Notes under the pieces: generated by a model
Seen by the model: the letters and a program-made list of their open reading frames with translations, nothing else
Told to the model about the DNA's origin: nothing
The model's database searches: none
Shown here: positions 1-64,000 of the stretch, in pieces
Layout: each line of letters starts with the position of its first letter
Position numbering within the stretch: position 1 is the first letter of the stretch
Source: Escherichia phage AV112
Length of the DNA: 64,000 nucleotides
Reading direction: 5' to 3' (one strand)
Sequence record: OR352942.1
Position numbers and translations under genes: made by a program

Positions 1-489
1 AGGACGAGTTAGTCCAGAATCTTCAACTTTATTATAGCCATTGATAACAATTTTACCATCTTTATTTGTAATAGCAATTGTATCAATCTGAAGACCACGT
101 GAAACTCGAAGCAATTGTTGAAGGTCTTCAGCTTTAATTTCAGTAATCACAGAAGCCACTGGGAATTGAATTGGTTTATTAGGAAAAACAATGGTGCTCT
201 TGTCAGCGGCAGGCCAATAAACCGTGGAACGTGTATCTGCAATTTTAATATTACCATCGGTGTGCATTGAAATTTCAGCATCATCAGACACTAGACTCAA
301 AATGCTTAAGAAGCTATTCAAATCATAAAGTGCTACGTCAAAATCAATTTCATCGGAGATATTTGCTTCCGCATAAGTGGTGCCATTAACTGCACGAGTC
401 ATAATAAATTTACCTTGACTCAGCAGAATGCCGGAGTTAATAGAGGCAAAGTTTTTCAGAATAGCGATAGTATCTTTAGACAGTTTCAT
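1..489 (-). CDS. 45: gp45 sliding clamp (partial; C-terminal part lies beyond the window start)
   Basis: Manual reverse-complement translation from the ATG at 487-489 gives MKLSKDTIAILKNFASINSGILLSQGKFIMTRAVNGTTYAEANISD..., closely matching T4 gp45 as recalled. Not in the ORF track because it is truncated. Confidence 0.85.
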   Translation of the reverse strand, partial: MKLSKDTIAILKNFASINSGILLSQGKFIMTRAVNGTTYAEANISDEIDFDVALYDLNSFLSILSLVSDDAEISMHTDGNIKIADTRSTVYWPAADKSTIVFPNKPIQFPVASVITEIKAEDLQQLLRVSRGLQIDTIAITNKDGKIVINGYNKVEDSGLTRP

Positions 490-531
490 TTTATTTCCTT
501 TCAAGACAATTCAAAGTTTATAACAAATTTA

Positions 532-948
532 TTACGCAGCAACCATTTGCTTTTTAATAGCTTCAGGCAGTGATTCAATATATTCTGGAATTTTAGAAGC
601 AACAATTTCGCCAGCTGCAATTAGTTGTTCGTCGGCATCAACACAGTAGAAATCTTCCAGACGCTCAGAACCATCTTTATCAAGAACGATTTTTCCGCCG
701 GCTTCAATAGAATCTTTATAGTGCTTACGCATCAGATGAATCCACATATCAGATACATCATTATCAATAAAACCATAAATCATAAAACGAGTTTCTTGTG
801 GCAAAGATTGGAGTTTTTTAGCACTTGCGTCATCACAATGCAGGACCCATGCTTTACGAACACGATTATGGTTATGTGGGTTAGCGTCAGTACGGATAGA
901 AGTAACTTTCAGATCAGCAGCGGTGAAACCTTTAGCAGTAGTAAACAT
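532..948 (-). CDS. rpbA: RpbA-like RNA polymerase-binding protein (assigned by position between 45 and 46)
   Basis: 138-aa ORF in the position T4 rpbA occupies; assignment is positional, sequence not verified. Confidence 0.5.
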   Translation of the reverse strand: MFTTAKGFTAADLKVTSIRTDANPHNHNRVRKAWVLHCDDASAKKLQSLPQETRFMIYGFIDNDVSDMWIHLMRKHYKDSIEAGGKIVLDKDGSERLEDFYCVDADEQLIAAGEIVASKIPEYIESLPEAIKKQMVAA

Positions 949-960
949 ATTATTTCTCTC

Positions 961-1161
961 TTATTCGTAGAAGTCGGTAACTGTCCATGCGGAATTGCGA
1001 TTAGACATTATTTTATTATACTCATCTTTAAAAGCAGATTTGAGCATTTGTTCAGTAACAATATGTTCTTCACCTGAAAACGTATTGGTCAAAACATATT
1101 TTTTAATTTCAGGGACAACGAGAAGATGTTGGCCGGTTGAATACTCCATGTTGTTCTCCAT
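961..1161 (-). CDS. hypothetical small protein (45.2-like by position)
   Basis: 66-aa ORF between rpbA-like gene and gene 46. Confidence 0.4.
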   Translation of the reverse strand: MENNMEYSTGQHLLVVPEIKKYVLTNTFSGEEHIVTEQMLKSAFKDEYNKIMSNRNSAWTVTDFYE

Positions 1162-1203
1162 TTAATTTGATGTGGTCATTATAACCACATCTTGTTAAAG
1201 CGT

Positions 1204-2892
1204 TTATGAAACAGTCATTACCGTAAATCGTCCAACTTTGCTCATTTGAAGATGTTGTCCATAACGTTGAGGGTCATGGTCTCGATGAGAGATAATGAAC
1301 ACATTAGTATTTTGTAAACTTCCAAGAATGGTATCTATAGCCTTAACAGCCTCAGAATCGACAGCACCATCAAAAACCTCATCAAGAATCAGAGTGTTGA
1401 TTTTAACACCAGAGACCTTTTCAGCAATATCTCGCCATGTAAACAACAATGCGATATCGATACGTGCCTTTTCACCTTGACTAAATGAAGCATAACTAAA
1501 ATCTTCACGACCACGTGATTTTATAGATTCATTGAATTCTTCGTCAATAGAAAACACGTAATCAGCTTCCATGATTTTAAGATAATAGTTAATCTGCTTG
1601 TTGAACAGAGGCACATATTTTTTAATGATAGCACCTTTAATACCAGAATCTTTTAACATATCTGTGATAATACCACGATGGTATTTTTCAAGAACGATAT
1701 CAGATTTTGTTTTAATGATTTTATCAAGTTCTTTTTGAAGCAAAGCTATCTCATCAGCATGGTCGATAAATTCCGCCGAGGCTTGTTCTATTGCAGCTTT
1801 AACTTTCTTAGCTTTATCAATAGTGGCAATCATTGCTTGTTTCTTGGTACGAATATCAGATGCAAGGTCCTGTTTAGTCTTAACATTAGCTCTATATTCG
1901 TCCACTAGGACACTCAGATTATCTCTGTGGCATGTAAGTTGCTCGAATGAGTGATTACATTCGTGAAGCTTATCGGTAATCTTAGAGACAATAGGATCAC
2001 CCTGGTGCAACTGCGATGCACAAGTAGGACATGTACCACCATCATGATACATCTTAATAACTTTGTTATATGAGTCGATTTTAGATTTAATCAAGAATGC
2101 TTCTTGTCCGATCTTGTTGAATGCCTCAGTAGGGTCTTCGTCAAGAACGATATTAAGTAGACGCTCATTAGCTTCTTCAATTTCTGCTTTTAATGAACGA
2201 GCTTCTTTGGCTAGGTCGTCATACATATTCTGTAGACGCGCTACATTATCACCAGATAATTTCTTTTGTCGTTCGATATTCTCGTTATAAATCTTAATTT
2301 GTTGGATAACACCATCTTTCTTGGCATCGAGAACTTGTCCCTGGGAATTAAGTTCTCGAACTTGAGACTTATTGATTTTATCCATTTCAGCGAGTGTGCC
2401 GACTTCTAAAAGGTCTTCGACAAGTTTTCTGCGAGCAGGGGTGCTAAGAGCCATGAAAGGGGTATACCCTGCCGTCCCAAGCACAACGATTTGTTTAAAA
2501 GACGCGTATGACATTCCGATGCTGCGTTCAAATTCTTCTTGGAAGTCACGACTGCTGGCAGATTCATCAAGACGAACACCGTCAACGGAGATTTCGAAAA
2601 TATTGGGCTTTTGGCCACGTTTAATGAAGTATTTTTTACCATCGAATTCCATCCAAAGCTCAACTAAGAGCTCTTTCTTGTTCGTGCTATTAATGATTTG
2701 CCCTTTCTTAACATCACGAAATGGTTTACCGAAAAGTCCGAAAGTAATGGCTTCTAACATCGTAGATTTGCCACCACCATTTTTACCAGTGATTAATGTC
2801 TTTTGGACTTTATCTAATTGGATATCGATAAAATTTTGCCCAACAGACATTATATTTTTATAACGAACACGATTTAATTTAAATGTTTTCAC
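1204..2892 (-). CDS. 46: gp46 recombination endonuclease subunit (Rad50/SbcC-like ATPase)
   Basis: 562 aa; Walker A GKNGGGKST near the N-terminus, long coiled-coil middle with CPTC zinc hook, C-terminal LILDEVFDG Walker B/signature region; same length class as T4 gp46. Confidence 0.92.
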   Translation of the reverse strand: MKTFKLNRVRYKNIMSVGQNFIDIQLDKVQKTLITGKNGGGKSTMLEAITFGLFGKPFRDVKKGQIINSTNKKELLVELWMEFDGKKYFIKRGQKPNIFEISVDGVRLDESASSRDFQEEFERSIGMSYASFKQIVVLGTAGYTPFMALSTPARRKLVEDLLEVGTLAEMDKINKSQVRELNSQGQVLDAKKDGVIQQIKIYNENIERQKKLSGDNVARLQNMYDDLAKEARSLKAEIEEANERLLNIVLDEDPTEAFNKIGQEAFLIKSKIDSYNKVIKMYHDGGTCPTCASQLHQGDPIVSKITDKLHECNHSFEQLTCHRDNLSVLVDEYRANVKTKQDLASDIRTKKQAMIATIDKAKKVKAAIEQASAEFIDHADEIALLQKELDKIIKTKSDIVLEKYHRGIITDMLKDSGIKGAIIKKYVPLFNKQINYYLKIMEADYVFSIDEEFNESIKSRGREDFSYASFSQGEKARIDIALLFTWRDIAEKVSGVKINTLILDEVFDGAVDSEAVKAIDTILGSLQNTNVFIISHRDHDPQRYGQHLQMSKVGRFTVMTVS

Positions 2893-3754
2893 TTAAATTT
2901 TTCCTCATGAATTCAGAAACTAAAGCCTGTAAAGAACTTTGTATAGGATATCCTAAATTGACTAAATTTTTAGAAAAAGTCACATATTTAGGTTTGTTCA
3001 TTTTAACCCATTCATCGTAAAGCATATCAAAATTTTCCCAATGATATCCTTTTCTTCTAGATTTCAAATGAGTGTCTCTAACTTTAGGATTTTTCCAACT
3101 GCGTGAAACTCCAGCCGATAATGATTCTCTATATTCGGCTGTTTTAGATATTTTACGACAAGCATCCAAATGTTTTTGTTTATTAATAGGGTCACTAAAC
3201 CACTTTTGGGTCATAATAGAGACGGTTTCTTTAAATTCCTTTGAACTTGTCATAATTCTGTGTTTCTTTAAATTTTCCGGATTTTTAAACCATGCTTTTA
3301 AAGCTTGACTAATCTTAATTCTATTATCCTGATTGGAATAGTATAATGTCATTTTTATAGAATTAACTTTACAAACATTTTCGAATTCTAAAGAATACGC
3401 CTCGGCTATATTATTTAGTTCATGCGTTGTACAATTTAAATTAAATCGCCCGGTATACATTCTTTGAAGCGCGTTAATCATCTTGTGGTTGCCAGTTTTT
3501 GCCAAAATGCTATGTGCAATAAAATGGTTATAATGACTTAAATGACACAAGTTCCATTTACATGTTTTAAAATCTGGAAAAATAGATTTTGGTAGTATAT
3601 GGTGAACCTGAGTCAGTCCTTTTACTTTATTAGTTGAATTAGTTTTTATAAAGTTTAAATACTCATCAAGTCCTTCCCACGAAGGGAAGGAGGTTTTAAG
3701 AATTTTATAAATTTGAGTTTCATAATCAGTCTTCGTCATTATACGCGTCCTCAA
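2879..3754 (-). CDS. free-standing HNH homing endonuclease (Mob-like)
   Basis: 291 aa; HNH-like motif QVHHILPKS...CHLSHYNHFIAH and repeated W-x-NP-x-K-H DNA-binding modules (KAWFKNPENLKKH, KWFSDPINKQKH, SWKNPKVRDTH); overlaps the start of gene 46 by 14 nt. Confidence 0.65.
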   Translation of the reverse strand: MRTRIMTKTDYETQIYKILKTSFPSWEGLDEYLNFIKTNSTNKVKGLTQVHHILPKSIFPDFKTCKWNLCHLSHYNHFIAHSILAKTGNHKMINALQRMYTGRFNLNCTTHELNNIAEAYSLEFENVCKVNSIKMTLYYSNQDNRIKISQALKAWFKNPENLKKHRIMTSSKEFKETVSIMTQKWFSDPINKQKHLDACRKISKTAEYRESLSAGVSRSWKNPKVRDTHLKSRRKGYHWENFDMLYDEWVKMNKPKYVTFSKNLVNLGYPIQSSLQALVSEFMRKNLSENI

Positions 3755-3983
3755 TACACGCTTCAGCCATTTTAAGAATAGAGCCAGGAGTATCGTTGTC
3801 CATTATATTAAAGCTAAATTCAACAGCCCAGTCGGTGCAGACATGAACTGCTTTAACTTCATTACCTTCAACGCGTAATGGCTCAATCCAATACTTGATA
3901 GTGTTCTCGAATCCATCATCATCTTTAACGTCCATTTCAACTTCAAGCCTGAGTCCAGCATTGTTAAATTCATCTAAAGTCAT
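3726..3983 (-). CDS. hypothetical acidic protein
   Basis: 85-aa ORF between the HNH gene and gene 47. Confidence 0.4.
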   Translation of the reverse strand: MTLDEFNNAGLRLEVEMDVKDDDGFENTIKYWIEPLRVEGNEVKAVHVCTDWAVEFSFNIMDNDTPGSILKMAEACIEDAYNDED

Positions 3984-4999
3984 TGTGTTGCCTCAATATA
4001 AAGTTCGTTGGAATATTTGACCAGCGCTTCTCTGTCTTCGTCTGAGATATCTGGAATCGCGTCAATATATTCTTTAATGATATCTTGAAGAGATTTAATC
4101 TCGATTTCCTGGTCGTCATCAGATTCAACACTGTTATCAACTTTAGAAACCATACGAAGAGAGTGAACTACTTTTTCAAGTTCAGATTCAAACTTAGTCA
4201 ACTCTGAATCAATTTCTGATACTATAACACGTACGGCTAGATTAGTATAATCAGAATAATTGATTTTGCCTTTAAACGGATAAGTGATTCGTCGATGCCA
4301 TGTTGTTTCGTTAGGAATAAATTCCATACGTTCAACATCAGTGTCAAATACCCAAAATCCGCGCGGGTCGTTCTCATCACCTGCAGTAAGGGTCCATGGT
4401 GTCCCAATATATTTGACGTTAGCAGCTTCAGAGATTGTGTGGAAGTGGCCGGACCAGACTTGTTTATAGGTCTTTAAGAAATCAGGTTCAAGCCCATGAG
4501 ACTTCATTCCTTTATAGAAATAAAAACCATTCAGTTCCCAGTGCCCAACACAATACGCTGCGGAAGAAGTCTTGATGTGCTCTAAGATTTCACCTGTATT
4601 TTCTTCGCACATCCATGGAACGATATCAATCAGACATCCGTCAAAATCTACAGTAGTTGGATGCTCGTAAATAGTAAAGTTTTCAAATTGAGTTAACAAT
4701 TCAGAAACAGTGTTAGGTGTTATTGTATTCTTAAACGCCATGTCATGGTTTCCTATCGTGACATGAACGTGAATGCCTGCTTTAGAAATCATATCAACGA
4801 TTTCACGATTGAATTCCATTGTACGATGTGTTATTGCTTTACGGACGTCAAACCAATCACCGTACTGAATCCAAGTTTTAATCCCATGTTTCTTAGAGTA
4901 TTCAATTGCTTGACGAATACCATCACGTTGAATATCTTGAACCCATGGGTCGTCTTGTTTGACTCCGATATGGAAGTCGCCTAAGTGCAAAATTTTCAT
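3980..4999 (-). CDS. 47: gp47 recombination endonuclease subunit (Mre11/SbcD-like phosphoesterase)
   Basis: 339 aa; N-terminal MKILHLGDFHIG and GNHD metallophosphatase motifs; same length as T4 gp47. Confidence 0.92.
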   Translation of the reverse strand: MKILHLGDFHIGVKQDDPWVQDIQRDGIRQAIEYSKKHGIKTWIQYGDWFDVRKAITHRTMEFNREIVDMISKAGIHVHVTIGNHDMAFKNTITPNTVSELLTQFENFTIYEHPTTVDFDGCLIDIVPWMCEENTGEILEHIKTSSAAYCVGHWELNGFYFYKGMKSHGLEPDFLKTYKQVWSGHFHTISEAANVKYIGTPWTLTAGDENDPRGFWVFDTDVERMEFIPNETTWHRRITYPFKGKINYSDYTNLAVRVIVSEIDSELTKFESELEKVVHSLRMVSKVDNSVESDDDQEIEIKSLQDIIKEYIDAIPDISDEDREALVKYSNELYIEATQ

Positions 5000-5040
5000 A
5001 TTATTTCCTCATTAGTTAATTCATTCTATCATCCGCTTAT

Positions 5041-5071
5041 AAAGCAAAAAAAGGAACTCCGAAGAGTTCCT
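5041..5071 (-). terminator. rho-independent terminator (8-bp stem, UUCG tetraloop, U-run)
   Basis: Plus strand aggaactc-cgaa-gagttcct preceded by aaagcaaaaa; on the minus strand this is a hairpin followed by UUUUUGCUUU. Confidence 0.55.
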
Positions 5072-5243
5072 ATCCACATAGTACACCATACAGAGGCTCA
5101 TTTGAACTTTTAAATCGAATGGGCTTGTATGTAATAGTTCCTTCGGCTTTAGCTTTATCATAAGACTCTTTAAAACGCCTCATTCTTTCTGCTTTGCCTT
5201 TACGGATTTTATCGAAATTTTCAGAGGTCAGGTCGTTCGTCAT
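5070..5243 (-). CDS. hypothetical small basic protein (57 aa, 47.1-like position)
   Basis: Manual translation MTNDLTSENFDKIRKGKAERMRRFKESYDKAKAEGTITYKPIRFKSSNEPLYGVLCG; GAGGTGA ribosome-binding site upstream; below the track length cutoff. Confidence 0.35.
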   Translation of the reverse strand: MTNDLTSENFDKIRKGKAERMRRFKESYDKAKAEGTITYKPIRFKSSNEPLYGVLCG

Positions 5244-5282
5244 GCATAATCACCTCTCAGAAAATACCTAAATCGATTTCTC

Positions 5283-5504
5283 TCATCGTTTCCACCATTT
5301 CTTAACTTGAAATGAGTCAACCCACACGAGTTGTTTTGGGTCGGCCCTTACAACAGGTGGACAAATTTCTGTAATAGAACTGTCGTGATATTCCTTTTCA
5401 GAGATTTTAACACAAAGAGGACCTCCCAATTTAAGGGTGAACCCTGCGTTCAGCTTAAGACGTTTAAACTTTGTTTGAACTAGCGCCATTAATGATGTCC
5501 TCAA
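5283..5504 (-). CDS. hypothetical protein
   Basis: 73-aa ORF in the interval where T4 carries alpha-glucosyltransferase. Confidence 0.35.
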   Translation of the reverse strand: MRTSLMALVQTKFKRLKLNAGFTLKLGGPLCVKISEKEYHDSSITEICPPVVRADPKQLVWVDSFQVKKWWKR

Positions 5505-5787
5505 TAGCCTGACGAGTAGTAACCCACTGGATTTTAATTAACTTGTCATTATATGGTTGTCGTAGAATATCCCGAGATTTCTTAATAGCATATTCGTAAG
5601 CTTCGAAGTTGTTTTGAATTGCTGCTTCTTGAGCATGAGCATAAAGACGGTTTAGTTCAAAACGATTCTTTTTAAGAATCTTTTCGGATTTTTTACGTGC
5701 TTCAGCTTCATTTTTCTTTTGGATTTCTTGTAGCATTTTAGCTACTGCATCTTCTGCTTCTTTATTTTCAATAATCTCGGTAGTCAT
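5464..5787 (-). CDS. hypothetical coiled-coil protein
   Basis: 107-aa ORF, Lys/Glu-rich. Confidence 0.4.
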   Translation of the reverse strand: MTTEIIENKEAEDAVAKMLQEIQKKNEAEARKKSEKILKKNRFELNRLYAHAQEAAIQNNFEAYEYAIKKSRDILRQPYNDKLIKIQWVTTRQAIEDIINGASSNKV

Positions 5788-5788
5788 A

Positions 5789-5998
5789 TTATCTCATTAA
5801 ATTAAAATAAAAACGTCCATCCTCTTCAATACGGAACTCATACTCAACCGGAGTCCCATTTATCGAAAATGACACGTCATGTGGGTTCAAAGGGTCGATG
5901 TCAAAATTAATTTTAAATTCACGACCCAACAGTTTTACCAAATAAGGGATTGCTTCGTCAAAAGGTTCTTCTAAGTAGTTAGAGATGTCAATTGTCAT
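5789..5998 (-). CDS. hypothetical protein (start uncertain)
   Basis: Track ORF 5789-6082 overlaps the 3' end of gene 55; an internal Met start would reduce the overlap. Confidence 0.3.
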
Positions 5999-6545
5999 CC
6001 TCATATAAAAAATCCAAACTAGGCGAATCGCTAACAACTTCCTTCTTTTCAGCCCCAGGAGCTTTATAAGCGGATTCTTCATAATGCGTCATTTTATCGT
6101 AGATGTCTTGAATAAACGTTTCATCTACCAACGCTACCATATCATCGTCATGACTGTCGTAGACGTTATGAACGAAGTAACTATATTTCTTTGCAACTTC
6201 CTTACGTTCTTTTTTGATACGTTGGACAAAAGCATTAAAACAAGCTCGAGTTATGTATGCATGTGGGTTATTGTACTTAGTTTCGTCGAAATTATGAAGT
6301 CCCTTAATAGAGGCTTCAATCCCATCTGCAATCATCTCCTGCTTCCAAGACTGGGTATATCCTGAAAAGTTGAAACGTTTGGACAGGCCTTCGGCGATAA
6401 GCATAATTGCTAAACCGATGGTATCATTCTGACGAATAATTTTGTTTGGGTCTTTATTATTTAAGAGCTCCTTTTTCCACTCGATTATAGCGGCGAGAAG
6501 CTCTTTATTATTCACATAGTTATTTTTAGGTTTTTGTTCAGTCAT
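5988..6545 (-). CDS. 55: gp55 late-transcription sigma factor
   Basis: 185 aa; near-identical over long stretches to T4 gp55 as recalled ([71 protein letters not shown]). Confidence 0.9.
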
Positions 6546-6574
6546 AAGTACCTCTTAGCTCAATTCATAGGTCT

Positions 6575-6610
6575 ATTATATCATAATATTTAGAGACCTA
6601 TCTTAAAGCA
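6575..6610 (-). promoter_or_regulatory. candidate promoter upstream of gene 55: -10 TATAAT inside an 8-bp inverted repeat, MotA-box-like TGCTTTA upstream
   Basis: Plus strand ataggtct...agacctat flanks attata (minus TATAAT); RC of taaagca is TGCTTTA, but its spacing to this -10 is about 23 nt, longer than I recall for middle promoters. Confidence 0.3.
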
Positions 6611-6700
6611 CGAGATACTACCAAAGATACGTAACTTTCATAAAGTTGTCGACTTAAAATTCACCAAACTTTTATTCGGTTATAGTAATTCGAGATAGTT

Positions 6701-6928
6701 TCATTCTATTTCCTTTGCTGCAAATAAGGCAGCATCCAACGAATCAAATTGGTCAACGAAATCAATATTCAATGCATCGTCATCCGTAGCATATAACCAC
6801 CATTGTTTGAATTCGTATTCTAGAATAAATCCAGGACCTTCAATCTGAGGAAGACCTAGACTATTTGTACTAACTTCATAACCAGCTAGACGCAGGTCAT
6901 TAATCAAAGTTTCTGTTAATACGTTCAT
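6701..6928 (-). CDS. hypothetical protein
   Basis: 75-aa ORF. Confidence 0.35.
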   Translation of the reverse strand: MNVLTETLINDLRLAGYEVSTNSLGLPQIEGPGFILEYEFKQWWLYATDDDALNIDFVDQFDSLDAALFAAKEIE

Positions 6929-7260
6929 TTTACCGCCTTAACAATTTTCAGGTCAACGAATTTTTTCTTACGTTGATTTTTCATACGACGGATAGTCTTT
7001 TCAGAGATTTCATGTTTCTGATAAGCTTTAGATTCAACACCAAATGCAGCAACGTCAAATTCAGAAAGAATATATTGTACTAGAATTTCACGAATAGAAT
7101 TACGTCCAATTTTCTGGTCGTGTTTTTGCATGATTTCATAAAGACGGAATTCCCACGCGTCAAGAACTTGAGGAGTAACAATATTGCCGGATTCAAGAAG
7201 AGCAACAACTTTATCGAAAGCGAAAGAATTAACTACGTTTTTGATTTTAGTAGACATATT
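6925..7260 (-). CDS. hypothetical protein (start moved to internal Met)
   Basis: Track ORF 6925-7296; the Met at 7260 (MSTKIKNV...) follows GAGGAAAATAAT and lies downstream of the promoter repeat at 7276-7321. Confidence 0.4.
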   Translation of the reverse strand, partial: NMSTKIKNVVNSFAFDKVVALLESGNIVTPQVLDAWEFRLYEIMQKHDQKIGRNSIREILVQYILSEFDVAAFGVESKAYQKHEISEKTIRRMKNQRKKKFVDLKIVKAVK

Positions 7261-7275
7261 ATTTTCCTCGGTTAT

Positions 7276-7321
7276 TTTATTATCCAATGAGAGCATTATA
7301 CTCTGCTCTCAAGAGTTTGTA
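7276..7321 (-). promoter_or_regulatory. early promoter/stem-loop cassette, copy A of a 46-bp perfect direct repeat
   Basis: tttattatccaatgagagcattatactctgctctcaagagtttgta is identical to 37920-37965. Minus strand reads TTTACA-17 nt-TATAAT with inverted repeat GAGAGCA/TGCTCTC flanking the -10. Confidence 0.6.
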
Positions 7322-7326
7322 AATCG

Positions 7327-7539
7327 TTATCCGAACTTTTTAGCGCCTTTCCAGCCTTCGTACATAACTGCACAAGTCAGTAATACAGCGTGCTGGCATT
7401 CTTTGTATTTGTAAATCCAGAACCAGCGTAAAAAGTCTTCATCCTCAACACCGTTGAGTTTCATGTTGGCAAAGAATTCGGCACGTTCTTCACGAAGTTG
7501 CCATGACACAATATTTTCAGGATTCATTTTGTGTTCCAA
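7327..7539 (-). CDS. hypothetical protein
   Basis: 70-aa ORF. Confidence 0.35.
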   Translation of the reverse strand: MEHKMNPENIVSWQLREERAEFFANMKLNGVEDEDFLRWFWIYKYKECQHAVLLTCAVMYEGWKGAKKFG

Positions 7540-7751
7540 GCCCCGTTTTCGTCGATGAACTTAATCCAGTCATTTACAGACCATTTAGTTGTATCACCCT
7601 TTAGATTAACATTTAAAGTATATAATCCCTGCTTAAAAAGCATTCGTTTGATATTCATAATTTCCTCAACTGTAACGATAACATTCGTTAGCTTTACGTT
7701 TGGCTTCAGTATGAGAAGTATTATAATCATAATCTTCTTTACTGTAAACAT
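7524..7751 (-). CDS. hypothetical protein
   Basis: 75-aa ORF. Confidence 0.3.
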   Translation of the reverse strand: MFTVKKIMIIILLILKPNVKLTNVIVTVEEIMNIKRMLFKQGLYTLNVNLKGDTTKWSVNDWIKFIDENGAWNTK

Positions 7752-7959
7752 CTTTTTTCAACTTACGAACTTCTTTGCGGAGTTGTCGATTCATTTCGTT
7801 CTTGACTTCAGAATCAACGCCTTTCATACGTTTCCATTTATCCGAGCGGAAAATGTTTTCAACCATGTCTTTGTGGCTAACACCGTCAGGAGCTTTACGT
7901 TTACCAAAATAGTCGTAATCACGAACTTTCAAATCTTTACGACGATACGTTTTACCCAT
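7666..7959 (-). CDS. hypothetical basic protein (start uncertain)
   Basis: Lys/Arg-rich ORF; overlaps neighbours in the track. Confidence 0.3.
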   Translation of the reverse strand: MGKTYRRKDLKVRDYDYFGKRKAPDGVSHKDMVENIFRSDKWKRMKGVDSEVKNEMNRQLRKEVRKLKKDVYSKEDYDYNTSHTEAKRKANECYRYS

Positions 7960-7966
7960 AAGTACC

Positions 7967-8335
7967 TCAGAGGTTGATTGATACAATGCGTTTGATAAAA
8001 TTCACTTCACTTACTGAAAGGTCTTTAAGACCGATTGATTCTAAACGCTGAGTAAGCGTCAACATCGGGATATAGTCCCAATGTGTTTTAGACGTTTGAT
8101 AAGTACGGGCGCCATTAGCAATTTCAACGTTCAAATCAGAAATGGTAATGAATACCAGACGTTCGTTGTTTACATTAAGAGTTAGAACAACTTTCTTCGA
8201 ATTCAGACTAATCATTTTGTTTTCCTCTATAGTAGATGGTTTAATCTTAACACATCTATTGAGGATGTAAACTGTTTTATGAAAATATTTTCGATTTGAG
8301 AGGGGCACAAGGAGATAGTGAAGTGAAGATTCCAA
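7967..8335 (-). CDS. hypothetical protein
   Basis: 122-aa ORF. Confidence 0.4.
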   Translation of the reverse strand: MESSLHYLLVPLSNRKYFHKTVYILNRCVKIKPSTIEENKMISLNSKKVVLTLNVNNERLVFITISDLNVEIANGARTYQTSKTHWDYIPMLTLTQRLESIGLKDLSVSEVNFIKRIVSINL

Positions 8336-8380
8336 TGGATTATATTAGAAATGAGATAAAGAAGACCAGGCGGCACCTGG

Positions 8381-8704
8381 TCAATCTTCTATGATATCAG
8401 AGTCATATCCTAATGAAATCAAGGACTTTTTAAACTCTGCAATATTCTTTTGTTTCTTATCATTTAAAAATATGACAGGATAACGAATATTAAGTGAAGT
8501 GAATCCTGCACGTTTAGCAAGAGATACGATTAAAGGACGGTCATATTCAATCTTACCATTATTAGTGAGGACTTTATAAAATGTATAAGGAGCATTGAGC
8601 TCCTTTAAAAGTTTTGTAACAGTATAACATCCTGGACAACGTCCTACTTCTTCAGGGATGCCATAGATTTCAATCTTGTTCTTTAAGTTCGAGTTTTGTT
8701 CCAC
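8381..8704 (-). CDS. nrdH: NrdH-like glutaredoxin (likely GTG start)
   Basis: KIEIYGIPEEVGRCPGCYTV...GYDSDIIED with a CPGC redox motif. The track ORF extends upstream with no in-frame ATG near the conserved N-terminus; a GTG at 8702-8704 follows AAGGAA. Confidence 0.7.
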   Translation of the reverse strand: MEQNSNLKNKIEIYGIPEEVGRCPGCYTVTKLLKELNAPYTFYKVLTNNGKIEYDRPLIVSLAKRAGFTSLNIRYPVIFLNDKKQKNIAEFKKSLISLGYDSDIIED

Positions 8705-8987
8705 GAGAAATAATTCCTTGGTAAGCCCAATAAGGAGGATTAACAGAATCCTCGCCAGAGTTTTCTTCAGGAAAATAAACCTGGATAACAAATCCAGATT
8801 CATCAAAGGTAAAATAAACTGTAGGTAATTCACCTAACAATTCAGCACGATTATTAATTTCTTCGAGTTCTCGTTCGCATCCAGCCCAAAAACTAGGATT
8901 TAGACTACATTCATAGAAATAATAGTCATTACCGAACATATCAAAACCATTCCAACTCTCAACCACATACCGCTCAAAACTAATCAT
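8670..8987 (-). CDS. hypothetical protein
   Basis: 105-aa ORF whose stop overlaps the nrdH start. Confidence 0.4.
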   Translation of the reverse strand: MISFERYVVESWNGFDMFGNDYYFYECSLNPSFWAGCERELEEINNRAELLGELPTVYFTFDESGFVIQVYFPEENSGEDSVNPPYWAYQGIISRGTKLELKEQD

Positions 8988-8989
8988 AA

Positions 8990-9229
8990 TTAAGCCTTTT
9001 TATCAAGAACAGAATTCAGTTTATTAGTAATTTTGTCCAAACGTTCATTGAATTCGCTGGAAGATAAACCCTTTTCAGGAGAAATTAAACTAATCACGAA
9101 AAATACAACAGTAAAAGGAATAAGAAAAATAGCTCCAACTGCCATAAACAAAAAGAACGTTACAGTTGTAAGAAAATCAGCTAAACCTTTACGAAATTTA
9201 TACATATTTACCCTTAATTGATTAACCAA
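8990..9229 (-). CDS. small membrane protein
   Basis: 79 aa with one long hydrophobic segment FFLFMAVGAIFLIPFTVVFFVISLI. Confidence 0.45.
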   Translation of the reverse strand: MVNQLRVNMYKFRKGLADFLTTVTFFLFMAVGAIFLIPFTVVFFVISLISPEKGLSSSEFNERLDKITNKLNSVLDKKA

Positions 9230-9319
9230 ACATTGATAAACACTAAACTATATTGCGAATAAAATTCTGGACCAAAACGAAAAATCATATCATTTATAGT
9301 ATCCATAGTGTAATTCAAT

Positions 9320-9790
9320 TTAATCATGTTTCCACACCCCGTCGGTATTTGTCCAAAGTCGCTGATTATCTGATCCTCGCCACAGTTTTTTGGTCGGAAG
9401 ATTTTTCTCATACTTCCCATCAATAATAACATCAACATATTTAAGCATTTCTAGTTGTTTAATATCTTCAAACTTATATCCTGTCCACAACCAAATGCTT
9501 TTATTGGGATAAAGTTTTTTTACTGTTTGAACAATGCAATGAACAACATCTTGGTTATCAGGATAGAGAGGGTCTCCTCCAGTTATAGTTAATCCTTCTA
9601 TATAATCATTATTCAAACATTCAATTAATTGTTCCAGCGTTTCACCGGTGAATGGGATACCATTTCTAGCGTTCCATGTTGATTTATTATAACACCCCTC
9701 GCATTTATGCAAACAACCTGTAACGAAAAGAACGACCCTGCAACCGGGGCCATTCACAAAATCGCAAGGATAAAATCTATCATAATTCAT
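9320..9790 (-). CDS. nrdG: anaerobic ribonucleotide reductase activase NrdG (radical SAM)
   Basis: 156 aa; CxxxCxxC-type cluster CLHKCEGC; same length as T4 NrdG. Confidence 0.9.
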   Translation of the reverse strand: MNYDRFYPCDFVNGPGCRVVLFVTGCLHKCEGCYNKSTWNARNGIPFTGETLEQLIECLNNDYIEGLTITGGDPLYPDNQDVVHCIVQTVKKLYPNKSIWLWTGYKFEDIKQLEMLKYVDVIIDGKYEKNLPTKKLWRGSDNQRLWTNTDGVWKHD

Positions 9791-11604
9791 TGGTGTTTAA
9801 CCCTATGCATGATTTCTTTATTTTTGCCGAGATTAAATCCGCGTTCGTTCGGATTTCCAAGATAACCGCATGTTCTTCTTATTGTGTTCATCTTTTTAGG
9901 ATCAGTTTCTCCGCAAACTGAACAAACAAATCCGGTTTCAGTAGGAGTCATTTCATGAGTACTTCCACATGTAAAACATTTATCTACTGGCATATTAACA
10001 CCAAAATAATCTAAATGTTGTGCAGCATAATCCCATACAGCCTCAAGACCTTTTAGGTTATTTTTCATATCAGGAAGTTCAACATAAGAAATGTGACCAC
10101 CAGTCGCAATGAAATGATATGGCGCTTCACGAGAAATCTTTTCAAACGGAGTAATATTTTCTTCTACTGAAACATGGAAACTATTAGTGTACCAGCCTTT
10201 ATCAGTAACATCTTTTACACTTCCATATTTTTCTGTATCAAGTTTACAGAAGCGATAACAAAGGTTTTCAGCAGGAGTAGAATACAAGCTAAAAGCAAAA
10301 CCGGTTCTTTCAGTCCACTGCTTAAGACGAGCATTCATTTTAGTTAAAATTTCTTGCCCAATATCACGTCCGGCAAGAATATTCAATTCGTGAATACCAA
10401 TGTATCCTAAAGACACTGAACTTCTACCGTTTTTAAATAACTCAATTATATCGTCATCAGGTTTAAGACGAACCCCGAATGCACCTTCTTGGTAAAGAAT
10501 AGGAGCAACAGTAGCTTTAACTCCTTTTAAGGAACTAATTCTACACATCAAAGCTTCAAAACACAAATCCATTCGCTCATTGAACAATTCGATAAATTTC
10601 TGTTCATTGAACTGTGTTCCAATATAAGAATCTAACGCAATGCGAGGAAGATTCAGTGTTACAACACCGAGATTATTACGTCCATCAAGAATTTCATTAC
10701 CAGTCGAATCTTTCCATACGCTCAAGAAACTACGGCAACCCATTGGAGAAACAGGAATAGACGAACCAGTGATAGCTTTATTGTTCTTAACTGAAATAAT
10801 ATCAGGATACATTCTTTTGCTTGCGCATTCTAAAGCAAGCTGTTTAATATCATAGTTCGGGTCGTCTTTATAAAGATTAACACCCTCTTCAACGAACATA
10901 ACAAGTTTAGGGAAAATAGGAGTTATTCCATCACGACCAAGGCCTTTAATACGATTTTTCAGAATTGCTTTCTGAATCATTCGTTCAGTCCAGTCAGTTC
11001 CAGTACCAAATGTAATTGTTACAAAAGGCGTTTGTCCGTTTGAACTAAAGAGAGTATTTACTTCGTATTCATACGCTTGGAATGCATCATATACGTCTTT
11101 TTCTGTTTTAGATTGAGCATAATTCAACGCATCAGCGATTTGCCATTTTTCTGCATCTTCAATATGTTTTGCATAGGTGCGTTTAACATAAGGAGAAAGA
11201 ACTTTATCGACATTCGCAAATGTAGTTCCACCATACTGATGCGAAGCAACCTGTGCGGTAATTTGTGCCATAATTGCAGTAGCAACACCAATCGATTTAG
11301 GCGTTTCAATTTGAGCATTGCCTAATTTAAATCCATTCTCAAGCATTCCTTTTAAATCTACTAAACAGCAATTAGTAAAAGGCAATGATATACTGTAATC
11401 TAAATCATGAAAATGAATTAATCCAACATTATGTGCATTTACAATATGACTTGGAAGAATACGACAAGCGATATGTTTAGAAACAATACCGGCCATTAAA
11501 TCTCTTTTTGTTGGAAAGACACGAGAATCTTTGTTGGCGTTTTCGGTATTTAATTCTTTATCTTTATTTGAAATAAAATTTAAAACATCTTTCTCTAAAG
11601 ACAT
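9787..11604 (-). CDS. nrdD: anaerobic ribonucleoside-triphosphate reductase NrdD, uninterrupted
   Basis: 605 aa; C-terminal glycyl-radical motif RRTCGYLG and C-terminal Cys zinc ribbon; continuous ORF. Confidence 0.92.
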   Translation of the reverse strand: MSLEKDVLNFISNKDKELNTENANKDSRVFPTKRDLMAGIVSKHIACRILPSHIVNAHNVGLIHFHDLDYSISLPFTNCCLVDLKGMLENGFKLGNAQIETPKSIGVATAIMAQITAQVASHQYGGTTFANVDKVLSPYVKRTYAKHIEDAEKWQIADALNYAQSKTEKDVYDAFQAYEYEVNTLFSSNGQTPFVTITFGTGTDWTERMIQKAILKNRIKGLGRDGITPIFPKLVMFVEEGVNLYKDDPNYDIKQLALECASKRMYPDIISVKNNKAITGSSIPVSPMGCRSFLSVWKDSTGNEILDGRNNLGVVTLNLPRIALDSYIGTQFNEQKFIELFNERMDLCFEALMCRISSLKGVKATVAPILYQEGAFGVRLKPDDDIIELFKNGRSSVSLGYIGIHELNILAGRDIGQEILTKMNARLKQWTERTGFAFSLYSTPAENLCYRFCKLDTEKYGSVKDVTDKGWYTNSFHVSVEENITPFEKISREAPYHFIATGGHISYVELPDMKNNLKGLEAVWDYAAQHLDYFGVNMPVDKCFTCGSTHEMTPTETGFVCSVCGETDPKKMNTIRRTCGYLGNPNERGFNLGKNKEIMHRVKHQ

Positions 11605-12416
11605 AATTCTAATTTATCCTTTTGAAATTCTTCGTCTAAATATGGGTTCCAACCCATTTTAAACCTTTTGATGAAATTATCAATTCTAAATTTCGGTAAG
11701 TTTAAATCCGCAAAAATAGATGATTTACTTTTAAAATCTGGACCTAAATAATCATATAAAATTTCTGCGTATTTTAACCATAATATACAAGTACCAGATT
11801 TAATTGCGTTCGGAGTTTTCCAAGGTTTTACACCATACATCGGATTTCCACTTCCTTTATGCCTGATAGAAGATGAAATTCCAATTTTAATTTTAGCTTC
11901 CTTTGTATGCGAAAATCCACGATGCGGATTTTCTTTCCAGTATTTTTTAGAAGCTTCTGATATTTTCTTTCTGGCTAAATTAGTATGATGCTTTCCATAA
12001 AATCCATGATTTTTGCCTTTATTACGATTTCTTTTAATCATGGTTATTGATTGCTTTTCTCTAGTTTCTTTAGAAGGAGAAATACCATATGTCGTAAATT
12101 TGCCATCAGCATATGCTAAATTAAAATACTCTTTATTCCATACATCTTTTTCTATATTCTTTTGAAATTCAGCTTCAATGCTAGTTATTTGTTCATCTCC
12201 GACTAATTGAAAATATAATATTTCAACTTTCGGCGTTTCTTTCAATAAGGCTTTTTGAAATTCGGAAGATGACGAAGACGAATAATAAAATTTACCATTT
12301 TTATCAATAATATTCGTTCCATCAAAAGTGCAATTGGTTTTACTTCCAATGTAATAATATGGTGGGGTTTTAGCATTAATTCTATTAATAAATGATAGTT
12401 TATATACTACATTCAT
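11595..12416 (-). CDS. free-standing GIY-YIG homing endonuclease (Seg-like)
   Basis: 273 aa; N-terminal VVYKL...PYYYIGSK GIY-YIG-like motif; NUMOD3-like repeats HTNLARKKISEA and HTKEAKIKIGISS; sits between gene 49 and nrdD, stop overlapping the nrdD start. Confidence 0.65.
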   Translation of the reverse strand: MNVVYKLSFINRINAKTPPYYYIGSKTNCTFDGTNIIDKNGKFYYSSSSSSEFQKALLKETPKVEILYFQLVGDEQITSIEAEFQKNIEKDVWNKEYFNLAYADGKFTTYGISPSKETREKQSITMIKRNRNKGKNHGFYGKHHTNLARKKISEASKKYWKENPHRGFSHTKEAKIKIGISSSIRHKGSGNPMYGVKPWKTPNAIKSGTCILWLKYAEILYDYLGPDFKSKSSIFADLNLPKFRIDNFIKRFKMGWNPYLDEEFQKDKLELCL

Positions 12417-12886
12417 TTTAAACTCTTTCTAAGCTGCTTTTTGAATGAAGCTATTAATTGTGTTTTGGTATCAGATTCATTATATTCAAATCCTCTTTGA
12501 AGCATCTCGGCCATCATTTCCTCTTTACCTAGTCTTGAGAACTCTTTAGTTTTGTCTGGAACAAAATTAGGATGGATATTATTATCAGAATAATCTTGTT
12601 TCAAATAAGCGAGAAGAGCTTCAAGCCATTCGAGGTAGTCGACATCACGTCCTTTAAGACCGGAACGGTTGAACTTATGCTTCATTTGACCTTCTGCTGC
12701 GTTGCACAGATTACAGAGTAATCCACGAACTCTACCGGCTTTTGGCCCGTTTAATTCATGGTCGTGGTCAAGATGGTTACCTTGAACATCAGGGTCTAAT
12801 TCACGGTGGCAAATAGGACACTTACCGTTCTGTGCATCATAAAATTTTTGTTTTTCTTCTTTATATTTTGCGCCTGATAATAACAT
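12413..12886 (-). CDS. 49: gp49 endonuclease VII (Holliday junction resolvase)
   Basis: 157 aa; near-identical to T4 endo VII as recalled (GKCPIC..LDHDHELNGPKAG.VRGLLCNLCNAAEGQMKHKFNRSGLKG). Confidence 0.92.
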   Translation of the reverse strand: MLLSGAKYKEEKQKFYDAQNGKCPICHRELDPDVQGNHLDHDHELNGPKAGRVRGLLCNLCNAAEGQMKHKFNRSGLKGRDVDYLEWLEALLAYLKQDYSDNNIHPNFVPDKTKEFSRLGKEEMMAEMLQRGFEYNESDTKTQLIASFKKQLRKSLK

Positions 12887-12921
12887 GATAAACCCTTACC
12901 TTAAATAGATAAGGGTATTTA

Positions 12922-13347
12922 TTAACTTAAACGTCTTTCTAAATATTCAATGTATTCTGCGGCTGCTTGCATCAGGTTACCTTCATAGCCGTCGTTATTT
13001 TCTTGTCCAGCTAATTTAGCTAATGCATAAGAAATTCGTTCACCTTCGAATTCACCAAGTTTACTACCTAGCACATCCGCAATATCAGCCGAATCAATTT
13101 CTTCGAGTTCATCTATTGAATGGGATTCCCAGAAGCACCAAAGAGAAGTATCACGGTCATAGATGCAAAGTTTCTCACCTGTGTTCAACATCACTTCGAT
13201 AATGCCATGGCCGCCATAACCATCTTCGGTAGTAGTACCAATTACCTTGATGATTGTTCCTTTCTTTAATTCAGGAAACTTGTCTTGTAGTTCTTCATCT
13301 TCTTTAACAATCTTGAACCATTTACCGCGAGTTTCAGAAATATTCAT
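12922..13347 (-). CDS. hypothetical acidic protein
   Basis: 141-aa ORF upstream of gene 49. Confidence 0.4.
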   Translation of the reverse strand: MNISETRGKWFKIVKEDEELQDKFPELKKGTIIKVIGTTTEDGYGGHGIIEVMLNTGEKLCIYDRDTSLWCFWESHSIDELEEIDSADIADVLGSKLGEFEGERISYALAKLAGQENNDGYEGNLMQAAAEYIEYLERRLS

Positions 13348-13647
13348 ATCAATATCCTCTATAAAAGTTGCGATGCGTGCGTTTCGCTTTGCGAAGCTGA
13401 CGTTTAGTTGGTCGAACCGTAAATGGTCGTCCGGAGAAAAAATTTGGTTCAGTTTTAATCAACACATACCAATCGTGTTCGCCACTTTTTAATAAACGGT
13501 ACAATAATTTAACTTGCATAATAATCTCTTCCCATTTCCAAATCAATCATATCGTTTACTGTAGGTTCATCATAACACGTTTCTTTGTCGTTGTAAACTG
13601 TTTCGACGTCTGGCTCGACAGTTTCCCATCGAGCCGAATACCATGGT

Positions 13648-13983
13648 TTAACCCCGGAGTTTATTGAGCTCTTCATAATCAATCCAGGATTCTAGCCCTG
13701 ACGGCAGGTCACATTCAATGTTCCACAGAAGCTCTTCGATGGCTTGTAGGCGATTATATTCTTCAACAGTAATAGTAACCATTGTTTCAGGCTTTTTAAC
13801 CATCATGTCATTCATCAGAATGTACAGGTCTTCACAAACAGCCGGGTCGTCCCATGTCCATATTTCAGCATCTCGAACTAATGAAGTCGGAATCGAATTT
13901 AAAACTTCAAGCTTAGTAGGAGCGTCAGGGCCGAGAAGAGTTGCTACAAATTTATACGCTCTGGCGAAATCAATATCATTCAT
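13648..13983 (-). CDS. hypothetical acidic protein
   Basis: 111-aa ORF. Confidence 0.4.
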   Translation of the reverse strand: MNDIDFARAYKFVATLLGPDAPTKLEVLNSIPTSLVRDAEIWTWDDPAVCEDLYILMNDMMVKKPETMVTITVEEYNRLQAIEELLWNIECDLPSGLESWIDYEELNKLRG

Positions 13984-14243
13984 TTAAAATATTCTCGCAG
14001 TTGGTCGAATCCACCAATGTGACTTCCGTCAGGAGCAAACACTTGAGGCATAGTCAATCCGACTTGTGATTCACGTCCAAGCTTAACCAGAAGCTCAGCA
14101 ATTTTCTCATCATCAAAAACACCTTTTTCTGGCATAACATTAATGAATTCGAATGGCTGTTTCTTAACAGTCAGTAATCGTTTCGCATTATCGCAATAAA
14201 TGCATTTATGAATAGTAGAGTCATACCCGTACACTTTAAACAT
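13980..14243 (-). CDS. nrdC: NrdC thioredoxin/glutaredoxin
   Basis: From the internal Met: MFKVYGYDSTIHKCIYCDNAKRLL...GGFDQLREYFK, CIYC redox motif; near-identical to T4 NrdC as recalled. Confidence 0.9.
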   Translation of the reverse strand: MFKVYGYDSTIHKCIYCDNAKRLLTVKKQPFEFINVMPEKGVFDDEKIAELLVKLGRESQVGLTMPQVFAPDGSHIGGFDQLREYFK

Positions 14244-14649
14244 TATTTTTCCTTTCATCGATTAAATATGCAACGCCAAATACAATACATGTAATAAAAC
14301 CTGTGATACAGATAGAAACCAACAACACTGTACCAAAGAACCAAATCAAGTTATCTTTAGTAGTTTGTTTGATATCCATCTCACGAATTTCTATAGCTAT
14401 TGTATCACCTTTATTCAGAAGCGTATAAAACGACGGTGATACATGCCTGTCAAAAACTCGACCTTGTTCATCTTTATAAACTGCAATAAATTCCAGTTTA
14501 GAATATTTTCCTGTAGATTGACCTGAAATTAATTCCACTACCTCCACAGGAATTACTTTAGTTTCCATGTAAGTATTCTGGCTGTTCCAAATGAATGGAA
14601 TGATGGCAAAAACTAAAGCTACAATAAAACAACGAAGGCTATATCTCAT
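14236..14649 (-). CDS. membrane protein
   Basis: 137 aa; hydrophobic N- and C-terminal segments. Confidence 0.45.
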   Translation of the reverse strand: MRYSLRCFIVALVFAIIPFIWNSQNTYMETKVIPVEVVELISGQSTGKYSKLEFIAVYKDEQGRVFDRHVSPSFYTLLNKGDTIAIEIREMDIKQTTKDNLIWFFGTVLLVSICITGFITCIVFGVAYLIDERKNNV

Positions 14650-14954
14650 TATAATGTTCTCTCAAATTTGTGGAAGCATTTACGGCATTTCAATTTCAAG
14701 TTATCAGTGGTCCAGTTAACCAGTTGGACTTGGATAGTTCCACATTCCGGGCATGGATGTTTTGCTGCCGATTTGGCAGCATTTTCACGTCGTTCAACCA
14801 TTTTCATTATTTCGTTCCATGCCGGAGGAACGAACTCTTCTTCACCGTGGATTTTATCTCGCTGAACAAATTCAATCTTTGAACTATCGTCAATAAACTT
14901 AACCAAGCTGTGATTAGTGCTCATGTCAATATCCTCTAAAAGACGTAGTTTCAT
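14649..14954 (-). CDS. zinc-ribbon protein
   Basis: 101 aa; CPECG ... CRKC paired-Cys motifs. Confidence 0.45.
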   Translation of the reverse strand: MKLRLLEDIDMSTNHSLVKFIDDSSKIEFVQRDKIHGEEEFVPPAWNEIMKMVERRENAAKSAAKHPCPECGTIQVQLVNWTTDNLKLKCRKCFHKFERTL

Positions 14955-15904
14955 TATAAAACCTCAATGGCATTTCGTAAACCATCCGCTTTTGCATTCA
15001 GAGCTTTTAATGATTTAGTTTGTTCTGCAATCTGGGCTTCAACTTCTTTCAGACGAGATTTGAGGTATTCGCGTTCTTCTCTTAAGTTATCAACTTTTTC
15101 TGCTTTAGGCTCTTTAATAGGCTTAGGTTTATACGTATTAGGGTTCTTCAGTTTAATTAGAATGCGTGAACTGTACAGCATTGAACCATTATCTTCGGTT
15201 TCGTCATACATTTCCACTACGTCCATCATCTCCACCATCGTGCAGAGTTTATAAGACAACGAACGAATAGTTTTGTTGTGCTTATTAATTTCTTTAGAGT
15301 TCATGGTGCCTAGATTACGCGAGTAGTAATAAGGAACCTGGATATCAACTGACAATGATGCGTTACCATTGCCAGTTGGTTTGAATACTGCAGTAACCCA
15401 ATCTTTAACATGAACTTTATTTGTACGGCCATCACCGCCAGTGAATAATTTACGAGAATGTTTAAAAAGCATATTCACTTGGTTATTGAATTCACAAGCA
15501 AATTTATCAGCAAATTTAGTTTCAGGAATGGTAGATAACCAATCAGCTAAATGAGTCTTTTTAACATCGTTAATAATAGTAAATTCAACCAAATCAGTTT
15601 TAGATGTCACAGATTTAATAAAGCTCGGCTTCATAAAGTTTTTAATGTTATCGCGAGCTACAGTAGAAGATAATAAACGAGAACGTTTGAACCATTGAAG
15701 CAGTGTCCCTAATGAATGAGAATACGCATTCTGAGTATCTTTACAGATATGATTTTCTTGGCCTGTGTATGTACCAAAATCGCGAAGAATACCGCTTACT
15801 ACAACTCGGTGTGGAACATCAAATCCTAATGAACCAGAAGCACGTTGGGCATGAACGTTAGCGATAAGACCTGCAAAATAATCAATGTAATGTGAACGTG
15901 TCAT
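14954..15904 (-). CDS. hypothetical early protein with C-terminal coiled coil
   Basis: 316 aa; heptad-like tail EEREYLKSRLKEVEAQIAEQTKSLKALNAKADGLRNAIEVL. Confidence 0.5.
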   Translation of the reverse strand: MTRSHYIDYFAGLIANVHAQRASGSLGFDVPHRVVVSGILRDFGTYTGQENHICKDTQNAYSHSLGTLLQWFKRSRLLSSTVARDNIKNFMKPSFIKSVTSKTDLVEFTIINDVKKTHLADWLSTIPETKFADKFACEFNNQVNMLFKHSRKLFTGGDGRTNKVHVKDWVTAVFKPTGNGNASLSVDIQVPYYYSRNLGTMNSKEINKHNKTIRSLSYKLCTMVEMMDVVEMYDETEDNGSMLYSSRILIKLKNPNTYKPKPIKEPKAEKVDNLREEREYLKSRLKEVEAQIAEQTKSLKALNAKADGLRNAIEVL

Positions 15905-15932
15905 AATATTTTCCTCTCGTTAAGATAGAAAG

Positions 15933-15961
15933 ATTATACTCCAACCGTCCTTGGTTGTAAA
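15933..15961 (-). promoter_or_regulatory. sigma70-like early promoter with spacer stem-loop
   Basis: Minus strand TTTACA-17 nt-TATAAT; spacer contains CAACC/GGTTG inverted repeat. Confidence 0.55.
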
Positions 15962-15966
15962 CTGAT

Positions 15967-16899
15967 TTATGATTTTAATGCATTCATTGCGTTAAAAAGT
16001 TTAGAGTACTGCAACTGGAGCTTGGTAACTACTTGTTGAGCATCACGAAGCTTAGCTTGTGCTTTGTCAAGTTCAACAGACAGTTGATCCACAGTGCCTT
16101 TGATTTGATTATAATAGTAATCTTCGGCAGGAAGAAGGCCGTTAGAGATTTCCAGTTTAGTCGTCGGTGTGCCGTTAAACATAACAGGTTGTGCTGAAGC
16201 TGCATTAATCTTACCGATAGTCGGGGCGACAATAATTGACGCTTCGAACGTTGCATTTTCCTTTTTAAGATTTTGATAGTATTCAGAGTCTTTGTGCCAC
16301 CATGGCGCAGGAACCTTTTTACCAATAGATACACGAGCCTGGATAGCGATATGGCCCTTATTCTTGATAACGTCGATAATATTAAGCTCACGAGAATAAA
16401 TTGCTTTAATCTGGTGAATATTATCACCTAACACTTCCAACGCTTGGTGGAATACACGAGCAACGTTATCATTCTTAGGTTTATACGTAAGAGTGAACTC
16501 GTTCTCACTGATAACCATGATTTCTAACTTATCGTAAGTATATTTCAAATGTTTCATGTTAATTGCTTGAGGACGAATACGAGAAGCAATGGCCATCAGA
16601 TTGTTAAGGTTATTCCGGAACTGCTTAGCGAAATATTGTCCTTCACCACCAATACAAAAATTACGAAGTTTCTGTTTGGCTAATAAACGGCTGAACTCAC
16701 CGTTTTTAATGAACTCTTTAACGGGTGTGTTAGTAACGCATTCAAATTGAGTAAACTTACGAGAAGTAATCCCATAATATGAACAGATTTCCTCAATCTC
16801 TTCAGGAGTCTTTACAGGCATACGGATAGGATTAGGACCTGGGGTATATGCGTTCGAGGTAAATTCTTTGATAAGTTCTCTACGTGTAATAGAAGCCAT
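15967..16899 (-). CDS. hypothetical early protein with C-terminal coiled coil
   Basis: 310 aa; C-terminal LSVELDKAQAKLRDAQQVVTKLQLQYSKLFNAMNALKS. Confidence 0.5.
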   Translation of the reverse strand: MASITRRELIKEFTSNAYTPGPNPIRMPVKTPEEIEEICSYYGITSRKFTQFECVTNTPVKEFIKNGEFSRLLAKQKLRNFCIGGEGQYFAKQFRNNLNNLMAIASRIRPQAINMKHLKYTYDKLEIMVISENEFTLTYKPKNDNVARVFHQALEVLGDNIHQIKAIYSRELNIIDVIKNKGHIAIQARVSIGKKVPAPWWHKDSEYYQNLKKENATFEASIIVAPTIGKINAASAQPVMFNGTPTTKLEISNGLLPAEDYYYNQIKGTVDQLSVELDKAQAKLRDAQQVVTKLQLQYSKLFNAMNALKS

Positions 16900-16925
16900 T
16901 TTATATTCCTCATGTTGAAAAATTT

Positions 16926-16954
16926 ATTATACTCCAACCATCCTTGGTTGTACA
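16926..16954 (-). promoter_or_regulatory. sigma70-like early promoter, same cassette type as 15933-15961
   Basis: Minus strand TGTACA-17 nt-TATAAT; spacer shares ccaaccatccttggttg with the neighbouring cassette. Confidence 0.5.
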
Positions 16955-17950
16955 TCATTCCTTAAGAAGTTTTACTACTTGAATAAGATTAGCTCGTTCT
17001 GTTTTATTTTTACCGTTTAAGCCTGCTAATCGTGAGATTTCATCGTCAGTCTGTTGAATAGTTACATTAAGTTCGTTAATCAAAGCTTCAAAGTATTTGA
17101 TTTGCTCAGCATGTTTTGATTCAAATTTCTGAACCGGAATAACGTCTTGGTTTAGTTCATCAATAAGGTCTTTAAGAGCATCTTCTTGATTGATATCATA
17201 TTCAACTTCTTTTATTTCTTCAACGAGCTCGTCTTTATATCTAACGTCTTTTAGTCCTGGTGCTGGTCCTGAAATCTCTTCTTTAAGAGTACAAACATAT
17301 CCAATACGGTATCCAATGCCGTCTCGCTTGATATCAACTTCGTCAATAAATCCACAATGTTTAAGACCAGAGCCGATTAAGTCAAAATATCCTTGACGAC
17401 GTCCTTCAAACGTTACACGAACTACTAAGACAGTTTTACCTGCAACCTTTTGAAGCTCACATTTATAAAAGTTTGTTGAACCTGAATAACGTGGATGAGT
17501 TTTAAAGTTCATCTGACGATCTAGGCCCATTTGTAAGCGTGCTGATACGGCCATAAAACGTGTTTGGTTCTCGTTAAGATGAGCAACAATCCATTTCAAA
17601 GGCATTTTACACTGTTCACGACCGAACAAATCAGTACGTCCTAGATTACGCAGGATGTTGTTAGAGTTAATCATCGACAGAACATTAAGTTTATTCAGCG
17701 CGCTGAAGATTCCATCAGCCATTGATTTTCCGTAACCTTTACACGCTTTAATAAGCGCTCGCGGTAGATTAGCATAGATTTCAGACGGCATATGAAAATC
17801 AAATTTACTAGTCAGTAATTGATGAACTTGGATAGCAATTTGCTCATAATTAAGTGCTCTGCGATCATTATGATCTTTAAACCACACTTTAATCTGTGAA
17901 GCACATAAACCGTTAATTTCATGTTTTACCGCATCAGATGTAATGCTCAT
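16955..17950 (-). CDS. hypothetical early protein with C-terminal coiled coil
   Basis: 331 aa; acidic coiled-coil tail. Confidence 0.5.
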   Translation of the reverse strand: MSITSDAVKHEINGLCASQIKVWFKDHNDRRALNYEQIAIQVHQLLTSKFDFHMPSEIYANLPRALIKACKGYGKSMADGIFSALNKLNVLSMINSNNILRNLGRTDLFGREQCKMPLKWIVAHLNENQTRFMAVSARLQMGLDRQMNFKTHPRYSGSTNFYKCELQKVAGKTVLVVRVTFEGRRQGYFDLIGSGLKHCGFIDEVDIKRDGIGYRIGYVCTLKEEISGPAPGLKDVRYKDELVEEIKEVEYDINQEDALKDLIDELNQDVIPVQKFESKHAEQIKYFEALINELNVTIQQTDDEISRLAGLNGKNKTERANLIQVVKLLKE

Positions 17951-18012
17951 ATCTATTTCCTCAGATTGAATTGGAACTCAAAACCATTATAACCCGTCCT
18001 TGGGTAAAGCGT

Positions 18013-18540
18013 TTATGCGTGAACCGTCTTTAAACGTTCTTCAAATTTCCGAAGAGTACTAATACGTTCTGCTTTCTGTTTTGTATAGTTTGCAATACGT
18101 TCTGAAGTGAGAGCGTATCGTTCGTTTACTGTTTCTTTCATGAAGTCAGGGATTTCACGAGAAGCTTTAATTTCATCAAACTTATCGAGTACTGCCTGGT
18201 CTTCAGCGATTAAATTTTCGTACATCTCGATATCTTTCTTGATGAAGTCGATATCTTCCTGGGTTACTTTGGATAAACGAGATGCTTTATCCTTTTTGTA
18301 TTGCTCGTTAGTTTCACGAGACCAGAATAATGTACGTTTTTTGTTAGTGTTTTTGTAGACTTCCACAATTCCAACTGAATCGATGATAGCAATCCAATTC
18401 CAGCGAGATTTGAAAATCTGACCTCCGTCCACGGTAATCTCGTTACCATAAGCAACATCATTAAAGAACTTGCTTTGTGCTTCAGATTTAAATTTACCGT
18501 CGTTATAATTTACCAGGTTGAAAATATCTTTAGCGTTCAT
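18013..18540 (-). CDS. hypothetical protein
   Basis: 175-aa ORF. Confidence 0.45.
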   Translation of the reverse strand: MNAKDIFNLVNYNDGKFKSEAQSKFFNDVAYGNEITVDGGQIFKSRWNWIAIIDSVGIVEVYKNTNKKRTLFWSRETNEQYKKDKASRLSKVTQEDIDFIKKDIEMYENLIAEDQAVLDKFDEIKASREIPDFMKETVNERYALTSERIANYTKQKAERISTLRKFEERLKTVHA

Positions 18541-18564
18541 GTTTTACCTCCAGTAGTTGATAGG

Positions 18565-18597
18565 TCTATAATAACACAACCATAGACCTTGTAAACA
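18565..18597 (-). promoter_or_regulatory. early promoter with inverted repeat around the -10
   Basis: Minus strand GTTTACA...TGTGTTATTATAG; plus-strand taggtctat...atagacct inverted repeat. Confidence 0.5.
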
Positions 18598-18598
18598 A

Positions 18599-18886
18599 CT
18601 AAAAGAAACTTTTTTCGGTATTTTTTCCACTGAACCAAACCGACTTCGGGACTTTCTGTAATTTTTCGGATTTAAGTTTCTCTTCCTGTTCTTTCTTATA
18701 TGCATCCTTGTCGTACTGGAACAATTCTAAGGCATTCTTTTGTAGACGGTCTAAGGTAATTAAGGCTTTAGTTTTTCCTTTCAAGGAAGAGTCCTGGCGA
18801 ACCTCCTCGCTATATTGCATCGTAGAACTAACCATACGATGAGCATACAGTTCGACTGCGGCTTTAATTTTTTGCATAAAATCCAT
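18599..18886 (-). CDS. hypothetical protein
   Basis: 95-aa ORF. Confidence 0.4.
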   Translation of the reverse strand: MDFMQKIKAAVELYAHRMVSSTMQYSEEVRQDSSLKGKTKALITLDRLQKNALELFQYDKDAYKKEQEEKLKSEKLQKVPKSVWFSGKNTEKSFF

Positions 18887-19024
18887 AACATATCCTCTTT
18901 GATTTGTACACCATTATTTTTAAATATTTCTATGCCCTCAGTAGGTTCCTGGTGTCCTTCTTTGAGGTAAGCCATATGATTATTCATCTTTATGGCTTTT
19001 GTTACCTCAGAACTTCCTATAAGC

Positions 19025-20026
19025 TTATTTCAGTAAAGTAACTTCAGAGATTTCCTCCCAACCATCTTTATCAGTTGAAATAAAATCTGCTACATAAAGA
19101 GCCGTACGTAATGATACATTGCGAAGACGAGATACATTAGCCTTCATCCAGGACAATGCTTTATACGTTTCTGCATCTGTCAGACCACGTTTCTGCATCA
19201 TGTCAGTAGATAATATTACATCTTCAACTCGAACCATAATCTCTTCATTAGAGTGTACTCCAAGGTCGAGATACACTGAACGAGATACTAAAGCTTGAAG
19301 GTGTGGGGCAAGTTTCGAACCGCGTTCTAACTCTTTATCGATATCAACGTTTGTAATGAAAACGATAGTACCTTCAAACTCAAATTCTTTATCAATACCC
19401 TTATCATCGAGATAAGATGACGCAGTGCTCCAACAAACTTTGCGTTTATCTCCAGTATCTAATGCTGCTTTAAGAAGGTTCAAGATGTCCATATCTGAGA
19501 ATACGTCAACGTCGTCGATTAAGAGAACGCTGTCTGCATCACGGTTGAGCCAAAGTTGTTCGTAAAGGCCAATACCGGAGATTTTACCATTAATGCTTTT
19601 GTATTTGATGAAACCATTATCATTAGCGTTATTAAGTGCTTTATCCAGAGAATACGTCTTACCAATACCGGCTGCACCTGAAATAATGAGTGAACGAATT
19701 TTGCCATCGATAATGCCATTCGTCATCATGTTCATTACTTTAAAGCGTTTGTTGATACGAGTTTTCATATCTTCAGTGCTTTCAACAACTGCAACTGGTG
19801 ACGTCTCAACTCCTTCCATTACGATGTCTGATTTGAAGACCCATACTCCACGTTCAGACCCATCAATCATAACGAAAATTTTACCATCACCTAAGTGGGA
19901 ACATTCAGGATTAAGCTTTGCTGGGAACCATGTCTTTGTGGCAACATAAGAACCAGAGATTTCGTTATTACGATAAATACCTTTTTTGATTTGAACGTTG
20001 AACATTTTATTCTCCAATTTACTCAT
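19025..20026 (-). CDS. P-loop NTPase (AAA-like ATPase)
   Basis: 333 aa; Walker A ISGAAGIGKTYS and Walker B VLLIDDVD. Confidence 0.6.
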   Translation of the reverse strand: MSKLENKMFNVQIKKGIYRNNEISGSYVATKTWFPAKLNPECSHLGDGKIFVMIDGSERGVWVFKSDIVMEGVETSPVAVVESTEDMKTRINKRFKVMNMMTNGIIDGKIRSLIISGAAGIGKTYSLDKALNNANDNGFIKYKSINGKISGIGLYEQLWLNRDADSVLLIDDVDVFSDMDILNLLKAALDTGDKRKVCWSTASSYLDDKGIDKEFEFEGTIVFITNVDIDKELERGSKLAPHLQALVSRSVYLDLGVHSNEEIMVRVEDVILSTDMMQKRGLTDAETYKALSWMKANVSRLRNVSLRTALYVADFISTDKDGWEEISEVTLLK

Positions 20027-20039
20027 TTCGTTTCGATAG

Positions 20040-20072
20040 GTCTATAATAACATGTTTAAAGCAAAAGTAAAC
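20040..20072 (-). promoter_or_regulatory. early promoter (GTTTAC, 17-nt spacer, extended -10 TGT-TATTAT)
   Basis: RC reads GTTTAC-TTTTGCTTTAAACATGT-TATTAT, about 40 nt upstream of the ATPase start. Confidence 0.55.
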
Positions 20073-20074
20073 AA

Positions 20075-20293
20075 TTATTTGCGACGAGATTTTTTGGTAA
20101 GAGGTTGAAAGAACACTGCTTTACCTGCTGGGGTTAAGGTGACTCGTAATGCATTACCGATTCCTAAGGATGCTTTAACTAGACCTTTAGCTTTCAGTTC
20201 ACCGAATGCTTGACGTTGGTCTGCATCACGAGTGTTAACCATAAGACCTTTATCACCTGCTTCACGAATCATTTCTAACATTTTGGTTTTCAT
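20075..20293 (-). CDS. hypothetical small basic protein (start moved to internal Met)
   Basis: MKTKMLEMIREAGDKG... preceded by GAGGAG; the longer track ORF would run through the promoter. Confidence 0.45.
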   Translation of the reverse strand: MKTKMLEMIREAGDKGLMVNTRDADQRQAFGELKAKGLVKASLGIGNALRVTLTPAGKAVFFQPLTKKSRRK

Positions 20294-20379
20294 TTTGTTC
20301 TCCTCTTGTTTTGATAGGTCTATAATAACATATCCTAAAAGCATGTACACTACTTTTTAAAAATATTTTAACCCCCTAA

Positions 20380-20395
20380 AGGGACCCGAAGGTCC
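20380..20395 (-). terminator. hairpin GGGACC-UUCG-GGUCCC just after the stop of 20402-20683
   Basis: Plus strand gggaccc-gaag-gtcccc; minus-strand UUCG tetraloop hairpin followed by UUUAGGGGG rather than a clean U-run. Confidence 0.35.
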
Positions 20396-20401
20396 CCACA
20401 T

Positions 20402-20683
20402 TTACTTATCGCACTTAGCAACATAATTAGGCATATCACAGAATACGGAGCGAGTAACTACTCGGCCCTTTGACCATGCTTCAGTTGCTTGTCCGGCTGT
20501 GCTATTAATATAGCTTGATCTAATGTTCTCAATACCCTGAGAATGTGATGCATTTACCGAACCATTAGAAGACCCAGAAGACTGGTTACCACCAGCTCCT
20601 GCGCTACCGCTGGCTGCACCCGTGGTAGCACCAACAGAGAATGCCATCATTACTGCGAATAAACCAATTACTATTTTTTTCAT
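20402..20683 (-). CDS. small secreted Gly/Ser-rich protein
   Basis: 93 aa; N-terminal signal-peptide-like MKKIVIGLFAVMMAFSVGA, then a Gly/Ser/Asn-rich low-complexity stretch. Confidence 0.5.
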   Translation of the reverse strand: MKKIVIGLFAVMMAFSVGATTGAASGSAGAGGNQSSGSSNGSVNASHSQGIENIRSSYINSTAGQATEAWSKGRVVTRSVFCDMPNYVAKCDK

Positions 20684-20714
20684 ATTTACCTCAAGTTAAT
20701 GGTTATTTATCTAC

Positions 20715-21704
20715 TTATTTATAGTAAGAATTATGATTTTCGAGATAGACTTGTTCAAGGAAGTCATCCCAGAAACTCATATCTACTTTTTGTTGCATAC
20801 CGTTCTTGGCAGCTTGTTCTGATGCATGTTCAACTTGGTCAACGATATCTTCTAGGAATTCTTGTACAGTTTTAAACGTATGTTTACCAAGCTTAACATC
20901 GAGAATAAATGGAGCATCCTGAAGTGGGTAAACCAGGTCGCCGGTTTTATAAATTTCTAATAGTTGAAGTCCACCACGACATGCATGACTCAATGCTTTC
21001 CAGTCAATACCTTCGTTAGCTTCTGCCTTACGAGCACGTTCACCATAGTTCTCTTCCAGTTTAACCAGGATGGCATTGAACTCTTTATTGGTTAACGTGT
21101 CTTGGAATTTACGGTCTAACAGATTATAGAATGTTTGCTTACCTGTTTTCTCGTTTTCAGTTTCAACCCACGAAGCAAATTCACCTACAGGCAGAACATT
21201 CTTCATATGTGATAAACGAATTACTGCACCATTATCAAAGTATTGTCCCCATTCATTAGAACGTTTAAGGGCTTGACGAAGAACAGCCAGTCGAGAACCC
21301 TTGACACCGTATTTAGAAGCTTGTTTACGGACATACCCTAAATAAGATTTCATGTTAGTGGTATAGAAACGAGACCTGTTATCTTGAATATACTTCCATA
21401 CATCAGGCAAATCGGATTTAACTACTAAACTTGGTGGAGTGTGAAGCATATCTAATGCGACGGTTTCGCCATCTGCAGCTAGTTTAAAGAAATATTTGAG
21501 ACTATACAACTCATGGTCCACGTCGTCTTTTGTGTTCTTAGAAGATGTGTTATTTGTGTTCTTGCTCATATGTTCTTTAACGTTACCGGTCAAGATATCA
21601 CGAGCATGAGGGACATAAATTTCTTTAAAATCGACGTCAGATTCAGGAGTAGACGTTCCATAAAGGTGGCTACCAAAGTAGCCTTTCATAATTGTTTTCA
21701 TCAT
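20715..21704 (-). CDS. Pol-beta-superfamily minimal nucleotidyltransferase
   Basis: 329 aa; N-terminal GSHLYGTSTPESDVDF fits the hG[GS]-x(9-13)-D-x-[DE] nucleotidyltransferase signature. Confidence 0.55.
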   Translation of the reverse strand: MMKTIMKGYFGSHLYGTSTPESDVDFKEIYVPHARDILTGNVKEHMSKNTNNTSSKNTKDDVDHELYSLKYFFKLAADGETVALDMLHTPPSLVVKSDLPDVWKYIQDNRSRFYTTNMKSYLGYVRKQASKYGVKGSRLAVLRQALKRSNEWGQYFDNGAVIRLSHMKNVLPVGEFASWVETENEKTGKQTFYNLLDRKFQDTLTNKEFNAILVKLEENYGERARKAEANEGIDWKALSHACRGGLQLLEIYKTGDLVYPLQDAPFILDVKLGKHTFKTVQEFLEDIVDQVEHASEQAAKNGMQQKVDMSFWDDFLEQVYLENHNSYYK

Positions 21705-22174
21705 TTGGCCTTATATTCGAGAGTAGGACAGATTTTTTCTTTACGAGCTTTAAGGTATTCACCTATTAATGATTTCTTACGTTCAATAGGCTCAAGACCA
21801 TTTTTAATTCGTTCTTGGTTTTGTGCAATGAGCTCAATTTCTTTATAATATTTTCTGTCGTTATATTTGTCTAACAACCAAGACGGACCAATTACCAACC
21901 CGGTAGCAATAAAAGCCATGACTGCTACCATTAAAATGCCTACACCAATTGAGGCCGGAACTAATGTCCATAGACTGCTAAAAACAAAGAATCTAGTTAA
22001 AATTTCCTGGCCAATGATTACTACTGCTGCTAAAATAGCAAATCCAATAATTGAAACAGACAATACTGGGATTAACGTTTTCCAAAAATAAGCACACAAC
22101 GTTTTCGGGCGATTCCATGTACTATTGAACGCGGCATAAATTTTAAAGTGCCAAGAGTTTTCATTGATAATCAT
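21701..22174 (-). CDS. membrane protein (multiple TM segments)
   Basis: 157 aa; several hydrophobic segments; stop overlaps the nucleotidyltransferase start. Confidence 0.5.
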   Translation of the reverse strand: MIINENSWHFKIYAAFNSTWNRPKTLCAYFWKTLIPVLSVSIIGFAILAAVVIIGQEILTRFFVFSSLWTLVPASIGVGILMVAVMAFIATGLVIGPSWLLDKYNDRKYYKEIELIAQNQERIKNGLEPIERKKSLIGEYLKARKEKICPTLEYKAK

Positions 22175-22183
22175 AATAATTCC

Positions 22184-22714
22184 TTATTTCAAAGTCGGGA
22201 TAATAGAATCAAGATAAGCTTTAAGAGCAACTGCTTCATCTTTGTCTAATGTAATGATATGTTGACGAAGGTCATCAATTTGACGAATAACTACGACATC
22301 GCCATCTTCATAAGAAGGATTAACGCCTAAGACCGTTGTAGAGTCAGGGTTGGCCGGATTTGTAATAAAAGCATTACGGCATTTAGCCCATTGAAGTTTG
22401 GCCTTTTTGGCTGTTTCAGATTCCACGAATTCTTTCACCTTAGTGACGAATGTTTTCCAATTATTAATAGAAAAACATTCGTCTTCAGTTTCGATATTAA
22501 CCCCACTATAAAGTCCATGATAAAAACGAACTTGAAGGTCTTCGTCAATGTTAATTACAGATGCATGGCCCGGTGGATTGAGTTTCAAAATCTTGTCCAG
22601 TTCCATAGGAAGAATAGTAGCAGCATCATCTTCTTGTGTCAGAACATACACATAACCACGTTTTTCGATACATAAATCACCAAACAACTCGGTTGTTTCA
22701 ATTACAGTTTTCAT
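22184..22714 (-). CDS. hypothetical protein
   Basis: Track ORF 22184-22726; likely start at MKTVIETT (ATG at 22712-22714). Confidence 0.45.
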   Translation of the reverse strand: MKTVIETTELFGDLCIEKRGYVYVLTQEDDAATILPMELDKILKLNPPGHASVINIDEDLQVRFYHGLYSGVNIETEDECFSINNWKTFVTKVKEFVESETAKKAKLQWAKCRNAFITNPANPDSTTVLGVNPSYEDGDVVVIRQIDDLRQHIITLDKDEAVALKAYLDSIIPTLK

Positions 22715-22715
22715 A

Positions 22716-22895
22716 TTATTCACCAATTAAAGTTTCAACAAAATTCACCAAAGCATTCTGGCAAGCATCAACCTGATTTTCATAAAAGTCTCCGTTATCA
22801 TTTACCGCATGATAAGCTACATCATTCAAATCTGAATCGGCTTCACGTAAGTCACGGATAAGGTCCATCAATTTATTAGCTTGTTCACGGGTCAT
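22716..22895 (-). CDS. hypothetical small protein (59 aa, below track cutoff)
   Basis: Manual translation MTREQANKLMDLIRDLREADSDLNDVAYHAVNDNGDFYENQVDACQNALVNFVETLIGE; stop abuts the next start. Confidence 0.3.
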   Translation of the reverse strand: MTREQANKLMDLIRDLREADSDLNDVAYHAVNDNGDFYENQVDACQNALVNFVETLIGE

Positions 22896-23020
22896 TTTAC
22901 CATACTCGTTTCAATAAGATTCACTATGCCGTTTACCATGTTATAAGTAAACATCGGATAATTGTATTGTACTACAACATAAGCGATAAGCAAAAGTTTC
23001 ATTTTGTTCTCCATTTGTTT

Positions 23021-23060
23021 TGGTAGGATTACTATATCATAGTCCTACCAAGACGTAAAC
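23021..23060 (-). promoter_or_regulatory. early promoter with inverted repeat (gtagga...tcctac)
   Basis: RC reads GTTTAC-N18-TATAGT; the -10 is flanked by a 6-bp inverted repeat. Confidence 0.45.
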
Positions 23061-23293
23061 TACCGATTGTGTTTTAAATGTTGATAAAGTTCTTCAACTT
23101 GTTTAGGGTCCAAAACAATTAAGTCATTTTCTTGGCGAAGATAAATCCATCCCTTATCCCCAGGGCCATTTTTACAAAACATCACCACCGTATCATCATC
23201 TTCAGCGCTTTCAGGTAAAAGTTCAAGTACACCGTCTTCAGATTTTCCAGTATAATCGTAAAGCATAATGTCCTCACATAATCTCGTTAACAT
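23060..23293 (-). CDS. hypothetical acidic protein
   Basis: 77-aa ORF. Confidence 0.4.
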   Translation of the reverse strand: MLTRLCEDIMLYDYTGKSEDGVLELLPESAEDDDTVVMFCKNGPGDKGWIYLRQENDLIVLDPKQVEELYQHLKHNR

Positions 23294-23492
23294 ACATTTG
23301 TAATTCGGTGTGGGCTTCGGCCATCTTTTTCATAGCTTTGTTAATGTCGATGTCTCCATCTTCGCATCCATGAGCATTTTCCCAATCAGATACCGCATTA
23401 GCGTACTCTTCAATCAAAAACATTAACTTAGAAATTTTTTCTTTACGTGTCATAACGTTCTCCTCTAGTAAGTAAAGACTACTATAACACAA
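23274..23492 (-). CDS. hypothetical protein
   Basis: 72-aa ORF. Confidence 0.4.
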   Translation of the reverse strand: MCYSSLYLLEENVMTRKEKISKLMFLIEEYANAVSDWENAHGCEDGDIDINKAMKKMAEAHTELQMYVNEIM

Positions 23493-23509
23493 CCTGAGGA
23501 GAAGTAAAC
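23477..23509 (-). promoter_or_regulatory. early promoter GTTTAC-17 nt-TATAGT
   Basis: RC of gactactataacacaacctgaggagaagtaaac. Confidence 0.5.
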
Positions 23510-23519
23510 TGCTAAACGC

Positions 23520-23547
23520 AAAAAAGCCCCAACCATAAGGAAGGGGC
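23520..23547 (-). terminator. rho-independent terminator, copy 1 of a conserved GCCCC...GGGGC hairpin
   Basis: Plus strand aaaaaagcccc-aaccataaggaa-ggggc; minus-strand hairpin followed by UUUUUU, directly after the rI stop. Confidence 0.6.
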
Positions 23548-23554
23548 TAGTAAA

Positions 23555-23857
23555 TTAGATAGATGTAGGCTCTAATTTTATTTTCATGAACTCGGCAAAT
23601 TGTCTGGCAGTTTTTATGCCTTGTTCATGACATTCAAATGCATCATCACAGGGGCTATTTTTGTAATGCTTTGCCATATACTTATAGAATTTTTCAGAAT
23701 TCTCGACATTTTGAATTTCAAACAAAGTATATACGTTTTTAATCCCTGATTCCATAAAGTTATCAAAATATGGGTCGGTATACGCAGTACCAACGTTAGG
23801 AGTTGTTGCTGCAAAAAACCCCAGCATCGCCATGACAGCTATCGCTCTTAAGGCCAT
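23555..23857 (-). CDS. rI: RI lysis-inhibition regulator (periplasmic antiholin)
   Basis: 100 aa; MALRAIAVMAMLGFFAATTP signal/SAR-like N-terminus, then DPYFDNFMESGI...YKNSPCDD.FEC...MKIKLE, resembling T4 RI as recalled; sits next to tk as in T4. Confidence 0.7.
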   Translation of the reverse strand: MALRAIAVMAMLGFFAATTPNVGTAYTDPYFDNFMESGIKNVYTLFEIQNVENSEKFYKYMAKHYKNSPCDDAFECHEQGIKTARQFAEFMKIKLEPTSI

Positions 23858-23869
23858 ATAGGCCTCCTG

Positions 23870-24082
23870 TTAATTTTGGCCAGTATTTATTTTTCGCCTT
23901 TGGACGGCCTTAACATCTGTGAGGTATTTTTCCAGCTTGCGCTTGCGTGTATAATCAGCTTTAGAACCAGTTTGACGGATATCCTCGTTTAAATGAGAAA
24001 TAGAATGTCCTAATTCTCTTCGGATTTCATCCAATTGGGTTACAGTAAGATTACGAAGTTGTCTTTCGTTTAATTGCTGCAT
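23870..24082 (-). CDS. hypothetical basic protein
   Basis: 70-aa ORF between rI and tk. Confidence 0.4.
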
Positions 24083-24109
24083 ATATACCTCTTGGTTAGA
24101 TATTAGTAT

Positions 24110-24691
24110 TTATAACAACCCTGTCAAATCATTCCAATGCTTCCGGCATAATGACACATATCTATCAGTATCACCAATTTCAATTTGACTGCCATCTGTA
24201 ATTGGAAGTCCGTCTTCCGTGACTCTAGCTACCATTGTGGCCTTTTTACCACAGTGACAGACACCTTTAAGTTCAACAAGCTTATCAGCAATAGCCATTA
24301 ACGCTTGAGAACCTTCAAATAGATTACCTTTAAAATCTGTTCGTAGTCCATATGCCATTACCGGCACATTGTATACGTCAACAATACGACTAAGTTGATA
24401 CACCTTTTCAGTAGTTAAGAACTGAGCTTCGTCAACAAATACACAATGAATATCCTTTTGTGCTGCAGCCCATTTATAGAATTCAAAGATATCCATGTCT
24501 TTTGTAATTATATTGGCGTCCTGACGAATACCAATACGAGAGACTATTTCACCTTTTGAATCACGAGTATCAATAGCCGGTTTAAGAACTAATACACCCA
24601 TGCCACGTTCTTTATAGTTATGTGCGGCAGTAAGTAATGAAGCAGACTTACCAGCGTTCATAGCGGCATATGTAAAAATTAAACTAGCCAT
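24110..24691 (-). CDS. tk: thymidine kinase
   Basis: 193 aa; P-loop AAMNAGKSASLL, VFVDEAQF Walker B, C-terminal CHCGKKAT...CRKH zinc motif. Confidence 0.92.
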   Translation of the reverse strand: MASLIFTYAAMNAGKSASLLTAAHNYKERGMGVLVLKPAIDTRDSKGEIVSRIGIRQDANIITKDMDIFEFYKWAAAQKDIHCVFVDEAQFLTTEKVYQLSRIVDVYNVPVMAYGLRTDFKGNLFEGSQALMAIADKLVELKGVCHCGKKATMVARVTEDGLPITDGSQIEIGDTDRYVSLCRKHWNDLTGLL

Positions 24692-24692
24692 T

Positions 24693-24881
24693 TTAATCCT
24701 TAGTTAAATTTTCTAAATATGTTTTTAAATCATTTTCAGCTTTATCGATAGATTTTACTAATTCGTAATATGTTTCGGCATCTCCATATTCAGAAGATAA
24801 TTCAAAAGACAAATCCTTTTCTAAACTAATAATTTCACCAACTAAAAATAATATTTCGTTCTTTTGTTCGCGAGTAATCAT
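24693..24881 (-). CDS. small acidic protein, tandem paralogue 1
   Basis: 62 aa; similar N-terminal pattern to the adjacent 63-aa ORF (REQKNEILFLVGEI vs KEQKDKLFSLIHEV). Confidence 0.45.
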   Translation of the reverse strand: MITREQKNEILFLVGEIISLEKDLSFELSSEYGDAETYYELVKSIDKAENDLKTYLENLTKD

Positions 24882-25069
24882 AAGGAATTTATATAATCAA
24901 TGAGTTCTTGTTCTTTATTATCGAATTCTTTAGAAAGTTCTTCGTACTCGTTTGCACTAAAAGGACCGCATTCATTACAAACTTTTTCCAATTCACTATT
25001 TTTATCCATAACTTCATGGATAAGAGAAAAGAGTTTGTCTTTTTGTTCTTTACTTAAACTCATAACCAT
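24878..25069 (-). CDS. small acidic protein, tandem paralogue 2
   Basis: 63 aa; see previous. Confidence 0.45.
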   Translation of the reverse strand: MVMSLSKEQKDKLFSLIHEVMDKNSELEKVCNECGPFSANEYEELSKEFDNKEQELIDYINSL

Positions 25070-25287
25070 GTCACCTTTAAGCAGTATTCTTCTACATGCT
25101 GTTTACGACCTTTCTTATCAATAAAGGTATATTCAACGAATGTTCCGATGTAGTCTTTATCTACATCATGTGGACTATTAATTGGACATTTGGTACGACA
25201 AATGCGTTCCCATTGACGAATAATTACTGCCTTATTCTTTGGGTCATATGGATGTGGATAATGTATATTCATAATAATGGTTCCCAA
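25060..25287 (-). CDS. hypothetical protein
   Basis: 75-aa ORF. Confidence 0.4.
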   Translation of the reverse strand: MGTIIMNIHYPHPYDPKNKAVIIRQWERICRTKCPINSPHDVDKDYIGTFVEYTFIDKKGRKQHVEEYCLKVTWL

Positions 25288-25766
25288 TCAACAATCACAA
25301 TTTCTAGTTTAGTGGAATACGTATCTAAAATCTCTTCGATGACATCCCAGTTTCCACCACCGATACCTGCACCAATTCTTGGCATATAAATTACAGGCTT
25401 TGTTATCTTATTCTTTCCGAATTCATTTAATTCTATTATACAATTCATTAAAGCATAGTACTCAAAATTAGGTCCAGGCTCAAACTGTGTATAAAGATTA
25501 AAGCAATAAGCTTTATGGGTCTTAAAATATTTTTCATAAACCGAATAAGTCCCGAGTTTAGACTCGTCTCCGAATTCGGTTTGAAGTTTATCGGCTTCTA
25601 AAATTTTTGGATAAGCCTTTGCTAATTGTCCTGCCACACCAGCGCCCATTGTATGAAAACAATTACACCCATGAGCAATATTATTACCTTTAGAAAACAG
25701 GGCGACAATATCGCCCTTGATATAGTTTTTAATCACTTGCTGCAAGTCCTCTAGTATAAGAGTCAA
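25269..25766 (-). CDS. macro domain protein (ADP-ribose binding/hydrolase fold)
   Basis: 165 aa; macrodomain-like Gly-rich motifs HGCNCFHTMGAGVAGQL and PRIGAGIGGGNW. Confidence 0.6.
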   Translation of the reverse strand: MTLILEDLQQVIKNYIKGDIVALFSKGNNIAHGCNCFHTMGAGVAGQLAKAYPKILEADKLQTEFGDESKLGTYSVYEKYFKTHKAYCFNLYTQFEPGPNFEYYALMNCIIELNEFGKNKITKPVIYMPRIGAGIGGGNWDVIEEILDTYSTKLEIVIVDWEPLL

Positions 25767-26076
25767 CTAGACGGTCCACCATAGAATTGCATGCTGCCTT
25801 ATCTTTAGGTTCCGCCACCGAGCATTCTAATATTTGCCATTTTTTATAGTATCTTTTAATTAAGGTAGACGCCTTGAACCTACTAGTCGCCCCATCTTTT
25901 TCTCCGTCTTTATACGCATATAACAATTTTTGTGAAAAATCTACTTTACACTCTTGACTTTTACCACAATAATCAGACGCTGTTCTGTTTGTATACTCCG
26001 TTACATCAGTATATGTAGTATTAGCAAGAGCGTTAAATGAAACCAAGCCAACTATTAAAGCCAACATTTTGGTCAT
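25729..26076 (-). CDS. secreted/periplasmic protein
   Basis: 115 aa; signal peptide MTKMLALIVGLVSFNALA. Confidence 0.45.
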   Translation of the reverse strand: MTKMLALIVGLVSFNALANTTYTDVTEYTNRTASDYCGKSQECKVDFSQKLLYAYKDGEKDGATSRFKASTLIKRYYKKWQILECSVAEPKDKAACNSMVDRLVDSYTRGLAASD

Positions 26077-26615
26077 TCTTTTATTTCCAGTAGTTTGTTT
26101 GATTTAAGGTAATTAGCCTTTTCTAGGACTTCAGAAGCATATTTACTTCCAGCACTTGTCTTCCATCCCGCATTATATGAGGATATAGCTTTTCTTATAT
26201 CCCCGTTATGTATATTTAACCAATAAGAAAATTCGATATAAGCCCATCTGGCTGAATTAGACCGCTTAGATAGCATTTTCTTAATTTGGGCATCAGTCAT
26301 ATTATAACCAAGCTGGTTAATTCTTGCCCTCATTGTTGGTAGATAATTTTGGAACATTCCATACGCATGGTGACCTTTCTTATCTTTAAGATTAATACCG
26401 GCAGATGATTCCTGCCATAGTATTGCGGCCATTATGTATCCAAGTCCTTTCTTATGCATGTTTTCATGCGTTTTAAATTTTCCATCCTTAGAAAACTGTT
26501 CCCCAAACTGATAAGCATAATTCAAGTTATCGAGTTGGACATTACTAAAAGTATGCTCGGAGCTATGTGCTGATAATGAAAGAGCAAATAGACCAGCGAG
26601 TAGTGCTTTTCTCAT
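26073..26615 (-). CDS. secreted lytic transglycosylase-like (SLT domain) protein
   Basis: 180 aa; signal peptide MRKALLAGLFALSLSAHS; SLT-like motifs ILWQESSAG, GMFQ, SYNAG. Confidence 0.6.
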   Translation of the reverse strand: MRKALLAGLFALSLSAHSSEHTFSNVQLDNLNYAYQFGEQFSKDGKFKTHENMHKKGLGYIMAAILWQESSAGINLKDKKGHHAYGMFQNYLPTMRARINQLGYNMTDAQIKKMLSKRSNSARWAYIEFSYWLNIHNGDIRKAISSYNAGWKTSAGSKYASEVLEKANYLKSNKLLEIKE

Positions 26616-26623
26616 GTTTACCT

Positions 26624-27082
26624 CTAGATTTTAATCACTGCTTTAGAAGCTTTTCCTGGTAGTCGTTTACTGTTAATAATAGCCATTCTGCATTGAAGAG
26701 TCTTCATTTTGAACGCTGGATTTTCGCGACAAACTGTAAGTCCTAACCAAAGATTTCCGTCAGTTATTTCTAAACGGCCTGGGCGATATTCGACACCTTC
26801 GACAAAATCTTCATCAACATCTGGACGTGCCGGCATTGATAAAAATTCTGTAACTTCTTTAACATGATTTTTTACTTTACGAAATAATTCAAAAACGTAG
26901 TTCTCATCTATTTCTCTCTGGATGGCACGATCTAAGAGATGTTGAGAATACTTGATATGAAAGCCTGGTAGTCCAAGAGACTTTGCAGCATCTTTTATAC
27001 CGGCATTTATTTTGCGGAACTCCGTTTCAAAGATTCGACGGAGTTTATTACGGCGGATAAAAACGTCAGAATTGATAGTCAT
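26624..27082 (-). CDS. regB: RegB endoribonuclease
   Basis: 152 aa; closely matches T4 RegB as recalled (MTIN..VFIRRNKLRR.FE.EFR...KYSQHLLDRAIQREIDE.YVFELF...ITDGNLWLG.TVC...CRMAIINS.RLPGKASKAVIK). Confidence 0.85.
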   Translation of the reverse strand: MTINSDVFIRRNKLRRIFETEFRKINAGIKDAAKSLGLPGFHIKYSQHLLDRAIQREIDENYVFELFRKVKNHVKEVTEFLSMPARPDVDEDFVEGVEYRPGRLEITDGNLWLGLTVCRENPAFKMKTLQCRMAIINSKRLPGKASKAVIKI

Positions 27083-27104
27083 TTTTTATTTCTCCTCTAG
27101 TTGA

Positions 27105-27141
27105 CAGGTCTATAGTAACACATCTAGAGGAGAAGTAAACT
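27105..27141 (-). promoter_or_regulatory. early promoter with flanking inverted repeat CCTCTAG/CTAGAGG
   Basis: RC reads GTTTAC-N17-TGTTACTATAG; the -10 is enclosed by a 7-bp inverted repeat. Confidence 0.5.
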
Positions 27142-27144
27142 ACT

Positions 27145-27360
27145 TTATTGATAAAATGGAGTTAAAGCCCAAGATTCTTTAGATACCATATCGGCGAAAT
27201 GCCTCATCTCTTCGATTTGGCGACGACGCTGGTCAGCATAGTCTTCTTCGCCTTCTTCCTTACAATCTTCAAGGTCTTCTTCAAGATACTTTAAGTATTC
27301 ACTACAAATTTTGTTGATCTTTTCTTGAAAGTCCAATAACCCTGTAATAGTAGAAGCCAT
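27145..27360 (-). CDS. hypothetical acidic protein
   Basis: 71-aa ORF. Confidence 0.4.
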   Translation of the reverse strand: MASTITGLLDFQEKINKICSEYLKYLEEDLEDCKEEGEEDYADQRRRQIEEMRHFADMVSKESWALTPFYQ

Positions 27361-27626
27361 TAGTATTTTTCCTCAGGTCGAAATACTGCACGACACGCCC
27401 ACATGCTGGCTTCTTTTAGATGTTGCTTAGCATACTTAAGAGCCTGCACTGCATCCATATCTTCTTTGGTTTGTTGCTCTGATTCATTTTCTTTCAAGAT
27501 ATATGCTTCTTCAATCAGAGCATCAAACATCAATCCAAGACGGACTTCTGCATCTTTAATAGCGTTCACTTTACTGATTTTATCATCGGTATGCGGCTTG
27601 TAGCCTTTGATGTCTTCAATCGACAT
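27360..27626 (-). CDS. hypothetical protein (start moved to internal Met)
   Basis: Track ORF 27360-27794 overlaps the upstream ORF; MSIEDIKGYKP... is the likely start. Confidence 0.35.
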   Translation of the reverse strand: MSIEDIKGYKPHTDDKISKVNAIKDAEVRLGLMFDALIEEAYILKENESEQQTKEDMDAVQALKYAKQHLKEASMWACRAVFRPEEKY

Positions 27627-27840
27627 AAGGAATTTCCTCATCGGTGGCAAGGTCATATTCGACCAATTGGATAGGCTCATTAATACCGTATCCGCGTACA
27701 GTGATATCGGTTGACGGATATTTTCCAGTAATATCACCAATTCTAAATGATTCAATGAATGATTGCTCGCCTGAGCAACTAAACCAGGCGGCAAAACATT
27801 TTAAAACATCTTCAGACCCTTCTATAATCAATTTAGCCAT
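27616..27840 (-). CDS. hypothetical protein
   Basis: 74-aa ORF. Confidence 0.35.
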   Translation of the reverse strand: MAKLIIEGSEDVLKCFAAWFSCSGEQSFIESFRIGDITGKYPSTDITVRGYGINEPIQLVEYDLATDEEIPYVD

Positions 27841-28202
27841 TATAGGCTCTCAGTAAAGGTACGAGCGATAACGTCGCGCTGCTGTTCCGGAGTCAGAGAG
27901 TTAAAGCGAACTGCATAACCGGATACACGGATGGTCAGCTGTGGATATTTTTCCGGATGCTTAACTGCATCTTCCAGAGTTTCACGACGCAGAACGTTAA
28001 CGTTCAGGTGTTGACCACCTTCAATTTTAACTTTAGGTTGATGTTCAATTTCAATTTCACGGGCATTCAAACCGTAGAAAATTTCTGGGTCTACAATAGC
28101 GTCTTCTTTAAAAGTCTTAGAGACAATAATCCGGGCTTGAGCACCGTCTTCAAAATAAATAGTGCCTTTATGTACACCTTCAAGAATTTGATATGCTTTC
28201 AT
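27840..28202 (-). CDS. grcA: autonomous glycyl-radical cofactor (GrcA/YfiD-like; T4 Y06I-like)
   Basis: 120 aa; C-terminal [61 protein letters not shown] matches E. coli GrcA as recalled, including the glycyl-radical RVSGYAV motif. Confidence 0.8.
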
Positions 28203-28208
28203 ATAACC

Positions 28209-28565
28209 TCAATTAGAAAATAAATTTATCCAAGATTTTTCTTTAATCAAAAATGGGTCGGAATTAAACGCCATTAAACTTTGGGTGATTAATCCCTTAA
28301 ATGGTCCATCAATAAATTCCATTTTGAAATGTGGAATACTAGTCATCAACCGTGCATTAGGAGCAGTACAAAGAACCTGCTGACCTGCGAACGGACCTTT
28401 AGTCAAACGATATCGTTTAGGTTTAAAATGGTAAATCTCGTAATTTTCTACAAGAGCCCTTTTATTGCATACTGGGCTGTTATAACAATACTCAAAAACT
28501 TCAATAGTGGTCATCATTGCATTCCAATCACAAAAAATTGAGGACGAGCAATACCGCCGATGCAA
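28209..28565 (-). CDS. hypothetical protein
   Basis: 118-aa ORF, Cys-rich N-terminus. Confidence 0.35.
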   Translation of the reverse strand: MHRRYCSSSIFCDWNAMMTTIEVFEYCYNSPVCNKRALVENYEIYHFKPKRYRLTKGPFAGQQVLCTAPNARLMTSIPHFKMEFIDGPFKGLITQSLMAFNSDPFLIKEKSWINLFSN

Positions 28566-29053
28566 TATTTGCTTTTGCAGCAGTGCTGTATTGCTTTAAT
28601 ATGGACATTGTAAATCTTATCCATATCAGGAGCTTTAATAGGCTCGTCAATTATATACAGAATACGAGAAAGCGTTAATCCACGGAATTTAGAACCTTCA
28701 TTACCAATAAAACTACGGACAGAATCAGTAAATAAACGGAATCGAATATCATCGCTAGAATAACGTGAAAATTCTTTTTTAATGTTGCCAGCAGAAATTT
28801 TAGCATAAGCTGAAGTATTAGAAAGAACAATAACTGTTCCACCATCGAGCAGCCAATTAGCGGCAAAATTAGTTACTGCGGTAGATTTACCAGATTGTCT
28901 GCCACCGTCTAAACGAAGTGTACAGTACTGCTTGAGTACGTCTTCAAATGGTGGGGCACAACCGTTCTTACAAATTTCTTCTACTCTAGCATCAGAATGG
29001 TGTGTAAAAGCATTCATCAGGGATAGATAAGGTCCAGTTAAAAATGTTCTCAT
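28514..29053 (-). CDS. P-loop NTPase
   Basis: Walker A GGRQSGKST and Walker B ILYIIDEP; start placed at MRTFLTGPY. Confidence 0.5.
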   Translation of the reverse strand: MRTFLTGPYLSLMNAFTHHSDARVEEICKNGCAPPFEDVLKQYCTLRLDGGRQSGKSTAVTNFAANWLLDGGTVIVLSNTSAYAKISAGNIKKEFSRYSSDDIRFRLFTDSVRSFIGNEGSKFRGLTLSRILYIIDEPIKAPDMDKIYNVHIKAIQHCCKSKYCIGGIARPQFFVIGMQ

Positions 29054-29294
29054 ATTATTTCTCTTAAGGTTTGGGCCATTCCATGGCACATGTTAGGTCC
29101 TTCGATTCGCTATGTAAACCCATTACCGCACTTGGGCTCGACCTTATTACAGGTTGGCGGGAATCCCTCATAGAATCATGAGGTCCAGGTTGTTCCCATG
29201 TTATTTGAATGTAAATATTTTTGCCGTAATACTTATACCAGTGTGGCTTCGTTAAAATTTTTTCATCGAGTCATTTTACCTCTCCAAGTAATTA

Positions 29295-29328
29295 TGAATA
29301 TACTATCACAATTTTAGGAGAAAGTAAA
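29295..29328 (-). promoter_or_regulatory. early promoter upstream of the structured leader 29090-29294
   Basis: RC reads GTTTAC-N18-TAGTAT. Confidence 0.4.
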
Positions 29329-29331
29329 CTG

Positions 29332-29634
29332 TTATTTACCTTTAATTACTTTAGCTGCTTCGATAGCCGCTTGCTGAAGGTCATCCATCGACATACCGAA
29401 TTTAGAAGCAAAGTTATCAATTTTCTTTTCGACAGCATTCAAAGGCTTGGCCTGTTTACCTTCATTAGCGCCAGGAAGAGCGAGAATACGCTCTTTGTCA
29501 ATATAAAGGCTTACAAGTTTCTTACGGTCTTTATCGGACAAATCATGAAATGAATGGGCCTTTTTATTTATAGCGGCTTCTAATTTACCTGCACTCACTC
29601 GCGCTTCAGTAATAAATTCTTGATATGTTTTCAT
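29332..29634 (-). CDS. ipII: internal protein with capsid-targeting sequence (IPII-like)
   Basis: 100 aa; N-terminus MKTYQEFITEA matches the T4 internal-protein capsid-targeting sequence MKTYQEFIAE; same length as T4 IPII. Confidence 0.7.
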   Translation of the reverse strand: MKTYQEFITEARVSAGKLEAAINKKAHSFHDLSDKDRKKLVSLYIDKERILALPGANEGKQAKPLNAVEKKIDNFASKFGMSMDDLQQAAIEAAKVIKGK

Positions 29635-29675
29635 ATGTTTCCTTTAAATGTAAATAGGCCTAAATATAGGCCTTA

Positions 29676-30254
29676 TTAATTACCACGGGCTGCATTAGCA
29701 ACGGCGTAAGCGTACTGAACATTAGCGTCTTTAAACGTACCTTTAGAGGTATCTAGTTCTGCCTTAAAGCCACCTTTAGCCATAACATCGGCAAATTCTT
29801 TACGGAAGGCCATTGCATCAAGACCTTTCCATGATGATTTGTGCTTGGCGAATTCAAGACCAGCGTAGTTGACAGCCTTAGCTAATTTATTATCAATGAC
29901 CCATTTACCGGCTTTAGGCACAAACACCGGGCCTTTCTGTTTAGAGAATAGTTTTAAATTCCAGCGACGAAGATCACTGTCGGCTTTAACAAAAGCTGCG
30001 TCTAAGTTACTAGCAACAACATCTTGAATATGGCCAAATTTAAGCCCATCAACTTCAATATTTAAATCGGTACGCCAGCGAAGTCCTTCCCAAGCGAAGG
30101 CTTTAAAATCAGAAGCTTTTGTGGCTAGATATCGTTCAAGTGGAGCAGTTTTAGGGTCAAAGCCGTTACCGCCACGATAAGTCCACTCGTCCTTATTAAT
30201 GCCTTGAGCTTTTCCTGCAAAGGCCTCGGCGATAAATTCTTTATATGTTTTCAT
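29676..30254 (-). CDS. ipIII: internal protein with capsid-targeting sequence (IPIII-like)
   Basis: 192 aa; N-terminus MKTYKEFIAEA; length similar to T4 IPIII. Confidence 0.7.
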   Translation of the reverse strand: MKTYKEFIAEAFAGKAQGINKDEWTYRGGNGFDPKTAPLERYLATKASDFKAFAWEGLRWRTDLNIEVDGLKFGHIQDVVASNLDAAFVKADSDLRRWNLKLFSKQKGPVFVPKAGKWVIDNKLAKAVNYAGLEFAKHKSSWKGLDAMAFRKEFADVMAKGGFKAELDTSKGTFKDANVQYAYAVANAARGN

Positions 30255-30277
30255 TTTTGTTTCCTTGTTTGTTTTGA

Positions 30278-30314
30278 TAGAGTAATTATACCATATTAAT
30301 ACTTAAGCGTAAAC
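30278..30314 (-). promoter_or_regulatory. early promoter GTTTAC-N18-TATAAT
   Basis: RC of gatagagtaattataccatattaatacttaagcgtaaac. Confidence 0.5.
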
Positions 30315-30317
30315 TGT

Positions 30318-30578
30318 TTAAGCTTTACCGCCGGAAATAATTCCGAAGTTGTTAAAATCGTATCCAATATCGTCAACATCTACTTTAGGACTTGTAGCAA
30401 CATAAGCAATTTCACTACGTTTTGCATAGGTGTTGATTTCTTTACCATCGCCACCTAAGAAAAAATACCCATTACGTTTTAATGAGCCAAAGTCTTCCGC
30501 ATCACCAATGAAAGCTTTAACTTTAAATTTAGGACCTTTGGCATCTGCTTCAGCGATAAATTCTTGATACATTTTCAT
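30318..30578 (-). CDS. internal-protein-like small protein with capsid-targeting sequence
   Basis: 86 aa; N-terminus MKMYQEFIAEA. Confidence 0.6.
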   Translation of the reverse strand: MKMYQEFIAEADAKGPKFKVKAFIGDAEDFGSLKRNGYFFLGGDGKEINTYAKRSEIAYVATSPKVDVDDIGYDFNNFGIISGGKA

Positions 30579-30584
30579 TTTTCC

Positions 30585-30998
30585 TTAGTAAATTGATTTA
30601 CCATAGTATTTGTACCAAGTAGGACGTTGAGCAATTTTTTCATCTAAGCGTGCTTGACTTATCGCAATGGACGCTTCGGACGGGACATAATTATTACGAA
30701 ATTCGGCAGGGATGTCGGAAATATCCTGGACAGTCGTGTCCTTGATTTTGAAACCACGTTTCAAGCATTCAGCGATTAGCTCGATTTGTCGTAAACGTAA
30801 AAATTCGAGTTTGTCGTAAAAGAATGTTACGTGGCCGGTGCCTAAGATAAATGTTGGAGAGATTTTAAAATCCTTTACACGTTTACCATTTTGAACATGT
30901 TTACGGACTGCACCGAATACACGAGGTAATTCACGATACTCAGCCATAAGATGTTGGTCGGTCAGTTCAGAAACAAGTGTTAAATTGATACGGGTCAT
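30585..30998 (-). CDS. denV: DenV endonuclease V (pyrimidine-dimer DNA glycosylase)
   Basis: From the internal Met: [92 protein letters not shown], near-identical to T4 DenV as recalled. Confidence 0.92.
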
Positions 30999-31003
30999 AA
31001 TTT

Positions 31004-31055
31004 CCTCCAAGTAGTTGATGAATGTATAGTATCAAAACCCTTGGAGGAAGTAAAC
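31004..31055 (-). promoter_or_regulatory. early promoter enclosed by 8-bp inverted repeat CCTCCAAG/CTTGGAGG
   Basis: Plus strand cctccaag...tgtatagtatca...cttggagg-aagtaaac; minus -35 GTTTAC, -10 in the loop. Confidence 0.45.
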
Positions 31056-31056
31056 A

Positions 31057-31338
31057 CTATTTTTCTGAAGCGCCTGAAATATATTTTTCAAGACGTTGTT
31101 TCATCAGCGAGCCGTTCTTAGCGATTTCTTCCGGTTTATCGCACATACGCAACAAGGCTTCAAGCTTAACGATATCACTGGTGCGTTCAAATTTGCGAGT
31201 ATCTATCTTACTAGCAAGTTCAGAAATACGTGCTAATAGACTTTCGGCTTCAACCAAAGCTGCACCTAGCTTAGTTGCAAATGTGTCAGTAGCTTCGTTA
31301 AGAATAGATTCTGATAAAAATTCACTATATGTTTTCAT
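31057..31338 (-). CDS. internal-protein-like protein with divergent capsid-targeting sequence
   Basis: From the internal Met: [16 protein letters not shown]..., a diverged match to MKTYQEFIAE. Confidence 0.5.
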
Positions 31339-31823
31339 ATATACGCTTTCCAAGTTCCTGTTTTAAATGTTGAGATTACGCGTTTCGCGCGATTAGGTGT
31401 CTGACGATACCATTTAGATTGGGCTAGATTTACTGCCGCTTCGTCCCAACGTTTCTGTTGAAGCATACGAAGAGAATTAGTAAAACCGGCGACGCCTGCT
31501 ACACCCATTTGGAAGACCATATTGACCAGTGCACATCGACGAACCGCATCTAAAGAATCGTATACCGGTTTAAGTTTAGCATTACCCAAGATTCCGCGAA
31601 CGGCTTTATCAACGTCTTCATTAAATAACTTTTCAGCCTCATCAAGGGTAATTGTACCGTTGCATTTACGTCCGATCATTCTGTCAAGTTCAGCTTTAGC
31701 TACGGTTAAAGACGGGTTCTTTGTTACTAAATGACCTATGCCAATCGTCCAAAAGCCTTCAGTGTCTTTGTATAAAGTCAGTCTAAGACCTTCGTCATTA
31801 CGAAGCATTTCAAATATATTCAT
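31335..31823 (-). CDS. e: lysozyme e (endolysin, T4 lysozyme family)
   Basis: From the internal Met: [88 protein letters not shown], near-identical to T4 lysozyme as recalled. Confidence 0.93.
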
Positions 31824-31850
31824 AATACCTCCCACGTTTATAGGAGGTAT
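31824..31850 (-). promoter_or_regulatory. hairpin sequestering the lysozyme e ribosome-binding site
   Basis: Plus strand cctcc(31828-31832)-cacgtttata-ggagg(31843-31847); on the mRNA the GGGAGG site pairs with upstream CCUCC, and the loop carries a TATAAA late-promoter-like element, as in the classical T4 e arrangement. Confidence 0.6.
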
Positions 31851-31857
31851 TTATTAC

Positions 31858-32331
31858 TTATAGGAGGGTAGTGAGCACCTTATATAATGATTTGCCCATT
31901 ACATATTCCCATTGAGAAGGTTTAATTAAAGCGAATGCATCAAATTCAGGAATCTGACGTCCGTCTTGGAATGTATGATAGGAATTACAAACACTGTTTC
32001 TGAATTGCTCGTGCTCTACAGGGATGGTATATAGGAACAGATGAATATTCTTATTGTCTGAGTAATGATGTTCACCTAGGTCTTTCAGGAAGGCAGGGTC
32101 ATATTGTGTAAACCCAGTTTCTTCTTCGCATTCACGAACAGCGGCTTCGATAGGAGATTCACCTGGCTCGACACGGCCTTTAGGAATATCCCACCGATGA
32201 GCTAAAGAACCTTTAGGACGAGAACCAGTTACACGCCCCATGAATAATTCTTTATCTTCGGTAAGGAAAATAATACCGGCTGATAGTTCTTTCACTTTAT
32301 TTTTCTTACTCATCATCTCAAATTCCTGCAT
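31858..32331 (-). CDS. nudE: Nudix hydrolase NudE
   Basis: 157 aa; Nudix box GRVEPGESPIEAAVRECEEETGF. Confidence 0.85.
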   Translation of the reverse strand: MQEFEMMSKKNKVKELSAGIIFLTEDKELFMGRVTGSRPKGSLAHRWDIPKGRVEPGESPIEAAVRECEEETGFTQYDPAFLKDLGEHHYSDNKNIHLFLYTIPVEHEQFRNSVCNSYHTFQDGRQIPEFDAFALIKPSQWEYVMGKSLYKVLTTLL

Positions 32332-32804
32332 TCGGTAATAAAACGTTCAACTTCATTATTCTTGGCCTTTATCTTGTCTTTACGTTCCTGTAAACTACTT
32401 TTAACAAGATTAATAATGATGGCGGCGGTACCGCCGCCAATGATGCCACCAACAACACTTATGATACTAGATGCTAATAAGATAGCAATAATATCAACAA
32501 AACCGAAAGAACTCACCTTAGTACTGAAAAACCATATAGACGGCACAAATATAATCCATCCTGTTATCCATTGGCACTTATTGAAAAACTTTTCAAGCTC
32601 AGCTTGAGTTGTTCGTATTACTTCATCGATAGGTTTATATCCATTAATGTATCTGTTCACGATAATACCTGCTGGCTGGTCGATTTTAAATTCTTGGCAA
32701 ATATGTTTAACTAAGTAGGATGGACATCCTGTCCAATCTACTGAATAGTATGAAATACCTTCATTGCCATCGTCTATATTAGACCAATATGTTTTGTTAA
32801 TCAT
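32313..32804 (-). CDS. membrane protein with C-terminal xFIxECR tail
   Basis: 163 aa; hydrophobic segments; ends ...NNEVERFITECRNLR. Confidence 0.5.
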   Translation of the reverse strand: MINKTYWSNIDDGNEGISYYSVDWTGCPSYLVKHICQEFKIDQPAGIIVNRYINGYKPIDEVIRTTQAELEKFFNKCQWITGWIIFVPSIWFFSTKVSSFGFVDIIAILLASSIISVVGGIIGGGTAAIIINLVKSSLQERKDKIKAKNNEVERFITECRNLR

Positions 32805-33475
32805 TACCAGCCTTCCATAGGGAATTCCAGATAAACTTGAGCATTGACACGAATTTCATTGGTAATCTTTTTAACTCGGTCTGTATTACGAGATACACGT
32901 CCGAACCAACGCCATCCATTACTAATTGCACGAGAACCAGTGTGCCATGTTTGCCAATCAAACTGAAGAAGAGTACGATCTGGAGCTTCCCATTTCTCTA
33001 GTTCACCTTTTTCGATTTTTTCGAGGACTTCTTTGTGCCACTGGCGATAGATAAGTTCGCCATCAGGAATCTGACTGAACTCTGCAGTTCCTGTTGCAAA
33101 ATGAGTAGGACACACATCAGCGTTAACAAGACCAAGAATATGTTCAGAATGGTAACGAGGGTTGTCATAGTCAGGTTGTCCTGCAGTAATAAAGTGTTGA
33201 CCAACTGGAATATCAGGGCGTGGTACGTCATCATGGTGATAGCCTGGGATTGCAGGATACCAACCAGGCATCAGCATGTGGACTCGTGAATCAAATACAA
33301 CCTGGTCGGTGTTCCAATCATCAGGAAGATTTTGGATAAAGCTACGAGTAATTGGGCCACCATTATCAAAAGCAAAATTCAAATCGCAGTTAAAGAACAT
33401 AGGCTCGTTTTTAATCTGGTTGTTTTTAATCTCATGAGCAAAACCACCTACTGCACGAGCTTGGCTATTAAACAT
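32804..33475 (-). CDS. hypothetical protein (His/Asp-rich)
   Basis: 223 aa; motifs GYHHDD and YHSEH suggest metal binding; no secure family assignment. Confidence 0.4.
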   Translation of the reverse strand: MFNSQARAVGGFAHEIKNNQIKNEPMFFNCDLNFAFDNGGPITRSFIQNLPDDWNTDQVVFDSRVHMLMPGWYPAIPGYHHDDVPRPDIPVGQHFITAGQPDYDNPRYHSEHILGLVNADVCPTHFATGTAEFSQIPDGELIYRQWHKEVLEKIEKGELEKWEAPDRTLLQFDWQTWHTGSRAISNGWRWFGRVSRNTDRVKKITNEIRVNAQVYLEFPMEGW

Positions 33476-33491
33476 ATTATTTTCCTCGATA

Positions 33492-33797
33492 TTATTTTCC
33501 TCGGCATTCTTTAATGAAATTTTCTAGATTGGTAGATTCAATAGCTTTTTTACGAGCTTCTGCGTGTTCTTCTTCAGACAATTTACATTTATAATTGACC
33601 CAGGCATTATGGTCGAAACTAGTCGTGGCATATAATAACAATGCTCCGACGAATAATAAAAACGGTGATAAGAATACAAAACCAGGAACACCATCCATAT
33701 CGTAAGCCTTTTGTAATACTGCAACAGAAAGGGCCGCGTAAAAAGGTGATGCAAATATTGTTAAAAGACCAATTCGGTTGGTTTCTGTTAATTTCAT
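33492..33797 (-). CDS. membrane protein with C-terminal xFIKECR tail
   Basis: 101 aa; two hydrophobic helices; ends ...NLENFIKECRGK. Confidence 0.5.
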   Translation of the reverse strand: MKLTETNRIGLLTIFASPFYAALSVAVLQKAYDMDGVPGFVFLSPFLLFVGALLLYATTSFDHNAWVNYKCKLSEEEHAEARKKAIESTNLENFIKECRGK

Positions 33798-33826
33798 ATT
33801 ATTCTCCTCATGTTTTAATAGGACTA

Positions 33827-33854
33827 CTATAACATAGTCCTATCATGTTGTAAA
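33827..33854 (-). promoter_or_regulatory. early promoter/stem-loop cassette (palindrome ataggactactataacatagtcctat)
   Basis: Minus strand TTTACA-17 nt-TATAGT with the -10 inside a 9-bp inverted repeat; near-identical copies at 35112-35150 and 41876-41915. Confidence 0.55.
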
Positions 33855-33867
33855 CAGTTTTGTGAAG

Positions 33868-34824
33868 TTATTTGAAAGGTTTCACCATATGAAAATTTTC
33901 TTTAAACCGTTTGATGTAATCATTTTTGCCGAGCTTATGATACATAGCCACTACTTCATAATAGTTCTCGTATGCGTACTCACGGAACCAACCAGAGGTG
34001 ATGCTTGTACAGACCTTTTCCAATGCCATCATGAAACTGGCTTCAGGGTTAATTTTAAAGTCATTAGGAATCTGAGAACGTTCTAATGCTAGTACACATG
34101 ATTCTTCGTATACACCGGCCAATTTGACCATTTCTGGTAATGATTCGAACTTCTCTCGTGAGGTCATGACTTCAGAACCGTCTTTCATATAAAATGTATA
34201 CGCTGGACGGTCTGTTAGCGCAATGGCTTCATGAATAGTATCATGGTCATATGTATAGATGTCATCTTTAAAGAACGCACTTTTAGAAGTGTCAAGAACT
34301 GGGTGAGCATAGTTCAAGGTTTCTTTCTGGCGTTTCAGCATAATTTCAGTAAGTTCATCGTTCAGTGTAACACCTTTACCGCGAAGATACTGAATATGGT
34401 TCATAGTCTTTAAAAAGAATGGATTATTTTTCTTGAAACGATGAGACATCTTAATTGCAAGACACATCTCAGGAGTTGCCCAGTAAAACCCGTTCAAACG
34501 GTCTTTAGTCAAATTTTTCTTGGCGTATTTTAAAAGGTCATAAGAAGACGTGAAATCTTCAGGAGTGAGTTCACCGACTAATTCACGGACATTAGTGATT
34601 GCCGGAACAATATATGCTTCAAAATGAGTTTCGCGTCCGTTATGGAAACATTTGAAAACTTGGACACCAGGGTTATCTTGATGAACGTATACACCCATCA
34701 TTTGATTTTTGAATGCATTCCAAGAACCTTGGTCTGCAATAAAGTCCCAGTCACTATTTTTGATAGCGTTAGAATCAATAAGACCGTGATAGTGAAGTGC
34801 ACGAGAACCAATAACTAACATCAT
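33868..34824 (-). CDS. hypothetical protein (318 aa)
   Basis: N-terminal VIGSRALHYHG...SDWDF vaguely nucleotidyltransferase-like but spacing atypical; no secure assignment. Confidence 0.4.
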   Translation of the reverse strand: MMLVIGSRALHYHGLIDSNAIKNSDWDFIADQGSWNAFKNQMMGVYVHQDNPGVQVFKCFHNGRETHFEAYIVPAITNVRELVGELTPEDFTSSYDLLKYAKKNLTKDRLNGFYWATPEMCLAIKMSHRFKKNNPFFLKTMNHIQYLRGKGVTLNDELTEIMLKRQKETLNYAHPVLDTSKSAFFKDDIYTYDHDTIHEAIALTDRPAYTFYMKDGSEVMTSREKFESLPEMVKLAGVYEESCVLALERSQIPNDFKINPEASFMMALEKVCTSITSGWFREYAYENYYEVVAMYHKLGKNDYIKRFKENFHMVKPFK

Positions 34825-34852
34825 AATATTTTCCTCGGATTAATTCATTAAC

Positions 34853-35104
34853 TTAAATTTCACGACATGCGATATCATATTCATCCCATAGGTCATCGTG
34901 TGAAGCCTCTACTAATGGAACGATTGTACCATTTATGTCTTCATTATAAGGGCAAATTGTACAGTGTGCATCTTCGAATCGGATGCCTTTGTGTTCAGAT
35001 TTTTTATAACGCATATCGAATATCTTTGCAAACTTTTCACGAGTAATGGTTTTAGCAACCACTTTGGTTCCAACACTTTCGTAATAAATCATTGTGGACT
35101 CCAT
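34853..35104 (-). CDS. hypothetical Cys/His-containing protein
   Basis: 83-aa ORF. Confidence 0.4.
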   Translation of the reverse strand: MESTMIYYESVGTKVVAKTITREKFAKIFDMRYKKSEHKGIRFEDAHCTICPYNEDINGTIVPLVEASHDDLWDEYDIACREI

Positions 35105-35111
35105 TTAATTT

Positions 35112-35150
35112 GATAGGACTACTATAACATAGCCCTATCTTGTTGTAAAC
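35112..35150 (-). promoter_or_regulatory. early promoter/stem-loop cassette (copy)
   Basis: gataggactactataacatagccctatcttgttgtaaac; RC TTTACA-17 nt-TATAGT. Confidence 0.55.
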
Positions 35151-35154
35151 TGTT

Positions 35155-35352
35155 TTAGCAAGAATAACTAGATGATACCCAGCCTTGAACAGTAATACTA
35201 TTATTTGATACCGAGATTGCATTCTGGAGATTCAAACCTGCATTATCTTCAATCCACAATGTAACTTCTTCGCGTTCTTCTGTTGCAATTTGGAACAGGT
35301 TTTCTAGGGCAGCTACTGCCGTACGTACAGCACAATCCAATTCACGAGACAT
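35155..35352 (-). CDS. small protein, C-terminal W-V-S-S-S-Y-S-C tail family, member 1
   Basis: 65 aa ending ...ITVQGWVSSSYSC. Confidence 0.45.
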   Translation of the reverse strand: MSRELDCAVRTAVAALENLFQIATEEREEVTLWIEDNAGLNLQNAISVSNNSITVQGWVSSSYSC

Positions 35353-35361
35353 GTAGTTTCC

Positions 35362-35634
35362 TTAGCAAGTGTGAGAAGATGCAATCCAACCACCAGTTTC
35401 AAGGCTCAGGTTGTAGTCGTATTGGTAAACGTCAGCCCATTCAGCATAGCCGTTTTTTGTACAACGTTCAAGATCGGCTTTAAGTTGTCCGGGTGAATGA
35501 TATGTTCCACCCATACCATAAGCTGGATACAAGTCGAATGTTGTGTTTTGTTTATCAGCAATTTCTTTGGCAGCCTCAATAGCTGCATAGATTTTTGCTA
35601 CGGCTTCAGCCAGTTCGGTTTGTTCTTTAGACAT
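35362..35634 (-). CDS. small protein, C-terminal W-I-A-S-S-H-T-C tail family, member 2
   Basis: 90 aa ending ...LETGGWIASSHTC. Confidence 0.45.
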   Translation of the reverse strand: MSKEQTELAEAVAKIYAAIEAAKEIADKQNTTFDLYPAYGMGGTYHSPGQLKADLERCTKNGYAEWADVYQYDYNLSLETGGWIASSHTC

Positions 35635-35643
35635 AATGATTCC

Positions 35644-35949
35644 TTAGCACAACGCAGAAGACGAAACCCAAGCACCTTCAGTAATAACGTAACCATTACC
35701 TTCACGCTTAACATCGCCACCATTATTTTCAATTTCATCTTTCATCCACTGGGATACGATTTCACCCTTAGGATAATAAGTACGACCGCTACCATAATCA
35801 CCTACAGAAAATGATACGGCGTATTGGTCTGCGATCTTTGTTGCTTCTTCTTCGATACGTTCAGCTTGATTCAGAAGTTTATAAATTGCATCTGAAGCGG
35901 ATTTGGCATCATTAAACTCTGGTACTTTAATTTCAATAATCTTACTCAT
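35644..35949 (-). CDS. small protein, C-terminal W-V-S-S-S-A-L-C tail family, member 3
   Basis: 101 aa ending ...ITEGAWVSSSALC. Confidence 0.45.
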   Translation of the reverse strand: MSKIIEIKVPEFNDAKSASDAIYKLLNQAERIEEEATKIADQYAVSFSVGDYGSGRTYYPKGEIVSQWMKDEIENNGGDVKREGNGYVITEGAWVSSSALC

Positions 35950-36305
35950 TTTCTACATTCCTTAATAAAGTTTTCGATTGTTTCATTTTCACGTCTAGCT
36001 AGGAGTTCATTATAACTAATCATTTGAGAAGCGTAAACCTTTTTATTTTTCTTGTTATGGTTTATAAAATCGTAGTAAAAATAGACTACAGTACAAAATG
36101 ATGCGATGGATGCAAAGGCTTGGGTATACCGTAAGTCCTGCCATTGGTCTGTGAATCCACCAGTGTTCCCTATAAATCCTAACACAACGCCGTCAATAAG
36201 AAATCCAACTAATCCAAAGGCAAATCCCATGCCAATACTCATAATAAAAATTAGAATGTTCTCACCAAGAGAAGGCCATACGGTTAAGAGTTGAGGCTTT
36301 TGCAT
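35946..36305 (-). CDS. membrane protein with C-terminal xFIKECR tail
   Basis: 119 aa; hydrophobic core; ends ...ENETIENFIKECRK. Confidence 0.5.
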   Translation of the reverse strand: MQKPQLLTVWPSLGENILIFIMSIGMGFAFGLVGFLIDGVVLGFIGNTGGFTDQWQDLRYTQAFASIASFCTVVYFYYDFINHNKKNKKVYASQMISYNELLARRENETIENFIKECRK

Positions 36306-36709
36306 CTTATTTCCTTAACGAATTCCATAGCTTCTTCATATTCGTACTTTTTAACAGCTTCATCATACTGAGCTTGGGCTTTTGCGCACTGAACTTTCCA
36401 TTCTCTTAATCGGGCTCTATAATGACGTCCTTGGTGCCAATATCCTACCCAATTAATAGGCATTAATAAAAACGGTACAATAAGTGGTGCGACGAACATT
36501 AATGAAAATGCTGCATCAGACGATATAACTTCACTAGAATCTAAAACAGCTCCTATAATCGTAAAGATTAAAAATGCTAAAGCTAAAATAGGGCCAAATA
36601 GTACTTCGTTTGGGATTAATTTACGCTTGTATTCATACGCCCAGGGCTTAATTGGCATGTATAGGGTTGGCTTTGACATATTCTCTACATTCCATAATAA
36701 ATTGCTCAA
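36284..36709 (-). CDS. membrane protein with related C-terminal tail (EFVKEIRCK)
   Basis: 141 aa; hydrophobic segments; ends ...EEAMEFVKEIRCKSLNS; start probably an internal Met. Confidence 0.45.
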   Translation of the reverse strand: MSNLLWNVENMSKPTLYMPIKPWAYEYKRKLIPNEVLFGPILALAFLIFTIIGAVLDSSEVISSDAAFSLMFVAPLIVPFLLMPINWVGYWHQGRHYRARLREWKVQCAKAQAQYDEAVKKYEYEEAMEFVKEIRCKSLNS

Positions 36710-37265
36710 GGATTAAATTGTTAGTGAAATTAGGACTAACAACCATGGTTTCATAAAGCGCATCAATAGCACTTAAAGCATCAACTCTTTTAAGCAAAGG
36801 CTTGCCTTCATACATAGTTTCAGAATCGACGATTAACGTAAAGTAATATTTTTTATTATTGACCAGAACTTCTGTATCAATATAAAACATGTTAGATCTT
36901 AAAAGCTTATCTCTAAAACCATAATAATCTTCAGAGCGTTCGCTGATATATTCCAATTCAGTGTTTAAACAACAAACAGACCACGTAGGAGCAACGAAAT
37001 CAGTGAATCTAATATCATGGTCTGCAACTAGTTTAGCAATAGCTCCGATATCATGAATCATAATACCTGGGGCTAATAAAGATTTTCGGTTATTTGCATA
37101 TTCAGTTGTCTCATAAGAAGACGACCAGTACCATTTACGTCCAGTTGCAACATATCGTAATGAATCAACTAAAGACGTAGGTGGATTTACCTTATTTCGG
37201 AACTCTTCGAACATTGAGTCAATATCATTATTTTGGTTTCGCATGTTAACTCCTTTATTATCCAA
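36648..37265 (-). CDS. soluble protein with xFIMECR motif near the C-terminus
   Basis: 205 aa; ...NNLILEQFIMECREYVKANPIHAN. Confidence 0.45.
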   Translation of the reverse strand: MDNKGVNMRNQNNDIDSMFEEFRNKVNPPTSLVDSLRYVATGRKWYWSSSYETTEYANNRKSLLAPGIMIHDIGAIAKLVADHDIRFTDFVAPTWSVCCLNTELEYISERSEDYYGFRDKLLRSNMFYIDTEVLVNNKKYYFTLIVDSETMYEGKPLLKRVDALSAIDALYETMVVSPNFTNNLILEQFIMECREYVKANPIHAN

Positions 37266-37293
37266 AAGGAGGACCGGAGTCCTCCGTATTATT

Positions 37294-37887
37294 TTATTTC
37301 AAAGAGTTAATATATTCTTGTACATCAGCAGAAGTGGTTTCGACACCAGCTGGAGTGCCATTGAACGTTTCAACACGAGTCAGAGTGTCTTCGATATCAA
37401 CCTTAGTCAGTGCAGCGATTTCAATTACATCGTCAGCCGTAGAGATACCAAGGGCATTGGCTGCTCGAGTTTCACGAATGTATTCGAGTTTGATTGCCAG
37501 GTTCTGACGAGCATCGTCAAGTTCAACCACCTTACGAGCAATTTCAATTCGCATAGCAGCGTACCCGTCAGCTTTTGTATTAAGTTGTTCGGCGGTTCGA
37601 CGATACAGAAGACCAAGCTTAGCATGCATGGTAACATCTTGTCCTTCAGCCAGGAGCTTACGAATTTCAAGTTCCTTAGAAGCGGCTTGCTTATTCTTTT
37701 CATTAACAAGTTCGCGAATACGTTTTTCTTCATTAATAGATTTAACAGAAGCCGTTTTTAGTTCTTTGATTTGGGTAATCAACTTATCTGCGGCTGCGTT
37801 ATACTGTTCTTCGACAGTCAGATTTTTAGCCATAGCAGTACCCAGTTTAGTGCGGATGAATTCAACAAGTTTCTTCAGTGTGTTCAT
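37294..37887 (-). CDS. coiled-coil protein (possibly PspA/IM30-like)
   Basis: About 197 aa from MNTLKKL; long predicted helices; the PspA-like call rests on composition only. Confidence 0.4.
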
Positions 37888-37919
37888 ATTATTACCTTTC
37901 AATTGGTGGTTTATTATCC

Positions 37920-37965
37920 AATGAGAGCATTATACTCTGCTCTCAAGAGTTTGTACACTTATTTG
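37920..37965 (-). promoter_or_regulatory. early promoter/stem-loop cassette, copy B of the 46-bp perfect direct repeat
   Basis: Identical to 7276-7321. Confidence 0.6.
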
Positions 37966-38240
37966 TACGAATTAATAATCTCTTCCATTTTATCCAGAAC
38001 ATGGATATCGATTATACGAGGAAGTGCCGAAAGATTAGAACCGTCGAAAGATTTAAGGTCTTCCAAAATAATATTTTCAATGGCCTTTAAAGCTTCCGCA
38101 GATTCTGATGCAGAATTAAATTCAGGAATTTCTCCAAAAAGACGTAAGAATGAACCAAAGTATTCTGCGGCGATTTCTTTAGCTTGTTCGATATCAGACT
38201 TAAACATTTTGTTTTCCTCATTTGTTGGTGGAGTAATCAT
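37959..38240 (-). CDS. hypothetical acidic protein
   Basis: 93-aa ORF. Confidence 0.4.
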   Translation of the reverse strand: MITPPTNEENKMFKSDIEQAKEIAAEYFGSFLRLFGEIPEFNSASESAEALKAIENIILEDLKSFDGSNLSALPRIIDIHVLDKMEEIINSYK

Positions 38241-38264
38241 ATCACCATCCTTGGCGTTTGTACA

Positions 38265-38768
38265 TCATTTATTTTTAATTTTGCAAATTTTTTCTGCTTC
38301 AGCAATTGCAGCGTCAATGATGCTTTGTGCAATTTTATTACTAGTTGACCTGGCAATCACACTAAGAACAATTTCTTTTTCTTCACCACCCCAACCCCAA
38401 GTCCTTTGTTCGTGGGTACCTTTAACTACAGCTGAAACTTCAACAGAACGTCCACCATCAGAAGTTTTAACATCTACAACCCAATCACCATCTTTCTCTT
38501 CTACCCTTGATTTATCCCAAGAAATACTAATATATGATTCGTTGTCAATAGAAGTCGCCGGGTTTTTCTCTACCGTAAGACCTTCACTTTCCAGCCATTC
38601 AATAGTATTTGCGCATAAATCGGAGGAACACCTCATCGGGAACCGGCAAGATTTTTCACCTTTAGATGCGGCGTTATACATCTTTTCTAAAATACGCTTT
38701 TGCACGTTTTTAAAAATAGTTTCAGCAGATTCTTCAGATTTTTTATTCAGTTCAGTATAAAGACTCAT
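38265..38768 (-). CDS. hypothetical protein
   Basis: 167-aa ORF. Confidence 0.45.
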   Translation of the reverse strand: MSLYTELNKKSEESAETIFKNVQKRILEKMYNAASKGEKSCRFPMRCSSDLCANTIEWLESEGLTVEKNPATSIDNESYISISWDKSRVEEKDGDWVVDVKTSDGGRSVEVSAVVKGTHEQRTWGWGGEEKEIVLSVIARSTSNKIAQSIIDAAIAEAEKICKIKNK

Positions 38769-38789
38769 AACATTTTCCTATGTTGTTGA

Positions 38790-38825
38790 TAAGTCTATAG
38801 TATCATGTCCTTAGAAGAAGTAAAC
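38790..38825 (-). promoter_or_regulatory. early promoter (gataagtctatagtatcatg...gtaaac)
   Basis: RC shows GTTTAC then TATAC/TATAGA -10-like element. Confidence 0.4.
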
Positions 38826-38857
38826 ATCTTTATGAAATATTTTTATGCCCTAGATAC

Positions 38858-38885
38858 CAAAAAGCCCCAACCGTAAGGAAGGGGC
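38858..38885 (-). terminator. rho-independent terminator, copy 2 of the conserved GCCCC...GGGGC hairpin
   Basis: aaaaagcccc-aaccgtaaggaa-ggggc; U-run on the minus strand. Confidence 0.6.
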
Positions 38886-38891
38886 ATTCTA

Positions 38892-39356
38892 TTATTTAAT
38901 TTGTTTAGCAGACCAGATACGGTCTTTAATAAGTTTTTGGATATCTTCAACATACTCAAGGCTATGAGCGTGAGGATTATCTTTGAAGCTATGTGCTCGT
39001 GCCAGTTTCTGGCCTTCTGTTTTGATTACTAAAAGCTCTTTAAGAATTGCTTCATACTTAGAAATAATTCCTTTGGCGATATTTTTTTCTTGAGCGGCTT
39101 TAGGGTCCGCTTTTGGCGCAGGTGCTTTACCTGTAGCTTTCTGGAACAATTCACCTGATGCAGCTAGGCTTTTAAAAACTCGGCTAACAGTATTAGCATT
39201 AGTAAAACCTTCGGCTTTAAAATCTCTAATAAAACGGAAACGTTCTTCATCAGAGGCGTCTTTGTAAGAATATTTACCTGCTCTAATTGCTGCAATCGCA
39301 GCGGCTTTTACATCTGAACTAGATTGTTCAGTCAAAAATTCAGCGTATGATTTCAT
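38892..39356 (-). CDS. internal-protein-like protein with capsid-targeting-sequence-like N-terminus
   Basis: 154 aa; N-terminus MKSYAEFLTEQ, a diverged MKTYQEFIAE. Confidence 0.5.
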   Translation of the reverse strand: MKSYAEFLTEQSSSDVKAAAIAAIRAGKYSYKDASDEERFRFIRDFKAEGFTNANTVSRVFKSLAASGELFQKATGKAPAPKADPKAAQEKNIAKGIISKYEAILKELLVIKTEGQKLARAHSFKDNPHAHSLEYVEDIQKLIKDRIWSAKQIK

Positions 39357-39400
39357 GTTGCTTTTCCTAAGTTAATTAACTTATCTATTTATTATTATGC

Positions 39401-39428
39401 AAAAAAGCCCCAACCTTTCGGAAGGGGC
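39401..39428 (-). terminator. rho-independent terminator, copy 3 (GNRA-loop variant), downstream of the tRNA/stable-RNA unit
   Basis: aaaaaagcccc-aacctttcggaa-ggggc; on the minus strand a GAAA-loop hairpin then UUUUUU. Confidence 0.6.
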
Positions 39429-39479
39429 TATGCCTTGCGGCAACCTTGTCGGGGTTCCACCTGCTAAGGCAAGTGTTTG

Positions 39480-39740
39480 TACGAAACGCCGGGATTCGAA
39501 CCCGGTTATTAAGCAGTTGACGCTACTCAATATTTTTAAAAGGCCATATCTCGACCATATCCGAACGTTCCGTCAAAAACGCTACTCGGCTTACGGCAAA
39601 GATATTTCCTCGAATCGATAATTCTGTGCGCCGTTTCAGCTGTGATAGTAAAGAACCAGAACACAGTAAAACTGTGGGAGGAACTATACTCCAGGGAACA
39701 TCAGTCCGACGACTTACCGGTAGCGACCCGGTTTCTTGTT
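39480..39740 (-). ncRNA. probable stable small RNA(s) with tRNA-like 3' domain (T4 species 1/2-like)
   Basis: No ORF; minus strand contains a T-arm CCGGG-TTCGAAT-CCCGG followed by an acceptor-like strand CGTTTCG that could pair with CGGAACG about 85 nt upstream, but the D/anticodon region is not canonical. Confidence 0.35.
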
Positions 39741-39816
39741 TGGTCGAGACAGTAGGGGTCGAACCTACGACCTAGGACTTAGAAGGTCCTTGCTCTTCCT
39801 TCTGAGCTATGCCTCG
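39741..39816 (-). tRNA. tRNA-Arg (anticodon TCT), CCA encoded
   Basis: Manual fold: acceptor CGAGGCA/TGTCTCG, D-arm GCTC..GAGC, anticodon loop CTTCTAA, T-arm GTAGG-TTCGACC-CCTAC. Confidence 0.8.
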
Positions 39817-39820
39817 GATT

Positions 39821-39895
39821 TGGCGGACATGCATGGATTCGAACCATGGACCAATTGATTAACAGTCAACTGCTCTACCACTGAGCTACACATCC
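39821..39895 (-). tRNA. tRNA-Asn (anticodon GTT), CCA encoded
   Basis: Manual fold: acceptor GGATGTG/CATGTCC, D-arm GCTC-AGTGGTA-GAGC, anticodon loop CTGTTAA, T-loop TTCGAAT. Confidence 0.75.
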
Positions 39896-39899
39896 AAAT

Positions 39900-39986
39900 T
39901 GGTTGGGAGTGATGGAGTCGAACCACCTGAGTCGCAATGACAATGGATTTACAGTCCACACCGCTACCTCTACGGGATAACTCCCC
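39900..39986 (-). tRNA. tRNA-Tyr (anticodon GTA), long variable arm, CCA encoded
   Basis: Manual fold: anticodon stem GTGGA/TCCAT, loop CTGTAAA, about 15-nt variable arm, T-arm GGTGG-TTCGACT-CCATC; pair 1:72 appears as G-A, so the 5' end is uncertain by 1 nt. Confidence 0.6.
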
Positions 39987-39995
39987 AAATTAATT

Positions 39996-40070
39996 TGGTG
40001 GCCCTGGGTGGAATTGAACCACCATCTGGCGATTATGAGTCGCTTGCTTGAACCTTCCAGCTACAGGGCC
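39996..40070 (-). tRNA. tRNA with anticodon CAT (Ile2/lysidine type or elongator Met), CCA encoded
   Basis: Manual fold: acceptor GGCCCTG/CAGGGCC (1:72 paired, so not initiator), anticodon loop CTCATAA, T-arm GGTGG-TTCAATT-CCACC. Confidence 0.7.
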
Positions 40071-40071
40071 T

Positions 40072-40147
40072 TGGTGCTGATTGACGGAATTGAACCACCG
40101 ACCTTCTCATTACAAGTGAGTTGCTCTACCTACTGAGCTAAATCAGC
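40072..40147 (-). tRNA. tRNA-Thr (anticodon TGT), CCA encoded
   Basis: Manual fold: acceptor GCTGATT/AATCAGC, D-arm GCTC-AGTAGGTA-GAGC, anticodon loop CTTGTAA. Confidence 0.8.
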
Positions 40148-40152
40148 AAAAC

Positions 40153-40242
40153 TGGCGGAGGCGATAGGATTTGAACCTATGAGTCGCCGGAGCGACTGCC
40201 GGTTTTCAAGACCGGTGCATTAAACCACTCTGCCACGCCTCC
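40153..40242 (-). tRNA. tRNA-Ser (anticodon TGA), type II, CCA encoded
   Basis: Manual fold: acceptor GGAGGCG/CGCCTCC, anticodon stem CCGGT/ACCGG, loop CTTGAAA, long variable arm, T-arm ATAGG-TTCAAAT-CCTAT. Confidence 0.8.
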
Positions 40243-40244
40243 AG

Positions 40245-40318
40245 TCTCCATACAAGGATTTGAACCTTGGACCTCCTGATCCCAAATCAGGCGCTCTACC
40301 AAACTGAGCTACACGGAG
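40245..40318 (-). tRNA. tRNA-Pro (anticodon TGG), no encoded CCA; 2 nt upstream of tRNA-Ser
   Basis: Manual fold: acceptor CTCCGTG/TATGGAG, D-arm GCTC-AGTTTGGTA-GAGC, anticodon loop TTTGGGA, T-arm CAAGG-TTCAAAT-CCTTG. Confidence 0.8.
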
Positions 40319-40328
40319 TAAATTAAAT

Positions 40329-40402
<74 letters not shown>

Positions 40403-40407
40403 AAATT

Positions 40408-40494
40408 TGGTGCGAGAAGTGGGACTCGAACCCACAAGGAAATCATTCCGCAGCATTTTAAGTGCTGTGCCTTTACCAATTTGACCATTCTCGC
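40408..40494 (-). tRNA. tRNA-Leu (anticodon TAA), type II, CCA encoded
   Basis: Manual fold: acceptor GCGAGAA/TTCTCGC, anticodon stem CAGCA/TGCTG, loop CTTAAAA, long variable arm, T-arm GTGGG-TTCGAGT-CCCAC. Confidence 0.8.
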
Positions 40495-40495
40495 G

Positions 40496-40568
40496 CTGGG
40501 AATAAAGGACTCGAACCTTTGCATCCTGGAATCAAAATCCAGTGCCTTACCAACTTGGCTAATTCCCA
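40496..40568 (-). tRNA. tRNA-Gln (anticodon TTG), no encoded CCA; 1 nt upstream of tRNA-Leu
   Basis: Manual fold: acceptor TGGGAAT/ATTCCCA, anticodon stem CTGGA/TCCAG, loop TTTTGAT, T-arm AAAGG-TTCGAGT-CCTTT. Confidence 0.8.
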
Positions 40569-40665
40569 ATTATTAACAAAGGCTCTCAAGCAAGAACCCT
40601 TGATGATAGAGGGTATTAATCAGTGCGATATGAGTTAATAATAACAAATAATTCTTAAAGCATAT

Positions 40666-40959
40666 TTACCATTTATGATAATACATATTTACGATGCATT
40701 CAAGACCCAAAGGATTCTTGAAAATATCATATTCAAGAGGACCTTTTTCCGTTTCAATAAAGAAATCAAAGTTAACTGTGTTAAATTTACGGTCTTCCTT
40801 TACTAATTTAACTTGAGAAGATGAACGGTCAATGTAAACCTTTTCAACTTCAAAACATGTTAAAATGCCATAATCATCAATCAAGGCTTTAGCCGCATCT
40901 TGATCATATTTATATCCATTTTCAATGGATGATACTTTCGCATAAAGAATCATTATCAA
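40666..40959 (-). CDS. hypothetical protein
   Basis: 97-aa ORF upstream of the tRNA array. Confidence 0.45.
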   Translation of the reverse strand: MIMILYAKVSSIENGYKYDQDAAKALIDDYGILTCFEVEKVYIDRSSSQVKLVKEDRKFNTVNFDFFIETEKGPLEYDIFKNPLGLECIVNMYYHKW

Positions 40960-41375
40960 CCTTCATCAACAATAGTATGCGTATTGGCATTTACAATTTG
41001 CCACCAATCAAAGCGATTAGAACCATACATCAGTTTGTTTTCATTTTCTTTGATAATATCACGGAGTTCATCTTCAGTGGCGGCTTTCGCGATTAAATCA
41101 GCATATCCACCACGAGGATAATAATTATCACCTGCAAAAAGTAAAAAGTTTGGTTTAATGTTATTGAACTCTTCAAGAGTAATAACTTTTCCTGACGGTT
41201 GAACAATCTCTACATATTTATATCCCAATTTTTGAGCAGCATCTACTGCTTCAAGCAAAGTATCATGAGCCCATCCAATTTGACAACCTGGCTTTTCAGA
41301 TGGATTAGCCTGATAATCCGCATACACTTTGTACATTCTATTCACCTTTAGAAATTTTATCCATAACGATAGCAA
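40956..41375 (-). CDS. hypothetical protein
   Basis: 139-aa ORF. Confidence 0.45.
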   Translation of the reverse strand: MLSLWIKFLKVNRMYKVYADYQANPSEKPGCQIGWAHDTLLEAVDAAQKLGYKYVEIVQPSGKVITLEEFNNIKPNFLLFAGDNYYPRGGYADLIAKAATEDELRDIIKENENKLMYGSNRFDWWQIVNANTHTIVDEG

Positions 41376-41523
41376 TTAAACCAATTAAAAATGCTACTAC
41401 AAGTGAAAACACATTTTCTGCTGTAGTTAATAATCCGCATATAAATCCAACAAACATTGAAAAACTAAAAGCGGAAGCAGAAATTGCAATAGCAACATTT
41501 CGAATTAATTCACAACGTTTCAT
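41338..41523 (-). CDS. small membrane protein
   Basis: 61 aa; two hydrophobic segments. Confidence 0.4.
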   Translation of the reverse strand: MKRCELIRNVAIAISASAFSFSMFVGFICGLLTTAENVFSLVVAFLIGLIAIVMDKISKGE

Positions 41524-41581
41524 TTTATTCTCCTCTGTAGTTGATAGGGTAATAGTATCACTACCCCATCTAAAAGTAAAC

Positions 41582-41854
41582 TCATTTTAAATAAATTGCG
41601 TATTTTTTATAGCCACCAGGCTCGTGTCGAAGACCCTTATCATTAGCAAAACGCTCAATGTTGTTAATTTGATTCTGGTCAAGTTCAGAGATGTCAAACA
41701 CGAAATAGTTACGTTTGTTACCAACTGTTACATAGTCAGTTAAATCAATACCATATAGGTAATTGATGTCAGCAATCATAGTCTTGACAGCTTTGCTAAT
41801 TTTTACTTTTTCGTTAAAAGTAGCTTCATTGATAAATTCTTTAAATGTTTTCAT
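41582..41854 (-). CDS. internal-protein-like protein with capsid-targeting sequence
   Basis: 90 aa; N-terminus MKTFKEFINEA. Confidence 0.6.
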   Translation of the reverse strand: MKTFKEFINEATFNEKVKISKAVKTMIADINYLYGIDLTDYVTVGNKRNYFVFDISELDQNQINNIERFANDKGLRHEPGGYKKYAIYLK

Positions 41855-41875
41855 TTTATTTTCTTAATTAATTTT

Positions 41876-41915
41876 GATAGGACCTACTATAACATAGTCC
41901 TATCAACATGTAAAC
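41876..41915 (-). promoter_or_regulatory. early promoter/stem-loop cassette (copy)
   Basis: gataggacctactataacatagtcctatcaacatgtaaac; RC TTTACA-17 nt-TATAGT inside an inverted repeat. Confidence 0.55.
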
Positions 41916-41917
41916 TA

Positions 41918-42181
41918 TTAAATACCTGCTTCGCGCTTAACATAAGCAACATAAGCTTCGATAGCTTTCTTGCTGGTAATTTTTACCTGACCGCGTCCGT
42001 TGCCTTCTTTAGAGTTTTTCTTAACAACTACATTACCATCTTTAACACCCCATACATGGACATAAGTACCGATGTTTCGGTCGTAGAACATTGCATGGTC
42101 GTTGTTGTAAGAGAATGATTCGTAGTTCTCTGTCAGAGTAGAAGATTGAGATTCAGCGATAAATTCTTTATACGTTTTCAT
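41918..42181 (-). CDS. internal protein with capsid-targeting sequence (IPI-like by position)
   Basis: 87 aa; N-terminus MKTYKEFIAES; sits between the tRNA region and 57B, where T4 carries ipI. Confidence 0.6.
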   Translation of the reverse strand: MKTYKEFIAESQSSTLTENYESFSYNNDHAMFYDRNIGTYVHVWGVKDGNVVVKKNSKEGNGRGQVKITSKKAIEAYVAYVKREAGI

Positions 42182-42206
42182 TTTATTTCCTTGAGGTCGT
42201 TTATTT

Positions 42207-42245
42207 GATAGGATGATAGTAACACACCATCATCCTTATGTAAAC
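42207..42245 (-). promoter_or_regulatory. early promoter with inverted repeat aggatgatag...catcatcct
   Basis: RC reads GTTTAC-N17-TGTTACTATC. Confidence 0.45.
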
Positions 42246-42257
42246 TGTTTTGTGAAA

Positions 42258-42943
<686 letters not shown>

Positions 42944-42947
42944 TTTA

Positions 42948-43682
42948 TTACCTTAAGATTGTTTCAATTTTAGAATAAAGCTCTTCTAAAGAGCCGTCGT
43001 TTGTAATAACTAAATCGCCTTCTTCAATAGGCAATCCAGCTTCTGTAATATGTTTATCAGTGGATTCCGTACCAGAGCGAACCACATGAATAACTGTAGC
43101 ACCCATCGCTCTAGCGGTTTCCATTTCATGGACTTGGCGTGTATCGGTTACAACATAGTAATCGAAATCACTTCCAATATAATCCATATAGTTTAATGCA
43201 AAAAGTTTAACCCAATACATACGGTCAAATAAATTAACGACAACATCCGTACCGAGGGCTTGCATAAGACGGCGGATTGACCATGTGTCGTTGATATTAT
43301 TTATAGCTTCACGCAGTGCTTCATATGGTTTAATATCTAGATATGAATACCCACCTTCTAATGATGATAATACTTTAACATTATTAATTGGTAAATATTG
43401 ACTTTGTAAATAAATTAGCGCTTCTTCAATTAATTCAATAACATCCAACTTATTGATATTTAATGGTGTTTCACGGTCATATCCAATACCTTCAAAGTAT
43501 TCATATTTCAACTCAGTGAATACAGCAGGGTTTTCGGCGTGTCTACGTCCCCAGGCTATTGCTAGAGCGTCTTTAATCGGATATGCCAATTGGTATTTTA
43601 CGGATTTAAAGTTTGAATTGATGTAATCAGCAGTAGTGTCTTTACCACTACGTTTGATGCCGCTTAAAAAGATTAGCTCCAT
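42948..43682 (-). CDS. 1: gp1 deoxynucleoside monophosphate kinase
   Basis: 244 aa; N-terminal P-loop FLSGIKRSGKDTTAD and extensive similarity to T4 gp1 as recalled. Confidence 0.9.
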   Translation of the reverse strand: MELIFLSGIKRSGKDTTADYINSNFKSVKYQLAYPIKDALAIAWGRRHAENPAVFTELKYEYFEGIGYDRETPLNINKLDVIELIEEALIYLQSQYLPINNVKVLSSLEGGYSYLDIKPYEALREAINNINDTWSIRRLMQALGTDVVVNLFDRMYWVKLFALNYMDYIGSDFDYYVVTDTRQVHEMETARAMGATVIHVVRSGTESTDKHITEAGLPIEEGDLVITNDGSLEELYSKIETILR

Positions 43683-43735
43683 AGGTTTTCCTCATATAAT
43701 TTATGAGTGATTATAACATACGGAGCTAGAAGCGA

Positions 43736-44320
43736 TTAACGCAAGGAAGGGTGTCTAGAAATGGAGTTAGATTCGACTGCTTGACGTGGTTGTTGAGATA
43801 CAATGACCTCGCCATCCTTTTCTATCGTCATATACGCGTAGTGAATAGTTGCTACGCACGTAACGGCAGGGTCAGAGTCTTCGGTGTAACTAAATTCAAT
43901 TTCACTCAAATCAGAAATCCATGGTTTATAGAAATTTGCTGTCAAAACTACTTCGGTCTTATTGTTGTTTAAAATGTGCAAAGTAACAAACTCAGGACCA
44001 TCGGAGTGGGCCGTATTATGTCCGGTTATATAGTTATTAGTGCTGAGCATCCATTTATACATGTTCATCCAGGACGTCATGTCTTCATCAACTATAAATC
44101 GTACAACAAAAGGGTCGTATTCAAATGTGGTGCCTGCACGCATTGCACGTCCTAGCCCCATTGTGCCTGTCACAGTTTCAACAACAGGAATTCTCACACC
44201 TGGTAATGGAGCCGTTTGGGCATTGAGCACAAAACCTGAAGTTCGTGTACTATCTGGGATATCCACAACAAAGTTTGTTATATTTGTTTGGTTAAAAATC
44301 TGTCTCGCTGGACGAGTCAT
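43736..44320 (-). CDS. 3: gp3 tail completion / sheath stabiliser (by position)
   Basis: ORF between genes 1 and 2; ATG at 44318-44320 follows GAGGTG (the track start appears to be a GTG 6 nt upstream). Confidence 0.6.
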   Translation of the reverse strand: MTRPARQIFNQTNITNFVVDIPDSTRTSGFVLNAQTAPLPGVRIPVVETVTGTMGLGRAMRAGTTFEYDPFVVRFIVDEDMTSWMNMYKWMLSTNNYITGHNTAHSDGPEFVTLHILNNNKTEVVLTANFYKPWISDLSEIEFSYTEDSDPAVTCVATIHYAYMTIEKDGEVIVSQQPRQAVESNSISRHPSLR

Positions 44321-44422
44321 AAGCACCTCAAAAACGCTTTAATAAAAATGCAGTATAATGGTTTTAGGTCTCTTCCATTAATCTGGTTCAACAGAATATC
44401 AGAAGAACGGAAGAGAATAGAA

Positions 44423-45244
44423 TTAAGATTTCCAAACAGTATTCGCAGAGAAACGTTTTCCTTTTGACATAAACTGCTGAGTAGGTAACATGATTATGTT
44501 AGCCCAGTCTTTAGGAGCTATTTCTGTTATTGTTCCTCTAATGTGGCCTGGCAGGTATGCTTTAATCATTTTGTCAGCACCTTGAAATCCTTTCACCTTG
44601 CTCCAGTCTATCTTCAACTTTGTGTTATTAGTAATAGTAGTTGTGCTAGCATATTGCTTCAGCAATTCTTCAAGAAACTGTTGACGTGCTTTAGGTGGGA
44701 TATAGTGCAAGTTTAACCCATACATCAAATTATGTTTACCTAATCCTAAATAAATAATCAAAGGATATCGGTCCCAGTATGGCAGAGTATCTTTATGTTT
44801 AGCATCATACACGTAGGTATAAATTTTGCCTGGCGTAGGCTTGACTACTTTATGACCTTTTACACTTTTCTTAATTGTTTCAACAAACCACTTAGATGAT
44901 TTGTTGTTTACTGCTGCACCTTCATTTCTAATCTTTTCTCGTATTGAACTGCGAAACGAGTTTATCATCAGAAGTTGACGTTCTTGCTTATTTAGTTTAT
45001 TTTTAGGTTTAGATTCAAGCGTTTCAATTTTCTGTTCAGTTTTAATAGCTGATGCATATTTAGACATTGCAGACTTAAACGTCGAGTATTTTATTCCTTT
45101 TGATTCTGCAAATGCTTTTGCAGTGATTCCTTTCTCTTTAGCTTTCTTGTACTCTAATCCTACCTTAATCCATTTTCTTTCGTTAATAGACCTTGCGATC
45201 TTAACTACTTGCACCCCTTCAGATATAACTTGGAATATACTCAT
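44423..45244 (-). CDS. 2: gp2 DNA end-protector protein
   Basis: 273 aa, basic; length and position match T4 gp2. Confidence 0.75.
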
Positions 45245-45246
45245 AA

Positions 45247-45696
45247 TTACCCCTTGTATCCGAGTTTTCTAAGACCATCTTCGGTTAGAACTCGGAATTT
45301 TATATTTCTCTTTTCAGCAACAGCTGAGGCAGCTTTCCATTTGTCGCAGTTCACAGACCAGGTATATATTTCATTCATATAACGTTTCTTTGCTGCAGTC
45401 GTAAGATTTGCAGGCTTAATAGGTGGTTGAGTTTCTTTCTTTGGTTTTATTTCTACAAAGAACTCTTGACCTGATGCATCTTTCATCCATATGTCCATAA
45501 AGTATCGACGTTTCTTACCTTCAGCATTACAAAAATATGGAATTACTGCCGTTTCGCTGCCCCATGCAATAATTTCTGGATTTTTATCTAACCATTCGAA
45601 AAAGAATTTTTCCCAGTTTGAACGATACGTTATTTTGGTATGGTCTCCACGGTATTTTTTTAAATTTTTTGGGACCCATTTACCAGAGTAGGCCAT
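45247..45696 (-). CDS. 4: gp4 head completion protein
   Basis: From the internal Met [19 protein letters not shown]..., 149 aa; the longer track ORF would run through the divergent late-promoter region. Confidence 0.75.
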
Positions 45697-45707
45697 GTTG
45701 TCCTCCT

Positions 45708-45715
45708 TATAAATA
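45708..45715 (+). promoter_or_regulatory. T4-type late promoter TATAAATA upstream of gene 53
   Basis: Exact TATAAATA about 43 nt upstream of the gene 53 start. Confidence 0.7.
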
Positions 45716-45722
45716 GTATTAT

Positions 45723-45730
45723 TATTTATA
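45723..45730 (-). promoter_or_regulatory. T4-type late promoter TATAAATA (minus strand) upstream of genes 4 and 2
   Basis: Plus strand tatttata is TATAAATA on the minus strand, about 27 nt upstream of the gp4 start; divergent with the gene 53 promoter. Confidence 0.65.
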
Positions 45731-45757
45731 CCAATTTCATATTGGAAGGAGACTATC

Positions 45758-46333
45758 TTGTTATTTACATTCTTCGACCCAATAGGATATAGTGCTAAAA
45801 CAGTTAATAAGAATGCACCTACTATTCCTATGACAGACATATTTCGTAACTATAAAGAGTACTTTAAACGTGTTGCTGCCAATTATAGATTACGTTCTTA
45901 TTACATTAAAGGCTCTCCGCGTCCTGAAGAACTAGCAAACATAATTTATGGCAACCCTCAATTATACTGGGTCCTTTTGATGTGTAATGACAACTATGAT
46001 CCGTATTATGGCTGGATTACATCTCAGGAAGCAGCGTATCAAGCTTCTATTCAGAAATATGCTAATGCCGGCGGCGACCAAGTTCTTTATCATATTAATG
46101 AAAATCATGAGAAATTTTACAATTTGGTTTCATATCCGGACGAGCCTTTAGTGTGGTACGATAAAGGTGATGAAGCTCGTAAGTATCCGCAATATAAAGG
46201 ACCTTTAGCTGCAGTAGATACTTATGAAGCGGCAGTATTAGATAATGAAAAACTTCGTAAAATAAAAATTGTTGCAAAAGAAGATATAAACTCGTTTATC
46301 ACAGATTTGATTCGTGAGATGGAGATTGCATAA
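45758..46333 (+). CDS. 53: gp53 baseplate wedge protein
   Basis: 191 aa; MLFTFFDPI..AKTVNKNAPTIPMTDIFRNYK.YFKR matches T4 gp53 as recalled. Confidence 0.9.
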   Translation: MLFTFFDPIGYSAKTVNKNAPTIPMTDIFRNYKEYFKRVAANYRLRSYYIKGSPRPEELANIIYGNPQLYWVLLMCNDNYDPYYGWITSQEAAYQASIQKYANAGGDQVLYHINENHEKFYNLVSYPDEPLVWYDKGDEARKYPQYKGPLAAVDTYEAAVLDNEKLRKIKIVAKEDINSFITDLIREMEIA

Positions 46334-48066
46334 TGGAAATGATTAGCAGTAGCCTTAATTGGTTCGTTGGTGTTGTCGAGGACAGAATGGACCCATTAAA
46401 ACAAGGGCGAGTTCGAGTTCGAGTCGTTGGTCTTCATCCGGCGCAGAGAACACAAGGTGATGTACAAGGTATTCCTACAGAAAAACTTCCATGGATGACT
46501 GTTATTCAACCTATTACGTCTGCATCAATGTCAGGTATTGGTGGTTCTGTTACAGGTCCTGTTGAAGGAACTCGAGTATATGGTCATTTCTTAGACAAAT
46601 GGAAAACAAACGGGATTGTACTTGGTACATACGGTGGAATAGTACGTGAAAAGCCTAATAGACTTGAAGGTTTTTCAGACCCGACAGGCCAGTATCCGCG
46701 ACGTTTAGGTAATGATACGAACGTACTAAACCAAGGTGGTGAAGCTGGTTATTATTCGAACTCTAACGTAATTCAAGATAACAACTTAGATTATGGTATA
46801 AACCCAGACGATACAGATTTAGCAAATATTCCAGAAGATGATGACCCTAATTTTACAATAACAGAAATGTTACGTCGTGACGAAGGTCTTCGTGATAAAG
46901 TGTATTGGGACCATCTAGGGTATCCTACAGTAGGTATTGGACACCTTATCGTAATGGAAAAGACCCGAGACATGACTCGAATTAATAAATTGTTATCCGA
47001 TCAAGTAGGGCGTGAAGTAACAGGAAATCCGGGAACTATTACATTAGAAGAAGCAACAGCGTTATTTGAGAAGGACCTTGCTAAGATGCAGAAAGACATT
47101 CGTTCTAATTCTAAAGTAGGTCCTGTTTATGCTAAAATGAACAGATCTCGCCAAATGGCATTAGAAAACATGTGCTTCCAGATGGGCGTTGGCGGTGTAG
47201 CAAAATTCAATACTATGCTTAAAGCAATGGCCACAGGCGATTGGAAAACCGCATACAAATCTGGGCGCGATTCGTTATGGTTCCAACAGACTAAAGGGCG
47301 TGCTTCACGTGTAACAACAATTATTTTAACTGGTAACATGGAATCATATGGCGTTCCTGTTAAAACACCACCTTCACCAGGAGTTGGTGCCGATTTAGTT
47401 ACTAGAAATACCGATCCAGAAGACCCAGCTGGTCCTCCTGTTCCGTTAGATTCACGTATCCTTTTTAAAGAACCGGAATCAAGTTATCGTGGTGAGTATC
47501 CATATGTTCATGCTATGGAAACAGAAAGCGGTCATATCCAAGAATTTGACGATACTCCAGGTAATGAACGTTATCGCTTAGTTCATCCAACAGGGTCATA
47601 TGAGGAAGTTTCTCCGTCTGGGCGTCGTACTCGTAAAACTGTAGAAGACCTTTTTGACATCACTAATGGCGACGGGAACTTCTTGATTTCTGGTGATAAA
47701 CTTGTTAACGTTGGTGCTAATGAAATATATTATAATATGGCAGACCGCCTCCATCAAATAGACGGCAATGACACAATCTTTATTCGTGGTAACCAATCTA
47801 AAACTGTTGAAGGTGATGGAACTCTTTACGTTAAGGGTAATATCAAAATAGTCGTTGACGGAAATGCAGATATTCTTGTTAAAGGTGATGCTAAAACTCA
47901 GGTCGAAGGGAATCATGATTACACCGTCAACGGAAACGTTAAATGGACTGTTAATGGTAATGTTGATATGACTGTTGCTGGGGATTGGGCAGAAACAATG
48001 TCTACAATGAGCTCAGTAGCTTCAGGACAATACACTGTTGACGGATCTCGTATTGATATTGGGTAA
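46333..48066 (+). CDS. 5: gp5 baseplate hub / tail lysozyme (needle)
   Basis: 577 aa; N-terminal MEMIS..LNWFVGVVED, central lysozyme domain (DEGLRDKVYWDHLGYPTVGIGHLI) and C-terminal VxGxxxxxV beta-helix repeats. Confidence 0.93.
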   Translation: MEMISSSLNWFVGVVEDRMDPLKQGRVRVRVVGLHPAQRTQGDVQGIPTEKLPWMTVIQPITSASMSGIGGSVTGPVEGTRVYGHFLDKWKTNGIVLGTYGGIVREKPNRLEGFSDPTGQYPRRLGNDTNVLNQGGEAGYYSNSNVIQDNNLDYGINPDDTDLANIPEDDDPNFTITEMLRRDEGLRDKVYWDHLGYPTVGIGHLIVMEKTRDMTRINKLLSDQVGREVTGNPGTITLEEATALFEKDLAKMQKDIRSNSKVGPVYAKMNRSRQMALENMCFQMGVGGVAKFNTMLKAMATGDWKTAYKSGRDSLWFQQTKGRASRVTTIILTGNMESYGVPVKTPPSPGVGADLVTRNTDPEDPAGPPVPLDSRILFKEPESSYRGEYPYVHAMETESGHIQEFDDTPGNERYRLVHPTGSYEEVSPSGRRTRKTVEDLFDITNGDGNFLISGDKLVNVGANEIYYNMADRLHQIDGNDTIFIRGNQSKTVEGDGTLYVKGNIKIVVDGNADILVKGDAKTQVEGNHDYTVNGNVKWTVNGNVDMTVAGDWAETMSTMSSVASGQYTVDGSRIDIG

Positions 48067-48069
48067 CAT

Positions 48070-48585
48070 ATGGCACAAATACTTCCTTTAAATACCGACT
48101 TAGGAGAAGACATGGAAGGGGCGTCTATTGACGTCCTTTTTACTCCACAGTTAGAAACAACCGAAACTTTAGTGTCAATAAATATAACAGATTATGAACC
48201 GACACAAGGCATTACGGTAGATGGTAATCGTTTATATGGAACATATGAAAGTGTGTTTAGCTTTTCTTCGGATGCATTGAAATACCGATTAAATGACGAT
48301 TTTGAAACCGCATCTTCATGGGACGATTTACCAAAAGATGAATCCACACAGTTATATTTGTGGAGAGCTCCTCAGAATCTTCGTAAAGTGTTTAGTTATA
48401 CGGTTGAAATGATTTATAACTACCAAGAAGAAAGTTCATCAGGCGGCTCTAGAAGTGACTCTGGTACAGAACCTCCACCGGCTCCAGTACAAAAAACTCT
48501 TACTAAGGTTTATACAAAAACTATAGTAGGAAATTGGAGCAAATGGGCTCGACAATTACGAAACTATGTTTATGTGAGGCCGTGA
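48070..48585 (+). CDS. 5.1: gp5.1-like protein
   Basis: 171-aa ORF directly after gene 5. Confidence 0.6.
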
Positions 48586-48587
48586 AA

Positions 48588-48881
48588 ATGTCTGGCTTAA
48601 GTTACGACAAGTGCGTTACAGCAGGTCATGAAGCATGGCCTCCTACTGTAATAAATGCTTCCCAATCTAAAGTGTTCACCGGTGGTATTCCTGTTCTTGT
48701 GGCAGGAGACCAAATAACACCTCATACAGAAACTAAAAAACCATACGAGACTCATGGAGGTGTTACTGAACCTCGTACATCTAAAGTATACGTCACCGGT
48801 AAAAAGGCCGTTCAAATGGCCGACCCAATTTCATGCGGGGATACTGTTTCTCAGGCCTCGTCAAAAGTCTTTATAAAATAG
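48588..48881 (+). CDS. 5.4: gp5.4 PAAR-repeat spike-tip protein
   Basis: About 97 aa from [14 protein letters not shown]...; Cys/His metal ligands typical of PAAR proteins. Confidence 0.75.
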
Positions 48882-48889
48882 GAATTAAA

Positions 48890-50863
48890 ATGGCAAACAC
48901 TCCTGTAAATTATCAATTAACCCGAACAGCGAATGCTATTCCCGAGATTTTTATCGGGGGCACATTTGCCGAAATCAAACAGAACATTATCGAATGGCTC
49001 AATGGACAGAATGAATTTCTTGATTATGATTTTGAAGGTTCGCGTTTAAACGTATTGTGTGACCTTTTAGCATATAACACTCTTTACATCCAACAGTTCA
49101 GTAATAGTGCAGTGTATGAAAGTTTTATGCGTACTGCAAACTTGCGTAGTTCTGTTGTACAAGCGGCTCAAGATAACGGATATCTGCCTTCATCTAAATC
49201 AGCAGCACAAACAGAAATTATGCTCACATGTACGGATGCATTAAATAGAAACTATATCACCATTCCACGCGGCACTCGTTTCTTAGCATACGCTAAAGAT
49301 ACTTCTGTTAACCCGTATAACTTTGTTTCTACTGAAGATGTCATTGTAGTTAAAGACAAAAATAACCAATATTTTCCACGTCTTCGATTAGCTCAAGGAC
49401 GTATTGTTCGCACTGAATTAACATTTGATAGATTAAAACCTATCATTATTCGTGATAAGAATATTGACCGTAATTTGGTTAAGTTGTATGTTGACGGAGC
49501 AGAATGGATTAACTGGACTCGTAAGTCGATGGTTCACGCTGGTTCTACGTCAACAATCTATTATATGCGTGAAACAGTTGATGGGAACACTGAATTTTAT
49601 TTTGGTGAAGGCGAAATTTCTATTAACACATCAGAAGGTGCGTTAACATCTAACTATATTGGTGGCCTTAAACCTGTTCAGGGTTCTAAAATTGTAATTG
49701 AGTATATTTCTACTAACGGCGCAGATGCTAACGGTGCTGTAGGATTTTCTTATGCCGATACATTAGCTAATATCACGGTAATCGGTATTAACGAGAACCC
49801 TAGCAATAACCCAGACTTTGTTGGGGCTGATGGTGGTGGCGACCCTGAAGATATTGAACGTATCCGCGAATTAGGCACAATTAAACGCGAAACTCAACAA
49901 CGTTGTGTAACTGCTTCCGACTATGACACATTCGTCTCTGAGCGGTTTGGTTCTATTATTCAAGCGGTTCAAACATTCACAGATTCATCTAAGCCTGGGT
50001 ACGCATTTATTGCTGCTAAACCTAAGTCTGGGTTGTATTTGACTTCTGTTCAACGTGATGATATCAAAAACTATTTAAATGATTATAACTTAGGGACTAT
50101 TACACCTGTTGTTATTTCGCCTGATTATTTGTTTATCAAAATGAATATCAAAGTTACGTACGCGTTGAATAAACTCCAAGAATCAGAACAATATCTTGAA
50201 GGGCAGATTATTAATAAAATAGACCGTTATTATATTGAAGATGTAGAAATTTTTAACTCATCATTTGCAAAATCTAAAATGCTAACTTATGTCGATGATG
50301 CAGATATTTCTATTATTGGTTCTTCAGCTACTATTCAAATGGTTCGCGAAGTACAAAACTTCTATAAAACGCCTGAGGCCGGTATTAAATACAATAATCA
50401 GATTAAAGATAGATCGATGGAATCTAATATATTCTCGTTTGATTCACACAGACCTAATCCAGAAAATGCAAACGAAACTATTAAATATGGTGTTCGCATA
50501 GTATCTTCTGACCGTAATGACCGTGGCATAGGTCAAGTTATTATTGGTCCATTTGCAGACGGCGATGTTGTTGAAAACGAAAATATACAACCTTATACAG
50601 GTAATGATTTTAATAAACTTACTGTTACTGACGGACGAAACAAATACTATTCAATTGGTGAAGTGAATTATCCTGCCGATTCGATTTATTGGAACATTGC
50701 TAAAATTGACCTCACTTCAGACCGTTTTGAAGTTCAAACAATTGAACTTTATTCCGACCCTGCAGATGATATTATTTTTACAAAGGATGGTTCTTTAATC
50801 GTATTCGAAAATGACTTACGTCCTCAGTACTTAACTATAGATTTGGAGCCTATTTCACAATGA
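48890..50863 (+). CDS. 6: gp6 baseplate wedge protein
   Basis: From MANTPVNYQLTRTANAIPEIF..., matching the T4 gp6 N-terminus as recalled; the track start lies upstream in the gp5.4 overlap. Confidence 0.9.
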   Translation: MANTPVNYQLTRTANAIPEIFIGGTFAEIKQNIIEWLNGQNEFLDYDFEGSRLNVLCDLLAYNTLYIQQFSNSAVYESFMRTANLRSSVVQAAQDNGYLPSSKSAAQTEIMLTCTDALNRNYITIPRGTRFLAYAKDTSVNPYNFVSTEDVIVVKDKNNQYFPRLRLAQGRIVRTELTFDRLKPIIIRDKNIDRNLVKLYVDGAEWINWTRKSMVHAGSTSTIYYMRETVDGNTEFYFGEGEISINTSEGALTSNYIGGLKPVQGSKIVIEYISTNGADANGAVGFSYADTLANITVIGINENPSNNPDFVGADGGGDPEDIERIRELGTIKRETQQRCVTASDYDTFVSERFGSIIQAVQTFTDSSKPGYAFIAAKPKSGLYLTSVQRDDIKNYLNDYNLGTITPVVISPDYLFIKMNIKVTYALNKLQESEQYLEGQIINKIDRYYIEDVEIFNSSFAKSKMLTYVDDADISIIGSSATIQMVREVQNFYKTPEAGIKYNNQIKDRSMESNIFSFDSHRPNPENANETIKYGVRIVSSDRNDRGIGQVIIGPFADGDVVENENIQPYTGNDFNKLTVTDGRNKYYSIGEVNYPADSIYWNIAKIDLTSDRFEVQTIELYSDPADDIIFTKDGSLIVFENDLRPQYLTIDLEPISQ

Positions 50864-53800
50864 CAGTAAAAGCGCCAGCAGTCACAAGTCTCAGAATATC
50901 CAAGTTGTCCGCTAACCAAGTTCAAATACGCTGGGATGACGTTGGTGCTAATTTCTACTATTTCGTAGAAATCGCTGAGACTAAAACGTCAGACGGGGAA
51001 ATAATTCCACCTGCCAACTACAGATGGGTAAATTTAGGATATACTCCTAATAGCAACTGGTTCGAAAATAGCTTAGACCCATTAACTTCTTATATTATTC
51101 GTGTATCAACTGCCGCCGAAGGCTTCGAGAGATCTGATTGGGTATATACCGAAATATTTGAATCATTTCAGACCAACGCGTATACATTTCAACATATGAT
51201 TGAAATGCAATTGGCTAACAGTTTTATTAGAGAAAAATTTACAAATAACAACATGGCTTATGTCGATTTTAATAACGACACTATAATGGCAGCTCTAATG
51301 AATGAATCGTTCCAATTTAGCCCTGCTTATGCGGATATTTCATCTATTAAAAATTTCATTATTGGCGAAAATGAGTATCATGAAATTCAAGGTTCGATTC
51401 AACAGGTGTGTCATGATATAAACCGTGTTTATTTGATGGAATCCGAAGGAATTCTTTATTTGTTTGAACGGTATCAGCCTGTGGTTAAAGTCTCTAATGA
51501 TAAGGGACAAACCTGGAAATCGGTTAAATTGTTTAATGACCGTGTAGGGTACCCTGTATCAAGAACAGTGTATTACCAGACGGATCACACCACGTATGTT
51601 CTTGGGTATGATAAATTATTTTACGGCCGTAAATCAACCGACGTTCGTTGGTCTGCCGATGATGTGAGATTTAGTTCTCAAGATATAACATTTGCTAAAA
51701 TTGGCGACCAATTAAATTTAGGATTTGATGTAGAAATATTTGGTAACTACGCATCATTACCTGCTAACGTATCACGTATTGCAGAAGCTATCGTTTGCAA
51801 TGACGATTATGTATACGTTGCTGCTCGAGATAAAGTTCGTTTTATTAAAACTAGTAATGCCCCTATTGATTCGGACCCGTTATCTCCGACATATTCCGAA
51901 CGTTTGTTTGAACAAGAAACATTTAACATCACAGGTAACCCTAAGGCAGTTTGCTATAAAATGGATTCTGTCGGTGGTAAAATATTTGCACTGATTGTCG
52001 GTGAAGTTGTTAATCTTAATGACGACCCGAGGACCACTCCTATTGTTGATTCTGCTGATAAGGGTGTTTACGTTCTAGACCATGATGCTGGCACATTTAA
52101 ACGTGTGTTTGGTAATACTGAAGAAGAACGCCGTCGTATTGAACCTGGGTACACCAGTATGTCTACTGATGGTGTTGAGTTATCTATTTCATCTAGTAAT
52201 TTTAAATTTTTAGAATCAGATATTGTTGATGACCAAAAAACACAAGTCAAGTACGGTTTAAACGGTGCTGTTAAATACGAGTATCCTCGCGAATGGTTGG
52301 CTGATAAACATTATCATATGATGTCATTTATTTCAACTGAAGACTCTCAATGGGAATCGTTCACTCCTCAACCGATGGAATACTATGCTGAGCCATTCTT
52401 TAGTTATTCTAGAAAGTCTGGTACTCGTTGTTGGATTAATAACTCAGACAAGGCCGTTGTAATTTATTCTGATTTACTTTACACTAAGGTTATTGAGAGT
52501 CATCCACTTAGTTCTCCAGACCGTGAAGTTCATGAATATTGGAAGGACGGTGACTGTACAATAGTGATGCCTAACGTAGATTTCACCGGATTTAAAAAAT
52601 ATGCATCTGGCATGATTTTCTATAAAGCATCAGGTGAGATTATTTCTTATTATGATTTTAGTTACCGTGTTAGAGATAATGTTTCTATAATTTGGAAGCC
52701 TACTAATGTATTCTTAACAGCATCGTTACAAAACCAAGAAAAAGATACCACATGGTCTCCTGTGGAAGAGAACGGTATTGCGGACCCAGATTTACGACCA
52801 TTGCTCACTACAATGATGCCGGAGTCTTATCTTTTAGATAATACAAACTTCGAAGCATTCTGCGAGGCTTATATTCAGTATCTTTCTGACGGCTATGGGA
52901 CCCATTATAACAACCTTTTAAATCTTATTAAAAATCAATATCCGCGAGAAGAACATGCGTGGGAATATTTATGGTCTGAGATTTATAAACGAAACATTTA
53001 CTTAAACGCCGAAAAACGCGATTTAGTGTCTCGTTTCTTTGAATCAAGAAGTTATGACTTCTATTCAACTAAAGGAACTGAAGCATCATATAAATTCTTG
53101 TTTAAAGTGCTTTATAATGAAGATGTTGAAATTGAAATTGAATCTAGTTCCGGGACCGAATATGATATCATCATTGAATCTGATTCGTTGACAGAAGATT
53201 TGGTCGGACAAACCATATACACCGCTACAGGACGTTGTAATGTGACGTATATCGAGAGAAGTTACTCTAAAGGTAAATTACAATGGGCTGTAACAATTCA
53301 CAACCTCTTAGGTCGTTTAATCCAAGGACAGGAAGTTAAAGCTGAAAGACTCCCTGGTTTTGAAGGTGAAATTGTTCGTGGTATTAAAGGTAAGGAGCTT
53401 TCTCAGAACAACATCGATTACATAAATCGTGGTAGAGCATACTACGTAATGAAGATTAAATCTAAACTTCCATCATCTCGTTGGAAATCAGACGTATTAC
53501 GTTTTGTTCATCCGGTTGGATTTGGATTTATCGCAATTACCCTTCTCACAATGTTTATTAACACCGGATTAACACTTAAACATGTTGAAACCATTATTAA
53601 TAAATACAAAAACTATAAGTGGGATTCTGGATTACCGACTAAATATGCAGACCGAGTGGCTAAATTAGACCCACAAGGAAATGTTGAGTTTAACCCTATT
53701 ACAGGTGAAGCGATATATGAAATAGGCCCTATGGCTGGTCAAGATTATCCATTGCCTGAAGATTATAACGCTGAAAACAATAACTCCATATTTCAAGGTC

Positions 53801-53958
53801 AACTTCCATCGGAACGACGTAAACTGATGAGCCCATTATTTGATGCGTCCGGAACAACATTCTCTAGATTTAGAGATTTGGTTGAACAACGGTTAATCGA
53901 TAATGTAGGAAATCCAAGAGACCCCGTGAATCCACCACAGGTTAAATTAGATGAATGA
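50860..53958 (+). CDS. 7: gp7 baseplate wedge protein
   Basis: 1032 aa, same length as T4 gp7; ATGA-type overlap with gene 6. Confidence 0.9.
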   Translation: MTVKAPAVTSLRISKLSANQVQIRWDDVGANFYYFVEIAETKTSDGEIIPPANYRWVNLGYTPNSNWFENSLDPLTSYIIRVSTAAEGFERSDWVYTEIFESFQTNAYTFQHMIEMQLANSFIREKFTNNNMAYVDFNNDTIMAALMNESFQFSPAYADISSIKNFIIGENEYHEIQGSIQQVCHDINRVYLMESEGILYLFERYQPVVKVSNDKGQTWKSVKLFNDRVGYPVSRTVYYQTDHTTYVLGYDKLFYGRKSTDVRWSADDVRFSSQDITFAKIGDQLNLGFDVEIFGNYASLPANVSRIAEAIVCNDDYVYVAARDKVRFIKTSNAPIDSDPLSPTYSERLFEQETFNITGNPKAVCYKMDSVGGKIFALIVGEVVNLNDDPRTTPIVDSADKGVYVLDHDAGTFKRVFGNTEEERRRIEPGYTSMSTDGVELSISSSNFKFLESDIVDDQKTQVKYGLNGAVKYEYPREWLADKHYHMMSFISTEDSQWESFTPQPMEYYAEPFFSYSRKSGTRCWINNSDKAVVIYSDLLYTKVIESHPLSSPDREVHEYWKDGDCTIVMPNVDFTGFKKYASGMIFYKASGEIISYYDFSYRVRDNVSIIWKPTNVFLTASLQNQEKDTTWSPVEENGIADPDLRPLLTTMMPESYLLDNTNFEAFCEAYIQYLSDGYGTHYNNLLNLIKNQYPREEHAWEYLWSEIYKRNIYLNAEKRDLVSRFFESRSYDFYSTKGTEASYKFLFKVLYNEDVEIEIESSSGTEYDIIIESDSLTEDLVGQTIYTATGRCNVTYIERSYSKGKLQWAVTIHNLLGRLIQGQEVKAERLPGFEGEIVRGIKGKELSQNNIDYINRGRAYYVMKIKSKLPSSRWKSDVLRFVHPVGFGFIAITLLTMFINTGLTLKHVETIINKYKNYKWDSGLPTKYADRVAKLDPQGNVEFNPITGEAIYEIGPMAGQDYPLPEDYNAENNNSIFQGQLPSERRKLMSPLFDASGTTFSRFRDLVEQRLIDNVGNPRDPVNPPQVKLDE

Positions 53959-54955
53959 TTCAAGTGTTATCTATCGTGCAATAGTTACATCAAAATTTAG
54001 AACAGAGAAAATGCTGAATTTTTATAATTCAGTCGGGGATGGAGATGATAAGAACTCCATTTATATTACGTTTGGACGTTCAGAGCCTTGGGCGTCAAAT
54101 GAAAATGAGGTGGGCTTCGCCCCACCTTATCCTACAGATTCTGTTCTTGGTGTTACTGATATGTGGACCCATATGATGGGTACCGTTAAAGTTTTACCTT
54201 CAATGTTAGATTCTGTTATTCCTAGACGTGATTGGGGAGATGTGCGATATCCAGACCCTTACACGTTTAGAATTAACGATATAGTCGCATGTAATACTGC
54301 TCCGTACAACGCGACAGAAGTTGGAGCTGGTTGGTTAATTTACCGTTGTTTAGATGTCCCTGACGTAGGGCTCTGTTCAATAGAATCTTTAGATAATAAA
54401 GATGAATGTCTTAAATTAGGTGGTAAATGGACTCCGTCTGTTCGTTCTATGTCTCCTCCTGAAGGCAGAGGCGATGCTAATGGGGTTATCGAAACTGGTG
54501 ATGGATATATTTGGGAATACCTTTATGAGATTCCTGCCGATGTGTCAATTAACCGTTGCACTAATGAATATCTTGTAGTTCCATGGCCGGAAGAAATTAA
54601 AGAAGACCCAACCCGTTGGGGATATGAAAATAACTTAACTTGGCAACAAGACGACTATGGCTTGATTTACCGTGTTAAAGCCAATACGATGCGGTTTAAA
54701 GCATATTTTGATTCTGTTTATTTCCCTGAGGCAGCTTTGCCTGGTAACAAGGGTTTTAGGCAGATATCAATTATCGCAAACCCGTTAGAAGCTAAGAAAA
54801 ATCCAAATGACCCTAATGTTAAAGCAGAAAAAGATTATTACGACCCTAGAGACCTGCAGCGTCATTCCGGTGAAATGATTTATATGGAAAACCGACCACC
54901 TGTTATTATGGCAATGGACCAAACAGAAGAAATTAACATTTTGTTTATGTTTTAA
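53951..54955 (+). CDS. 8: gp8 baseplate wedge protein
   Basis: 334 aa, same length as T4 gp8. Confidence 0.88.
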   Translation: MNDSSVIYRAIVTSKFRTEKMLNFYNSVGDGDDKNSIYITFGRSEPWASNENEVGFAPPYPTDSVLGVTDMWTHMMGTVKVLPSMLDSVIPRRDWGDVRYPDPYTFRINDIVACNTAPYNATEVGAGWLIYRCLDVPDVGLCSIESLDNKDECLKLGGKWTPSVRSMSPPEGRGDANGVIETGDGYIWEYLYEIPADVSINRCTNEYLVVPWPEEIKEDPTRWGYENNLTWQQDDYGLIYRVKANTMRFKAYFDSVYFPEAALPGNKGFRQISIIANPLEAKKNPNDPNVKAEKDYYDPRDLQRHSGEMIYMENRPPVIMAMDQTEEINILFMF

Positions 54956-54958
54956 TTA

Positions 54959-54983
54959 GGGAGCCTTCGGGCTCCCATTTTTG
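54959..54983 (+). terminator. rho-independent terminator after gene 8
   Basis: gggagcc-ttcg-ggctccc followed by atttttg. Confidence 0.7.
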
Positions 54984-54987
54984 TATC

Positions 54988-54995
54988 TATAAATA
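54988..54995 (+). promoter_or_regulatory. T4-type late promoter TATAAATA upstream of gene 9
   Basis: Exact TATAAATA about 33 nt upstream of the gene 9 start. Confidence 0.7.
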
Positions 54996-55027
54996 GAATA
55001 TAATATCGGACAACAAAAGGCAGAATT

Positions 55028-55900
55028 ATGGCATTTTTTAAGCAAACTCCTAAACAATTAATCGATACCGGCGAAATTGGTAATGCCTCAACAGGTGATA
55101 TCTTATTCGACGGTGGTAATAAAATAAATGACGATATCAACGCTATTTACAATGCATTTGGCGATCAACGTAAAATGGCTGTAGCAGATGGAACCGGACC
55201 TACAGGTCAAACTATTCATGCCACAGGTTATTATCAAAAAGGAAAGGCGGTCGATTATCAAACTCCTATTAAACCCGGCACCATGCATGATATTGATGCT
55301 TCTGATGGTGGTGTGATTGTTATTATTGACCGTCCTGAATTAGGTGACTCTGTAGAATTCATAAACTCTAATGGGTCTATTTCTGTTAACAATCCTTTAA
55401 GTATCCAAGTAACCGATGGTTCAATTAAAGGCGTTCTTAATAATCTTGTTATTTCCACCCCTTATACCCATGTTGTTCTTCGTTGTATTGAACTTAATGG
55501 GACAACTTCAGTATGGAATTATTCTACTGATAGCATGTTTGGGCAGAAAGAATCTCCTGTCGATGGGACCTGGAGTCTTACAGGAAACACAGTTTCTATT
55601 CCTCTGTTTTATCGCACAGATTATAACATGGCTAAATTGCTTGTTACATGTCAATCCGCCGACGGTAGAAAAATAAAAACATGCGAAATAAATATTCTAA
55701 TAGATACAATTAACTCAGAAGTTCTTTCTACCGAATTTGCAGTAATGCGAGTTGGTAATGTAGATGAAACCGACGAGATTGCTAATATTAGCTTTAGTAT
55801 TATTAACAACTTTGTTACTATGACGATTACATCTGATATTATTGGATTACGTTCAGCAGTTAAAATTATCTCAACTCAGAAAATTGGGGTCGCTCAATAA
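55028..55900 (+). CDS. 9: gp9 baseplate protein (long-tail-fibre socket)
   Basis: 290 aa; LIDTGEIGNASTGDILFDGGNKIN...AIYNAFGDQRKMAV matches T4 gp9 as recalled. Confidence 0.9.
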   Translation: MAFFKQTPKQLIDTGEIGNASTGDILFDGGNKINDDINAIYNAFGDQRKMAVADGTGPTGQTIHATGYYQKGKAVDYQTPIKPGTMHDIDASDGGVIVIIDRPELGDSVEFINSNGSISVNNPLSIQVTDGSIKGVLNNLVISTPYTHVVLRCIELNGTTSVWNYSTDSMFGQKESPVDGTWSLTGNTVSIPLFYRTDYNMAKLLVTCQSADGRKIKTCEINILIDTINSEVLSTEFAVMRVGNVDETDEIANISFSIINNFVTMTITSDIIGLRSAVKIISTQKIGVAQ

Positions 55901-57705
55901 TGAAACAAAATATTAAAATTGGTAACGTCGTTGATGACGGACAAGGCGATTACCTTCGTCGAGGTGGTGAAAAAATAAATGAGAACTTTGACGAAATCTA
56001 TTATGAATTAGGTGATGGTGAAGTTCCTTATTCCGCTGGTGCATGGAAGACTTATGATGCGGCTGATGGTCTTAATCTTAATGCTGCTTGGGGTAAATCT
56101 TATGCAATTAATACTACTTCTGGGCGAGTTTCGGTAAATCTTCCTAAAGGGACAATTGCAGACTATAATAAAGTTATTCGTGCTCGTGACGTATTTGCAA
56201 CTTGGAACATTAACCCTGTTACTTTAATTCCGGCAAACGGAGACACGATTAAAGGTTCTTCATCTCCGGTAGAAATTAACGTTCAGTTCTCTGATTTAGA
56301 ATTAGTTTATTGTGCTCCTGGACGTTGGGAATATATCAAGAACAAACAAATTGATAAAATAGTTAGCTCTGACATTAGTAATGTTGCTCGTAGAGAATAT
56401 CTGGTTGAAACCCAAGGTCAGACCGATTTCATGGATGTTTTTAACGGGACCTCTTATAACGTTAACAACATTCGTGTAAAACATCGTGGCAACGAATTGT
56501 ATTATGGTGATGTATTCAGCGATAATAGTGATTTTGGTTCTCCAGGCGCTAATCCTGGTGAACTGGTTGCACTTGATGGATTTAATATTAGATTACGCCA
56601 ACCATGTAATGTTGGGGACACTGTACAAATTGAGACATTCTTAGATGGTGTTTCTCAGTGGCGCAGTTCATATACTCGTCGCCAAGTTCGCATTTTAGAT
56701 AGTAAATTGACCGCTAAAAAGTCTATTGATGGAAGTATTTACGTCACTGATTTGAGTACGTTCCGGTCTATTCCATTTACAGCATTTGGTATTAATCCTA
56801 CGGAACCACCTAACCCGAATTCGTTAGAAGTTCGCTTCAATGGTATTCTCCAAGAATTAGCTGGTACTGTTGGAACTCCTATTTTCCGTTGTGAAGGTGT
56901 GGATGCTGATTCTGAAGAGACATGCGCTAATCTCGGTGGGACATGGACTCAATCATATACAGATTATGCGATTGAATATACTGATAATATCCCTAGCGCA
57001 ATTTTGTTTGACCGTCAATTTGAAGACCAAGACATTATTACCATCACATGGTTTAATAACGATTTAGGAACTCTTCTTGAAATGGAAGAAATCCTTGATG
57101 TCGCTGATGAGAAATATGTTTCTCAAGGGTCTAACATTGAAATTACTGGTGACGTTGCATTAACCGATTTCGATAAAATTGGATGGCCTAATGTAGAACC
57201 TGTTCCTAAGTATGAACGTGAATTCTCGACTATCTCAGCAATATTTGATACAATTTATCCTGTCGGGACTATTTACGAAAATGCGGTTAACCCTAATAAT
57301 CCGGCAACTTATTTAGGTTTTGGTTCGTGGAAAATTTGGGGACAAGGCAAAGTATTAGCAGGTTGGAATGATGACGCGTCAGATCCTAATTTTGCATTAA
57401 ATAATAATGACCTTGACGTCAATGGTAACCCTACTCATACCGCAGGTGGGACCGTTGGTGTAACAACCATCACATTAGAAAATGCTGATTTACCAGCTAC
57501 ACAAACCGATGAAAAGGTTCTTATTTCTGATGATAATGGTACAGTAATTATAGGCGGTTGCCAATATGACCCAGATGAAGAAGGTCCTATTTACACTAAA
57601 TATCGTGAAGACCATGCAAAGACTAATGGATCTCATGTTCCAGCGCGTTCTATAACTAATATTCAGCCATCTATAACTGTATACCGTTGGGTAAGGATTG
57701 CATAA
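55900..57705 (+). CDS. 10: gp10 baseplate wedge protein
   Basis: 601 aa (T4 gp10 about 602); N-terminal GD-x-L-x-x-GG-x-KIN motif shared with gp9. Confidence 0.9.
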
Positions 57706-58364
57706 TGACTGTACTTAATACAAAGGCGGGAGTTATTTCCCGTCATGCTGATTTTTTGAATTACAGAAAAAATCCAGCTCAAATTGATGTTTTAAACAAC
57801 CAAGCTGTAGGTTCCGTGACTATTTCTCAGTTAGCTCGCGGTTTTTATGATGCCAACGTAGAATCTGCAATAAATGATGTCCATAATATGGCACGAGCTG
57901 ATATTGGTACTGTTGTCACAAACACTTCAGGCGTATCGCCTGAAGGTGCAGCACAAGTTGATTATTGGACTTTTTCCGGTGATGTTCTCGACGATACTTT
58001 GGACACTGGAACGCCAGTCGTTATTAACGTATTTGGACTTGCCGTTAAAGCAACAATCGGTATGACTGATAACGAATTAACGGCACAAGTTCGTATAGCT
58101 TTACAAGAAGCCATTGCTAATCAAATCGCTATTTCTTCTTATAAAGACCATCCGTCCGAAGGTAATAAACTTCAGGTGACATATTTAGATAACCAACGTC
58201 ATGTGTTGCCAACATATGCTTCGTTTGGTGTAACAATTTCGCAAGAAATTTTGTCTGAAGCAAAATCCGGATACGGAACATGGAATTTATTGGGTGCCCA
58301 AACGGTTACTCTTGATAACCATAGCACTCCTACCGTTTTCTACCACTTTGTGAGAGCCTCATGA
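57705..58364 (+). CDS. 11: gp11 baseplate wedge / short-tail-fibre connector
   Basis: From [18 protein letters not shown]..., matching T4 gp11 as recalled; start overlaps the gp10 stop. Confidence 0.9.
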
Positions 58365-59944
58365 GTAATAACAATACATACCAACACGTTTCAAACAAAT
58401 CCATTTACGTTGAATTCGACCCCGTAGGGTCGAATTTTCCAGATACAGTCACTAATGTCCAAGCCGCATTAGCTGCTATTTCTCCTTCAGGTGTTAATGG
58501 CGTACCGGAAGCAACAACTACTACACCAGGAATTATTCAAATAGCTACTCCACAAGAAGTTATTGATGGATTAGATAATAGTAAAGCTGTTACTCCGGCA
58601 ACACTGAATGCTCGTCTACAATATCCTAATGCAACCGAAACTCAATACGGCTTAACTCGTTATGCTACTGAAGATGAAGCAGTAACCGGAGCTATTGACG
58701 ATGCATCAATTACTCCGCTTAAATTGAATCAAAAAATAGACAATGTATTTCAGACAAAAGTGTCAACAGAAGCAACAAATGGTGTAATTAAAATTTCAAC
58801 TTCTGCCGCGGCATTAGCTGGTTCTGACGATACAACGGCAATGACTCCGTTAAAAACGCAACAATTAGCAATTAAACTTATTTCGCAAATTGCTCCAAAT
58901 AATAGTGACGCCACCGAATCTATTACAGGTGTTGTTCGTTTGGCTACAGTTGCTCAAGCACAGCAAGGCACCCTGCGTGAAGGATATGCAATTTCACCTT
59001 ATACCTTTATGAATTCAGTAGCGTCAGAAACTAATAAAGGTGTCGTTAAACTAGGGACACAGACTGAAGTAAATAGTAACAACTCTTCAGTTGTAGTGAC
59101 CGGTGCAACATTAAACGGGCGTGGGGCTACAACTTCTTTACGTGGAGTTGTTCGTTTAACTACACAAGCTGGTAGTCAATCAGGTGGTGATGGTTCTTCT
59201 GCCCTTGCTTGGAATGCTGATGTTATCCACCAACGAGGTGGACAAACTATTAACGGCACGCTTCGCATTAATAATACGTTGACGGTTGGTTCTGGTGGAG
59301 CTAATATAACTGGTAATGTCAATATGACAGGTGGTTATATTCAAGGCAATCGTATTGTGACTCAAAATGAATTAGACCGAATTCTTCCAGTTGGCGCTAT
59401 TACAATGTGGGCTGCGGATAGTTTACCGAGTTCTGACTGGCGCTTCTGTCACGGTGGGACTGTTTCTGCTTCAGAATGTCCGGTATATGCTTCCAGAATT
59501 GGGACACGATATGGTGGTAGTTCTTCTAACCCGGGCTTGCCTGATATGCGTGGATTATTTGTTCGCGGCTCAGGTCGTGGTACCCATTTAACTAACCCTA
59601 ATGTTAATGGTAATGACCAATTCGGTAAGCCTCGTCTGGCGGTAGGTTGTACCGGTGGATATGTTGGTGAAGTGCAAAAACAACAGATGTCATATCATAA
59701 GCATGCTGGTGGTTTTGGCGAGCATGACGATTCCGGTGCATTTGGTAATACTCGTCGTTCAAACTTTGTTGGTACTCGTAAAGGACTTGACTGGGATAAC
59801 CGTTCGTATTTTACTAACGAGGGATATGAAATTGATCCAGCGTCTCAGCGTAACTCTAAATATACCATGAATCGTCCAGAATTAATTGGAAATGAAACTC
59901 GCCCATGGAATATTTCTTTAAACTATATCATTAAGGTAAAATAA
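58361..59944 (+). CDS. 12: gp12 short tail fibre
   Basis: 527 aa, same length as T4 gp12; N-terminal [11 protein letters not shown] and repetitive Thr/Gly-rich fibre sequence. Confidence 0.9.
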
Positions 59945-61392
59945 TGACTGATATAACTCTGGTAGATTTACCATATGTTGACGGCCCACCAGACGCGGGT
60001 CAGAGTCGTATTGAATGGATTAAAAACGATGAAGAAATAACAGGTGCTGACACAAAATACGGTTCTGAAGGTGTAATGAACCGTCCTATTGTTGAAGTTC
60101 AACGTAACGTAGAAGCGTTAGATGTTAATATTAAAACTATAGCATCTTCTCTGAATACAGCCAATGAAGATATCAAAGTTATTCAAGGTATTTTAGATGT
60201 TTCTGGGGATGTTGATGCTCTTGCACAGATAGGCCAGAACACCCAAGATATCGATGTCATTAAAGTCACAGTTCAAACCCATGCTAGTGAATTGAATGAT
60301 TTGAATGAACATATTGATGCGAATACTGATGATATTGGTGTTTATAATCAGGAAACAGATTCAGTTTATAGAACTGTTCGTAACGACCTGCTTTGGATTA
60401 AAAATGAATTAGGACAATATACGGGTCAAGATATTAACGGGGTTCCTACTCCAGGAAATGATAGCACCGGTATGAAACGCCGTATTATGACTAATAGCTC
60501 CGTGATTGTTGACCACGGTGTTCGATTAACTGATTTAGAAACTAAATTTGCTGATTCTGACGTCGGCTCTTTAACTAATGAAGTCGAACACTTACGCGAA
60601 GAAATGGGACCTCGCACTTCTTTCACTACTCCAGTATTTAGTCGTCTTTCCGGTATTGATTTAACTTTGTCGCGTCAAAATGCTGACTTAGATGGCATTA
60701 AACAGTCTATTGGGTATCCTAATACGACTTCTATTATCACTACCACTAATGCAAATAGTTCAGCAATAAACGACATTAATCTTGAGCTCAATCAATCGGG
60801 TGGTATTAAACCTCGTTTGACTACAGTAGAAACTGCCATCGGCACCGATGATTTGCCTACTACAATCCAAGGACGTATTAAACTCAATACTGATGCTATC
60901 GGAGCATTGAACACTGTTGTCGGCTCTGATTCTTCGTCAGGATTGCGTTTTAATGTGTCATGGTTAAATAACGTAGTTGGTGTTGACGCTTCAGGTGGGA
61001 AACCGGAACCAGACGGCTCTTTGCTTTATCGTACTCGAGTGCTTGAAGGATCTATCAGTGAGATGAGTAATGACATTCAGAACGTTCAAACTGATGTTGG
61101 GACTAATACCACAGGAATTAAGGGTTCTGTAAACACATTAAATACTCTTATAAACGGCACCAACCCAAATGGTTCGACTGTTGAAGAACGTGGTATATTG
61201 CCTACAGTTAAAAGTCATGATACGACAATTAATGGTTTAACTTCTAGAATTGCTACTCTTGAAACTGATTTGGCCGCTGCAGAAGCTGAAATCCAAACTC
61301 TTAAGGACGCTGGATATATTGAAGATGCTCCTTCAGACGGTAAATTCTATGTTCGCAAAGATGGTGCATGGGTTGAACTTCCTACAGCTTAA
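59944..61392 (+). CDS. wac: fibritin (whisker antigen control, Wac)
   Basis: 482 aa; long coiled-coil repeats and C-terminal foldon-like GYIEDAPSDGKFYVRKDGAWVELPTA. Confidence 0.9.
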   Translation: MTDITLVDLPYVDGPPDAGQSRIEWIKNDEEITGADTKYGSEGVMNRPIVEVQRNVEALDVNIKTIASSLNTANEDIKVIQGILDVSGDVDALAQIGQNTQDIDVIKVTVQTHASELNDLNEHIDANTDDIGVYNQETDSVYRTVRNDLLWIKNELGQYTGQDINGVPTPGNDSTGMKRRIMTNSSVIVDHGVRLTDLETKFADSDVGSLTNEVEHLREEMGPRTSFTTPVFSRLSGIDLTLSRQNADLDGIKQSIGYPNTTSIITTTNANSSAINDINLELNQSGGIKPRLTTVETAIGTDDLPTTIQGRIKLNTDAIGALNTVVGSDSSSGLRFNVSWLNNVVGVDASGGKPEPDGSLLYRTRVLEGSISEMSNDIQNVQTDVGTNTTGIKGSVNTLNTLINGTNPNGSTVEERGILPTVKSHDTTINGLTSRIATLETDLAAAEAEIQTLKDAGYIEDAPSDGKFYVRKDGAWVELPTA

Positions 61393-61398
61393 TGAAAA

Positions 61399-61412
61399 GG
61401 GCCTTCGGGCCC
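61399..61412 (+). terminator. hairpin GGGCC-UUCG-GGCCC after wac (weak U-tract)
   Basis: gggccttcgggccc immediately after the wac stop; followed by taaaggattt rather than a clean T-run. Confidence 0.4.
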
Positions 61413-61424
61413 TAAAGGATTTAT

Positions 61425-62351
61425 ATGTCAGGTTATAATGCACAAAACCCTAAAGAATTAAAGGACGTAATATTACGTCGTTTAGGCGCTCCTATTGTAA
61501 ATGTTGAATTAACTACAGATCAAATTTATGATTGTATTTCACGAGCGTTAGAACTTTATGGCGAATACCATTTTGACGGGTTGAATAAAGGTTTCCATGT
61601 ATTTTTTGTTGATGACGAAGAAAAATACCGTCACGGCGTATTTGATATGCGTGGTTCTAACGTATTTGCTGTAACAAGAATTATAAGAACAAACGTTGGC
61701 TCTATTACTTCAATGGACGGTAATGCAACTTATCCATGGTTCACTGATTTCCTTTTAGGAATGGCCGGTGTTTCAGGTGGTATGGGTAGTAATTGTGGTA
61801 AATTCTACGGCCCAAACGCTTTCGGCGCTGATCTCGGGTATTATTCTCAATTAGTATCTTATATGGGTATGCTTCAAGATATGATTGCTCCTCTTCCAGA
61901 TTTTTGGTTTAACTCTGCAAACGAGCAATTAAAAGTAATGGGTAACTTTAGACAGAAAGATGTAATTATCGTTGAATCGTATGTTCGCTCTTATATCGAG
62001 ACCCATAAGATGGTAGGAAATACAGTAGGGTACGGTCAAGTAGGTCCTCGTGATTCATGGTCTATTTCTGAACGTTATGATAATCCAGACCATAATTTGG
62101 TCGGACGTCGAGTTGGTGAAGATCCTGCAACTAAACAAGGCGCATATAACAACCGCTGGGTTAAAGATTATGCAACTGCATTAGCTAAAGAGCTTAATGG
62201 ACAAATTCTTGCTAAACATCAAGGTATGATGTTACCGGGTGGCGTCACTGTTGACGGTGTTCGATTAATTGAAGAAGCTCGTTTAGAGAAAGAAGCTTTA
62301 CGAGAAGAGTTATATTTACTGGACCCTCCTGCAGGTATTTTGGTAGGTTAA
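61425..62351 (+). CDS. 13: gp13 neck protein
   Basis: 308 aa (T4 gp13 about 309), position after wac. Confidence 0.85.
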
Positions 62352-62352
62352 T

Positions 62353-63117
62353 ATGGCAACTTATGATAAAAATCTTTTCGCCAAACTAGAAAATCGTGGT
62401 GGGTATTCTCAGACAAATGAGACCGAAATCCTCAATCCATTTGTCAATTTTAATAACTATGAGAATAGTCAGACATTAGCTGATGTTCTAGTGGCAGAAA
62501 GCATACAGATGCGCGGTATTGAATGTTTTTATGTTCCACGTGAATATGTTGCTGTGGACCTTATCTTTGGTGAGGACCTTAAAAATAAATTTACTAAAGC
62601 ATGGAAATTTGCTGCATATCTGAACTCATTTGAAGGTTATGAAGGAGCGAAATCGTTCTTCAGCAACTTCGGAATGCAAGTTCAAGACGAAGTTACATTA
62701 TCTATTAACCCAGGTCTTTTCAAACACCAGGTCAACAATCAGGAGCCCAAGGAAGGTGATTTAATATACTTCCCAATGGACAACAGTTTGTTTGAGATTA
62801 ACTGGGTTGAACCATATGACCCATTCTATCAAGTAGGTAAAAATGCGATTCGTAAAATTACTGCAGGCAAGTTTATTTACTCTGGCGAAGAAATCAATCC
62901 GGTGCTTCAGAAAAATGAAGGTATCAATATACCTGAATTTAGTGACTTGGAACTTAACCCTGTTAGAAATCTTGACGGTATCCATGACATTAATATCGAT
63001 GAATATTCTGAAGTTGAGCAAATCAATTCAGAGGCAAGTGAATATGTTGAGCCGTACGTAGTAGTTAACAACCGTGGTAGACAAAATTCACCATTTGACG
63101 ATGGGTTTATGAATTAA
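62353..63117 (+). CDS. 14: gp14 neck protein
   Basis: 254 aa (T4 gp14 about 256). Confidence 0.85.
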
Positions 63118-63166
63118 TAAATAGATAAGATAAAGCAAACACCGGTCGAAAGGCCGGTTAGGAGAA

Positions 63167-63991
63167 ATGATGTTTGGTTATTTTTACAACTCGTCGTTCA
63201 GGCGATATATCACAATGATGGGCGATTTGTTTTCAAATATCCAAGTTAACCGTCAATTGTCTACAGGCAATAAATTAATTAGAGTTCCTATTACGTATGC
63301 ATCTAAAGAGCACTTTATGATGAAACTTAATAAATGGACCTCTATAAACTCACAAGAAGATGTGGCTAAAGTCGAAACTATTCTACCACGTATAAATCTC
63401 CAAATGGTAGATTTCGTTTATAACCCAACGTTTAAAACGAATATATTGAATAACTCTCTTTTGAGTAAATCGACTAAGGATATTGTAGACCAATACAACC
63501 CATCACCAATTAAAATGATTTTTGAACTGAGCATCTTTACTCGTTATGAAGATGATATGTTCCAAATCGTTGAGCAAATTATTCCATATTTTCAGCCGCA
63601 TTTTAATACGACTATGATTGAGCAATATGGGCAGGATATTCCATTTGAAAGGGATATTAAAGTCGTATGGATGTCAGCAGCAATGGATGAACAAATAGAC
63701 GGCGATAATTTATCCCGTCGACGTTTAGAGTGGTCATTAACATTTGAAGTAAATGGATGGATGTATCCTCCGGTAGGCGCAGCAGAAGGCCTTATTAAAA
63801 CGACTTATCTTGATTTTCATGCTAATGAACGAGACCTTCAATCAGCCGCCAGCGTTTTTGAATCAGTTGATACAGAAATTAAACCGAGAGACGTTGAAGC
63901 ACAAGATTGGAATGGCGAAGTTGAACAAACTTATACTCATGATATTCCAATCCCGACTCCACCAACCCCTCCTGGTCCTAGAAAACAATAA
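63167..63991 (+). CDS. 15: gp15 tail sheath stabiliser / tail terminator
   Basis: 274 aa (T4 gp15 about 272), position after gene 14. Confidence 0.85.
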   Translation: MMFGYFYNSSFRRYITMMGDLFSNIQVNRQLSTGNKLIRVPITYASKEHFMMKLNKWTSINSQEDVAKVETILPRINLQMVDFVYNPTFKTNILNNSLLSKSTKDIVDQYNPSPIKMIFELSIFTRYEDDMFQIVEQIIPYFQPHFNTTMIEQYGQDIPFERDIKVVWMSAAMDEQIDGDNLSRRRLEWSLTFEVNGWMYPPVGAAEGLIKTTYLDFHANERDLQSAASVFESVDTEIKPRDVEAQDWNGEVEQTYTHDIPIPTPPTPPGPRKQ

Positions 63992-64000
63992 GAGGTAAAT

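Follow-up and report, generated by a model that had tools for sequence, protein, structure and literature searches.

The nrdC.10-nrdC.11-mobD.1 segment of a T4-like Escherichia phage: a predicted RlaP-family nucleotidyltransferase and a separate AAA+ ATPase in a variable early region

The interval 19025-22714 of the window (the whole 64-kb stretch of DNA analysed) is judged, with a probability of roughly 0.6, to be a normal part of a T4-like phage's variable, early-transcribed nrdC-mobD-tk region and not a dedicated multi-gene system, with its nucleotidyltransferase (NTase) being an RNA-repair enzyme and its ATPase a separate unit. The stretch is already catalogued and holds little that is new: its core genes are orthologues of T4 nrdC.10, nrdC.11, and mobD.1, and both the family of the NTase and its predicted role have been published.

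Identity and gene content of the interval

The window was 100% identical to the last 64 kb of the genome of Escherichia phage AV113 (a T4-like Mosigvirus) and 97-98% identical to other Mosigvirus genomes, and it was syntenic with T4 gene for gene from nrdC.8 through tk. Three genes were common to this phage and T4, namely nrdC.10 (AAA+ ATPase), nrdC.11 (NTase), and mobD.1; three small genes, encoding a 72-aa basic protein, a 93-aa protein predicted to be exported, and a 157-aa membrane protein, were lineage-variable. These variable genes are predicted to be gained and lost between repeated hairpin/promoter cassettes. The nrdC.11-mobD.3 interval of T4 can be deleted (PMC9825161).

All five ORFs listed by the initial annotation (the ATPase, the NTase, and the three small genes) were present where it had placed them, on the minus strand, and each matched a PHROG family with E values of 1e-37 to 1e-161. 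Because of these matches, and because the NTase occurs in 1542 phage records and the ATPase in 1311, the ORFs are regarded as true genes and not chance frames. That list was correct but passed over a sixth gene in the range, a homologue of T4 MobD.1 (Y05I) at 22184-22714 (minus strand, 176 aa from ATG, open frame to 22726). The homologue was 47% identical to T4 mobD.1 and matched Pfam T4_y05I_N (PF24449, E 7.5e-40) and T4_y05I_C (PF24448, E 2.5e-18). The initial annotation had also allowed for the genes being T4 genes with established, unrelated roles; T4 nrdC.10, nrdC.11, and mobD.1 were indeed matched, but they have no established roles. An Rfam search of 16000-26000 found no RNA family. The label 'thioredoxin', attached to both NrdC.10 and NrdC.11 in many GenBank records, is wrong and is worth correcting.

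The 72-aa protein (20075-20293, minus strand, phrog_6001) has a pI of 10.8. Its gene was absent from T4, was found in only 4 of a set of 80 viral loci with the NTase, and was absent from the sister phage ST0, where one copy of the promoter remains; it is read as a cassette insertion. The 93-aa protein (20402-20683, minus strand, phrog_2243) has an N-terminal hydrophobic signal-like segment and two C-terminal cysteines, and 76% of its residues 20-60 are Gly, Ser, Asn, Ala, or Thr; it is probably exported. A YbgS-like Pfam match of this protein was sub-threshold (19.4 bits, cut-off 27), and the gene was absent from T4 and present in a single one of the 80 viral loci. The membrane protein (21701-22174, minus strand, phrog_944) has a hydrophobic region at about residues 29-102, and the TGA of its gene overlaps the ATG of the NTase gene (AAATGATGAAAA, ATGA). 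A homologue lay upstream of the NTase, at a variable distance, in 39 of the 80 viral loci, while T4 has no such gene and carries the homing endonuclease gene mobD in that place.

The nucleotidyltransferase and its predicted role in RNA repair

The ORF at 20715-21704 (minus strand, phrog_388; 329 aa, shortening to 328 aa if the second ATG is the start) contains the motif GSHLYGTSTPESDVDF, is 78% identical to T4 nrdC.11, and has the same map position. It had been proposed to be a Pol-beta nucleotidyltransferase, and a profile search bore this out: the match to Pfam RlaP (PF10127) scored 49.1 bits (cut-off 23, E 7.7e-13), the alignment spanning residues 7-152 only and positions 23-148 of the 249 in the profile. 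The same family was carried by all listed close homologues, and T4 NrdC.11 was named an RlaP member, in cluster 5, in a 2025 preprint (PMC12776372). The first homologue search returned near-identical phage proteins only; the diversity came from a search of 50%-identity cluster representatives, among which 3214 relatives were found.

Residues G11, S12, D23, and D25 were invariant across 113 sequences, D63 was likewise invariant in an alignment with RNA-repair-linked bacterial members, and the set shared by phage and bacterial members also took in K236, H240, and R243. Homology extended over the full length to bacterial members encoded in RtcB and Pnkp/Hen1 operons, and the catalytic G-S, D-x-D, and third Asp of the RlaP family were common to the phage protein, a full-length member of the RlaP family whose catalytic G-S...D-x-D...D set is intact. 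An AlphaFold2 (AF2) model (pLDDT 94.6) consisted of an N-terminal mixed alpha/beta part followed by helices, with the last helix at 309-328 and a beta-sheet segment at about residues 177-201 between helical regions. The crystal structure of PfRlaP has an N-terminal NTase domain and a C-terminal helical domain that ends in a long terminal helix (PMC12776372). Foldseek comparison with solved structures gave nucleotidyltransferases as the nearest matches, weak and distant (E about 6e-3, TM 0.24-0.35), and neither the single protein nor a profile, used as query against PDB sequences, gave anything specific.

Bacterial RlaP adds one or two NMPs to an RNA 3'-OH in a Mn2+-dependent reaction and prefers a mimic of cleaved tRNA; its RNA-repair role rests on in vitro assays in a single preprint, with biochemistry for the P. 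fluorescens and P. aeruginosa enzymes only (PMC12776372). The 3'-OH product fits 5'-phosphate ligases such as Rnl1 (PMC12776372). For the family, the literature predicts RNA repair against host ribotoxins (PMC7824862, PMC12776372), and the same RNA-repair prediction has been made for phage RlaPs (PMC7824862). The characterised Pseudomonas RlaP belongs to cluster 1a, in contrast to cluster 5 for T4 NrdC.11 (PMC12776372), and its gene lies between rtcB and rtcA, whereas no RNA ligase gene adjoins that of the phage NTase.

Genomic context was sampled in 80 bacterial loci with NTase homologues of 33-52% identity (mostly 35-42%). Genes for RtcB, the Pnkp kinase-phosphatase-ligase, Hen1, or Ro/TROVE occurred in 17 of these, and five Pnkp genes adjoined the NTase homologue on the same strand with a gap of no more than 10 nt. 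Among viruses, the NTase homologue of Alishewanella phage Slicko01 overlaps the end of a gene for a CCA-adding enzyme and that of Rhodobacter phage RcXuper lies within a tRNA array; rnlA- or pseT-like genes were found within 10 kb of the NTase at a few distant viral loci. Proximity to tRNA genes, although striking in two phages, gives weak support because such genes lay within 10 kb at just 8 of the 37 distant viral loci, a count with no baseline to compare. AV113 encodes Pnk together with RnlA-like and RnlB-like RNA ligases elsewhere in its genome; these genes are not adjacent to the NTase gene, whether in the window, in T4, or in T4-like phages.

Given the RlaP activity, the bacterial RNA-repair neighbours, and the presence of Pnk and two RNA ligases in this phage, the likeliest role of the NTase would be the patching of nuclease-damaged tRNA ahead of ligation. 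The tRNA halves would come from host nucleases of the RloC kind, which cut the anticodon and remove a nucleotide as well; the NTase would re-add the missing nucleotide or nucleotides, and the Pnk and RNA ligases of the phage could then reseal full-length tRNA. The phage shares Pnk and both RNA ligases with the T4 Pnk/Rnl1 pathway that counters the PrrC anticodon nuclease, although the classical pathway works without nucleotide addition and its genes are distant from nrdC.11. Of the genes here, only the NTase is a plausible candidate for counter-defence, acting through RNA repair (PMC7824862, PMC12776372), and to that extent the counter-defence proposal of the initial annotation stands; its extension to a five-gene module was unsupported.

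Alternatively, the enzyme could work on intact RNA ends, either restoring or extending the tRNA 3' CCA together with a CCA-adding enzyme or, like toxins of the MenT type, tailing host tRNA or mRNA and so stopping host translation. In total E. coli RNA, RlaP did label tRNA and rRNA of full length, with little NTP specificity (PMC12776372), and, besides the overlap in Slicko01, homologues of CCA enzymes lay about 5 kb from the NTase at three viral loci. With a mimic of cleaved tRNA, however, RlaP favoured the 3' end at the break site over the acceptor end (PMC12776372), the neighbours of the bacterial cousins were the end-healing and sealing enzymes Pnkp, RtcB, and Hen1 and not CCA enzymes, and no toxin-antitoxin signature was found with NCBIfam or PADLOC. 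An intact-end substrate is unlikely.

The AAA+ ATPase and the intergenic cassettes

The ATPase gene was placed at 19025-20005 on the minus strand. A 333-aa frame, open to 20026, is present as first described, but the start is most likely the second ATG, giving a predicted 326 aa: the context of this codon, GGAGAATAAAATG, is GGAG-spaced and kept in ST0 and T4, GenBank and RefSeq annotate it, and residue 8 is where the PHROG match starts. The protein carries GAAGIGKT and VLLIDDVD, and its earlier description as a P-loop ATPase proved sound, the fold being a true AAA+ fold with Walker A, Walker B, sensor 1, arginines, an alpha-helical lid, and a five-stranded core. An N-terminal beta-barrel (about residues 9-71) precedes the AAA+ core and the helical lid. 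The fold, with a beta-hairpin-like insertion before sensor 1 and the N-terminal barrel, suggests that the protein is probably a ring-forming motor. The clamp loader/initiator type and the MCM/MoxR/sigma-54 activator type are candidate AAA+ clades for it. Pfam AAA models matched only below their cut-offs, and sequence and profile searches of the PDB gave only marginal matches to RFC, Cdc6, and ORC. T4 NrdC.10 (phrog_1250), for which a 2006 paper had noted an AAA match (PMC1524935), is 77% identical and lies downstream of nrdC.11 behind the same hairpin/promoter cassette, with nothing of substance differing.

In this phage, as in ST0 and T4 (nrdC.11/nrdC.10), a cassette of this kind stands between the NTase unit and the ATPase. 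Here it occupies 20313-20397 (minus strand) and consists, in this order, of a hairpin (GGGACC-UUCG-GGUCCC, 20381-20396), a T-rich run, a promoter-like element (TGTACA-16-TATTAT, 20349-20322), and a repeat (20313-20331). A second promoter-like element (TTTACT-16-TATTAT, 20035-20071, minus strand) lies directly upstream of the ATPase gene, and its 3' part, ATGTTATTATAGACCTATC, repeats 20313-20331 exactly. Seven copies of the element were found in the window at no more than 3 mismatches, against 0.03 expected. A generic sigma-70 promoter scan was overall not above chance (29 found, 29.5 expected), so the promoter calls rest on the repeated, conserved cassette. The upstream motifs look more like T4 early promoters with a GTTTAC-type -35, as far as sequence resemblance goes. 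MotA-type middle promoters were rejected, since a spacing of 7 nt from TGCTTTA to the -10 does not match the consensus. PeSL promoter-terminator cassettes likewise consist of a hairpin and then an early-promoter-like sequence (PMC2839356, PMC4122927), and the likeness extends, on sequence alone, to a flanked gene (72-aa) that is present here and absent in the sister phage ST0, with the promoter duplicated at the junction. The published PeSLs differ in having been defined in the RB49/phi1, PST, and nt-1 pairs and in having somewhat different stem sequences.

Separate inheritance of the ATPase and the nucleotidyltransferase

The initial annotation had proposed one counter-defence or host-takeover module made up of the ATPase, the NTase, the membrane protein, and the small proteins. 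In favour of this, the membrane gene stop overlaps the NTase start, Mosigvirus and Acinetobacter phage AbTZA1 share the order membrane-NTase-ATPase, and, when the ATPase was sought within 10 kb of the NTase in the 80 viral loci, it lay 0.1-3.3 kb downstream in 35 (Tevenvirinae and Acinetobacter phages). It was missing, however, from the remaining 45, and the components were lost independently: at least 62 records of Vibrio phages had the ATPase but no NTase, and the converse was true of at least 137 records of Klebsiella phages. Distant ATPase homologues were sought with the ATPase of Vibrio phage VAP7 as query; VAP7, RaK2, and two jumbo-phage contigs carried the ATPase with no NTase nearby, and the jumbo-phage contexts were inconsistent (RecA, DEAD helicase, and DnaB on one contig, ligase fragments and a metallophosphatase on another).

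Few loci have the 72-aa or the 93-aa gene, the membrane gene is absent from T4, a hairpin and a separate promoter-like element precede the ATPase gene in three lineages, the genes assort freely among related phages, and PADLOC gave no hit. Since many phages have just one of the two, ATPase or NTase, a conserved hairpin and promoter lie between them, the 72-aa gene is a cassette insertion, and the 93-aa gene is rare, these genes and their neighbours are separate interchangeable units and not one machine, and the single-module proposal is given very little credence. The ATPase is an orphan AAA+ protein, separately inherited and predicted to be separately transcribed.

Nothing links the ATPase functionally to the NTase; some link may exist within the Tevenvirinae/Acinetobacter clade, where the order is kept. 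It is very improbable that NrdC.10 is retained just downstream of the RlaP NTase in Tevenvirinae and Acinetobacter T4-like phages, often with the membrane protein upstream, as a working partner, for example a ring motor remodelling or delivering damaged tRNA or ribosome-bound RNA. If true, the NrdC.10-NTase-membrane set would be a three-part phage unit for RNA repair or counter-defence that had so far escaped recognition.

Least probable of all is a non-RNA target (a small molecule, antibiotic-like compound, or protein) or a signalling nucleotide as product: the best solved-structure matches were indeed kanamycin/aminoglycoside nucleotidyltransferases and the oligodeoxyadenylate synthase HalB of Hailong, but at E about 6e-3 or worse and 8-16% identity they reflect a common Pol-beta fold, by sequence the enzyme belongs to RlaP, whose tested members left protein and DNA unmodified (PMC12776372), and PADLOC gave no defence-system or CD-NTase match. 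PADLOC profiles matched none of the NTase, membrane, or small proteins, and the ATPase matched only SspF (E 0.022); NCBIfam MntA scored 12.9 bits against the NTase, far below its cut-off of 60 (E 0.076). The link to nucleotide signalling or toxin-antitoxin systems suggested by the initial annotation was accordingly not found.

NrdC.10 is a widespread phage AAA+ ATPase, with about 1300 records, and phage RlaPs occur in over 1500 phage genome records. T4-like phages with Pnk/Rnl1 are the obvious system in which to ask whether the re-addition of nucleotides beats tRNA-trimming nucleases such as RloC.

Gene content and identity of the region

Six minus-strand genes lie within 19025-22726 of the window. 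The open reading frames listed in the initial annotation were all recovered on the minus strand with the motifs quoted for them. The DNA match to Escherichia phage AV113 was 100%, and the match coordinates place the window as the final 64 kb of that record; other Mosigvirus genomes (T4-like, Straboviridae) were 97-98% identical to the window. T4 counterparts were identified by comparison with the annotated T4 genome and by local tblastn. The P-loop protein is 77% identical to T4 NrdC.10, the nucleotidyltransferase (20715-21704, minus strand) is 78% identical to NrdC.11, and a protein missing from the earlier description (22184-22714; Pfam PF24449/PF24448) is 47% identical to MobD.1 (Y05I). The 72-aa, 93-aa, and 157-aa membrane proteins have no T4 counterpart, and the homing endonuclease gene mobD occupies the position of the membrane gene in T4. 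The region is the T4 nrdC-mobD-rI-tk early region. The second ATG is almost certainly the start of the ATPase (326 aa, 19025-20005), because GGAGAATAAAATG is kept in the sister phage ST0 and in T4, and database annotations share this start. Two adjacent ATGs are possible starts of the nucleotidyltransferase, both of which overlap the stop codon of the membrane gene.

These gene identities and protein families are assigned with high confidence. The proteins are identical to database entries and orthologous to the named T4 genes, and all are thus already catalogued; the nucleotidyltransferase family and its predicted role in phages are likewise in print. The assignments of nrdC.11 as a nucleotidyltransferase and nrdC.10 as an AAA protein date from 2006 (PMC1524935), and the nrdC.11-mobD.3 interval of T4 was dispensable in genome-reduction experiments (PMC9825161).

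The label 'thioredoxin' is given to the ATPase, the nucleotidyltransferase, and the proteins resembling nrdC.5 to nrdC.9 alike in the GenBank record of AV113 (window 16955-21704; AV113 record 119909-125643), and it recurs in many further phage records. The label apparently spread from the T4 gene names nrdC.N, and no thioredoxin match was found in the proteins so labelled within 16955-21704. In one T4 record (OL964745.1, 159,752 bp) the match is confined to the final 39 residues of the nucleotidyltransferase (12% of the query), which suggests that the isolate or construct concerned carries a deletion of most of nrdC.11. On the minus strand at 39741-40568, 10 tRNA genes form an array (Arg, Asn, Tyr, Met, Thr, Ser, Pro, Gly, Leu, and Gln), as expected in a T4-like phage.

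Co-occurrence of the genes and intergenic cassettes

The ATPase, nucleotidyltransferase, membrane protein, and small proteins had been proposed to form one module, a view that the evidence speaks against: the genes occur independently, and a conserved unit separates the nucleotidyltransferase from the ATPase. Phage records with the nucleotidyltransferase numbered 1542 and those with the ATPase 1311, the respective figures being 286 versus 149 in Klebsiella and 59 versus 121 in Vibrio; given these differing taxon profiles, well over 100 genomes must carry one gene without the other. The ATPase occurs without a nearby nucleotidyltransferase in Vibrio phage VAP7 (Ackermannviridae), Klebsiella jumbo phage RaK2, and two jumbo-phage contigs, and in Aeromonas, Slopekvirus, Shewanella, Alishewanella, and Rhodobacter phages no ATPase lies within 7-10 kb of the nucleotidyltransferase. 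Within 10 kb on either side of the nucleotidyltransferase in 80 IMG/VR loci, the ATPase was present in 35, all T4-like with a nucleotidyltransferase at least 50% identical, at 0.1 to 3.3 kb downstream. A membrane-protein homologue was found upstream at variable distance in 39 of the 80, the 72-aa gene in four, and the 93-aa gene in one. The genes very probably do not constitute an obligate module, and the small genes between nucleotidyltransferase and ATPase are interchangeable cargo.

The 93-aa gene is separated from the next gene by a hairpin (GGGACC-UUCG-GGUCCC, 20381-20396) that has a T-rich tail and, beyond it, a promoter-like TGTACA-16-TATTAT (20349-20322). The promoter segment ATGTTATTATAGACCTATC has an exact second copy before the ATPase gene, where a further promoter-like element spans 20071-20044, and a one-mismatch copy before the nrdC.8-like gene. 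Seven copies of this promoter-like segment occur in the window at up to 3 mismatches (0.03 expected), upstream of several early genes: the repeat (A/G)TGTTATTATAGACCTATC at 18559-18577, 20035-20053, and 20313-20331, and looser copies at 6566, 27103, 35112, and 38788. The T4 nrdC.11/nrdC.10 junction has the same hairpin-plus-promoter arrangement, and the nucleotidyltransferase and ATPase are therefore kept apart by a terminator-like and promoter-like unit. The 72-aa gene is flanked by two exact copies of the promoter segment; ST0 lacks the gene and has exactly one copy at that junction, a difference that reads as insertion or deletion of a PeSL-like cassette. Such cassettes move genes around within hyperplastic regions of T4-type phage genomes, and the hairpin/promoter pattern with gene gain and loss seen here fits the published one (PMC2839356, PMC4122927).

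The AAA+ ATPase

The ATPase belongs to PHROG 1250, a family of unknown function. Across 95 diverse homologues the Walker A residues G120 and K123, the Walker B residues D171 and D172, and N226, R249, and R307 were invariant. In the three-part AlphaFold2 model (pLDDT 95), the N-terminal domain is all-beta (about residues 9-71), the AAA+ core has a strand-helix-strand inserted between helix 179-188 and strand 220-225, and the lid consists of four helices. Proteins named in the comparison were proteasomal Rpt, BrxL, papillomavirus E1, and RuvB. By sequence profile there is a weak preference for RFC/Cdc6/ORC/DnaC, and Pfam AAA models match most family members at sub-threshold scores. The protein is a genuine, probably oligomeric AAA+ ATPase without an assignable function. 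On a 317-kb JGI contig (L095, 3625-16441), a distant NrdC.10-type ATPase has a RecA-like gene on one side and a DEAD/ResIII helicase on the other, and a DnaB-like helicase lies farther along; this neighbourhood, from one contig only, is of the DNA-transaction type.

The nucleotidyltransferase and its proposed role in RNA repair

The Pol-beta nucleotidyltransferase call was upheld by profile search, with 49.1 bits against Pfam PF10127 (RlaP, 'RNA repair pathway DNA polymerase beta family'; cut-off 23) and an E-value of 2.6e-126 against PHROG 388 ('nucleotidyltransferase'). A scan of 1.84 billion cluster representatives returned 3214 relatives, of which 742 reached E<=1e-30. Residues G11, S12, S22, D23, D25, Y132, K236, R243, and G273, including the Pol-beta G-S and D-x-D motifs, were invariant in an alignment of 113 relatives; D63, invariant in a second alignment that included bacterial members, is likely the third carboxylate. 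No solved structure was detectable by sequence search. The AlphaFold2 model is confident (pLDDT 94.6), and its nearest solved structures (kanamycin nucleotidyltransferase, structural-genomics protein 3c18, and Hailong HalB) are all nucleotidyltransferases; with E about 6e-3 and TM 0.24-0.35, the similarity is weak and therefore confirms the fold class and nothing beyond it.

Burroughs and Aravind reportedly derived the family name from the association with RNA ligases. From 185,579 species genomes, 80 bacterial loci with full-length homologues (33-52% identity, mostly 35-42%) were taken, and neighbouring ORFs were clustered and their representatives named by Pfam. RtcB was present in nine loci, Pnkp-type kinase-phosphatase-ligase proteins in seven (five adjoining the homologue on the same strand with gaps of at most 10 nt), Hen1 in six, and Ro/TROVE in four. 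At least one of these occurred in 17 of the 80, and the clade of the phage protein thus shows the family-defining linkage. The context is looser in phages: tRNA genes lie within 10 kb in only 8 of 37 distant viral loci, and rnlA-, pseT-, or CCA-enzyme-like genes are nearby in a handful. In Rhodobacter phage RcXuper the homologue is situated within a tRNA array. AV113 encodes Pnk (36816-37715) and RNA ligases of RnlA (39669-40793) and RnlB (12114-13112) size elsewhere in its genome, away from the nucleotidyltransferase.

A small HD-domain protein adjoins or overlaps the homologue in three alphaproteobacterial loci (L064, 5487-6008; L090, 5366-6004; L041, 6974-7507); Pfam assigns the L064 copy to HD_4, the RelA/SpoT-type HD domain. 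On the viral IMG/VR contig 3300011187_000036 (968-1888 and 5557-11319), 12 tRNA genes and a predicted tmRNA (tag peptide ANDESYTPVAQAA) lie some 4-9 kb away from the homologue.

T4 NrdC.11 has been placed explicitly in RlaP cluster 5, and two Pseudomonas RlaPs extend RNA 3'-OH ends by one or two NMPs, prefer Mn2+, leave DNA and protein unmodified, and act on a cleaved-tRNA mimic preferentially at its break-site end (December 2025 preprint, PMC12776372). The predicted function of phage RlaPs is to put back nucleotides that RNA ends have lost, ahead of ligation, e.g. after RloC (PMC7824862). We consider that the phage enzyme performs RNA 3'-end addition, with a probability of roughly 0.6-0.7; a specific anti-RloC-type repair role is more tentative and somewhat below even odds. 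The earlier counter-defence or host-takeover interpretation is partly right, for the nucleotidyltransferase only.

Alternatively, the enzyme may work on intact RNA ends, in CCA-end maintenance or host RNA tailing. In Alishewanella phage Slicko01 (L005, 6652-8888) a gene for a 'tRNA nucleotidyltransferase' (CCA-adding enzyme) runs at its end into the start of the homologue, and these two overlapping genes could be a tRNA-end maintenance pair; a macro-domain gene is close by and a tRNA array a few kb away. With the break-site preference of the Pseudomonas enzymes set beside this locus, the alternative is considered unlikely. A true multi-gene module is very improbable given the independent occurrence of the genes, notwithstanding the ATPase downstream in T4-like loci. 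Least probable is a non-RNA substrate or signalling product.

The findings behind the proposed repair mechanism are family membership, intact catalytic residues, the RNA-repair linkage of bacterial cousins, and a phage genome that itself encodes Pnk and RNA ligases. The substrates of the nucleotidyltransferase would especially be tRNA halves that are also short of a nucleotide; after its action, Pnk-healed ends would be sealed by Rnl1 or Rnl2 to give usable tRNA.

Follow-up and report, generated by a model that had tools for sequence, protein, structure and literature searches.

The minus strand of the 64,000-nt stretch of Escherichia phage AV112 analyzed here (sequence record OR352942.1; hereafter the window) carries the Mosigvirus ortholog of T4 tk.4, also named adfM (anti-DarT factor, macrodomain). 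Its 155-residue product is a stand-alone ALC1-like macrodomain, a class that contains known DNA de-ADP-ribosylases, and we consider it likely that this ortholog removes the ADP-ribose that host DarT2 places on thymidine in single-stranded DNA, using an active site built around Gln84. Orthology, fold, class, and active-site make-up are established in this analysis. The gene family has long been annotated as a macrodomain and the phenotype of the T4 ortholog has already been reported in a preprint, so there is little new in the identification itself. What the comparison adds is that the T-even protein is not a close copy of DarG and that it has an invariant glutamine at the site of the catalytic lysine.

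The tk.4 gene and its start codon

An open reading frame of 165 residues at 25269-25766 had been called from the letters alone; the frame is real, but its start was set 30 nt too far upstream, which added 10 spurious codons. The annotated ATG of T4 tk.4 falls at exactly the position of the window GTG at 25736, and a 468-nt coding sequence is annotated in the GenBank records of phage AV113 and a close relative. In other phage lineages, tblastn alignments begin at residue 11 of the longer frame, and none cover residues 1-10. The Shine-Dalgarno sequence GAGGA, which also lies 11 nt upstream of the T4 ATG, does not vary among the window, T4, RB3, and moskry. Together, these four observations define a gene of 155 codons (Table 1), and residues are numbered throughout from GTG 25736. 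The upstream TTG at 25766, which is immediately preceded by TAG and lies inside the preceding gene, was rejected as a start because the first 10 residues have no homologues, the T4 and GenBank starts lie downstream, and GAGGA is placed to serve the GTG.

Table 1 Features of the tk.4 region, in window coordinates.
Feature	Position	Strand	Description
tk.4 (adfM) coding sequence	25269..25736	-	155 aa, GTG start, TAA stop included; stand-alone macrodomain; start set by comparison with T4 and GenBank coding sequences
Extra codons of the earlier frame (10)	25737..25766	-	Outside tk.4; 3' end of vs
Shine-Dalgarno GAGGA	25747..25751	-	10 nt upstream of GTG 25736; read from sequence
Loop 1, G23-L38, GCNCFHTMGAGVAGQL	25623..25670	-	Gly-rich; corresponds to macrodomain GxG motif
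Asn25 codon	25662-25664	-	In Loop 1; aligns with DarG Asn22 (hhalign, joint alignment)
Gln84 codon CAG, motif N-L-Y-T-Q	25485..25487	-	Where DarG (K80) and TARG1 (K84) have their catalytic Lys and SCO6735 has its essential Gln85
Loop 2, P119-W130, PRIGAGIGGGNW	25347..25382	-	Second Gly-rich loop; Gly126 at the TARG1 Asp125 site (hhalign)
vs (valyl-tRNA synthetase modifier)	25729..26076	-	Upstream neighbor; PHROG 1256, E = 1e-34; T4 synteny; stop overlaps tk.4 start by 8 nt
tk.3 (DUF7202, 70 aa)	25060..25272	-	Downstream neighbor; Pfam DUF7202, E = 2e-38; start overlaps tk.4 stop by 4 nt
Middle-promoter pattern match, MotA box TGCTTTA and TAGAAT	25430-25455	-	Inside tk.4; the only match nearby
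8-bp hairpin, AGGGCGATATTGTCGCCCT	25699-25717	-	tk.4 codons 7-13, followed by a T-rich run; terminator-like

Genomic context and orthology

Escherichia phage AV113, a member of Mosigvirus, the RB69-like T-even phages, matches the window with 100% identity. The minus-strand gene order of this early region, regB, vs.1, vs, tk.4, tk.3, tk.2, tk.1, and tk, is the same as that of T4, where the slot between tk.3 and vs is occupied by tk.4, likewise of 155 residues. The two proteins are 84% identical over 155 of 155 residues without gaps (E = 8e-104), and they have in common their length, position, and every invariant residue described below. They differ by 25 substitutions, a point that weighs against transferring function from one to the other, and in their start codons, GTG in the window and ATG in T4. 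They also belong to different genera, as T4 is a Tequatrovirus, and the anti-DarTG2 phenotype was tested only in T4.

The neighborhood bears marks of exchange. A block of approximately 600 bp covering tk.1-tk.3 (24710-25310) is 97-100% identical to T4 at the nucleotide level, with Tk.3 and Tk.2 100% and 95% identical as proteins, whereas the flanking genes tk, tk.4 (76-81%), vs, and vs.1 reach just 64-86%. The pattern suggests that a Mosigvirus and a T4-like phage recently recombined here, with one boundary of the patch lying at the tk.4 3' end. No breakpoint relative to T4 was found inside tk.4, where identity is uniform at 76-81% and rises sharply to 97-100% only at the 3' end. In a comparison of T4 with RB3, Tk, Vs, and Vs.1 are 99.5-100% identical, but Tk.4 is only 57% and Tk.2 only 54% identical, and RB3 has two additional small ORFs in the tk.2-tk.4 region. 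At least two tk.4 allele types thus exist within Tequatrovirus and are swapped as a cassette, and both retain all of the invariant residues. Cassette exchange of this kind is a common pattern for anti-defense genes.

Several public labels in this region are in error: AV113 (OR352943) names vs "valyl-tRNA synthetase", moskry (MN850651) calls tk.3 a "putative ABC transporter ATP-binding protein" and vs.1 an "endoribonuclease", and a 2026 preprint names T2 tk.4 a "putative thymidine kinase", which we also count as an error. The vs.1 gene (26073-26615) has a sub-threshold match to an SLT lytic transglycosylase (E = 0.0013, 18.8 bits against a cutoff of 21.3). Elsewhere in the window, ARAGORN and Rfam locate a minus-strand cluster of 10 tRNA genes at 39741-40568 (Arg, Asn, Tyr, Met, Thr, Ser, Pro, Gly, Leu, and Gln).

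Expression signals

A search of the minus strand from regB to tk.4 found no middle promoter with a MotA box upstream of tk.4; the only match to the T4 middle-promoter pattern nearby lies within the gene, and a promoter at this site would drive tk.3-tk from inside tk.4. Matches to this pattern are enriched across the window (17 found against 4.75 expected), while a scan for sigma-70 promoters shows no enrichment, with 14 found against 17.5 expected in shuffled sequence. Near the 5' end of tk.4, the window, T4, RB3, and moskry share the same 27 nt around the hairpin listed in Table 1, synonymous sites included, and in the predicted RNA fold, the Shine-Dalgarno region base-pairs with sequence 3' of the hairpin (dG -19.3, z -2.3). 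The hairpin may have a role in regulation or attenuation, or it may just mark a recombination boundary. For T2, contacts between the tk.4 mRNA and the host sRNA ArcZ have been recorded by RIL-seq, with protein level unchanged in a delta-arcZ host (2026 preprint).

Macrodomain fold and class

The window protein exceeds the Pfam Macro (PF01661) threshold of 22 bits with a score of 27.4 (E = 3.4e-6) over positions 2-117 of the 118-position profile, and it matches PHROG 335 with E = 2.7e-66. An AlphaFold2 model built from 56 homologues (pLDDT 94.7, pTM 0.90) has the three-layer alpha/beta/alpha fold with a central mixed sheet, and its top Foldseek match is human TARG1 (OARD1/C6orf130; E = 4.3e-10). 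A phmmer search against solved macrodomains returns BT1257 (1.5e-10), Poa1p (1.3e-8), SCO6735 (7.5e-5), and TARG1 and DarG (approximately 1e-3). The nearest structural and sequence neighbors are thus the TARG1/DarG/SCO6735/Poa1p group rather than the MacroD, viral, or PARG types, and the profile, phmmer, and AlphaFold2 results together place the protein in the ALC1-like class. The sequence-only reading had proposed a macrodomain protein with two Gly-rich loops; both motifs are present in the frame, and the profile search, the confident model, and the fold searches all agree with that proposal.

The active site carries a glutamine in place of the catalytic lysine

The residues expected to line the ADP-ribose pocket are strictly conserved. 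Among 118 full-length homologues, G23, N25, G33, and A35 of Loop 1 and P119, I121, G122, and G124 of Loop 2 are present in every sequence, and the motifs G31-x-G33 and G122-x-G124-I-x-G-G, which lie in the loops predicted to hold ADP-ribose by its diphosphate and distal ribose, are kept in 109-118. Outside the loops, Gln84, Asn80, Tyr82, and Asp49 are likewise invariant (118/118), as are Asn25 and the loop glycines.

The Tk.4 family profile aligns to the DarG and TARG1 macrodomains with hhalign probabilities of 98.0 and 98.1, respectively (the M. tuberculosis DarG and human TARG1 reference sequences match the PDB exactly). A joint MAFFT alignment sets N-L-Y-T-Q of the window, T4, and RB3 proteins against F-P-T-K of the PhiKZ-like AdfM and both DarGs and I-T-K of TARG1. 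The catalytic dyad of TARG1, which has the P-R-I-G-x-G loop in common with Tk.4 and belongs to the same class, is Lys84/Asp125, where Tk.4 has Gln84/Gly126. In a further hhalign comparison, N-L-Y-T-Q of Tk.4 falls on N-M-I-G-Q of BT1257, the solved macrodomain nearest to the window protein; BT1257 is itself 54% identical to Streptomyces coelicolor SCO6735. In SCO6735, the residue equivalent to DarG K80 is Gln85, and both Q85A and Q85E are inactive (PMC9411070). We equate Gln84 with this residue by transitive alignment through DarG, TARG1, and BT1257, not by direct alignment. SCO6735 outpaces both DarG and TARG1 in stripping DarT-made thymidine ADP-ribose off DNA and can rescue E. coli from DarT, and a water-mediated mechanism has been proposed for it (PMC9411070).

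SCO6735 and BT1257 therefore resemble Tk.4 in replacing the catalytic lysine with glutamine, but they are chromosomal bacterial proteins rather than phage proteins, are approximately 30% identical to Tk.4, and have a mobile loop longer by 5-6 residues; in BT1257, 6 residues absent from the Tk.4 profile are inserted directly after the Gln. The SCO6735 paper ties this longer loop, which Tk.4 lacks, to high thymidine-ADPr activity. With the glutamine present and the extended loop absent, the Tk.4 family has a Gln-type center with a short, DarG/TARG1-like loop, and we do not place it in the SCO6735/BT1257 subclass proper. That the protein has neither the lysine of DarG and TARG1 nor the longer loop of SCO6735 counts against our favored reading of it as a DNA de-ADP-ribosylase.

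Poa1p, the yeast ADP-ribose 1''-phosphate phosphatase, ranks high among the solved relatives; its known substrates are small molecules, and it has Ser at the lysine position where Tk.4 has Gln. Of its residues probed by deposited mutants, compared here by aligned position, His23 corresponds to His22 (116/118), Ser30 to Thr29, and Phe152 to Gly126. A Poa1p-like role for Tk.4 as an ADP-ribose 1''-phosphate phosphatase, or as an O-acetyl-ADP-ribose deacetylase, strikes us as quite improbable. The position of Phe152 is Gly or Ala throughout the Tk.4 homologues, the "phosphatase" and "A1pp" labels in databases are inherited from an old domain name and derive from no assay, and the only functional data for the ortholog are its DarTG2 phenotype. 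To our knowledge, T4 RNA repair (Pnk/Rnl1) makes no 2'-phosphate junctions, and ADP-ribose 1''-phosphate is therefore not expected.

Relationship to DarG and to PhiKZ AdfM

The macrodomain of DarG2 (Thermus aquaticus 5M31/5M3E, M. tuberculosis 5M3I) carries its catalytic lysine at position 80, where Tk.4 has Gln, and is followed by a C-terminal DarT-binding domain, for a total of approximately 340 residues, that the 155-residue Tk.4 does not have. With the NCBIfam DarG equivalog (338 positions, cutoff 250 bits), the score of the window protein is 30.4 bits, and the alignment is confined to the macrodomain, at model positions 4-146; against the PADLOC DarG model, the protein scores 31.8 bits, compared with 131.5 for a PhiKZ-like AdfM. 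No darT lies beside tk.4, whose neighbors are vs and tk.3. As the catalytic lysine, the C-terminal domain, the model cutoff, and an adjacent darT are all missing, we reject the labels DarG and "DarG2-like" for this protein.

The chimallivirus PhiKZ encodes gp104, a second stand-alone phage macrodomain that counters DarTG2 and bears the identical name. It has been shown biochemically to remove DarT2-made ADP-ribose from DNA, in a paper stating that anti-DarT factors of the macrodomain type had not been described earlier (Cell Rep 2026, PMC13309987). PhiKZ-type AdfM keeps the DarG lysine (F-P-T-K; Lys78), in contrast to the glutamine of the window protein. The distributions also differ. There are 291 phage records with DarG-like macrodomains, most of them from jumbo and N4-like phages and, among the matches listed, none from a T-even phage. 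Tk.4-type genes occur in 2792 phage records that include T4-like phages of Escherichia, Klebsiella, and Acinetobacter as well as Pseudomonas, Vibrio, Salmonella, and Proteus phages of approximately 90 to more than 350 kb; the carriers also include coliphage and Salmonella phage genomes of approximately 90-116 kb outside the T4-like group. T4 Tk.4 and PhiKZ gp104 are thus separate lineages of one class, to which the name AdfM was given independently (Gln-type, November 2025; Lys-type and DarG-like, 2026). Because the T-even AdfM lacks the DarG catalytic lysine, the mechanism of the PhiKZ protein is not simply transferable to it.

Anti-DarTG2 function of the T4 ortholog and proposed mechanism

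The functional evidence comes from T4. When a T4 transposon library was grown on E. coli expressing DarTG2, tk.4 was the single significant gene; its clean deletion sensitizes T4 to DarTG2, while the gene is dispensable on plain E. coli K-12 (bioRxiv 10.1101/2025.11.20.689424). These data, from a preprint, cover one DarTG2 system under the particular conditions of M9 glucose at 30 C; its authors remarked that the protein resembles M. tuberculosis DarG in structure, gave the gene its name adfM, and only proposed enzymatic removal of ADP-ribose from DNA. Our own literature search on tk.4 and macrodomain terms found no biochemical study of a Tk.4-type protein. A second T4 eraser, the NADAR enzyme AdfN (gene 30.3), removes the guanine modification made by DarT1 and is inactive against DarTG2 (PMC11825919).

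DarT2 is freed upon infection and ADP-ribosylates thymidine in single-stranded DNA (PMC11825919, PMC13309987). In the mechanism we propose, transfer of ADP-ribose from NAD+ to these thymidines would block phage replication. Tk.4/AdfM would hold the ADP-ribose through its two Gly-rich loops, a role predicted from sequence, and would hydrolyze the thymidine-ribose bond to restore normal DNA. By analogy with SCO6735, Gln84 probably positions the distal ribose and a water molecule, with no nucleophilic lysine of the kind found in DarG and TARG1. The window protein probably shares the T4 phenotype and acts by the same Gln84-based chemistry. The sequence-only reading had suggested that the protein reverses host ADP-ribosylation, and this agrees with the conditional requirement for the 84% identical T4 gene on DarTG2 hosts; that reading had not recognized tk.4, DarT2, or DNA as the target.

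Tk.4 could also block DarT2 mainly by binding the toxin or the ADP-ribosylated DNA without catalysis. Catalytically dead SCO6735 Q85A, DarG K80A, and TARG1 K84A all inhibit DarT in vitro, SCO6735 most strongly (PMC9411070), the phage factors AdfA and AdfB act through DarT binding (PMC11825919), and the Tk.4 family lacks the canonical catalytic lysine. Nevertheless, all of the expected ADP-ribose-binding and catalytic residues, including Gln84 and Asn25, are invariant in 118 of 118 homologues drawn from many phage groups and bacteria. Such strict conservation of the catalytic center is more in keeping with an enzyme than with a protein that binds a single, rapidly evolving toxin, and Tk.4 also lacks the C-terminal DarT-binding domain of DarG. 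On balance, we judge a purely binding role to be unlikely and favor DNA de-ADP-ribosylation.

Arginine-linked ADP-ribose is cleaved by ARH-type enzymes, and we know of no macrodomain that does so. This bears on the possibility that Tk.4 reverses or tunes the ADP-ribosylation (or RNAylation) carried out by the phage's own Alt, ModA, and ModB, since arginine is the residue modified by all three (PMC8120803). T-even phages do encode these transferases (PMC8120803), and in large myoviruses, ADP-ribosyltransferases are found alongside macro domains (PMC9503650). However, tk.4 is needed only when DarTG2 is present, and the 2792 records with Tk.4-type genes include phages outside the T4-like group, which may or may not encode Alt/Mod homologues. 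With the marks on arginine and tk.4 dispensable in the absence of DarTG2, we give this explanation very little credence.

Just as improbable is a role for Tk.4 in degrading NAD-derived immune signals, such as the cyclic ADP-ribose isomers of Thoeris, or in erasing ADP-ribose from RNA as made by CmdTAC-type systems. T-even phages with tk.4, T4 among them, are robustly restricted by CmdTAC (PMC11618068), from which it follows that Tk.4 leaves the CmdT mRNA modification un-neutralized. We found no genetic link to Thoeris, and the nearest relatives of Tk.4 are hydrolases of DNA- and protein-linked ADP-ribose rather than signal-binding macrodomains. Both a link to Alt, ModA, and ModB and the degradation of a signaling nucleotide had been raised from the sequence, and nothing that we found supports either one.

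Cellular relatives and implications

A scan of one genome per prokaryotic species identified 373 loci with a Tk.4 relative, at 35-46% identity and in many phyla. In the 80 loci that were fetched, the genes stand alone and mostly encode 150-190 residues, with the motif N-x-Y-T/S-Q present in 76. A Pfam census of 137 immediate neighbors returned 165 families with no dominant partner, and DarT is absent from the 25 families seen most often, each of which occurs in at least 3 neighbors. These cellular relatives look like stand-alone erasers similar to SCO6735 rather than antitoxins of a fixed toxin. Within the same census, Exo_endo_phos nucleases/phosphatases occur in 6 of the 137 neighbors and NADAR in 4, the latter echoing the T4 eraser pair of AdfM (thymidine) and AdfN (guanine).

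The spread of the type over 2792 phage records, together with at least 373 loci in bacteria without recurrent DarT pairing, lies behind a broader scenario that we offer tentatively and consider somewhat doubtful. The T-even AdfM may have been recruited independently from a separate, widespread clade of stand-alone, Gln-type, short-loop ALC1-like macrodomains, rather than captured as a DarG2 antitoxin, and, should it share the chemistry proposed for SCO6735, it might be a general eraser directed against several ADP-ribosylating defenses, of which DarTG2 was the first to be found. For mechanism, SCO6735 is a better model for Tk.4 than DarG, with Gln84 and Asn25 as the key residues. If Tk.4 does use the Lys-independent water chemistry proposed for SCO6735, a wider range of linkages would be possible, including ADP-ribose on protein Asp/Glu and other ADP-ribosylated nucleic acids.

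What the first reader, a model, noticed from the sequence alone, without database searches (positions are those of the whole stretch)
25729..26615. Early-region secreted proteins including an SLT-domain lytic transglycosylase
Two adjacent early genes encode signal-peptide proteins; one (26073-26615) has SLT-like motifs (ILWQESSAG, GMFQ, SYNAG). With RI (23555-23857) and the Gly/Ser-rich secreted protein (20402-20683), several early products appear aimed at the periplasm, where they could remodel peptidoglycan, regulate lysis timing or block superinfection.
Basis: partly seen in the sequence, partly recalled or inferred. Interest (0 to 1): 0.4.

Follow-up and report, generated by a model that had tools for sequence, protein, structure and literature searches.

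The report
T4 vs.1–vs secreted gene pair
These are the well-known T4-type genes vs.1 (a secreted cell-wall-cutting enzyme of the SLT type, noted since 2003-2006) and vs. The odd point is that vs, long annotated as a cytoplasmic "valyl-tRNA synthetase modifier", looks everywhere like an exported, disulfide-stapled partner of vs.1.

Summary
On the minus strand, 26073-26615 (180 aa) and 25729-26076 (115 aa) are real genes of a T4-like Mosigvirus. They are 100% identical to Escherichia phage AV113 and are the orthologues of T4 vs.1 and vs.

- Every full-length orthologue, in three diverged branches, keeps a signal peptide and two cysteine pairs on a four-helix bundle.
- The gene sits directly after vs.1 and overlaps it by ATGA in this window.
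- Published transposon data show that vs and vs.1 mutants, unlike their neighbours, share a fitness cost. vs is the strongest hit in minimal medium.

I read the pair as a periplasmic module. Muralytic activity, export and the ValRS link are untested here.

The parts
26073..26615 (-). vs.1 orthologue, 180 aa: exported SLT/GH23-type lytic-transglycosylase-like protein
26562..26615 (-). Vs.1 signal peptide (residues 1-18, MRKALLAGLFALSLSAHS, predicted cleavage AHS|SEH)
   Evidence: n/h/c layout conserved in the orthologues despite sequence divergence. Passes the uniform filter that only 3 of 105 window ORFs pass. Low pLDDT for the first 20 residues.
26397..26423 (-). Vs.1 motif I, ILWQESSAG (residues 65-73), with the putative catalytic Glu69 (codon 26409-26411)
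   Evidence: E69 and S71 are invariant in 37 orthologues. hhalign places E69 on the Glu of the 'QES' motif of E. coli Slt70 and the 'IES' motif of MltE. Both alignments are weak, E about 0.045.
26349..26360 (-). Vs.1 motif II, GMFQ (residues 86-89), equivalent to GLMQ of family-1 lytic transglycosylases
   Evidence: G86 and Q89 invariant. Aligned with GLMQ of Slt70 and MltE.
26166..26180 (-). Vs.1 motif III, SYNAG (residues 146-150), equivalent to AYNxG
   Evidence: Y147, N148 and G150 invariant; S146 and A149 at least 90% conserved.
25729..26076 (-). vs orthologue, 115 aa ('valyl-tRNA synthetase modifier'): small four-helix protein with a signal peptide and two Cys pairs
   Evidence: phrog_1256 at 1e-34. 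66% identical to T4 ORF 60.9/vs. AF2 pLDDT 87 with helices 20-37, 41-64, 69-85 and 90-113. No specific fold or sequence relative in PDB or Pfam.
26023..26076 (-). Vs signal peptide (residues 1-18, MTKMLALIVGLVSFNALA, predicted cleavage ALA|NTT)
   Evidence: pLDDT below 50 for residues 1-15 while the rest is above 90. Predicted mature protein is 97 aa, 11.0 kDa.
25948..25968 (-). Vs first Cys pair, C37-x5-C43, at the helix 1/helix 2 turn
   Evidence: Both at least 90% conserved. Both are lost together in the 85-aa Dhakavirus form.
25789..25824 (-). Vs second Cys pair, C85-x10-C96, at the helix 3/helix 4 turn, followed by the near-invariant C-terminal SMVDRLVDSYxRGL
   Evidence: C85 and C96 invariant. 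The same pair is present with variable spacing in the Klebsiella/Acinetobacter and Pseudotevenvirus branches.
26073..26076 (-). ATGA overlap of the vs.1 stop and the vs start (translational coupling)
   Evidence: Sequence read directly. Tight linkage is also seen in T4 (8-nt overlap), VR26, F48, JD18 and PhT2.
26624..27082 (-). regB (endoribonuclease), the gene immediately upstream in the same transcription direction
   Evidence: Pfam REGB_T4 at 8.1e-69. Synteny regB-vs.1-vs-tk.4.
27112..27140 (-). Promoter-like GTTTAC-17 nt-TACTAT upstream of regB, the likely early promoter for regB-vs.1-vs
   Evidence: Sequence read directly. Its resemblance to the T4 early-promoter consensus is from my own knowledge. 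No terminator-like site lies between regB and vs on this strand.
25269..25736 (-). tk.4/adfM orthologue (macro domain), the downstream neighbour. Its probable GTG start at 25736 overlaps the vs stop
   Evidence: Pfam Macro at 3.4e-6. T4 Tk.4 = AdfM, an anti-DarTG2 factor (preprint 10.1101/2025.11.20.689424). Start inferred and the F48 orthologue.

Best explanation
The two ORFs are the vs.1 and vs genes of a T4-like Mosigvirus. They are transcribed early with regB and translated as a coupled pair.

Vs.1 is exported by the Sec pathway and its signal peptide is removed after about residue 18. The mature protein is a periplasmic single-domain enzyme of about 18.7 kDa, of the SLT (family 1, GH23) lytic-transglycosylase type. 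Glu69 would act as the single acid/base that cleaves the MurNAc-GlcNAc bond of peptidoglycan.

Vs is also exported. It folds in the periplasm into an 11-kDa four-helix bundle whose two helix-helix turns are each stapled by a disulfide. It works with or on Vs.1, as a partner or a restraint. Together they form a peptidoglycan-remodelling module that is not essential but raises phage fitness, most visibly in minimal medium.

Shown here: gene identity, fold, motif conservation, the conserved export signals and Cys pairs, the linkage, and (from published data) the shared mutant fitness cost.

Inferred: actual export and cleavage, disulfide formation, enzymatic activity, any Vs-Vs.1 contact, and the physiological role.
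For: Identity:
- 100% nucleotide identity to phage AV113. The orthologues are annotated regB / vs.1 / vs / macro-domain in related records and in T4.

Vs.1 as an SLT-type enzyme:
- The motif residues are invariant in 37 orthologues.
- 33 of 37 orthologues hit Pfam SLT, the best at 1.3e-7.
- The AF2 model is confident.
- E69 and GMFQ align to the catalytic Glu and GLMQ of E. coli Slt70 and MltE.

Export:
- The n/h/c signal-peptide layout is conserved in both families while the sequence drifts.
- Only 3 of 105 window ORFs pass the same filter.

Vs as a periplasmic protein:
- The four Cys are near-invariant and lie at two helix-helix turns.
- The first pair is lost as a pair in one lineage.
- The spacing within the pairs varies between branches: C-x5-C or C-x11-C, and C-x8-C to C-x10-C. 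This fits disulfide staples better than a metal site.
- N-terminally His-tagged full-length T4 Vs was insoluble in the cytoplasm (PMC8076793).

Module:
- vs lies directly after vs.1, overlapping or abutting it, in Tevenvirinae and in Acinetobacter Twarogvirinae. One gene intervenes in a Pseudotevenvirus.
- The branches are homologous: hhalign gives 97.9% probability (E 4e-13) and 85% (E 6e-6), and all three hit phrog_1256.

Phenotype (HIDEN-SEQ preprint supplements):
- T4 insertion counts in LB are vs 26.6 and vs.1 22.6, against 127.7-652.1 for the flanking tk, regB, tk.4 and vs.3.
- In M9 glucose, vs shows log2FC -2.19 (adjusted p 0) and vs.1 shows -0.87 (p 0.0055, adjusted p 0.155).
- The same specific under-representation appears in phage Bas37: vs 23.5 and vs.1 73.8, against 324-537 for the flanking genes bas37_0222, 0223, 0226 and 0227.

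Timing:
- Both T4 proteins are detected, and both are classed early RNA / middle protein.
Against: - No dedicated signal-peptide predictor and no experiment was available, so export is inferred from rule-based features.
- The window protein itself scores below Pfam's SLT gathering threshold. Sequence and profile searches against PDB chains find no SLT protein. Foldseek E-values are weak, 0.018 at best.
- Lytic-transglycosylase chemistry cannot be told from lysozyme chemistry by sequence.
- The classical literature (Neidhardt, Marchin and co-workers; my own knowledge, and cited in PMC8076793) reports that the vs product binds cytoplasmic valyl-tRNA synthetase. An exclusively periplasmic Vs does not explain that.
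- Insertions in vs.1 may be polar on vs, so the shared fitness cost need not mean a shared pathway.
- T4 early genes are densely packed and often overlap, so coupling alone is weak evidence of a functional link.
- vs.1-like genes in Slopekvirus-like, Kuttervirus, Aeromonas and Vibrio phages have no adjacent vs.
Confidence: 0.55

Rival explanations
1. Vs is what the annotation says: a cytoplasmic protein that binds host valyl-tRNA synthetase. The hydrophobic N-terminus is not a working export signal, or only part of the protein is exported. The four Cys bind a metal or are structural. Adjacency to vs.1 simply reflects the dense packing of T4 early genes. The minimal-medium phenotype comes from altered valine charging when amino acids must be synthesised.
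For: - The classical genetics and biochemistry of the vs locus tie it to ValRS (my own knowledge; summarised in PMC8076793).
- vs is the strongest minimal-medium hit in HIDEN-SEQ, which fits an amino-acid/translation role.
- In M9 the vs phenotype is stronger than that of vs.1.
- Many T4 early genes overlap their neighbours, for example vs with tk.4.
Against: - The signal-peptide layout is kept in every full-length member of three diverged branches, including Acinetobacter phages, while the sequence itself is not conserved.
- There is no internal Met that could start a signal-less form before residue 99.
- The Cys pairs vary in spacing, and one pair can be lost as a unit.
- The reported size of about 10 kDa for the ValRS-bound factor (my own knowledge) fits the processed 11.0-11.2 kDa form better than the 13.1 kDa precursor. 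Processing implies passage through the Sec machinery.
Confidence: 0.3
2. Vs is a periplasmic inhibitor or restraint of Vs.1. The layout copies muramidase effector/immunity pairs: enzyme gene first, then a small signal-peptide protein gene coupled to it. Vs would keep an early-made wall-cutting enzyme from lysing the cell prematurely.
For: - Gene order, coupling and export signals fit this layout.
- In M9, vs insertions are more harmful (log2FC -2.19) than vs.1 insertions (-0.87). That is expected if losing the restraint is worse than losing both genes.
Against: - In LB the two mutants are equally under-represented, which a pure antidote model does not predict.
- The Vs fold matches no known lysozyme or transglycosylase inhibitor: no Ivy, PliC/MliC, PliG, LprI or Spackle among the hits.
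- Many vs.1-like genes exist without vs.
- No complex model was run.
Confidence: 0.2
3. Vs.1 has the fold but is not a lytic transglycosylase. It could be a hydrolytic goose-type lysozyme or chitinase-like enzyme, or a non-catalytic glycan-binding protein.
For: - The window protein is below the Pfam SLT threshold.
- PDB sequence searches find no SLT protein.
Against: - The family-1 motifs (E-S, G-x-x-Q, Y-N-x-G) are all present and invariant.
- The alignment column summary shows no invariant acidic residue after E69 other than E128. I did not examine whether E128 could serve as a second catalytic carboxylate, as in hydrolytic lysozymes.
- Invariance of the catalytic Glu argues against a purely binding role.
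Confidence: 0.12
4. Vs.1 is an auxiliary or SAR-type endolysin that contributes to host lysis at the end of infection.
For: It is a muralytic fold with an N-terminal hydrophobic segment. Nolan et al. 2006 suggested 'some role in cell lysis'.
Against: - The h-region is only about 13 uncharged residues and is followed by an AxS/AxA cleavage site. That is typical of a cleaved signal peptide, not a membrane-tethered SAR domain.
- The gene is expressed early, not with the lysis genes.
- It is non-essential (HIDEN-SEQ sheet S2), and the phage carries a holin/antiholin system: rI lies in this window and the T4 holin gene t is essential.
Confidence: 0.05

Closest known systems
Bacteriophage T4 Vs.1 (ORF 61.4, UniProt P13311; phrog_600)
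   Same: Orthologue: 83% identity over 99% of the length. It has the same position between regB and vs, the same length class, and the same signal peptide and SLT motifs.
   Different: Only ordinary sequence divergence (Mosigvirus versus Tequatrovirus). No functional study of T4 Vs.1 was found in the searchable literature.
Bacteriophage T4 Vs, 'valyl-tRNA synthetase modifier' (ORF 60.9, UniProt P13310; phrog_1256; PF26829 in newer Pfam)
   Same: Orthologue: 66% identity, the same length, the same four Cys, the same C-terminal SMVDRLVDSYxRGL, and the same position after vs.1.
   Different: Nothing separates the window protein from the family. The difference lies between the family's sequence features (export signal, paired Cys) and its annotated cytoplasmic function.
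Family-1 (SLT, GH23) lytic transglycosylases: E. coli Slt70 catalytic domain, MltE/EmtA, MltC, P. aeruginosa MltF and Slt, EtgA
   Different: - It is a single small domain, with no superhelical, LysM or ABC-substrate-binding-like accessory domains and no lipobox.
- It has its own conserved N-terminal helix (FSxxQxxNLxxAYxFGEQ).
- Sequence similarity is marginal: below the Pfam threshold for this protein, and no PDB sequence hit.
- It is phage-encoded and made early.
T4 Spackle (gp61.3) and RI: other small T4 proteins exported to the periplasm
   Same: Small helical proteins with N-terminal export signals, made by the same kind of phage and acting in the periplasm. Spackle inhibits a lysozyme (my own knowledge). 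RI has a cleavable signal peptide (PMC8385771 title and abstract).
Muramidase effector / periplasmic immunity gene pairs (e.g. Tse3-Tsi3)
   Different: This is a resemblance of arrangement only. There is no sequence or fold relation of Vs to any immunity protein, and no secretion system is involved.

Membership tests
SLT / family-1 lytic transglycosylase (Pfam PF01464, GH23) | Lysozyme-like all-helical fold | tested here: met
SLT / family-1 lytic transglycosylase (Pfam PF01464, GH23) | Catalytic Glu in an E-S motif at the end of a helix | tested here: met
   E69-S70-S71. E69 and S71 are invariant in 37 orthologues. Helix 59-70 ends at the motif. E69 aligns with the Glu of 'QES' in Slt70 and 'IES' in MltE, in weak hhalign alignments.
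SLT / family-1 lytic transglycosylase (Pfam PF01464, GH23) | Motifs G-L-M-Q and A-Y-N-x-G downstream of the catalytic Glu | tested here: met
   G86-M-F-Q89 and S146-Y-N-A-G150. G86, Q89, Y147, N148 and G150 are invariant.
SLT / family-1 lytic transglycosylase (Pfam PF01464, GH23) | Score above Pfam's curated gathering threshold | tested here: not met
   18.8 bits against a cut-off of 21.3 for the window protein. However, 33 of 37 orthologues match at E<=0.01, the best at 1.3e-7, and several carry a precomputed PF01464 assignment.
SLT / family-1 lytic transglycosylase (Pfam PF01464, GH23) | Non-hydrolytic cleavage that yields 1,6-anhydro-MurNAc products | not testable with these tools
   Needs purified protein, sacculi and LC-MS.
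Sec-dependent cleavable signal peptide (both proteins) | Positive n-region, 7-15-residue hydrophobic h-region, small residues at -3/-1, polar mature N-terminus | tested here: met
   Rule-based analysis of 37 + 39 orthologues. Only 3 of 105 window ORFs pass the filter. No lipobox is conserved. SignalP-type predictors were not available.
Sec-dependent cleavable signal peptide (both proteins) | Actual translocation and cleavage by signal peptidase I | not testable with these tools
   Needs fractionation, N-terminal mass spectrometry or PhoA fusions.
T4 Vs family (phrog_1256 / PF26829) | Sequence membership and position after vs.1 | tested here: met
   phrog_1256 at 1e-34. 66% identity to T4 ORF 60.9. 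Synteny.
T4 Vs family (phrog_1256 / PF26829) | Binding to and modification of host valyl-tRNA synthetase | not testable with these tools
   Known only from the classical T4 literature (cited in PMC8076793).
Known periplasmic lysozyme/transglycosylase inhibitors (Ivy, PliC/MliC, PliG, LprI/DUF1311, Spackle) | Sequence or fold similarity of Vs to any of them | tested here: not met
SAR endolysin | N-terminal weakly hydrophobic transmembrane domain of about 18-20 residues without a signal-peptidase site | tested here: not met
   The Vs.1 h-region is about 13 residues and is followed by AHS|S. Equivalent AxS/AxG/AxA sites are present in the orthologues.

The most novel reading that the evidence does not exclude
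The classical T4 'valyl-tRNA synthetase modifier' Vs is primarily an exported, disulfide-bonded periplasmic protein that works with the Vs.1 transglycosylase. Either the ValRS association arises after export and processing (for example on cell breakage, or through a minor cytoplasmic pool), or the assignment of the genetic vs function to this ORF needs re-examination. The minimal-medium defect of vs mutants would then be an envelope or peptidoglycan-turnover phenotype rather than a translation phenotype.
Probability: 0.35. Interest if true: 0.65.

Novelty: already known. Interest (0 to 1): 0.35.

Why it matters
The genes are vs.1 and vs of a T4-like phage. The SLT similarity of vs.1 has been in print since 2006 and appears in many GenBank and UniRef names.

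A gene annotated for decades as a cytoplasmic modifier of valyl-tRNA synthetase carries a conserved export signal and paired cysteines, and it is coupled to a periplasmic wall-cutting enzyme. In 2025 transposon data it is also the strongest minimal-medium fitness gene of T4, with "biological role not known".

If Vs is periplasmic, the old open question of what vs is for becomes directly testable with simple fractionation, double-mutant and enzyme assays. Hundreds of phage annotations would then be misleading.

Tried and rejected
- **PDB sequence searches.** Single-sequence and profile searches for Vs.1 found nothing relevant. Only fold comparison worked.
  - I looked for similarity to LprI/DUF1311-type or other lysozyme inhibitors and to Spackle and found none, so that idea is dropped as a homology claim.
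  - NCBIfam gave nothing for either protein.
- **hhalign of the Vs.1 alignment against single E. coli Slt70 and MltE sequences.** It gave only weak scores (E about 0.045). I use these only for the register of the catalytic motif.
- **First homologue searches for Vs.** The word-indexed search found only 4 proteins and the all-against-all search only 7. A profile query and tblastn were needed to see the family.
- **Classical vs papers and the 2003 T4 genome review.** Attempts to read them failed because they are not held. How the genetic vs locus was assigned to ORF 60.9, and whether ValRS modification was shown in vivo, therefore rests on my memory and is marked as such.
- **Literature searches.** I found no functional study of Vs.1 and no mention of a Vs signal peptide.
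- **Model coordinates.** They are not exposed, so Cys-Cys distances could not be measured.
- **Sigma-70 consensus scan.** It found no more promoter-like sites than in shuffled sequence (15 against 17.8), so it is uninformative here.
Full report
**What is at the coordinates**

The surrounding 1.9 kb is 100% identical to Escherichia phage AV113 and 98-99% identical to many Mosigvirus genomes.

The gene order matches that of phage T4: regB (Pfam REGB_T4, 8e-69), the 180-aa gene, the 115-aa gene, a macro-domain gene, small ORFs, then tk. In T4 the 180-aa gene corresponds to vs.1 (ORF 61.4, 83% identity). The 115-aa gene corresponds to vs (ORF 60.9, 66% identity), annotated "valyl-tRNA synthetase modifier". 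The finding therefore concerns two long-catalogued T4-type genes.

**Vs.1 as an SLT-type enzyme**

- The window protein alone matches Pfam SLT only marginally (E 0.0013, 18.8 bits against a cut-off of 21.3). Sequence searches against PDB chains find no SLT protein.
- The family evidence is stronger. In 37 orthologues that fall to about 40% identity, E69, S71, G86, Q89, N90, Y147, N148, G150 and Y159 are invariant. Of the 37 orthologues, 33 hit Pfam SLT, the best at 1.3e-7.
- Weak hhalign alignments to E. coli Slt70 and MltE, fetched from MG1655, put E69 on their 'QES' / 'IES' glutamate and GMFQ on GLMQ.
- I conclude that Vs.1 has the family-1 lytic-transglycosylase fold with an intact active-site motif set. 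Whether it makes anhydro-muropeptides or hydrolyses the bond cannot be told here.

**Signal peptides**

No dedicated predictor was available, so I used explicit rules.

- Vs.1 starts MRKALLAGLFALSLSAHS|SEH. Vs starts MTKMLALIVGLVSFNALA|NTT. Each has K/R and no acidic residue before an uncharged 13-16-residue core, then small residues at -3/-1.
- The same layout is present in essentially every full-length orthologue of both families, although the residues themselves differ. The few exceptions have mis-called or truncated starts.
- A single filter applied to 105 non-overlapping ORFs of the window passes only these two and the 93-aa ORF at 20402-20683.
- The AF2 models leave the first 15-20 residues at low confidence while the rest is above 90.
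- The h-region of Vs.1 is too short, and too clearly followed by a cleavage site, for a SAR anchor.

The family is small and phage-restricted. The AF2 model is a confident four-helix bundle (helices 20-37, 41-64, 69-85, 90-113). It has no specific structural or sequence relative.

The four cysteines are near-invariant. They lie in two pairs at consecutive helix-helix turns: C37-x5-C43 and C85-x10-C96.

- An 85-aa Dhakavirus form has lost the first pair as a unit and kept the second.
- Directly after vs.1 in Klebsiella phage JD18 and Acinetobacter phage PhT2 lies a diverged homologue with a signal peptide and the same two pairs. hhalign gives 97.9% probability, E 4e-13. This branch occurs in 306 phage records.
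- A third branch, in Citrobacter phage IME-CF2, has one gene between vs.1 and vs. It again has a signal peptide and two pairs, with different spacing.
- All three branches hit phrog_1256.

Variable spacing and loss of a pair as a unit fit disulfide staples formed in an oxidising compartment better than a metal site.

**Linkage and expression**

- In the window the vs.1 stop and the vs start overlap as ATGA, and vs has no clear Shine-Dalgarno sequence of its own.
- A GTTTAC-17-TACTAT element precedes regB. No terminator-like site separates regB, vs.1 and vs on this strand.
- In T4 both genes are classed early RNA / middle protein, and both proteins are detected (PMC9697503 supplements).
- More distant vs.1-like genes (Slopekvirus-like, Kuttervirus, Aeromonas and Vibrio phages) keep the signal peptide and the E-S motif but have no adjacent vs.

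**Published phenotypes**

The HIDEN-SEQ preprint (10.1101/2025.11.20.689424) reports vs as the most depleted T4 gene in M9 glucose relative to LB. It confirms the result with a vs knockout and states that the biological role of the ValRS modification is unknown.

| Phage / condition | vs | vs.1 | Flanking genes |
|---|---|---|---|
| T4, LB liquid, mean insertion counts | 26.6 | 22.6 | tk 127.7, regB 178.6, tk.4 289.6, vs.3 652.1 |
| T4, M9 glucose, mean insertion counts | 5.0 | 11.9 | – |
| T4, M9 vs LB, log2FC | -2.19 (adj. p 0) | -0.87 (p 0.0055, adj. p 0.155) | – |
| Bas37, LB liquid, mean insertion counts | 23.5 | 73.8 | 324-537 |

An independent T4 LB control shows the same under-representation of both genes. 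Both genes are classed 'non-essential'. So the two genes, and not their neighbours, share a fitness cost. Polarity of vs.1 insertions on vs could explain the vs.1 part.

N-terminally His-tagged full-length T4 Vs was insoluble in E. coli (PMC8076793). That is compatible with a blocked export signal but is not specific.

**Interpretation**

The best-supported reading is a co-expressed periplasmic pair. Vs.1 is a small SLT-type peptidoglycan glycan-strand cleaving enzyme, and Vs is an exported disulfide-stapled helical protein that acts with it or restrains it.

The main rival is the textbook reading, in which Vs acts in the cytoplasm on ValRS. The classical work could not be read here. From memory, it includes in vivo genetics linking vs to valS, which a purely periplasmic Vs does not explain. 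Also from memory, it reports a factor of about 10 kDa. That fits the processed 11.0-11.2 kDa form better than the 13.1 kDa precursor. The tension is unresolved and is the only unusual aspect of this locus.

**Verdict**

The SLT similarity of vs.1 was published in 2006 with reference to earlier work (PMC1524935) and appears in many database names, so the finding as stated is already known. I give moderate interest only because of the Vs export/ValRS contradiction and its new link to a minimal-medium phenotype.

Noticed in passing
window 25269-25766 (- strand): The macro-domain gene after vs is the orthologue of T4 tk.4, recently named AdfM, an anti-DarTG2 factor (preprint 10.1101/2025.11.20.689424). 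Its listed TTG start at 25766 lies inside vs. Comparison with orthologues suggests a GTG start at 25736 that overlaps the vs stop (GTGATTAA). Some GenBank records annotate a much shorter CDS.
   Followed up: partly
window 25699-25717 (- strand): A terminator-like hairpin (AGGGCGATATTGTCGCCCT followed by GTTTTCT; 8 pairs, 5 of them G-C) lies just after the vs stop, inside the 5' end of the macro-domain gene. It may partly insulate regB-vs.1-vs from the downstream genes.
   Followed up: no
window 20402-20683 (- strand): A 93-aa protein with a clear signal peptide, a Gly/Ser/Ala-rich low-complexity stretch and two C-terminal Cys. It belongs to phrog_2243 (unknown function). It is the only other ORF of 105 that passes the signal-peptide filter.
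   Followed up: partly
window 27094-27130 (- strand): An inverted repeat CCTCTAG...CTAGAGG upstream of regB encloses the -10-like hexamer and pairs with the regB Shine-Dalgarno sequence (GAGG). The T4 record annotates the equivalent as inverted repeat D/D' and a potential terminator.
   Followed up: no
GenBank records matched: Annotation of these two genes is inconsistent. vs.1 is labelled 'endoribonuclease RegB', 'leucine aminopeptidase subunit E domain 1', 'lysozyme' or 'C-type lysozyme/alpha-lactalbumin family protein'. vs is labelled 'valyl-tRNA synthetase' (the enzyme itself) or 'tail fibers protein'.
   Followed up: no
L005:1399-1656 (Escherichia phage vB_EcoM_005, Dhakavirus): A shortened 85-aa Vs has lost the end of helix 1 through most of helix 2, including the first Cys pair. 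It keeps the signal peptide, the second Cys pair and the invariant C-terminus.
   Followed up: partly
window 23555-23857 (- strand): The RI antiholin orthologue (phrog_1246) did not pass my simple cleavage-site filter, although T4 RI is reported to have a cleavable signal peptide (PMC8385771). The filter is therefore conservative.
   Followed up: no

Follow-up and report, generated by a model that had tools for sequence, protein, structure and literature searches.

E. coli YfiD (GrcA) and the Y06I protein of phage T4 are the only two spare-part proteins that have been validated (PMC8683613). According to the account given there of the work of Knappe and co-workers, both proteins are radicalised by the pyruvate formate-lyase (PFL)-activating enzyme and restore PFL that has been cleaved by O2 (Wagner 2001, as cited in PMC8683613), and the existence of spare parts for other glycyl-radical enzymes has been speculated upon by the same authors (PMC8683613). 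The C-terminal radical domain of YfiD substitutes for the cleaved PFL domain, and its N-terminus is disordered and needed only for efficient radical installation, a role that has been described as 'enigmatic' (PMC13450708).

Here we describe a gene of this type in a stretch of 64,000 nucleotides from Escherichia phage AV112 (OR352942.1), hereafter the window. The best overall explanation of the data, which we consider very probable, is that the gene is a Mosigvirus vs.6 encoding a phage GrcA and that its 3' part carries a host-derived tract.

The vs.6 gene and its protein

The gene vs.6, or phage grcA (27840..28202, minus strand), is an intact open reading frame of 120 amino acid residues with an ATG start, annotated here as an autonomous glycyl radical cofactor. 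A putative Shine-Dalgarno sequence, GAGG (28207..28210, minus strand), is located 4 nt 5' of the ATG and overlaps the TGA stop codon of vs.7, and at the other end of the gene the stop codon shares bases with the start codon of the following gene (TAATG). Such tight gene packing is usual for T-even early regions. Scans for promoters and terminators around vs.6 gave counts no better than those obtained in shuffled sequence.

vs.6 is positioned between vs.7 and vs.5, in the tk-vs-regB-denV region, as expected for the orthologue of T4 vs.6, and the gene order vs.8-vs.7-vs.6-vs.5-vs.4-regB-vs.1-vs-tk is common to Escherichia phage AV113, RB69 and T4. The 2.2 kb around the gene are 100% identical to AV113, a phage of the genus Mosigvirus (RB69-like, T-even) from wastewater in Denmark, in whose complete genome vs.6 is intact and annotated as 'autonomous glycyl radical cofactor' (WPK34852.1); a disruption of the reading frame, raised as a possibility in the original prediction, is thereby dismissed. 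The protein is identical to that of T4 in 112 of 120 positions (93%) and to that of T2 in 94.2%. The vs.6 sequence of OES_C-2 has a 6-nt deletion. GrcA homologues are found in 1,587 phage records, among them those of T5-like phages and of T4-like phages of Klebsiella, Enterobacter and Aeromonas, and in some distant phages the homologue adjoins nrdG or nrdC. Since the GrcA annotation is already given in the AV113 record and in hundreds of relatives, finding the gene is not new, and it is already known from a close relative as T4 vs.6/Y06I.

The family assignment is supported by several sequence comparisons. The Pfam family PF01228 (Gly_radical) matches residues 59-101 (1.9e-18), the best solved structure is that of E. 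coli GrcA (PDB 6owr, NMR; residues 20-120, E=1.4e-42), and the second structural match by sequence is the C-terminus of pyruvate formate-lyase, PflB (2.9e-26). The best NCBIfam model is the GrcA equivalog TIGR04365 (residues 18-120), with a score of 159.1 bits that falls below the NCBI curated cut-off of 170 for a full-length equivalog; we attribute this shortfall to the divergence of the N-terminal half and not to membership of another family. The glycyl-radical domain and the radical-glycine motif RVSGYAV that characterize GrcA/YfiD proteins (InterPro IPR011140) are present, and the protein has the size of a stand-alone cofactor (~14 kDa, without a catalytic barrel), with 120 residues and separate genes on either side. 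The predicted glycyl-radical site is Gly95 (codon GGT, 27918..27920, minus strand), in the motif RVSGYAVRF, in which Ser94, Gly95 and Tyr96 are invariant in the alignment of homologues; its counterparts are Gly102 in E. coli GrcA and Gly734 in PflB (C-terminus aligned, residues 696-759). A single-sequence structure model of the protein had a pLDDT of 41. The Pfam, NCBIfam and PDB matches, together with the AV113 annotation and gene order, identify the product of vs.6 (27840..28202) as an autonomous glycyl-radical protein of the GrcA type and, in Mosigvirus, the orthologue of T4 Vs.6 (Y06I). The original prediction had proposed a GrcA-like cofactor and pointed to Y06I as a T4 homologue; both proposals hold, and the relationship to Y06I is one of direct syntenic orthology.

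The two halves of the protein relate differently to E. coli GrcA/YfiD. Residues 61-120 are identical in 60 of 60 positions, and residue 60 is an isoleucine in the phage and a valine in E. coli. The original prediction had proposed this match over some 60 C-terminal residues, for a stretch of 61 residues that corresponds to residues 60-120, and the alignment removes the concern that the identity might be much lower. The N-terminal half, also correctly recognized as divergent, is identical to the GrcA N-terminus in 14 of 39 positions (36%; E=8e-6 in BLASTP of this half alone) and thus, as judged from sequence, divergent yet homologous. Its beginning, MKAYQ..., is conserved in phage lineages as far off as RB43 and T5-like phages, and the C-terminal 60 residues are near-invariant among all phage and bacterial homologues aligned. 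Nevertheless, substitutions in the radical domain do occur elsewhere, since PflB differs in 12 of 64 aligned positions and the homologues of T5-like phages differ in 11 of 60. Perfect identity to GrcA is evidently dispensable for function, and the identity of the C-terminal half alone is therefore uninformative on selection.

A host-derived tract in the 3' half

At the nucleotide level vs.6 is a mosaic of three segments. The first (28025..28202, minus strand; gene nt 1-178, residues 1-59) is an old, AT-rich, phage-type 5' half with a GC3 of 0.22. The second (27850..28024, minus strand; gene nt 179-353, residues ~60-118) is the coding sequence of the glycyl-radical domain, with a single mismatch to E. 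coli grcA in 175 nt. The third is a short 3' tail (27843..27849, minus strand; gene nt 354-360), in which the haplotype table shows phage-type synonymous states (GAG, CTA). Over the last 180 nt of the gene, three differences from E. coli grcA were observed, all of them synonymous. The identity breakpoints are sharp: upstream of the tract CGCG stands against AAAA, followed by roughly 50% identity, and downstream the similarity to E. coli collapses in the last ~10 nt of the gene, with none beyond the stop codon. The GC3 of the 3' half of vs.6 (0.42) is close to that of the 3' half of E. coli grcA (0.43), in a window with an overall GC of 0.37. The nucleotide donor of the tract is grcA and not pflB.

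When the 64-kb window was compared by megablast with 5,426 complete E. coli genomes, the sole match was 27832-28024, and the tract is present within grcA in all 5,426 of them; at this level of search, the window contains no other E. coli-like DNA. To our knowledge, T-even phages are usually described as essentially without DNA similarity to their host.

The original prediction had left host-derived acquisition and strong constraint as alternatives and suggested nucleotide comparison with enterobacterial grcA as the means to separate recent transfer from convergence. This comparison is decisive: the first alternative stands, and constraint alone does not account for the tract. If convergent constraint were the explanation, phage grcA would be an old acquisition in which selection on the protein, for docking to PflA and PflB of the host, and for E. 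coli-optimal codons had fixed the 3' half with no recent transfer, as the near-invariance of the C-terminal 60 residues in all homologues and the biased codon usage of grcA might suggest. However, enterobacteria with nearly the same protein differ from E. coli in 13 (Citrobacter) to 29 (Salmonella) of the last 180 nt, and phages in only 3-5. Likewise, the synonymous divergence (dS) of the tract from E. coli is 0.046 in the window phage and 0-0.047 among phages, a range that includes Escherichia sp. MOD1 (0.046) but not Citrobacter (0.41), Klebsiella (0.80) or Salmonella (1.06), and 190 of 200 neighbour-joining bootstraps of the 171-nt core unite E. coli and Escherichia sp. MOD1 with the T-even phages in one bipartition. 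Encoding the same protein with phage codon usage yields 134±3.9 identical nucleotides of 171 and never more than 149 in 20,000 draws, whereas 170 are observed. If codons are taken site by site from 79 non-Escherichia grcA genes, 33.7 of 57 are expected to match E. coli and 56 do, the best non-Escherichia grcA reaching 44; under this site-specific bacterial codon null, the probability that all 57 codons are identical is ~1e-16. Codon selection would also have to spare the N-terminal half of the same mRNA, which retains phage-type codons (GC3 0.22), and RB43, FL37 and T5-like E. coli phages have kept the protein motif without the nucleotide identity. We give convergent constraint practically no credence, and consider it settled that the tract is Escherichia DNA, acquired by recent host-to-phage transfer.

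Near-identity by itself has no direction, and transfer in the opposite sense, in which a T-even phage would have supplied E. coli with the 3' half of grcA, has to be weighed as well. A phage-derived segment in E. coli should stand out from the rest of the bacterial gene, but the dS between E. coli and Citrobacter is 0.41 in the core and 0.54 in the N-terminal part, and that between E. coli and Salmonella 1.06 and 0.84, respectively; no Escherichia-specific discontinuity is seen in the grcA phylogeny near nt ~200. Furthermore, the clade of Escherichia and phages is nested among enterobacterial grcA, beside Citrobacter, the tract is found in the grcA of every one of the 5,426 E. coli genomes, and its composition is that of the host (GC3 0.42 against 0.22 in the 5' half, window GC 0.37). 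The reverse direction is thus very improbable. Because the E. coli tract lies at an ordinary distance from its relatives and has host-type composition, the direction of transfer is from host to phage. Only one Escherichia-specific derived site is found in the 171-nt core, too few to be of use. One variant of IME537 is also that of Escherichia sp. MOD1, but the base is common elsewhere (19 of 80 bacteria).

Age, number of imports and distribution among phages

Junctions and haplotypes were compared in 16 phages, 5 Mosigvirus and 11 Tequatrovirus, including five IMG/VR contigs. Between the window phage and T4, synonymous differences are near saturation in seven flanking genes (pS 0.62) and less frequent in the 5' half of vs.6 (dS 0.36, pS 0.28), and in the tract dS is 0.047; the contrast in synonymous divergence between tract and flanks is highly significant (Fisher p=8e-15). 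The 16 phages show 11 fixed differences between the two genera in the N-terminal half (nt 1-178) and a further one in the tail, but none in the tract (nt 179-353; N-terminal half against tract, p=8e-4). The absence of fixed differences and the low divergence of the tract imply that it was installed, or re-installed, after Mosigvirus and Tequatrovirus had separated.

A minimum of one transfer from host to phage must be assumed, and several such events or phage-to-phage spread are both possible. One account, which we hold tentatively and as close to evenly balanced, is a recurrent host-to-phage conversion in which the E. coli chromosome serves as a 'master copy' and keeps the radical-domain half identical to that of the host. 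Genus-specific differences are still found only 8 nt from the 5' junction (nt 162 and 170), a pattern in favour of independent imports from the host, each extending to the limit of homology. The tract substitutions are private except at two sites, so that E. coli is the centre of a star, and each genus has phages without any tract difference from E. coli. At the 3' end the junction is staggered, with the E. coli-type states ending at differing points before the stop codon among phages and with four-gamete violations at sites 357/358 and 357/360, and in AREG1 an E. coli-type G is found one codon further 5'. Alternatively, the tract could have been imported once and then spread by recombination between Tequatrovirus and Mosigvirus phages in cells infected by both, without further exchange with the host. 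Such a history is compatible with the essentially single 5' junction of all 16 phages, with a vs.6 that is as a whole less diverged between the genera (N-terminal half pS 0.28) than its flanks (pS 0.62), and with the abundant four-gamete violations across vs.6 that indicate phage-phage recombination. A Poisson dispersion test of the differences from E. coli among phages, which would detect unequal import ages, was not significant (p=0.11); this result is compatible with a single age, and we do not count it as evidence for repeated imports. However, with genus differences so near to the junction, a phage-phage crossover would have to fall exactly at the border between host and phage sequence, and neither the star centred on E. 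coli, nor the 3' junctions staggered towards the stop codon, nor the occurrence of zero-difference members in both genera is readily expected from one import. We regard a single import as a serious possibility, although we lean somewhat against it.

Among phage records, 638 are at least 95% identical to nt 200-384 of E. coli grcA, none of which covers more of grcA, and outside Tequatrovirus and Mosigvirus the tract is essentially absent. Isolates of these genera from Yersinia, Hafnia, Shigella and Salmonella carry the E. coli-type tract and not that of their own host, no phage was found with a Salmonella-type tract (best match 83.8%), and the E. coli-type tract is missing from E. coli phages of other genera (RB43, Krischvirus FL37 and T5-like phages). 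In Klebsiella Jiaodavirus, the GC3 of the 3' half is 0.60, against 0.23 in the 5' half. This 3' half groups loosely with grcA of Klebsiella and Pseudocitrobacter, at a divergence of at least 10%. The identity of the Klebsiella phages to E. coli grcA is 85-89%, that to the grcA of a Klebsiella MAG is at best 90-95%, and their nearest sampled bacterium is Pseudocitrobacter, with 19 differences in 180 nt (80 grcA loci, without K. pneumoniae). From these sequence comparisons, the 3' half of the Klebsiella phages may represent an older, separate import. Host tracking as a general rule was considered and rejected, as the Salmonella-type tract occurs in no phage and the Klebsiella phages are not close to Klebsiella grcA.

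Proposed role and comparison with known systems

Since the protein of the window phage is orthologous to Y06I and has an identical radical domain, by analogy it should act as a PFL spare part. In the mechanism that we propose, the host activase PflA (PFL-AE) would place a glycyl radical on Gly95 of the phage protein; once host PFL has been cleaved by O2 at its radical glycine, the phage protein would supply its C-terminal domain of ~60 residues in place of the lost fragment and restore activity. During micro-aerobic infection, PFL rescued in this way would sustain the output of acetyl-CoA/ATP and formate. The class III ribonucleotide reductase of E. coli uses formate as its hydrogen donor, as Mulliez et al. 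reportedly found in 1995, and formate may likewise feed the class III reductase of the phage. The genes of the latter, nrdD (9787-11604) and nrdG (9320-9790), are both within the window, ~16 kb from vs.6 and not adjacent to it, and vs.6 would plausibly guard the dNTP supply in anaerobic or micro-aerobic infection. The original prediction had taken these companion genes as a sign of investment in anaerobic metabolism, which we judge reasonable.

A different main role, in which the phage protein would serve TdcE or phage NrdD, or would be a decoy titrating PflA, instead of mainly rescuing PflB, draws on the unsettled function of the N-terminus even in YfiD (PMC13450708), on the 36% identity of the phage N-terminal half, on the proximity of nrdG or nrdC to the homologue in some distant phages and on the speculation about spare parts for other glycyl-radical enzymes (PMC8683613). 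We consider it unlikely: T4 Y06I is activated by PFL-AE and reconstitutes O2-cleaved PFL, in the account of PMC8683613 (Wagner 2001), the radical domain is identical to that of GrcA and shares 52 of 64 positions with PflB, and NrdD belongs to a separate Pfam family (NRDD).

As to the origin of the mosaic, an old phage grcA with an AT-rich 5' half, encoding a poorly constrained N-terminal region, had its 3' ~175 nt, exactly the radical domain, exchanged by homologous recombination with the chromosomal grcA of Escherichia. This replacement postdates both the Mosigvirus/Tequatrovirus split and the separation of Escherichia from Citrobacter and Salmonella. We found no paper that discusses a nucleotide mosaic of vs.6 in the searchable full-text literature, which does not by itself prove that the mosaic is unpublished. 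It provides an unusually clear and datable case of homologous exchange from the host to a virulent phage, and might serve to quantify such events in experiments. The breakpoint falls on the border between the enigmatic, disordered N-terminal region and the GrcA radical domain, and the T-even, Klebsiella-phage, RB43 and T5-like N-termini on near-identical radical domains form a natural domain-swap series, useful for the question of the role of the N-terminus in radical installation. If recurrent conversion were true, the locus would also offer a natural and measurable readout of recombination between the host chromosome and a virulent, host-DNA-degrading phage, and the phage accessory gene would be continually re-synchronised with its host partners PflA and PflB.

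The phage protein shares with E. coli GrcA/YfiD (6owr) the small autonomous format and the same C-terminal 60 residues, radical glycine motif included, with DNA identical in 174 of 175 nt across the radical domain and a detectably homologous N-terminal half. It differs in that this N-terminal half is only 36% identical, 7 residues shorter and AT-rich, and in that the gene is placed in an early/middle cluster of a virulent phage and not beside ung. With the C-terminal domain of PflB (and TdcE), the very portion that the spare-part protein replaces, it has in common the fold family and the motif (52 of 64 residues identical to PflB 696-759), but it is without the ~700-residue catalytic barrel that bears the Cys418/Cys419 pair. 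T4 Vs.6 (Y06I) is the closest described relative, a syntenic protein of 120 residues with vs.7 and vs.5 as neighbours and the same E. coli grcA mosaic, its tract having 1 difference from E. coli grcA. The eight amino acid changes between the two proteins comprise seven in the N-terminal half and R73H, private to T4, inside the tract, and the window phage has Mosigvirus-type synonymous states (GAG, CTA) in its 3' tail; the biochemistry is that of the T4 protein, whereas the protein of the window phage is known from its sequence. The GrcA proteins of other phages (Jiaodavirus of Klebsiella, RB43, FL37, the T5-like Tequintavirus and Aeromonas phages) have the same architecture, with a phage-type N-terminus and a conserved radical domain, but are without the Escherichia-type tract and differ from E. 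coli in 28-79 of the last 180 nt.

Recombination between host and phage within an auxiliary metabolic gene is known from cyanophage psbA. The vs.6 mosaic is a clean, quantifiable example of this type of event, and the two cases are alike in the presence of host-type patches, sharp breakpoints and a shift in composition within a phage copy of a metabolic gene. In vs.6, however, the exchange is limited to the functional domain of a very small gene, the tract is almost identical to the current host allele, and the recipient is a virulent coliphage that degrades the DNA of its host.

Divergence and variants of vs.6 among T-even phages

Between Mosigvirus and Tequatrovirus, the phage-type 5' half of vs.6 (window 28025-28202) has a pS of 0.28, far below that of its neighbours, since the seven genes that flank vs.6 (window 25729-29017) gave values of 0.49-0.81 (pooled, 0.62) in the same comparison. 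The perfectly conserved tract, that is, the E. coli grcA-derived half encoding the radical domain, may have served as an anchor for the exchange of the entire vs.6 gene between phages.

Nonsynonymous changes are rare in the otherwise invariant radical domain of vs.6 (R73H in the T4 reference, L011 7558-7920; V69I in RB69; E106G in WFL6982, L094 123-485; and E118K in UFV-AREG1). The vs.6 gene of the Tequatrovirus Escherichia phage OES_C-2 (L092 129-485) is 357 nt long, having lost 6 nt in frame from the part that encodes the N-terminal half, where the protein reads ...EIETQP... instead of ...EIEIE?QP.... Among the phages examined, it is also the vs.6 in which E. coli-type sequence comes nearest to the stop codon, with only GAG differing.

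Orthologues in Klebsiella phages

Orthologues of vs.6 were identified in Klebsiella phages pKp20 (L005 301-663) and RCIP0102 (L099 123-485), and a strong composition break is present in these genes too, with a GC3 of 0.23 in the 5' half and 0.60 in the 3' half. The 3' half groups loosely with grcA of Klebsiella and Pseudocitrobacter, from which it differs at a minimum of 19 of 180 positions, and PflB-like residues (LLDAVEHPEKYP) are present in the Klebsiella-phage orthologues. This 3' half may represent a second, older host-derived replacement.

In Klebsiella sp. WOUb02 (L032, NZ_CP170105.1), a full-length grcA, the product of which shares 92% amino acid identity with that of E. coli, is located on a 276-kb replicon named 'plasmid unnamed4'. 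This replicon is possibly a chromid, or else a contig that was wrongly assigned.

Annotation of other regions of the window

In the nrdC.x region (window ~14954-21704; L001, the AV113 record, 1-6702), at least seven large ORFs in a run are named 'thioredoxin' in the AV113 GenBank record. These labels look as if they had been transferred from the gene names (nrdC.1-nrdC.11) and did not denote real thioredoxins; in T4, nrdC.11 is annotated as a nucleotidyltransferase. The AV113 annotation further places ten tRNA genes (Arg, Asn, Tyr, Met, Thr, Ser, Pro, Gly, Leu and Gln) in a cluster at window ~39744-40568 (L001 24745-25569), for which megablast returned no match in the 5,426 E. coli genomes searched.

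Gene neighbourhood of the phage grcA

Two genes downstream of vs.6, vs.4 (window 27360-27626, minus strand) encodes an 88-amino acid product that matches Pfam PF24729 (Acb2/Tad1 hairpin domain; 8.2e-18). Proteins of this family serve phages as 'sponges' by sequestering cyclic-nucleotide immune signals (anti-CBASS/Thoeris). In the AV113 record, the vs.4 product is labelled hypothetical.

In more distant T4-like phages, the grcA homologue directly adjoins nrdG, nrdC and nrdH (Aeromonas phage phiAS5, L010 1-960) or nrdC (Escherichia phage FL37, L009 292-1005), and these gene neighbours are consistent with a functional link between the pyruvate formate-lyase spare part and anaerobic deoxynucleotide synthesis.
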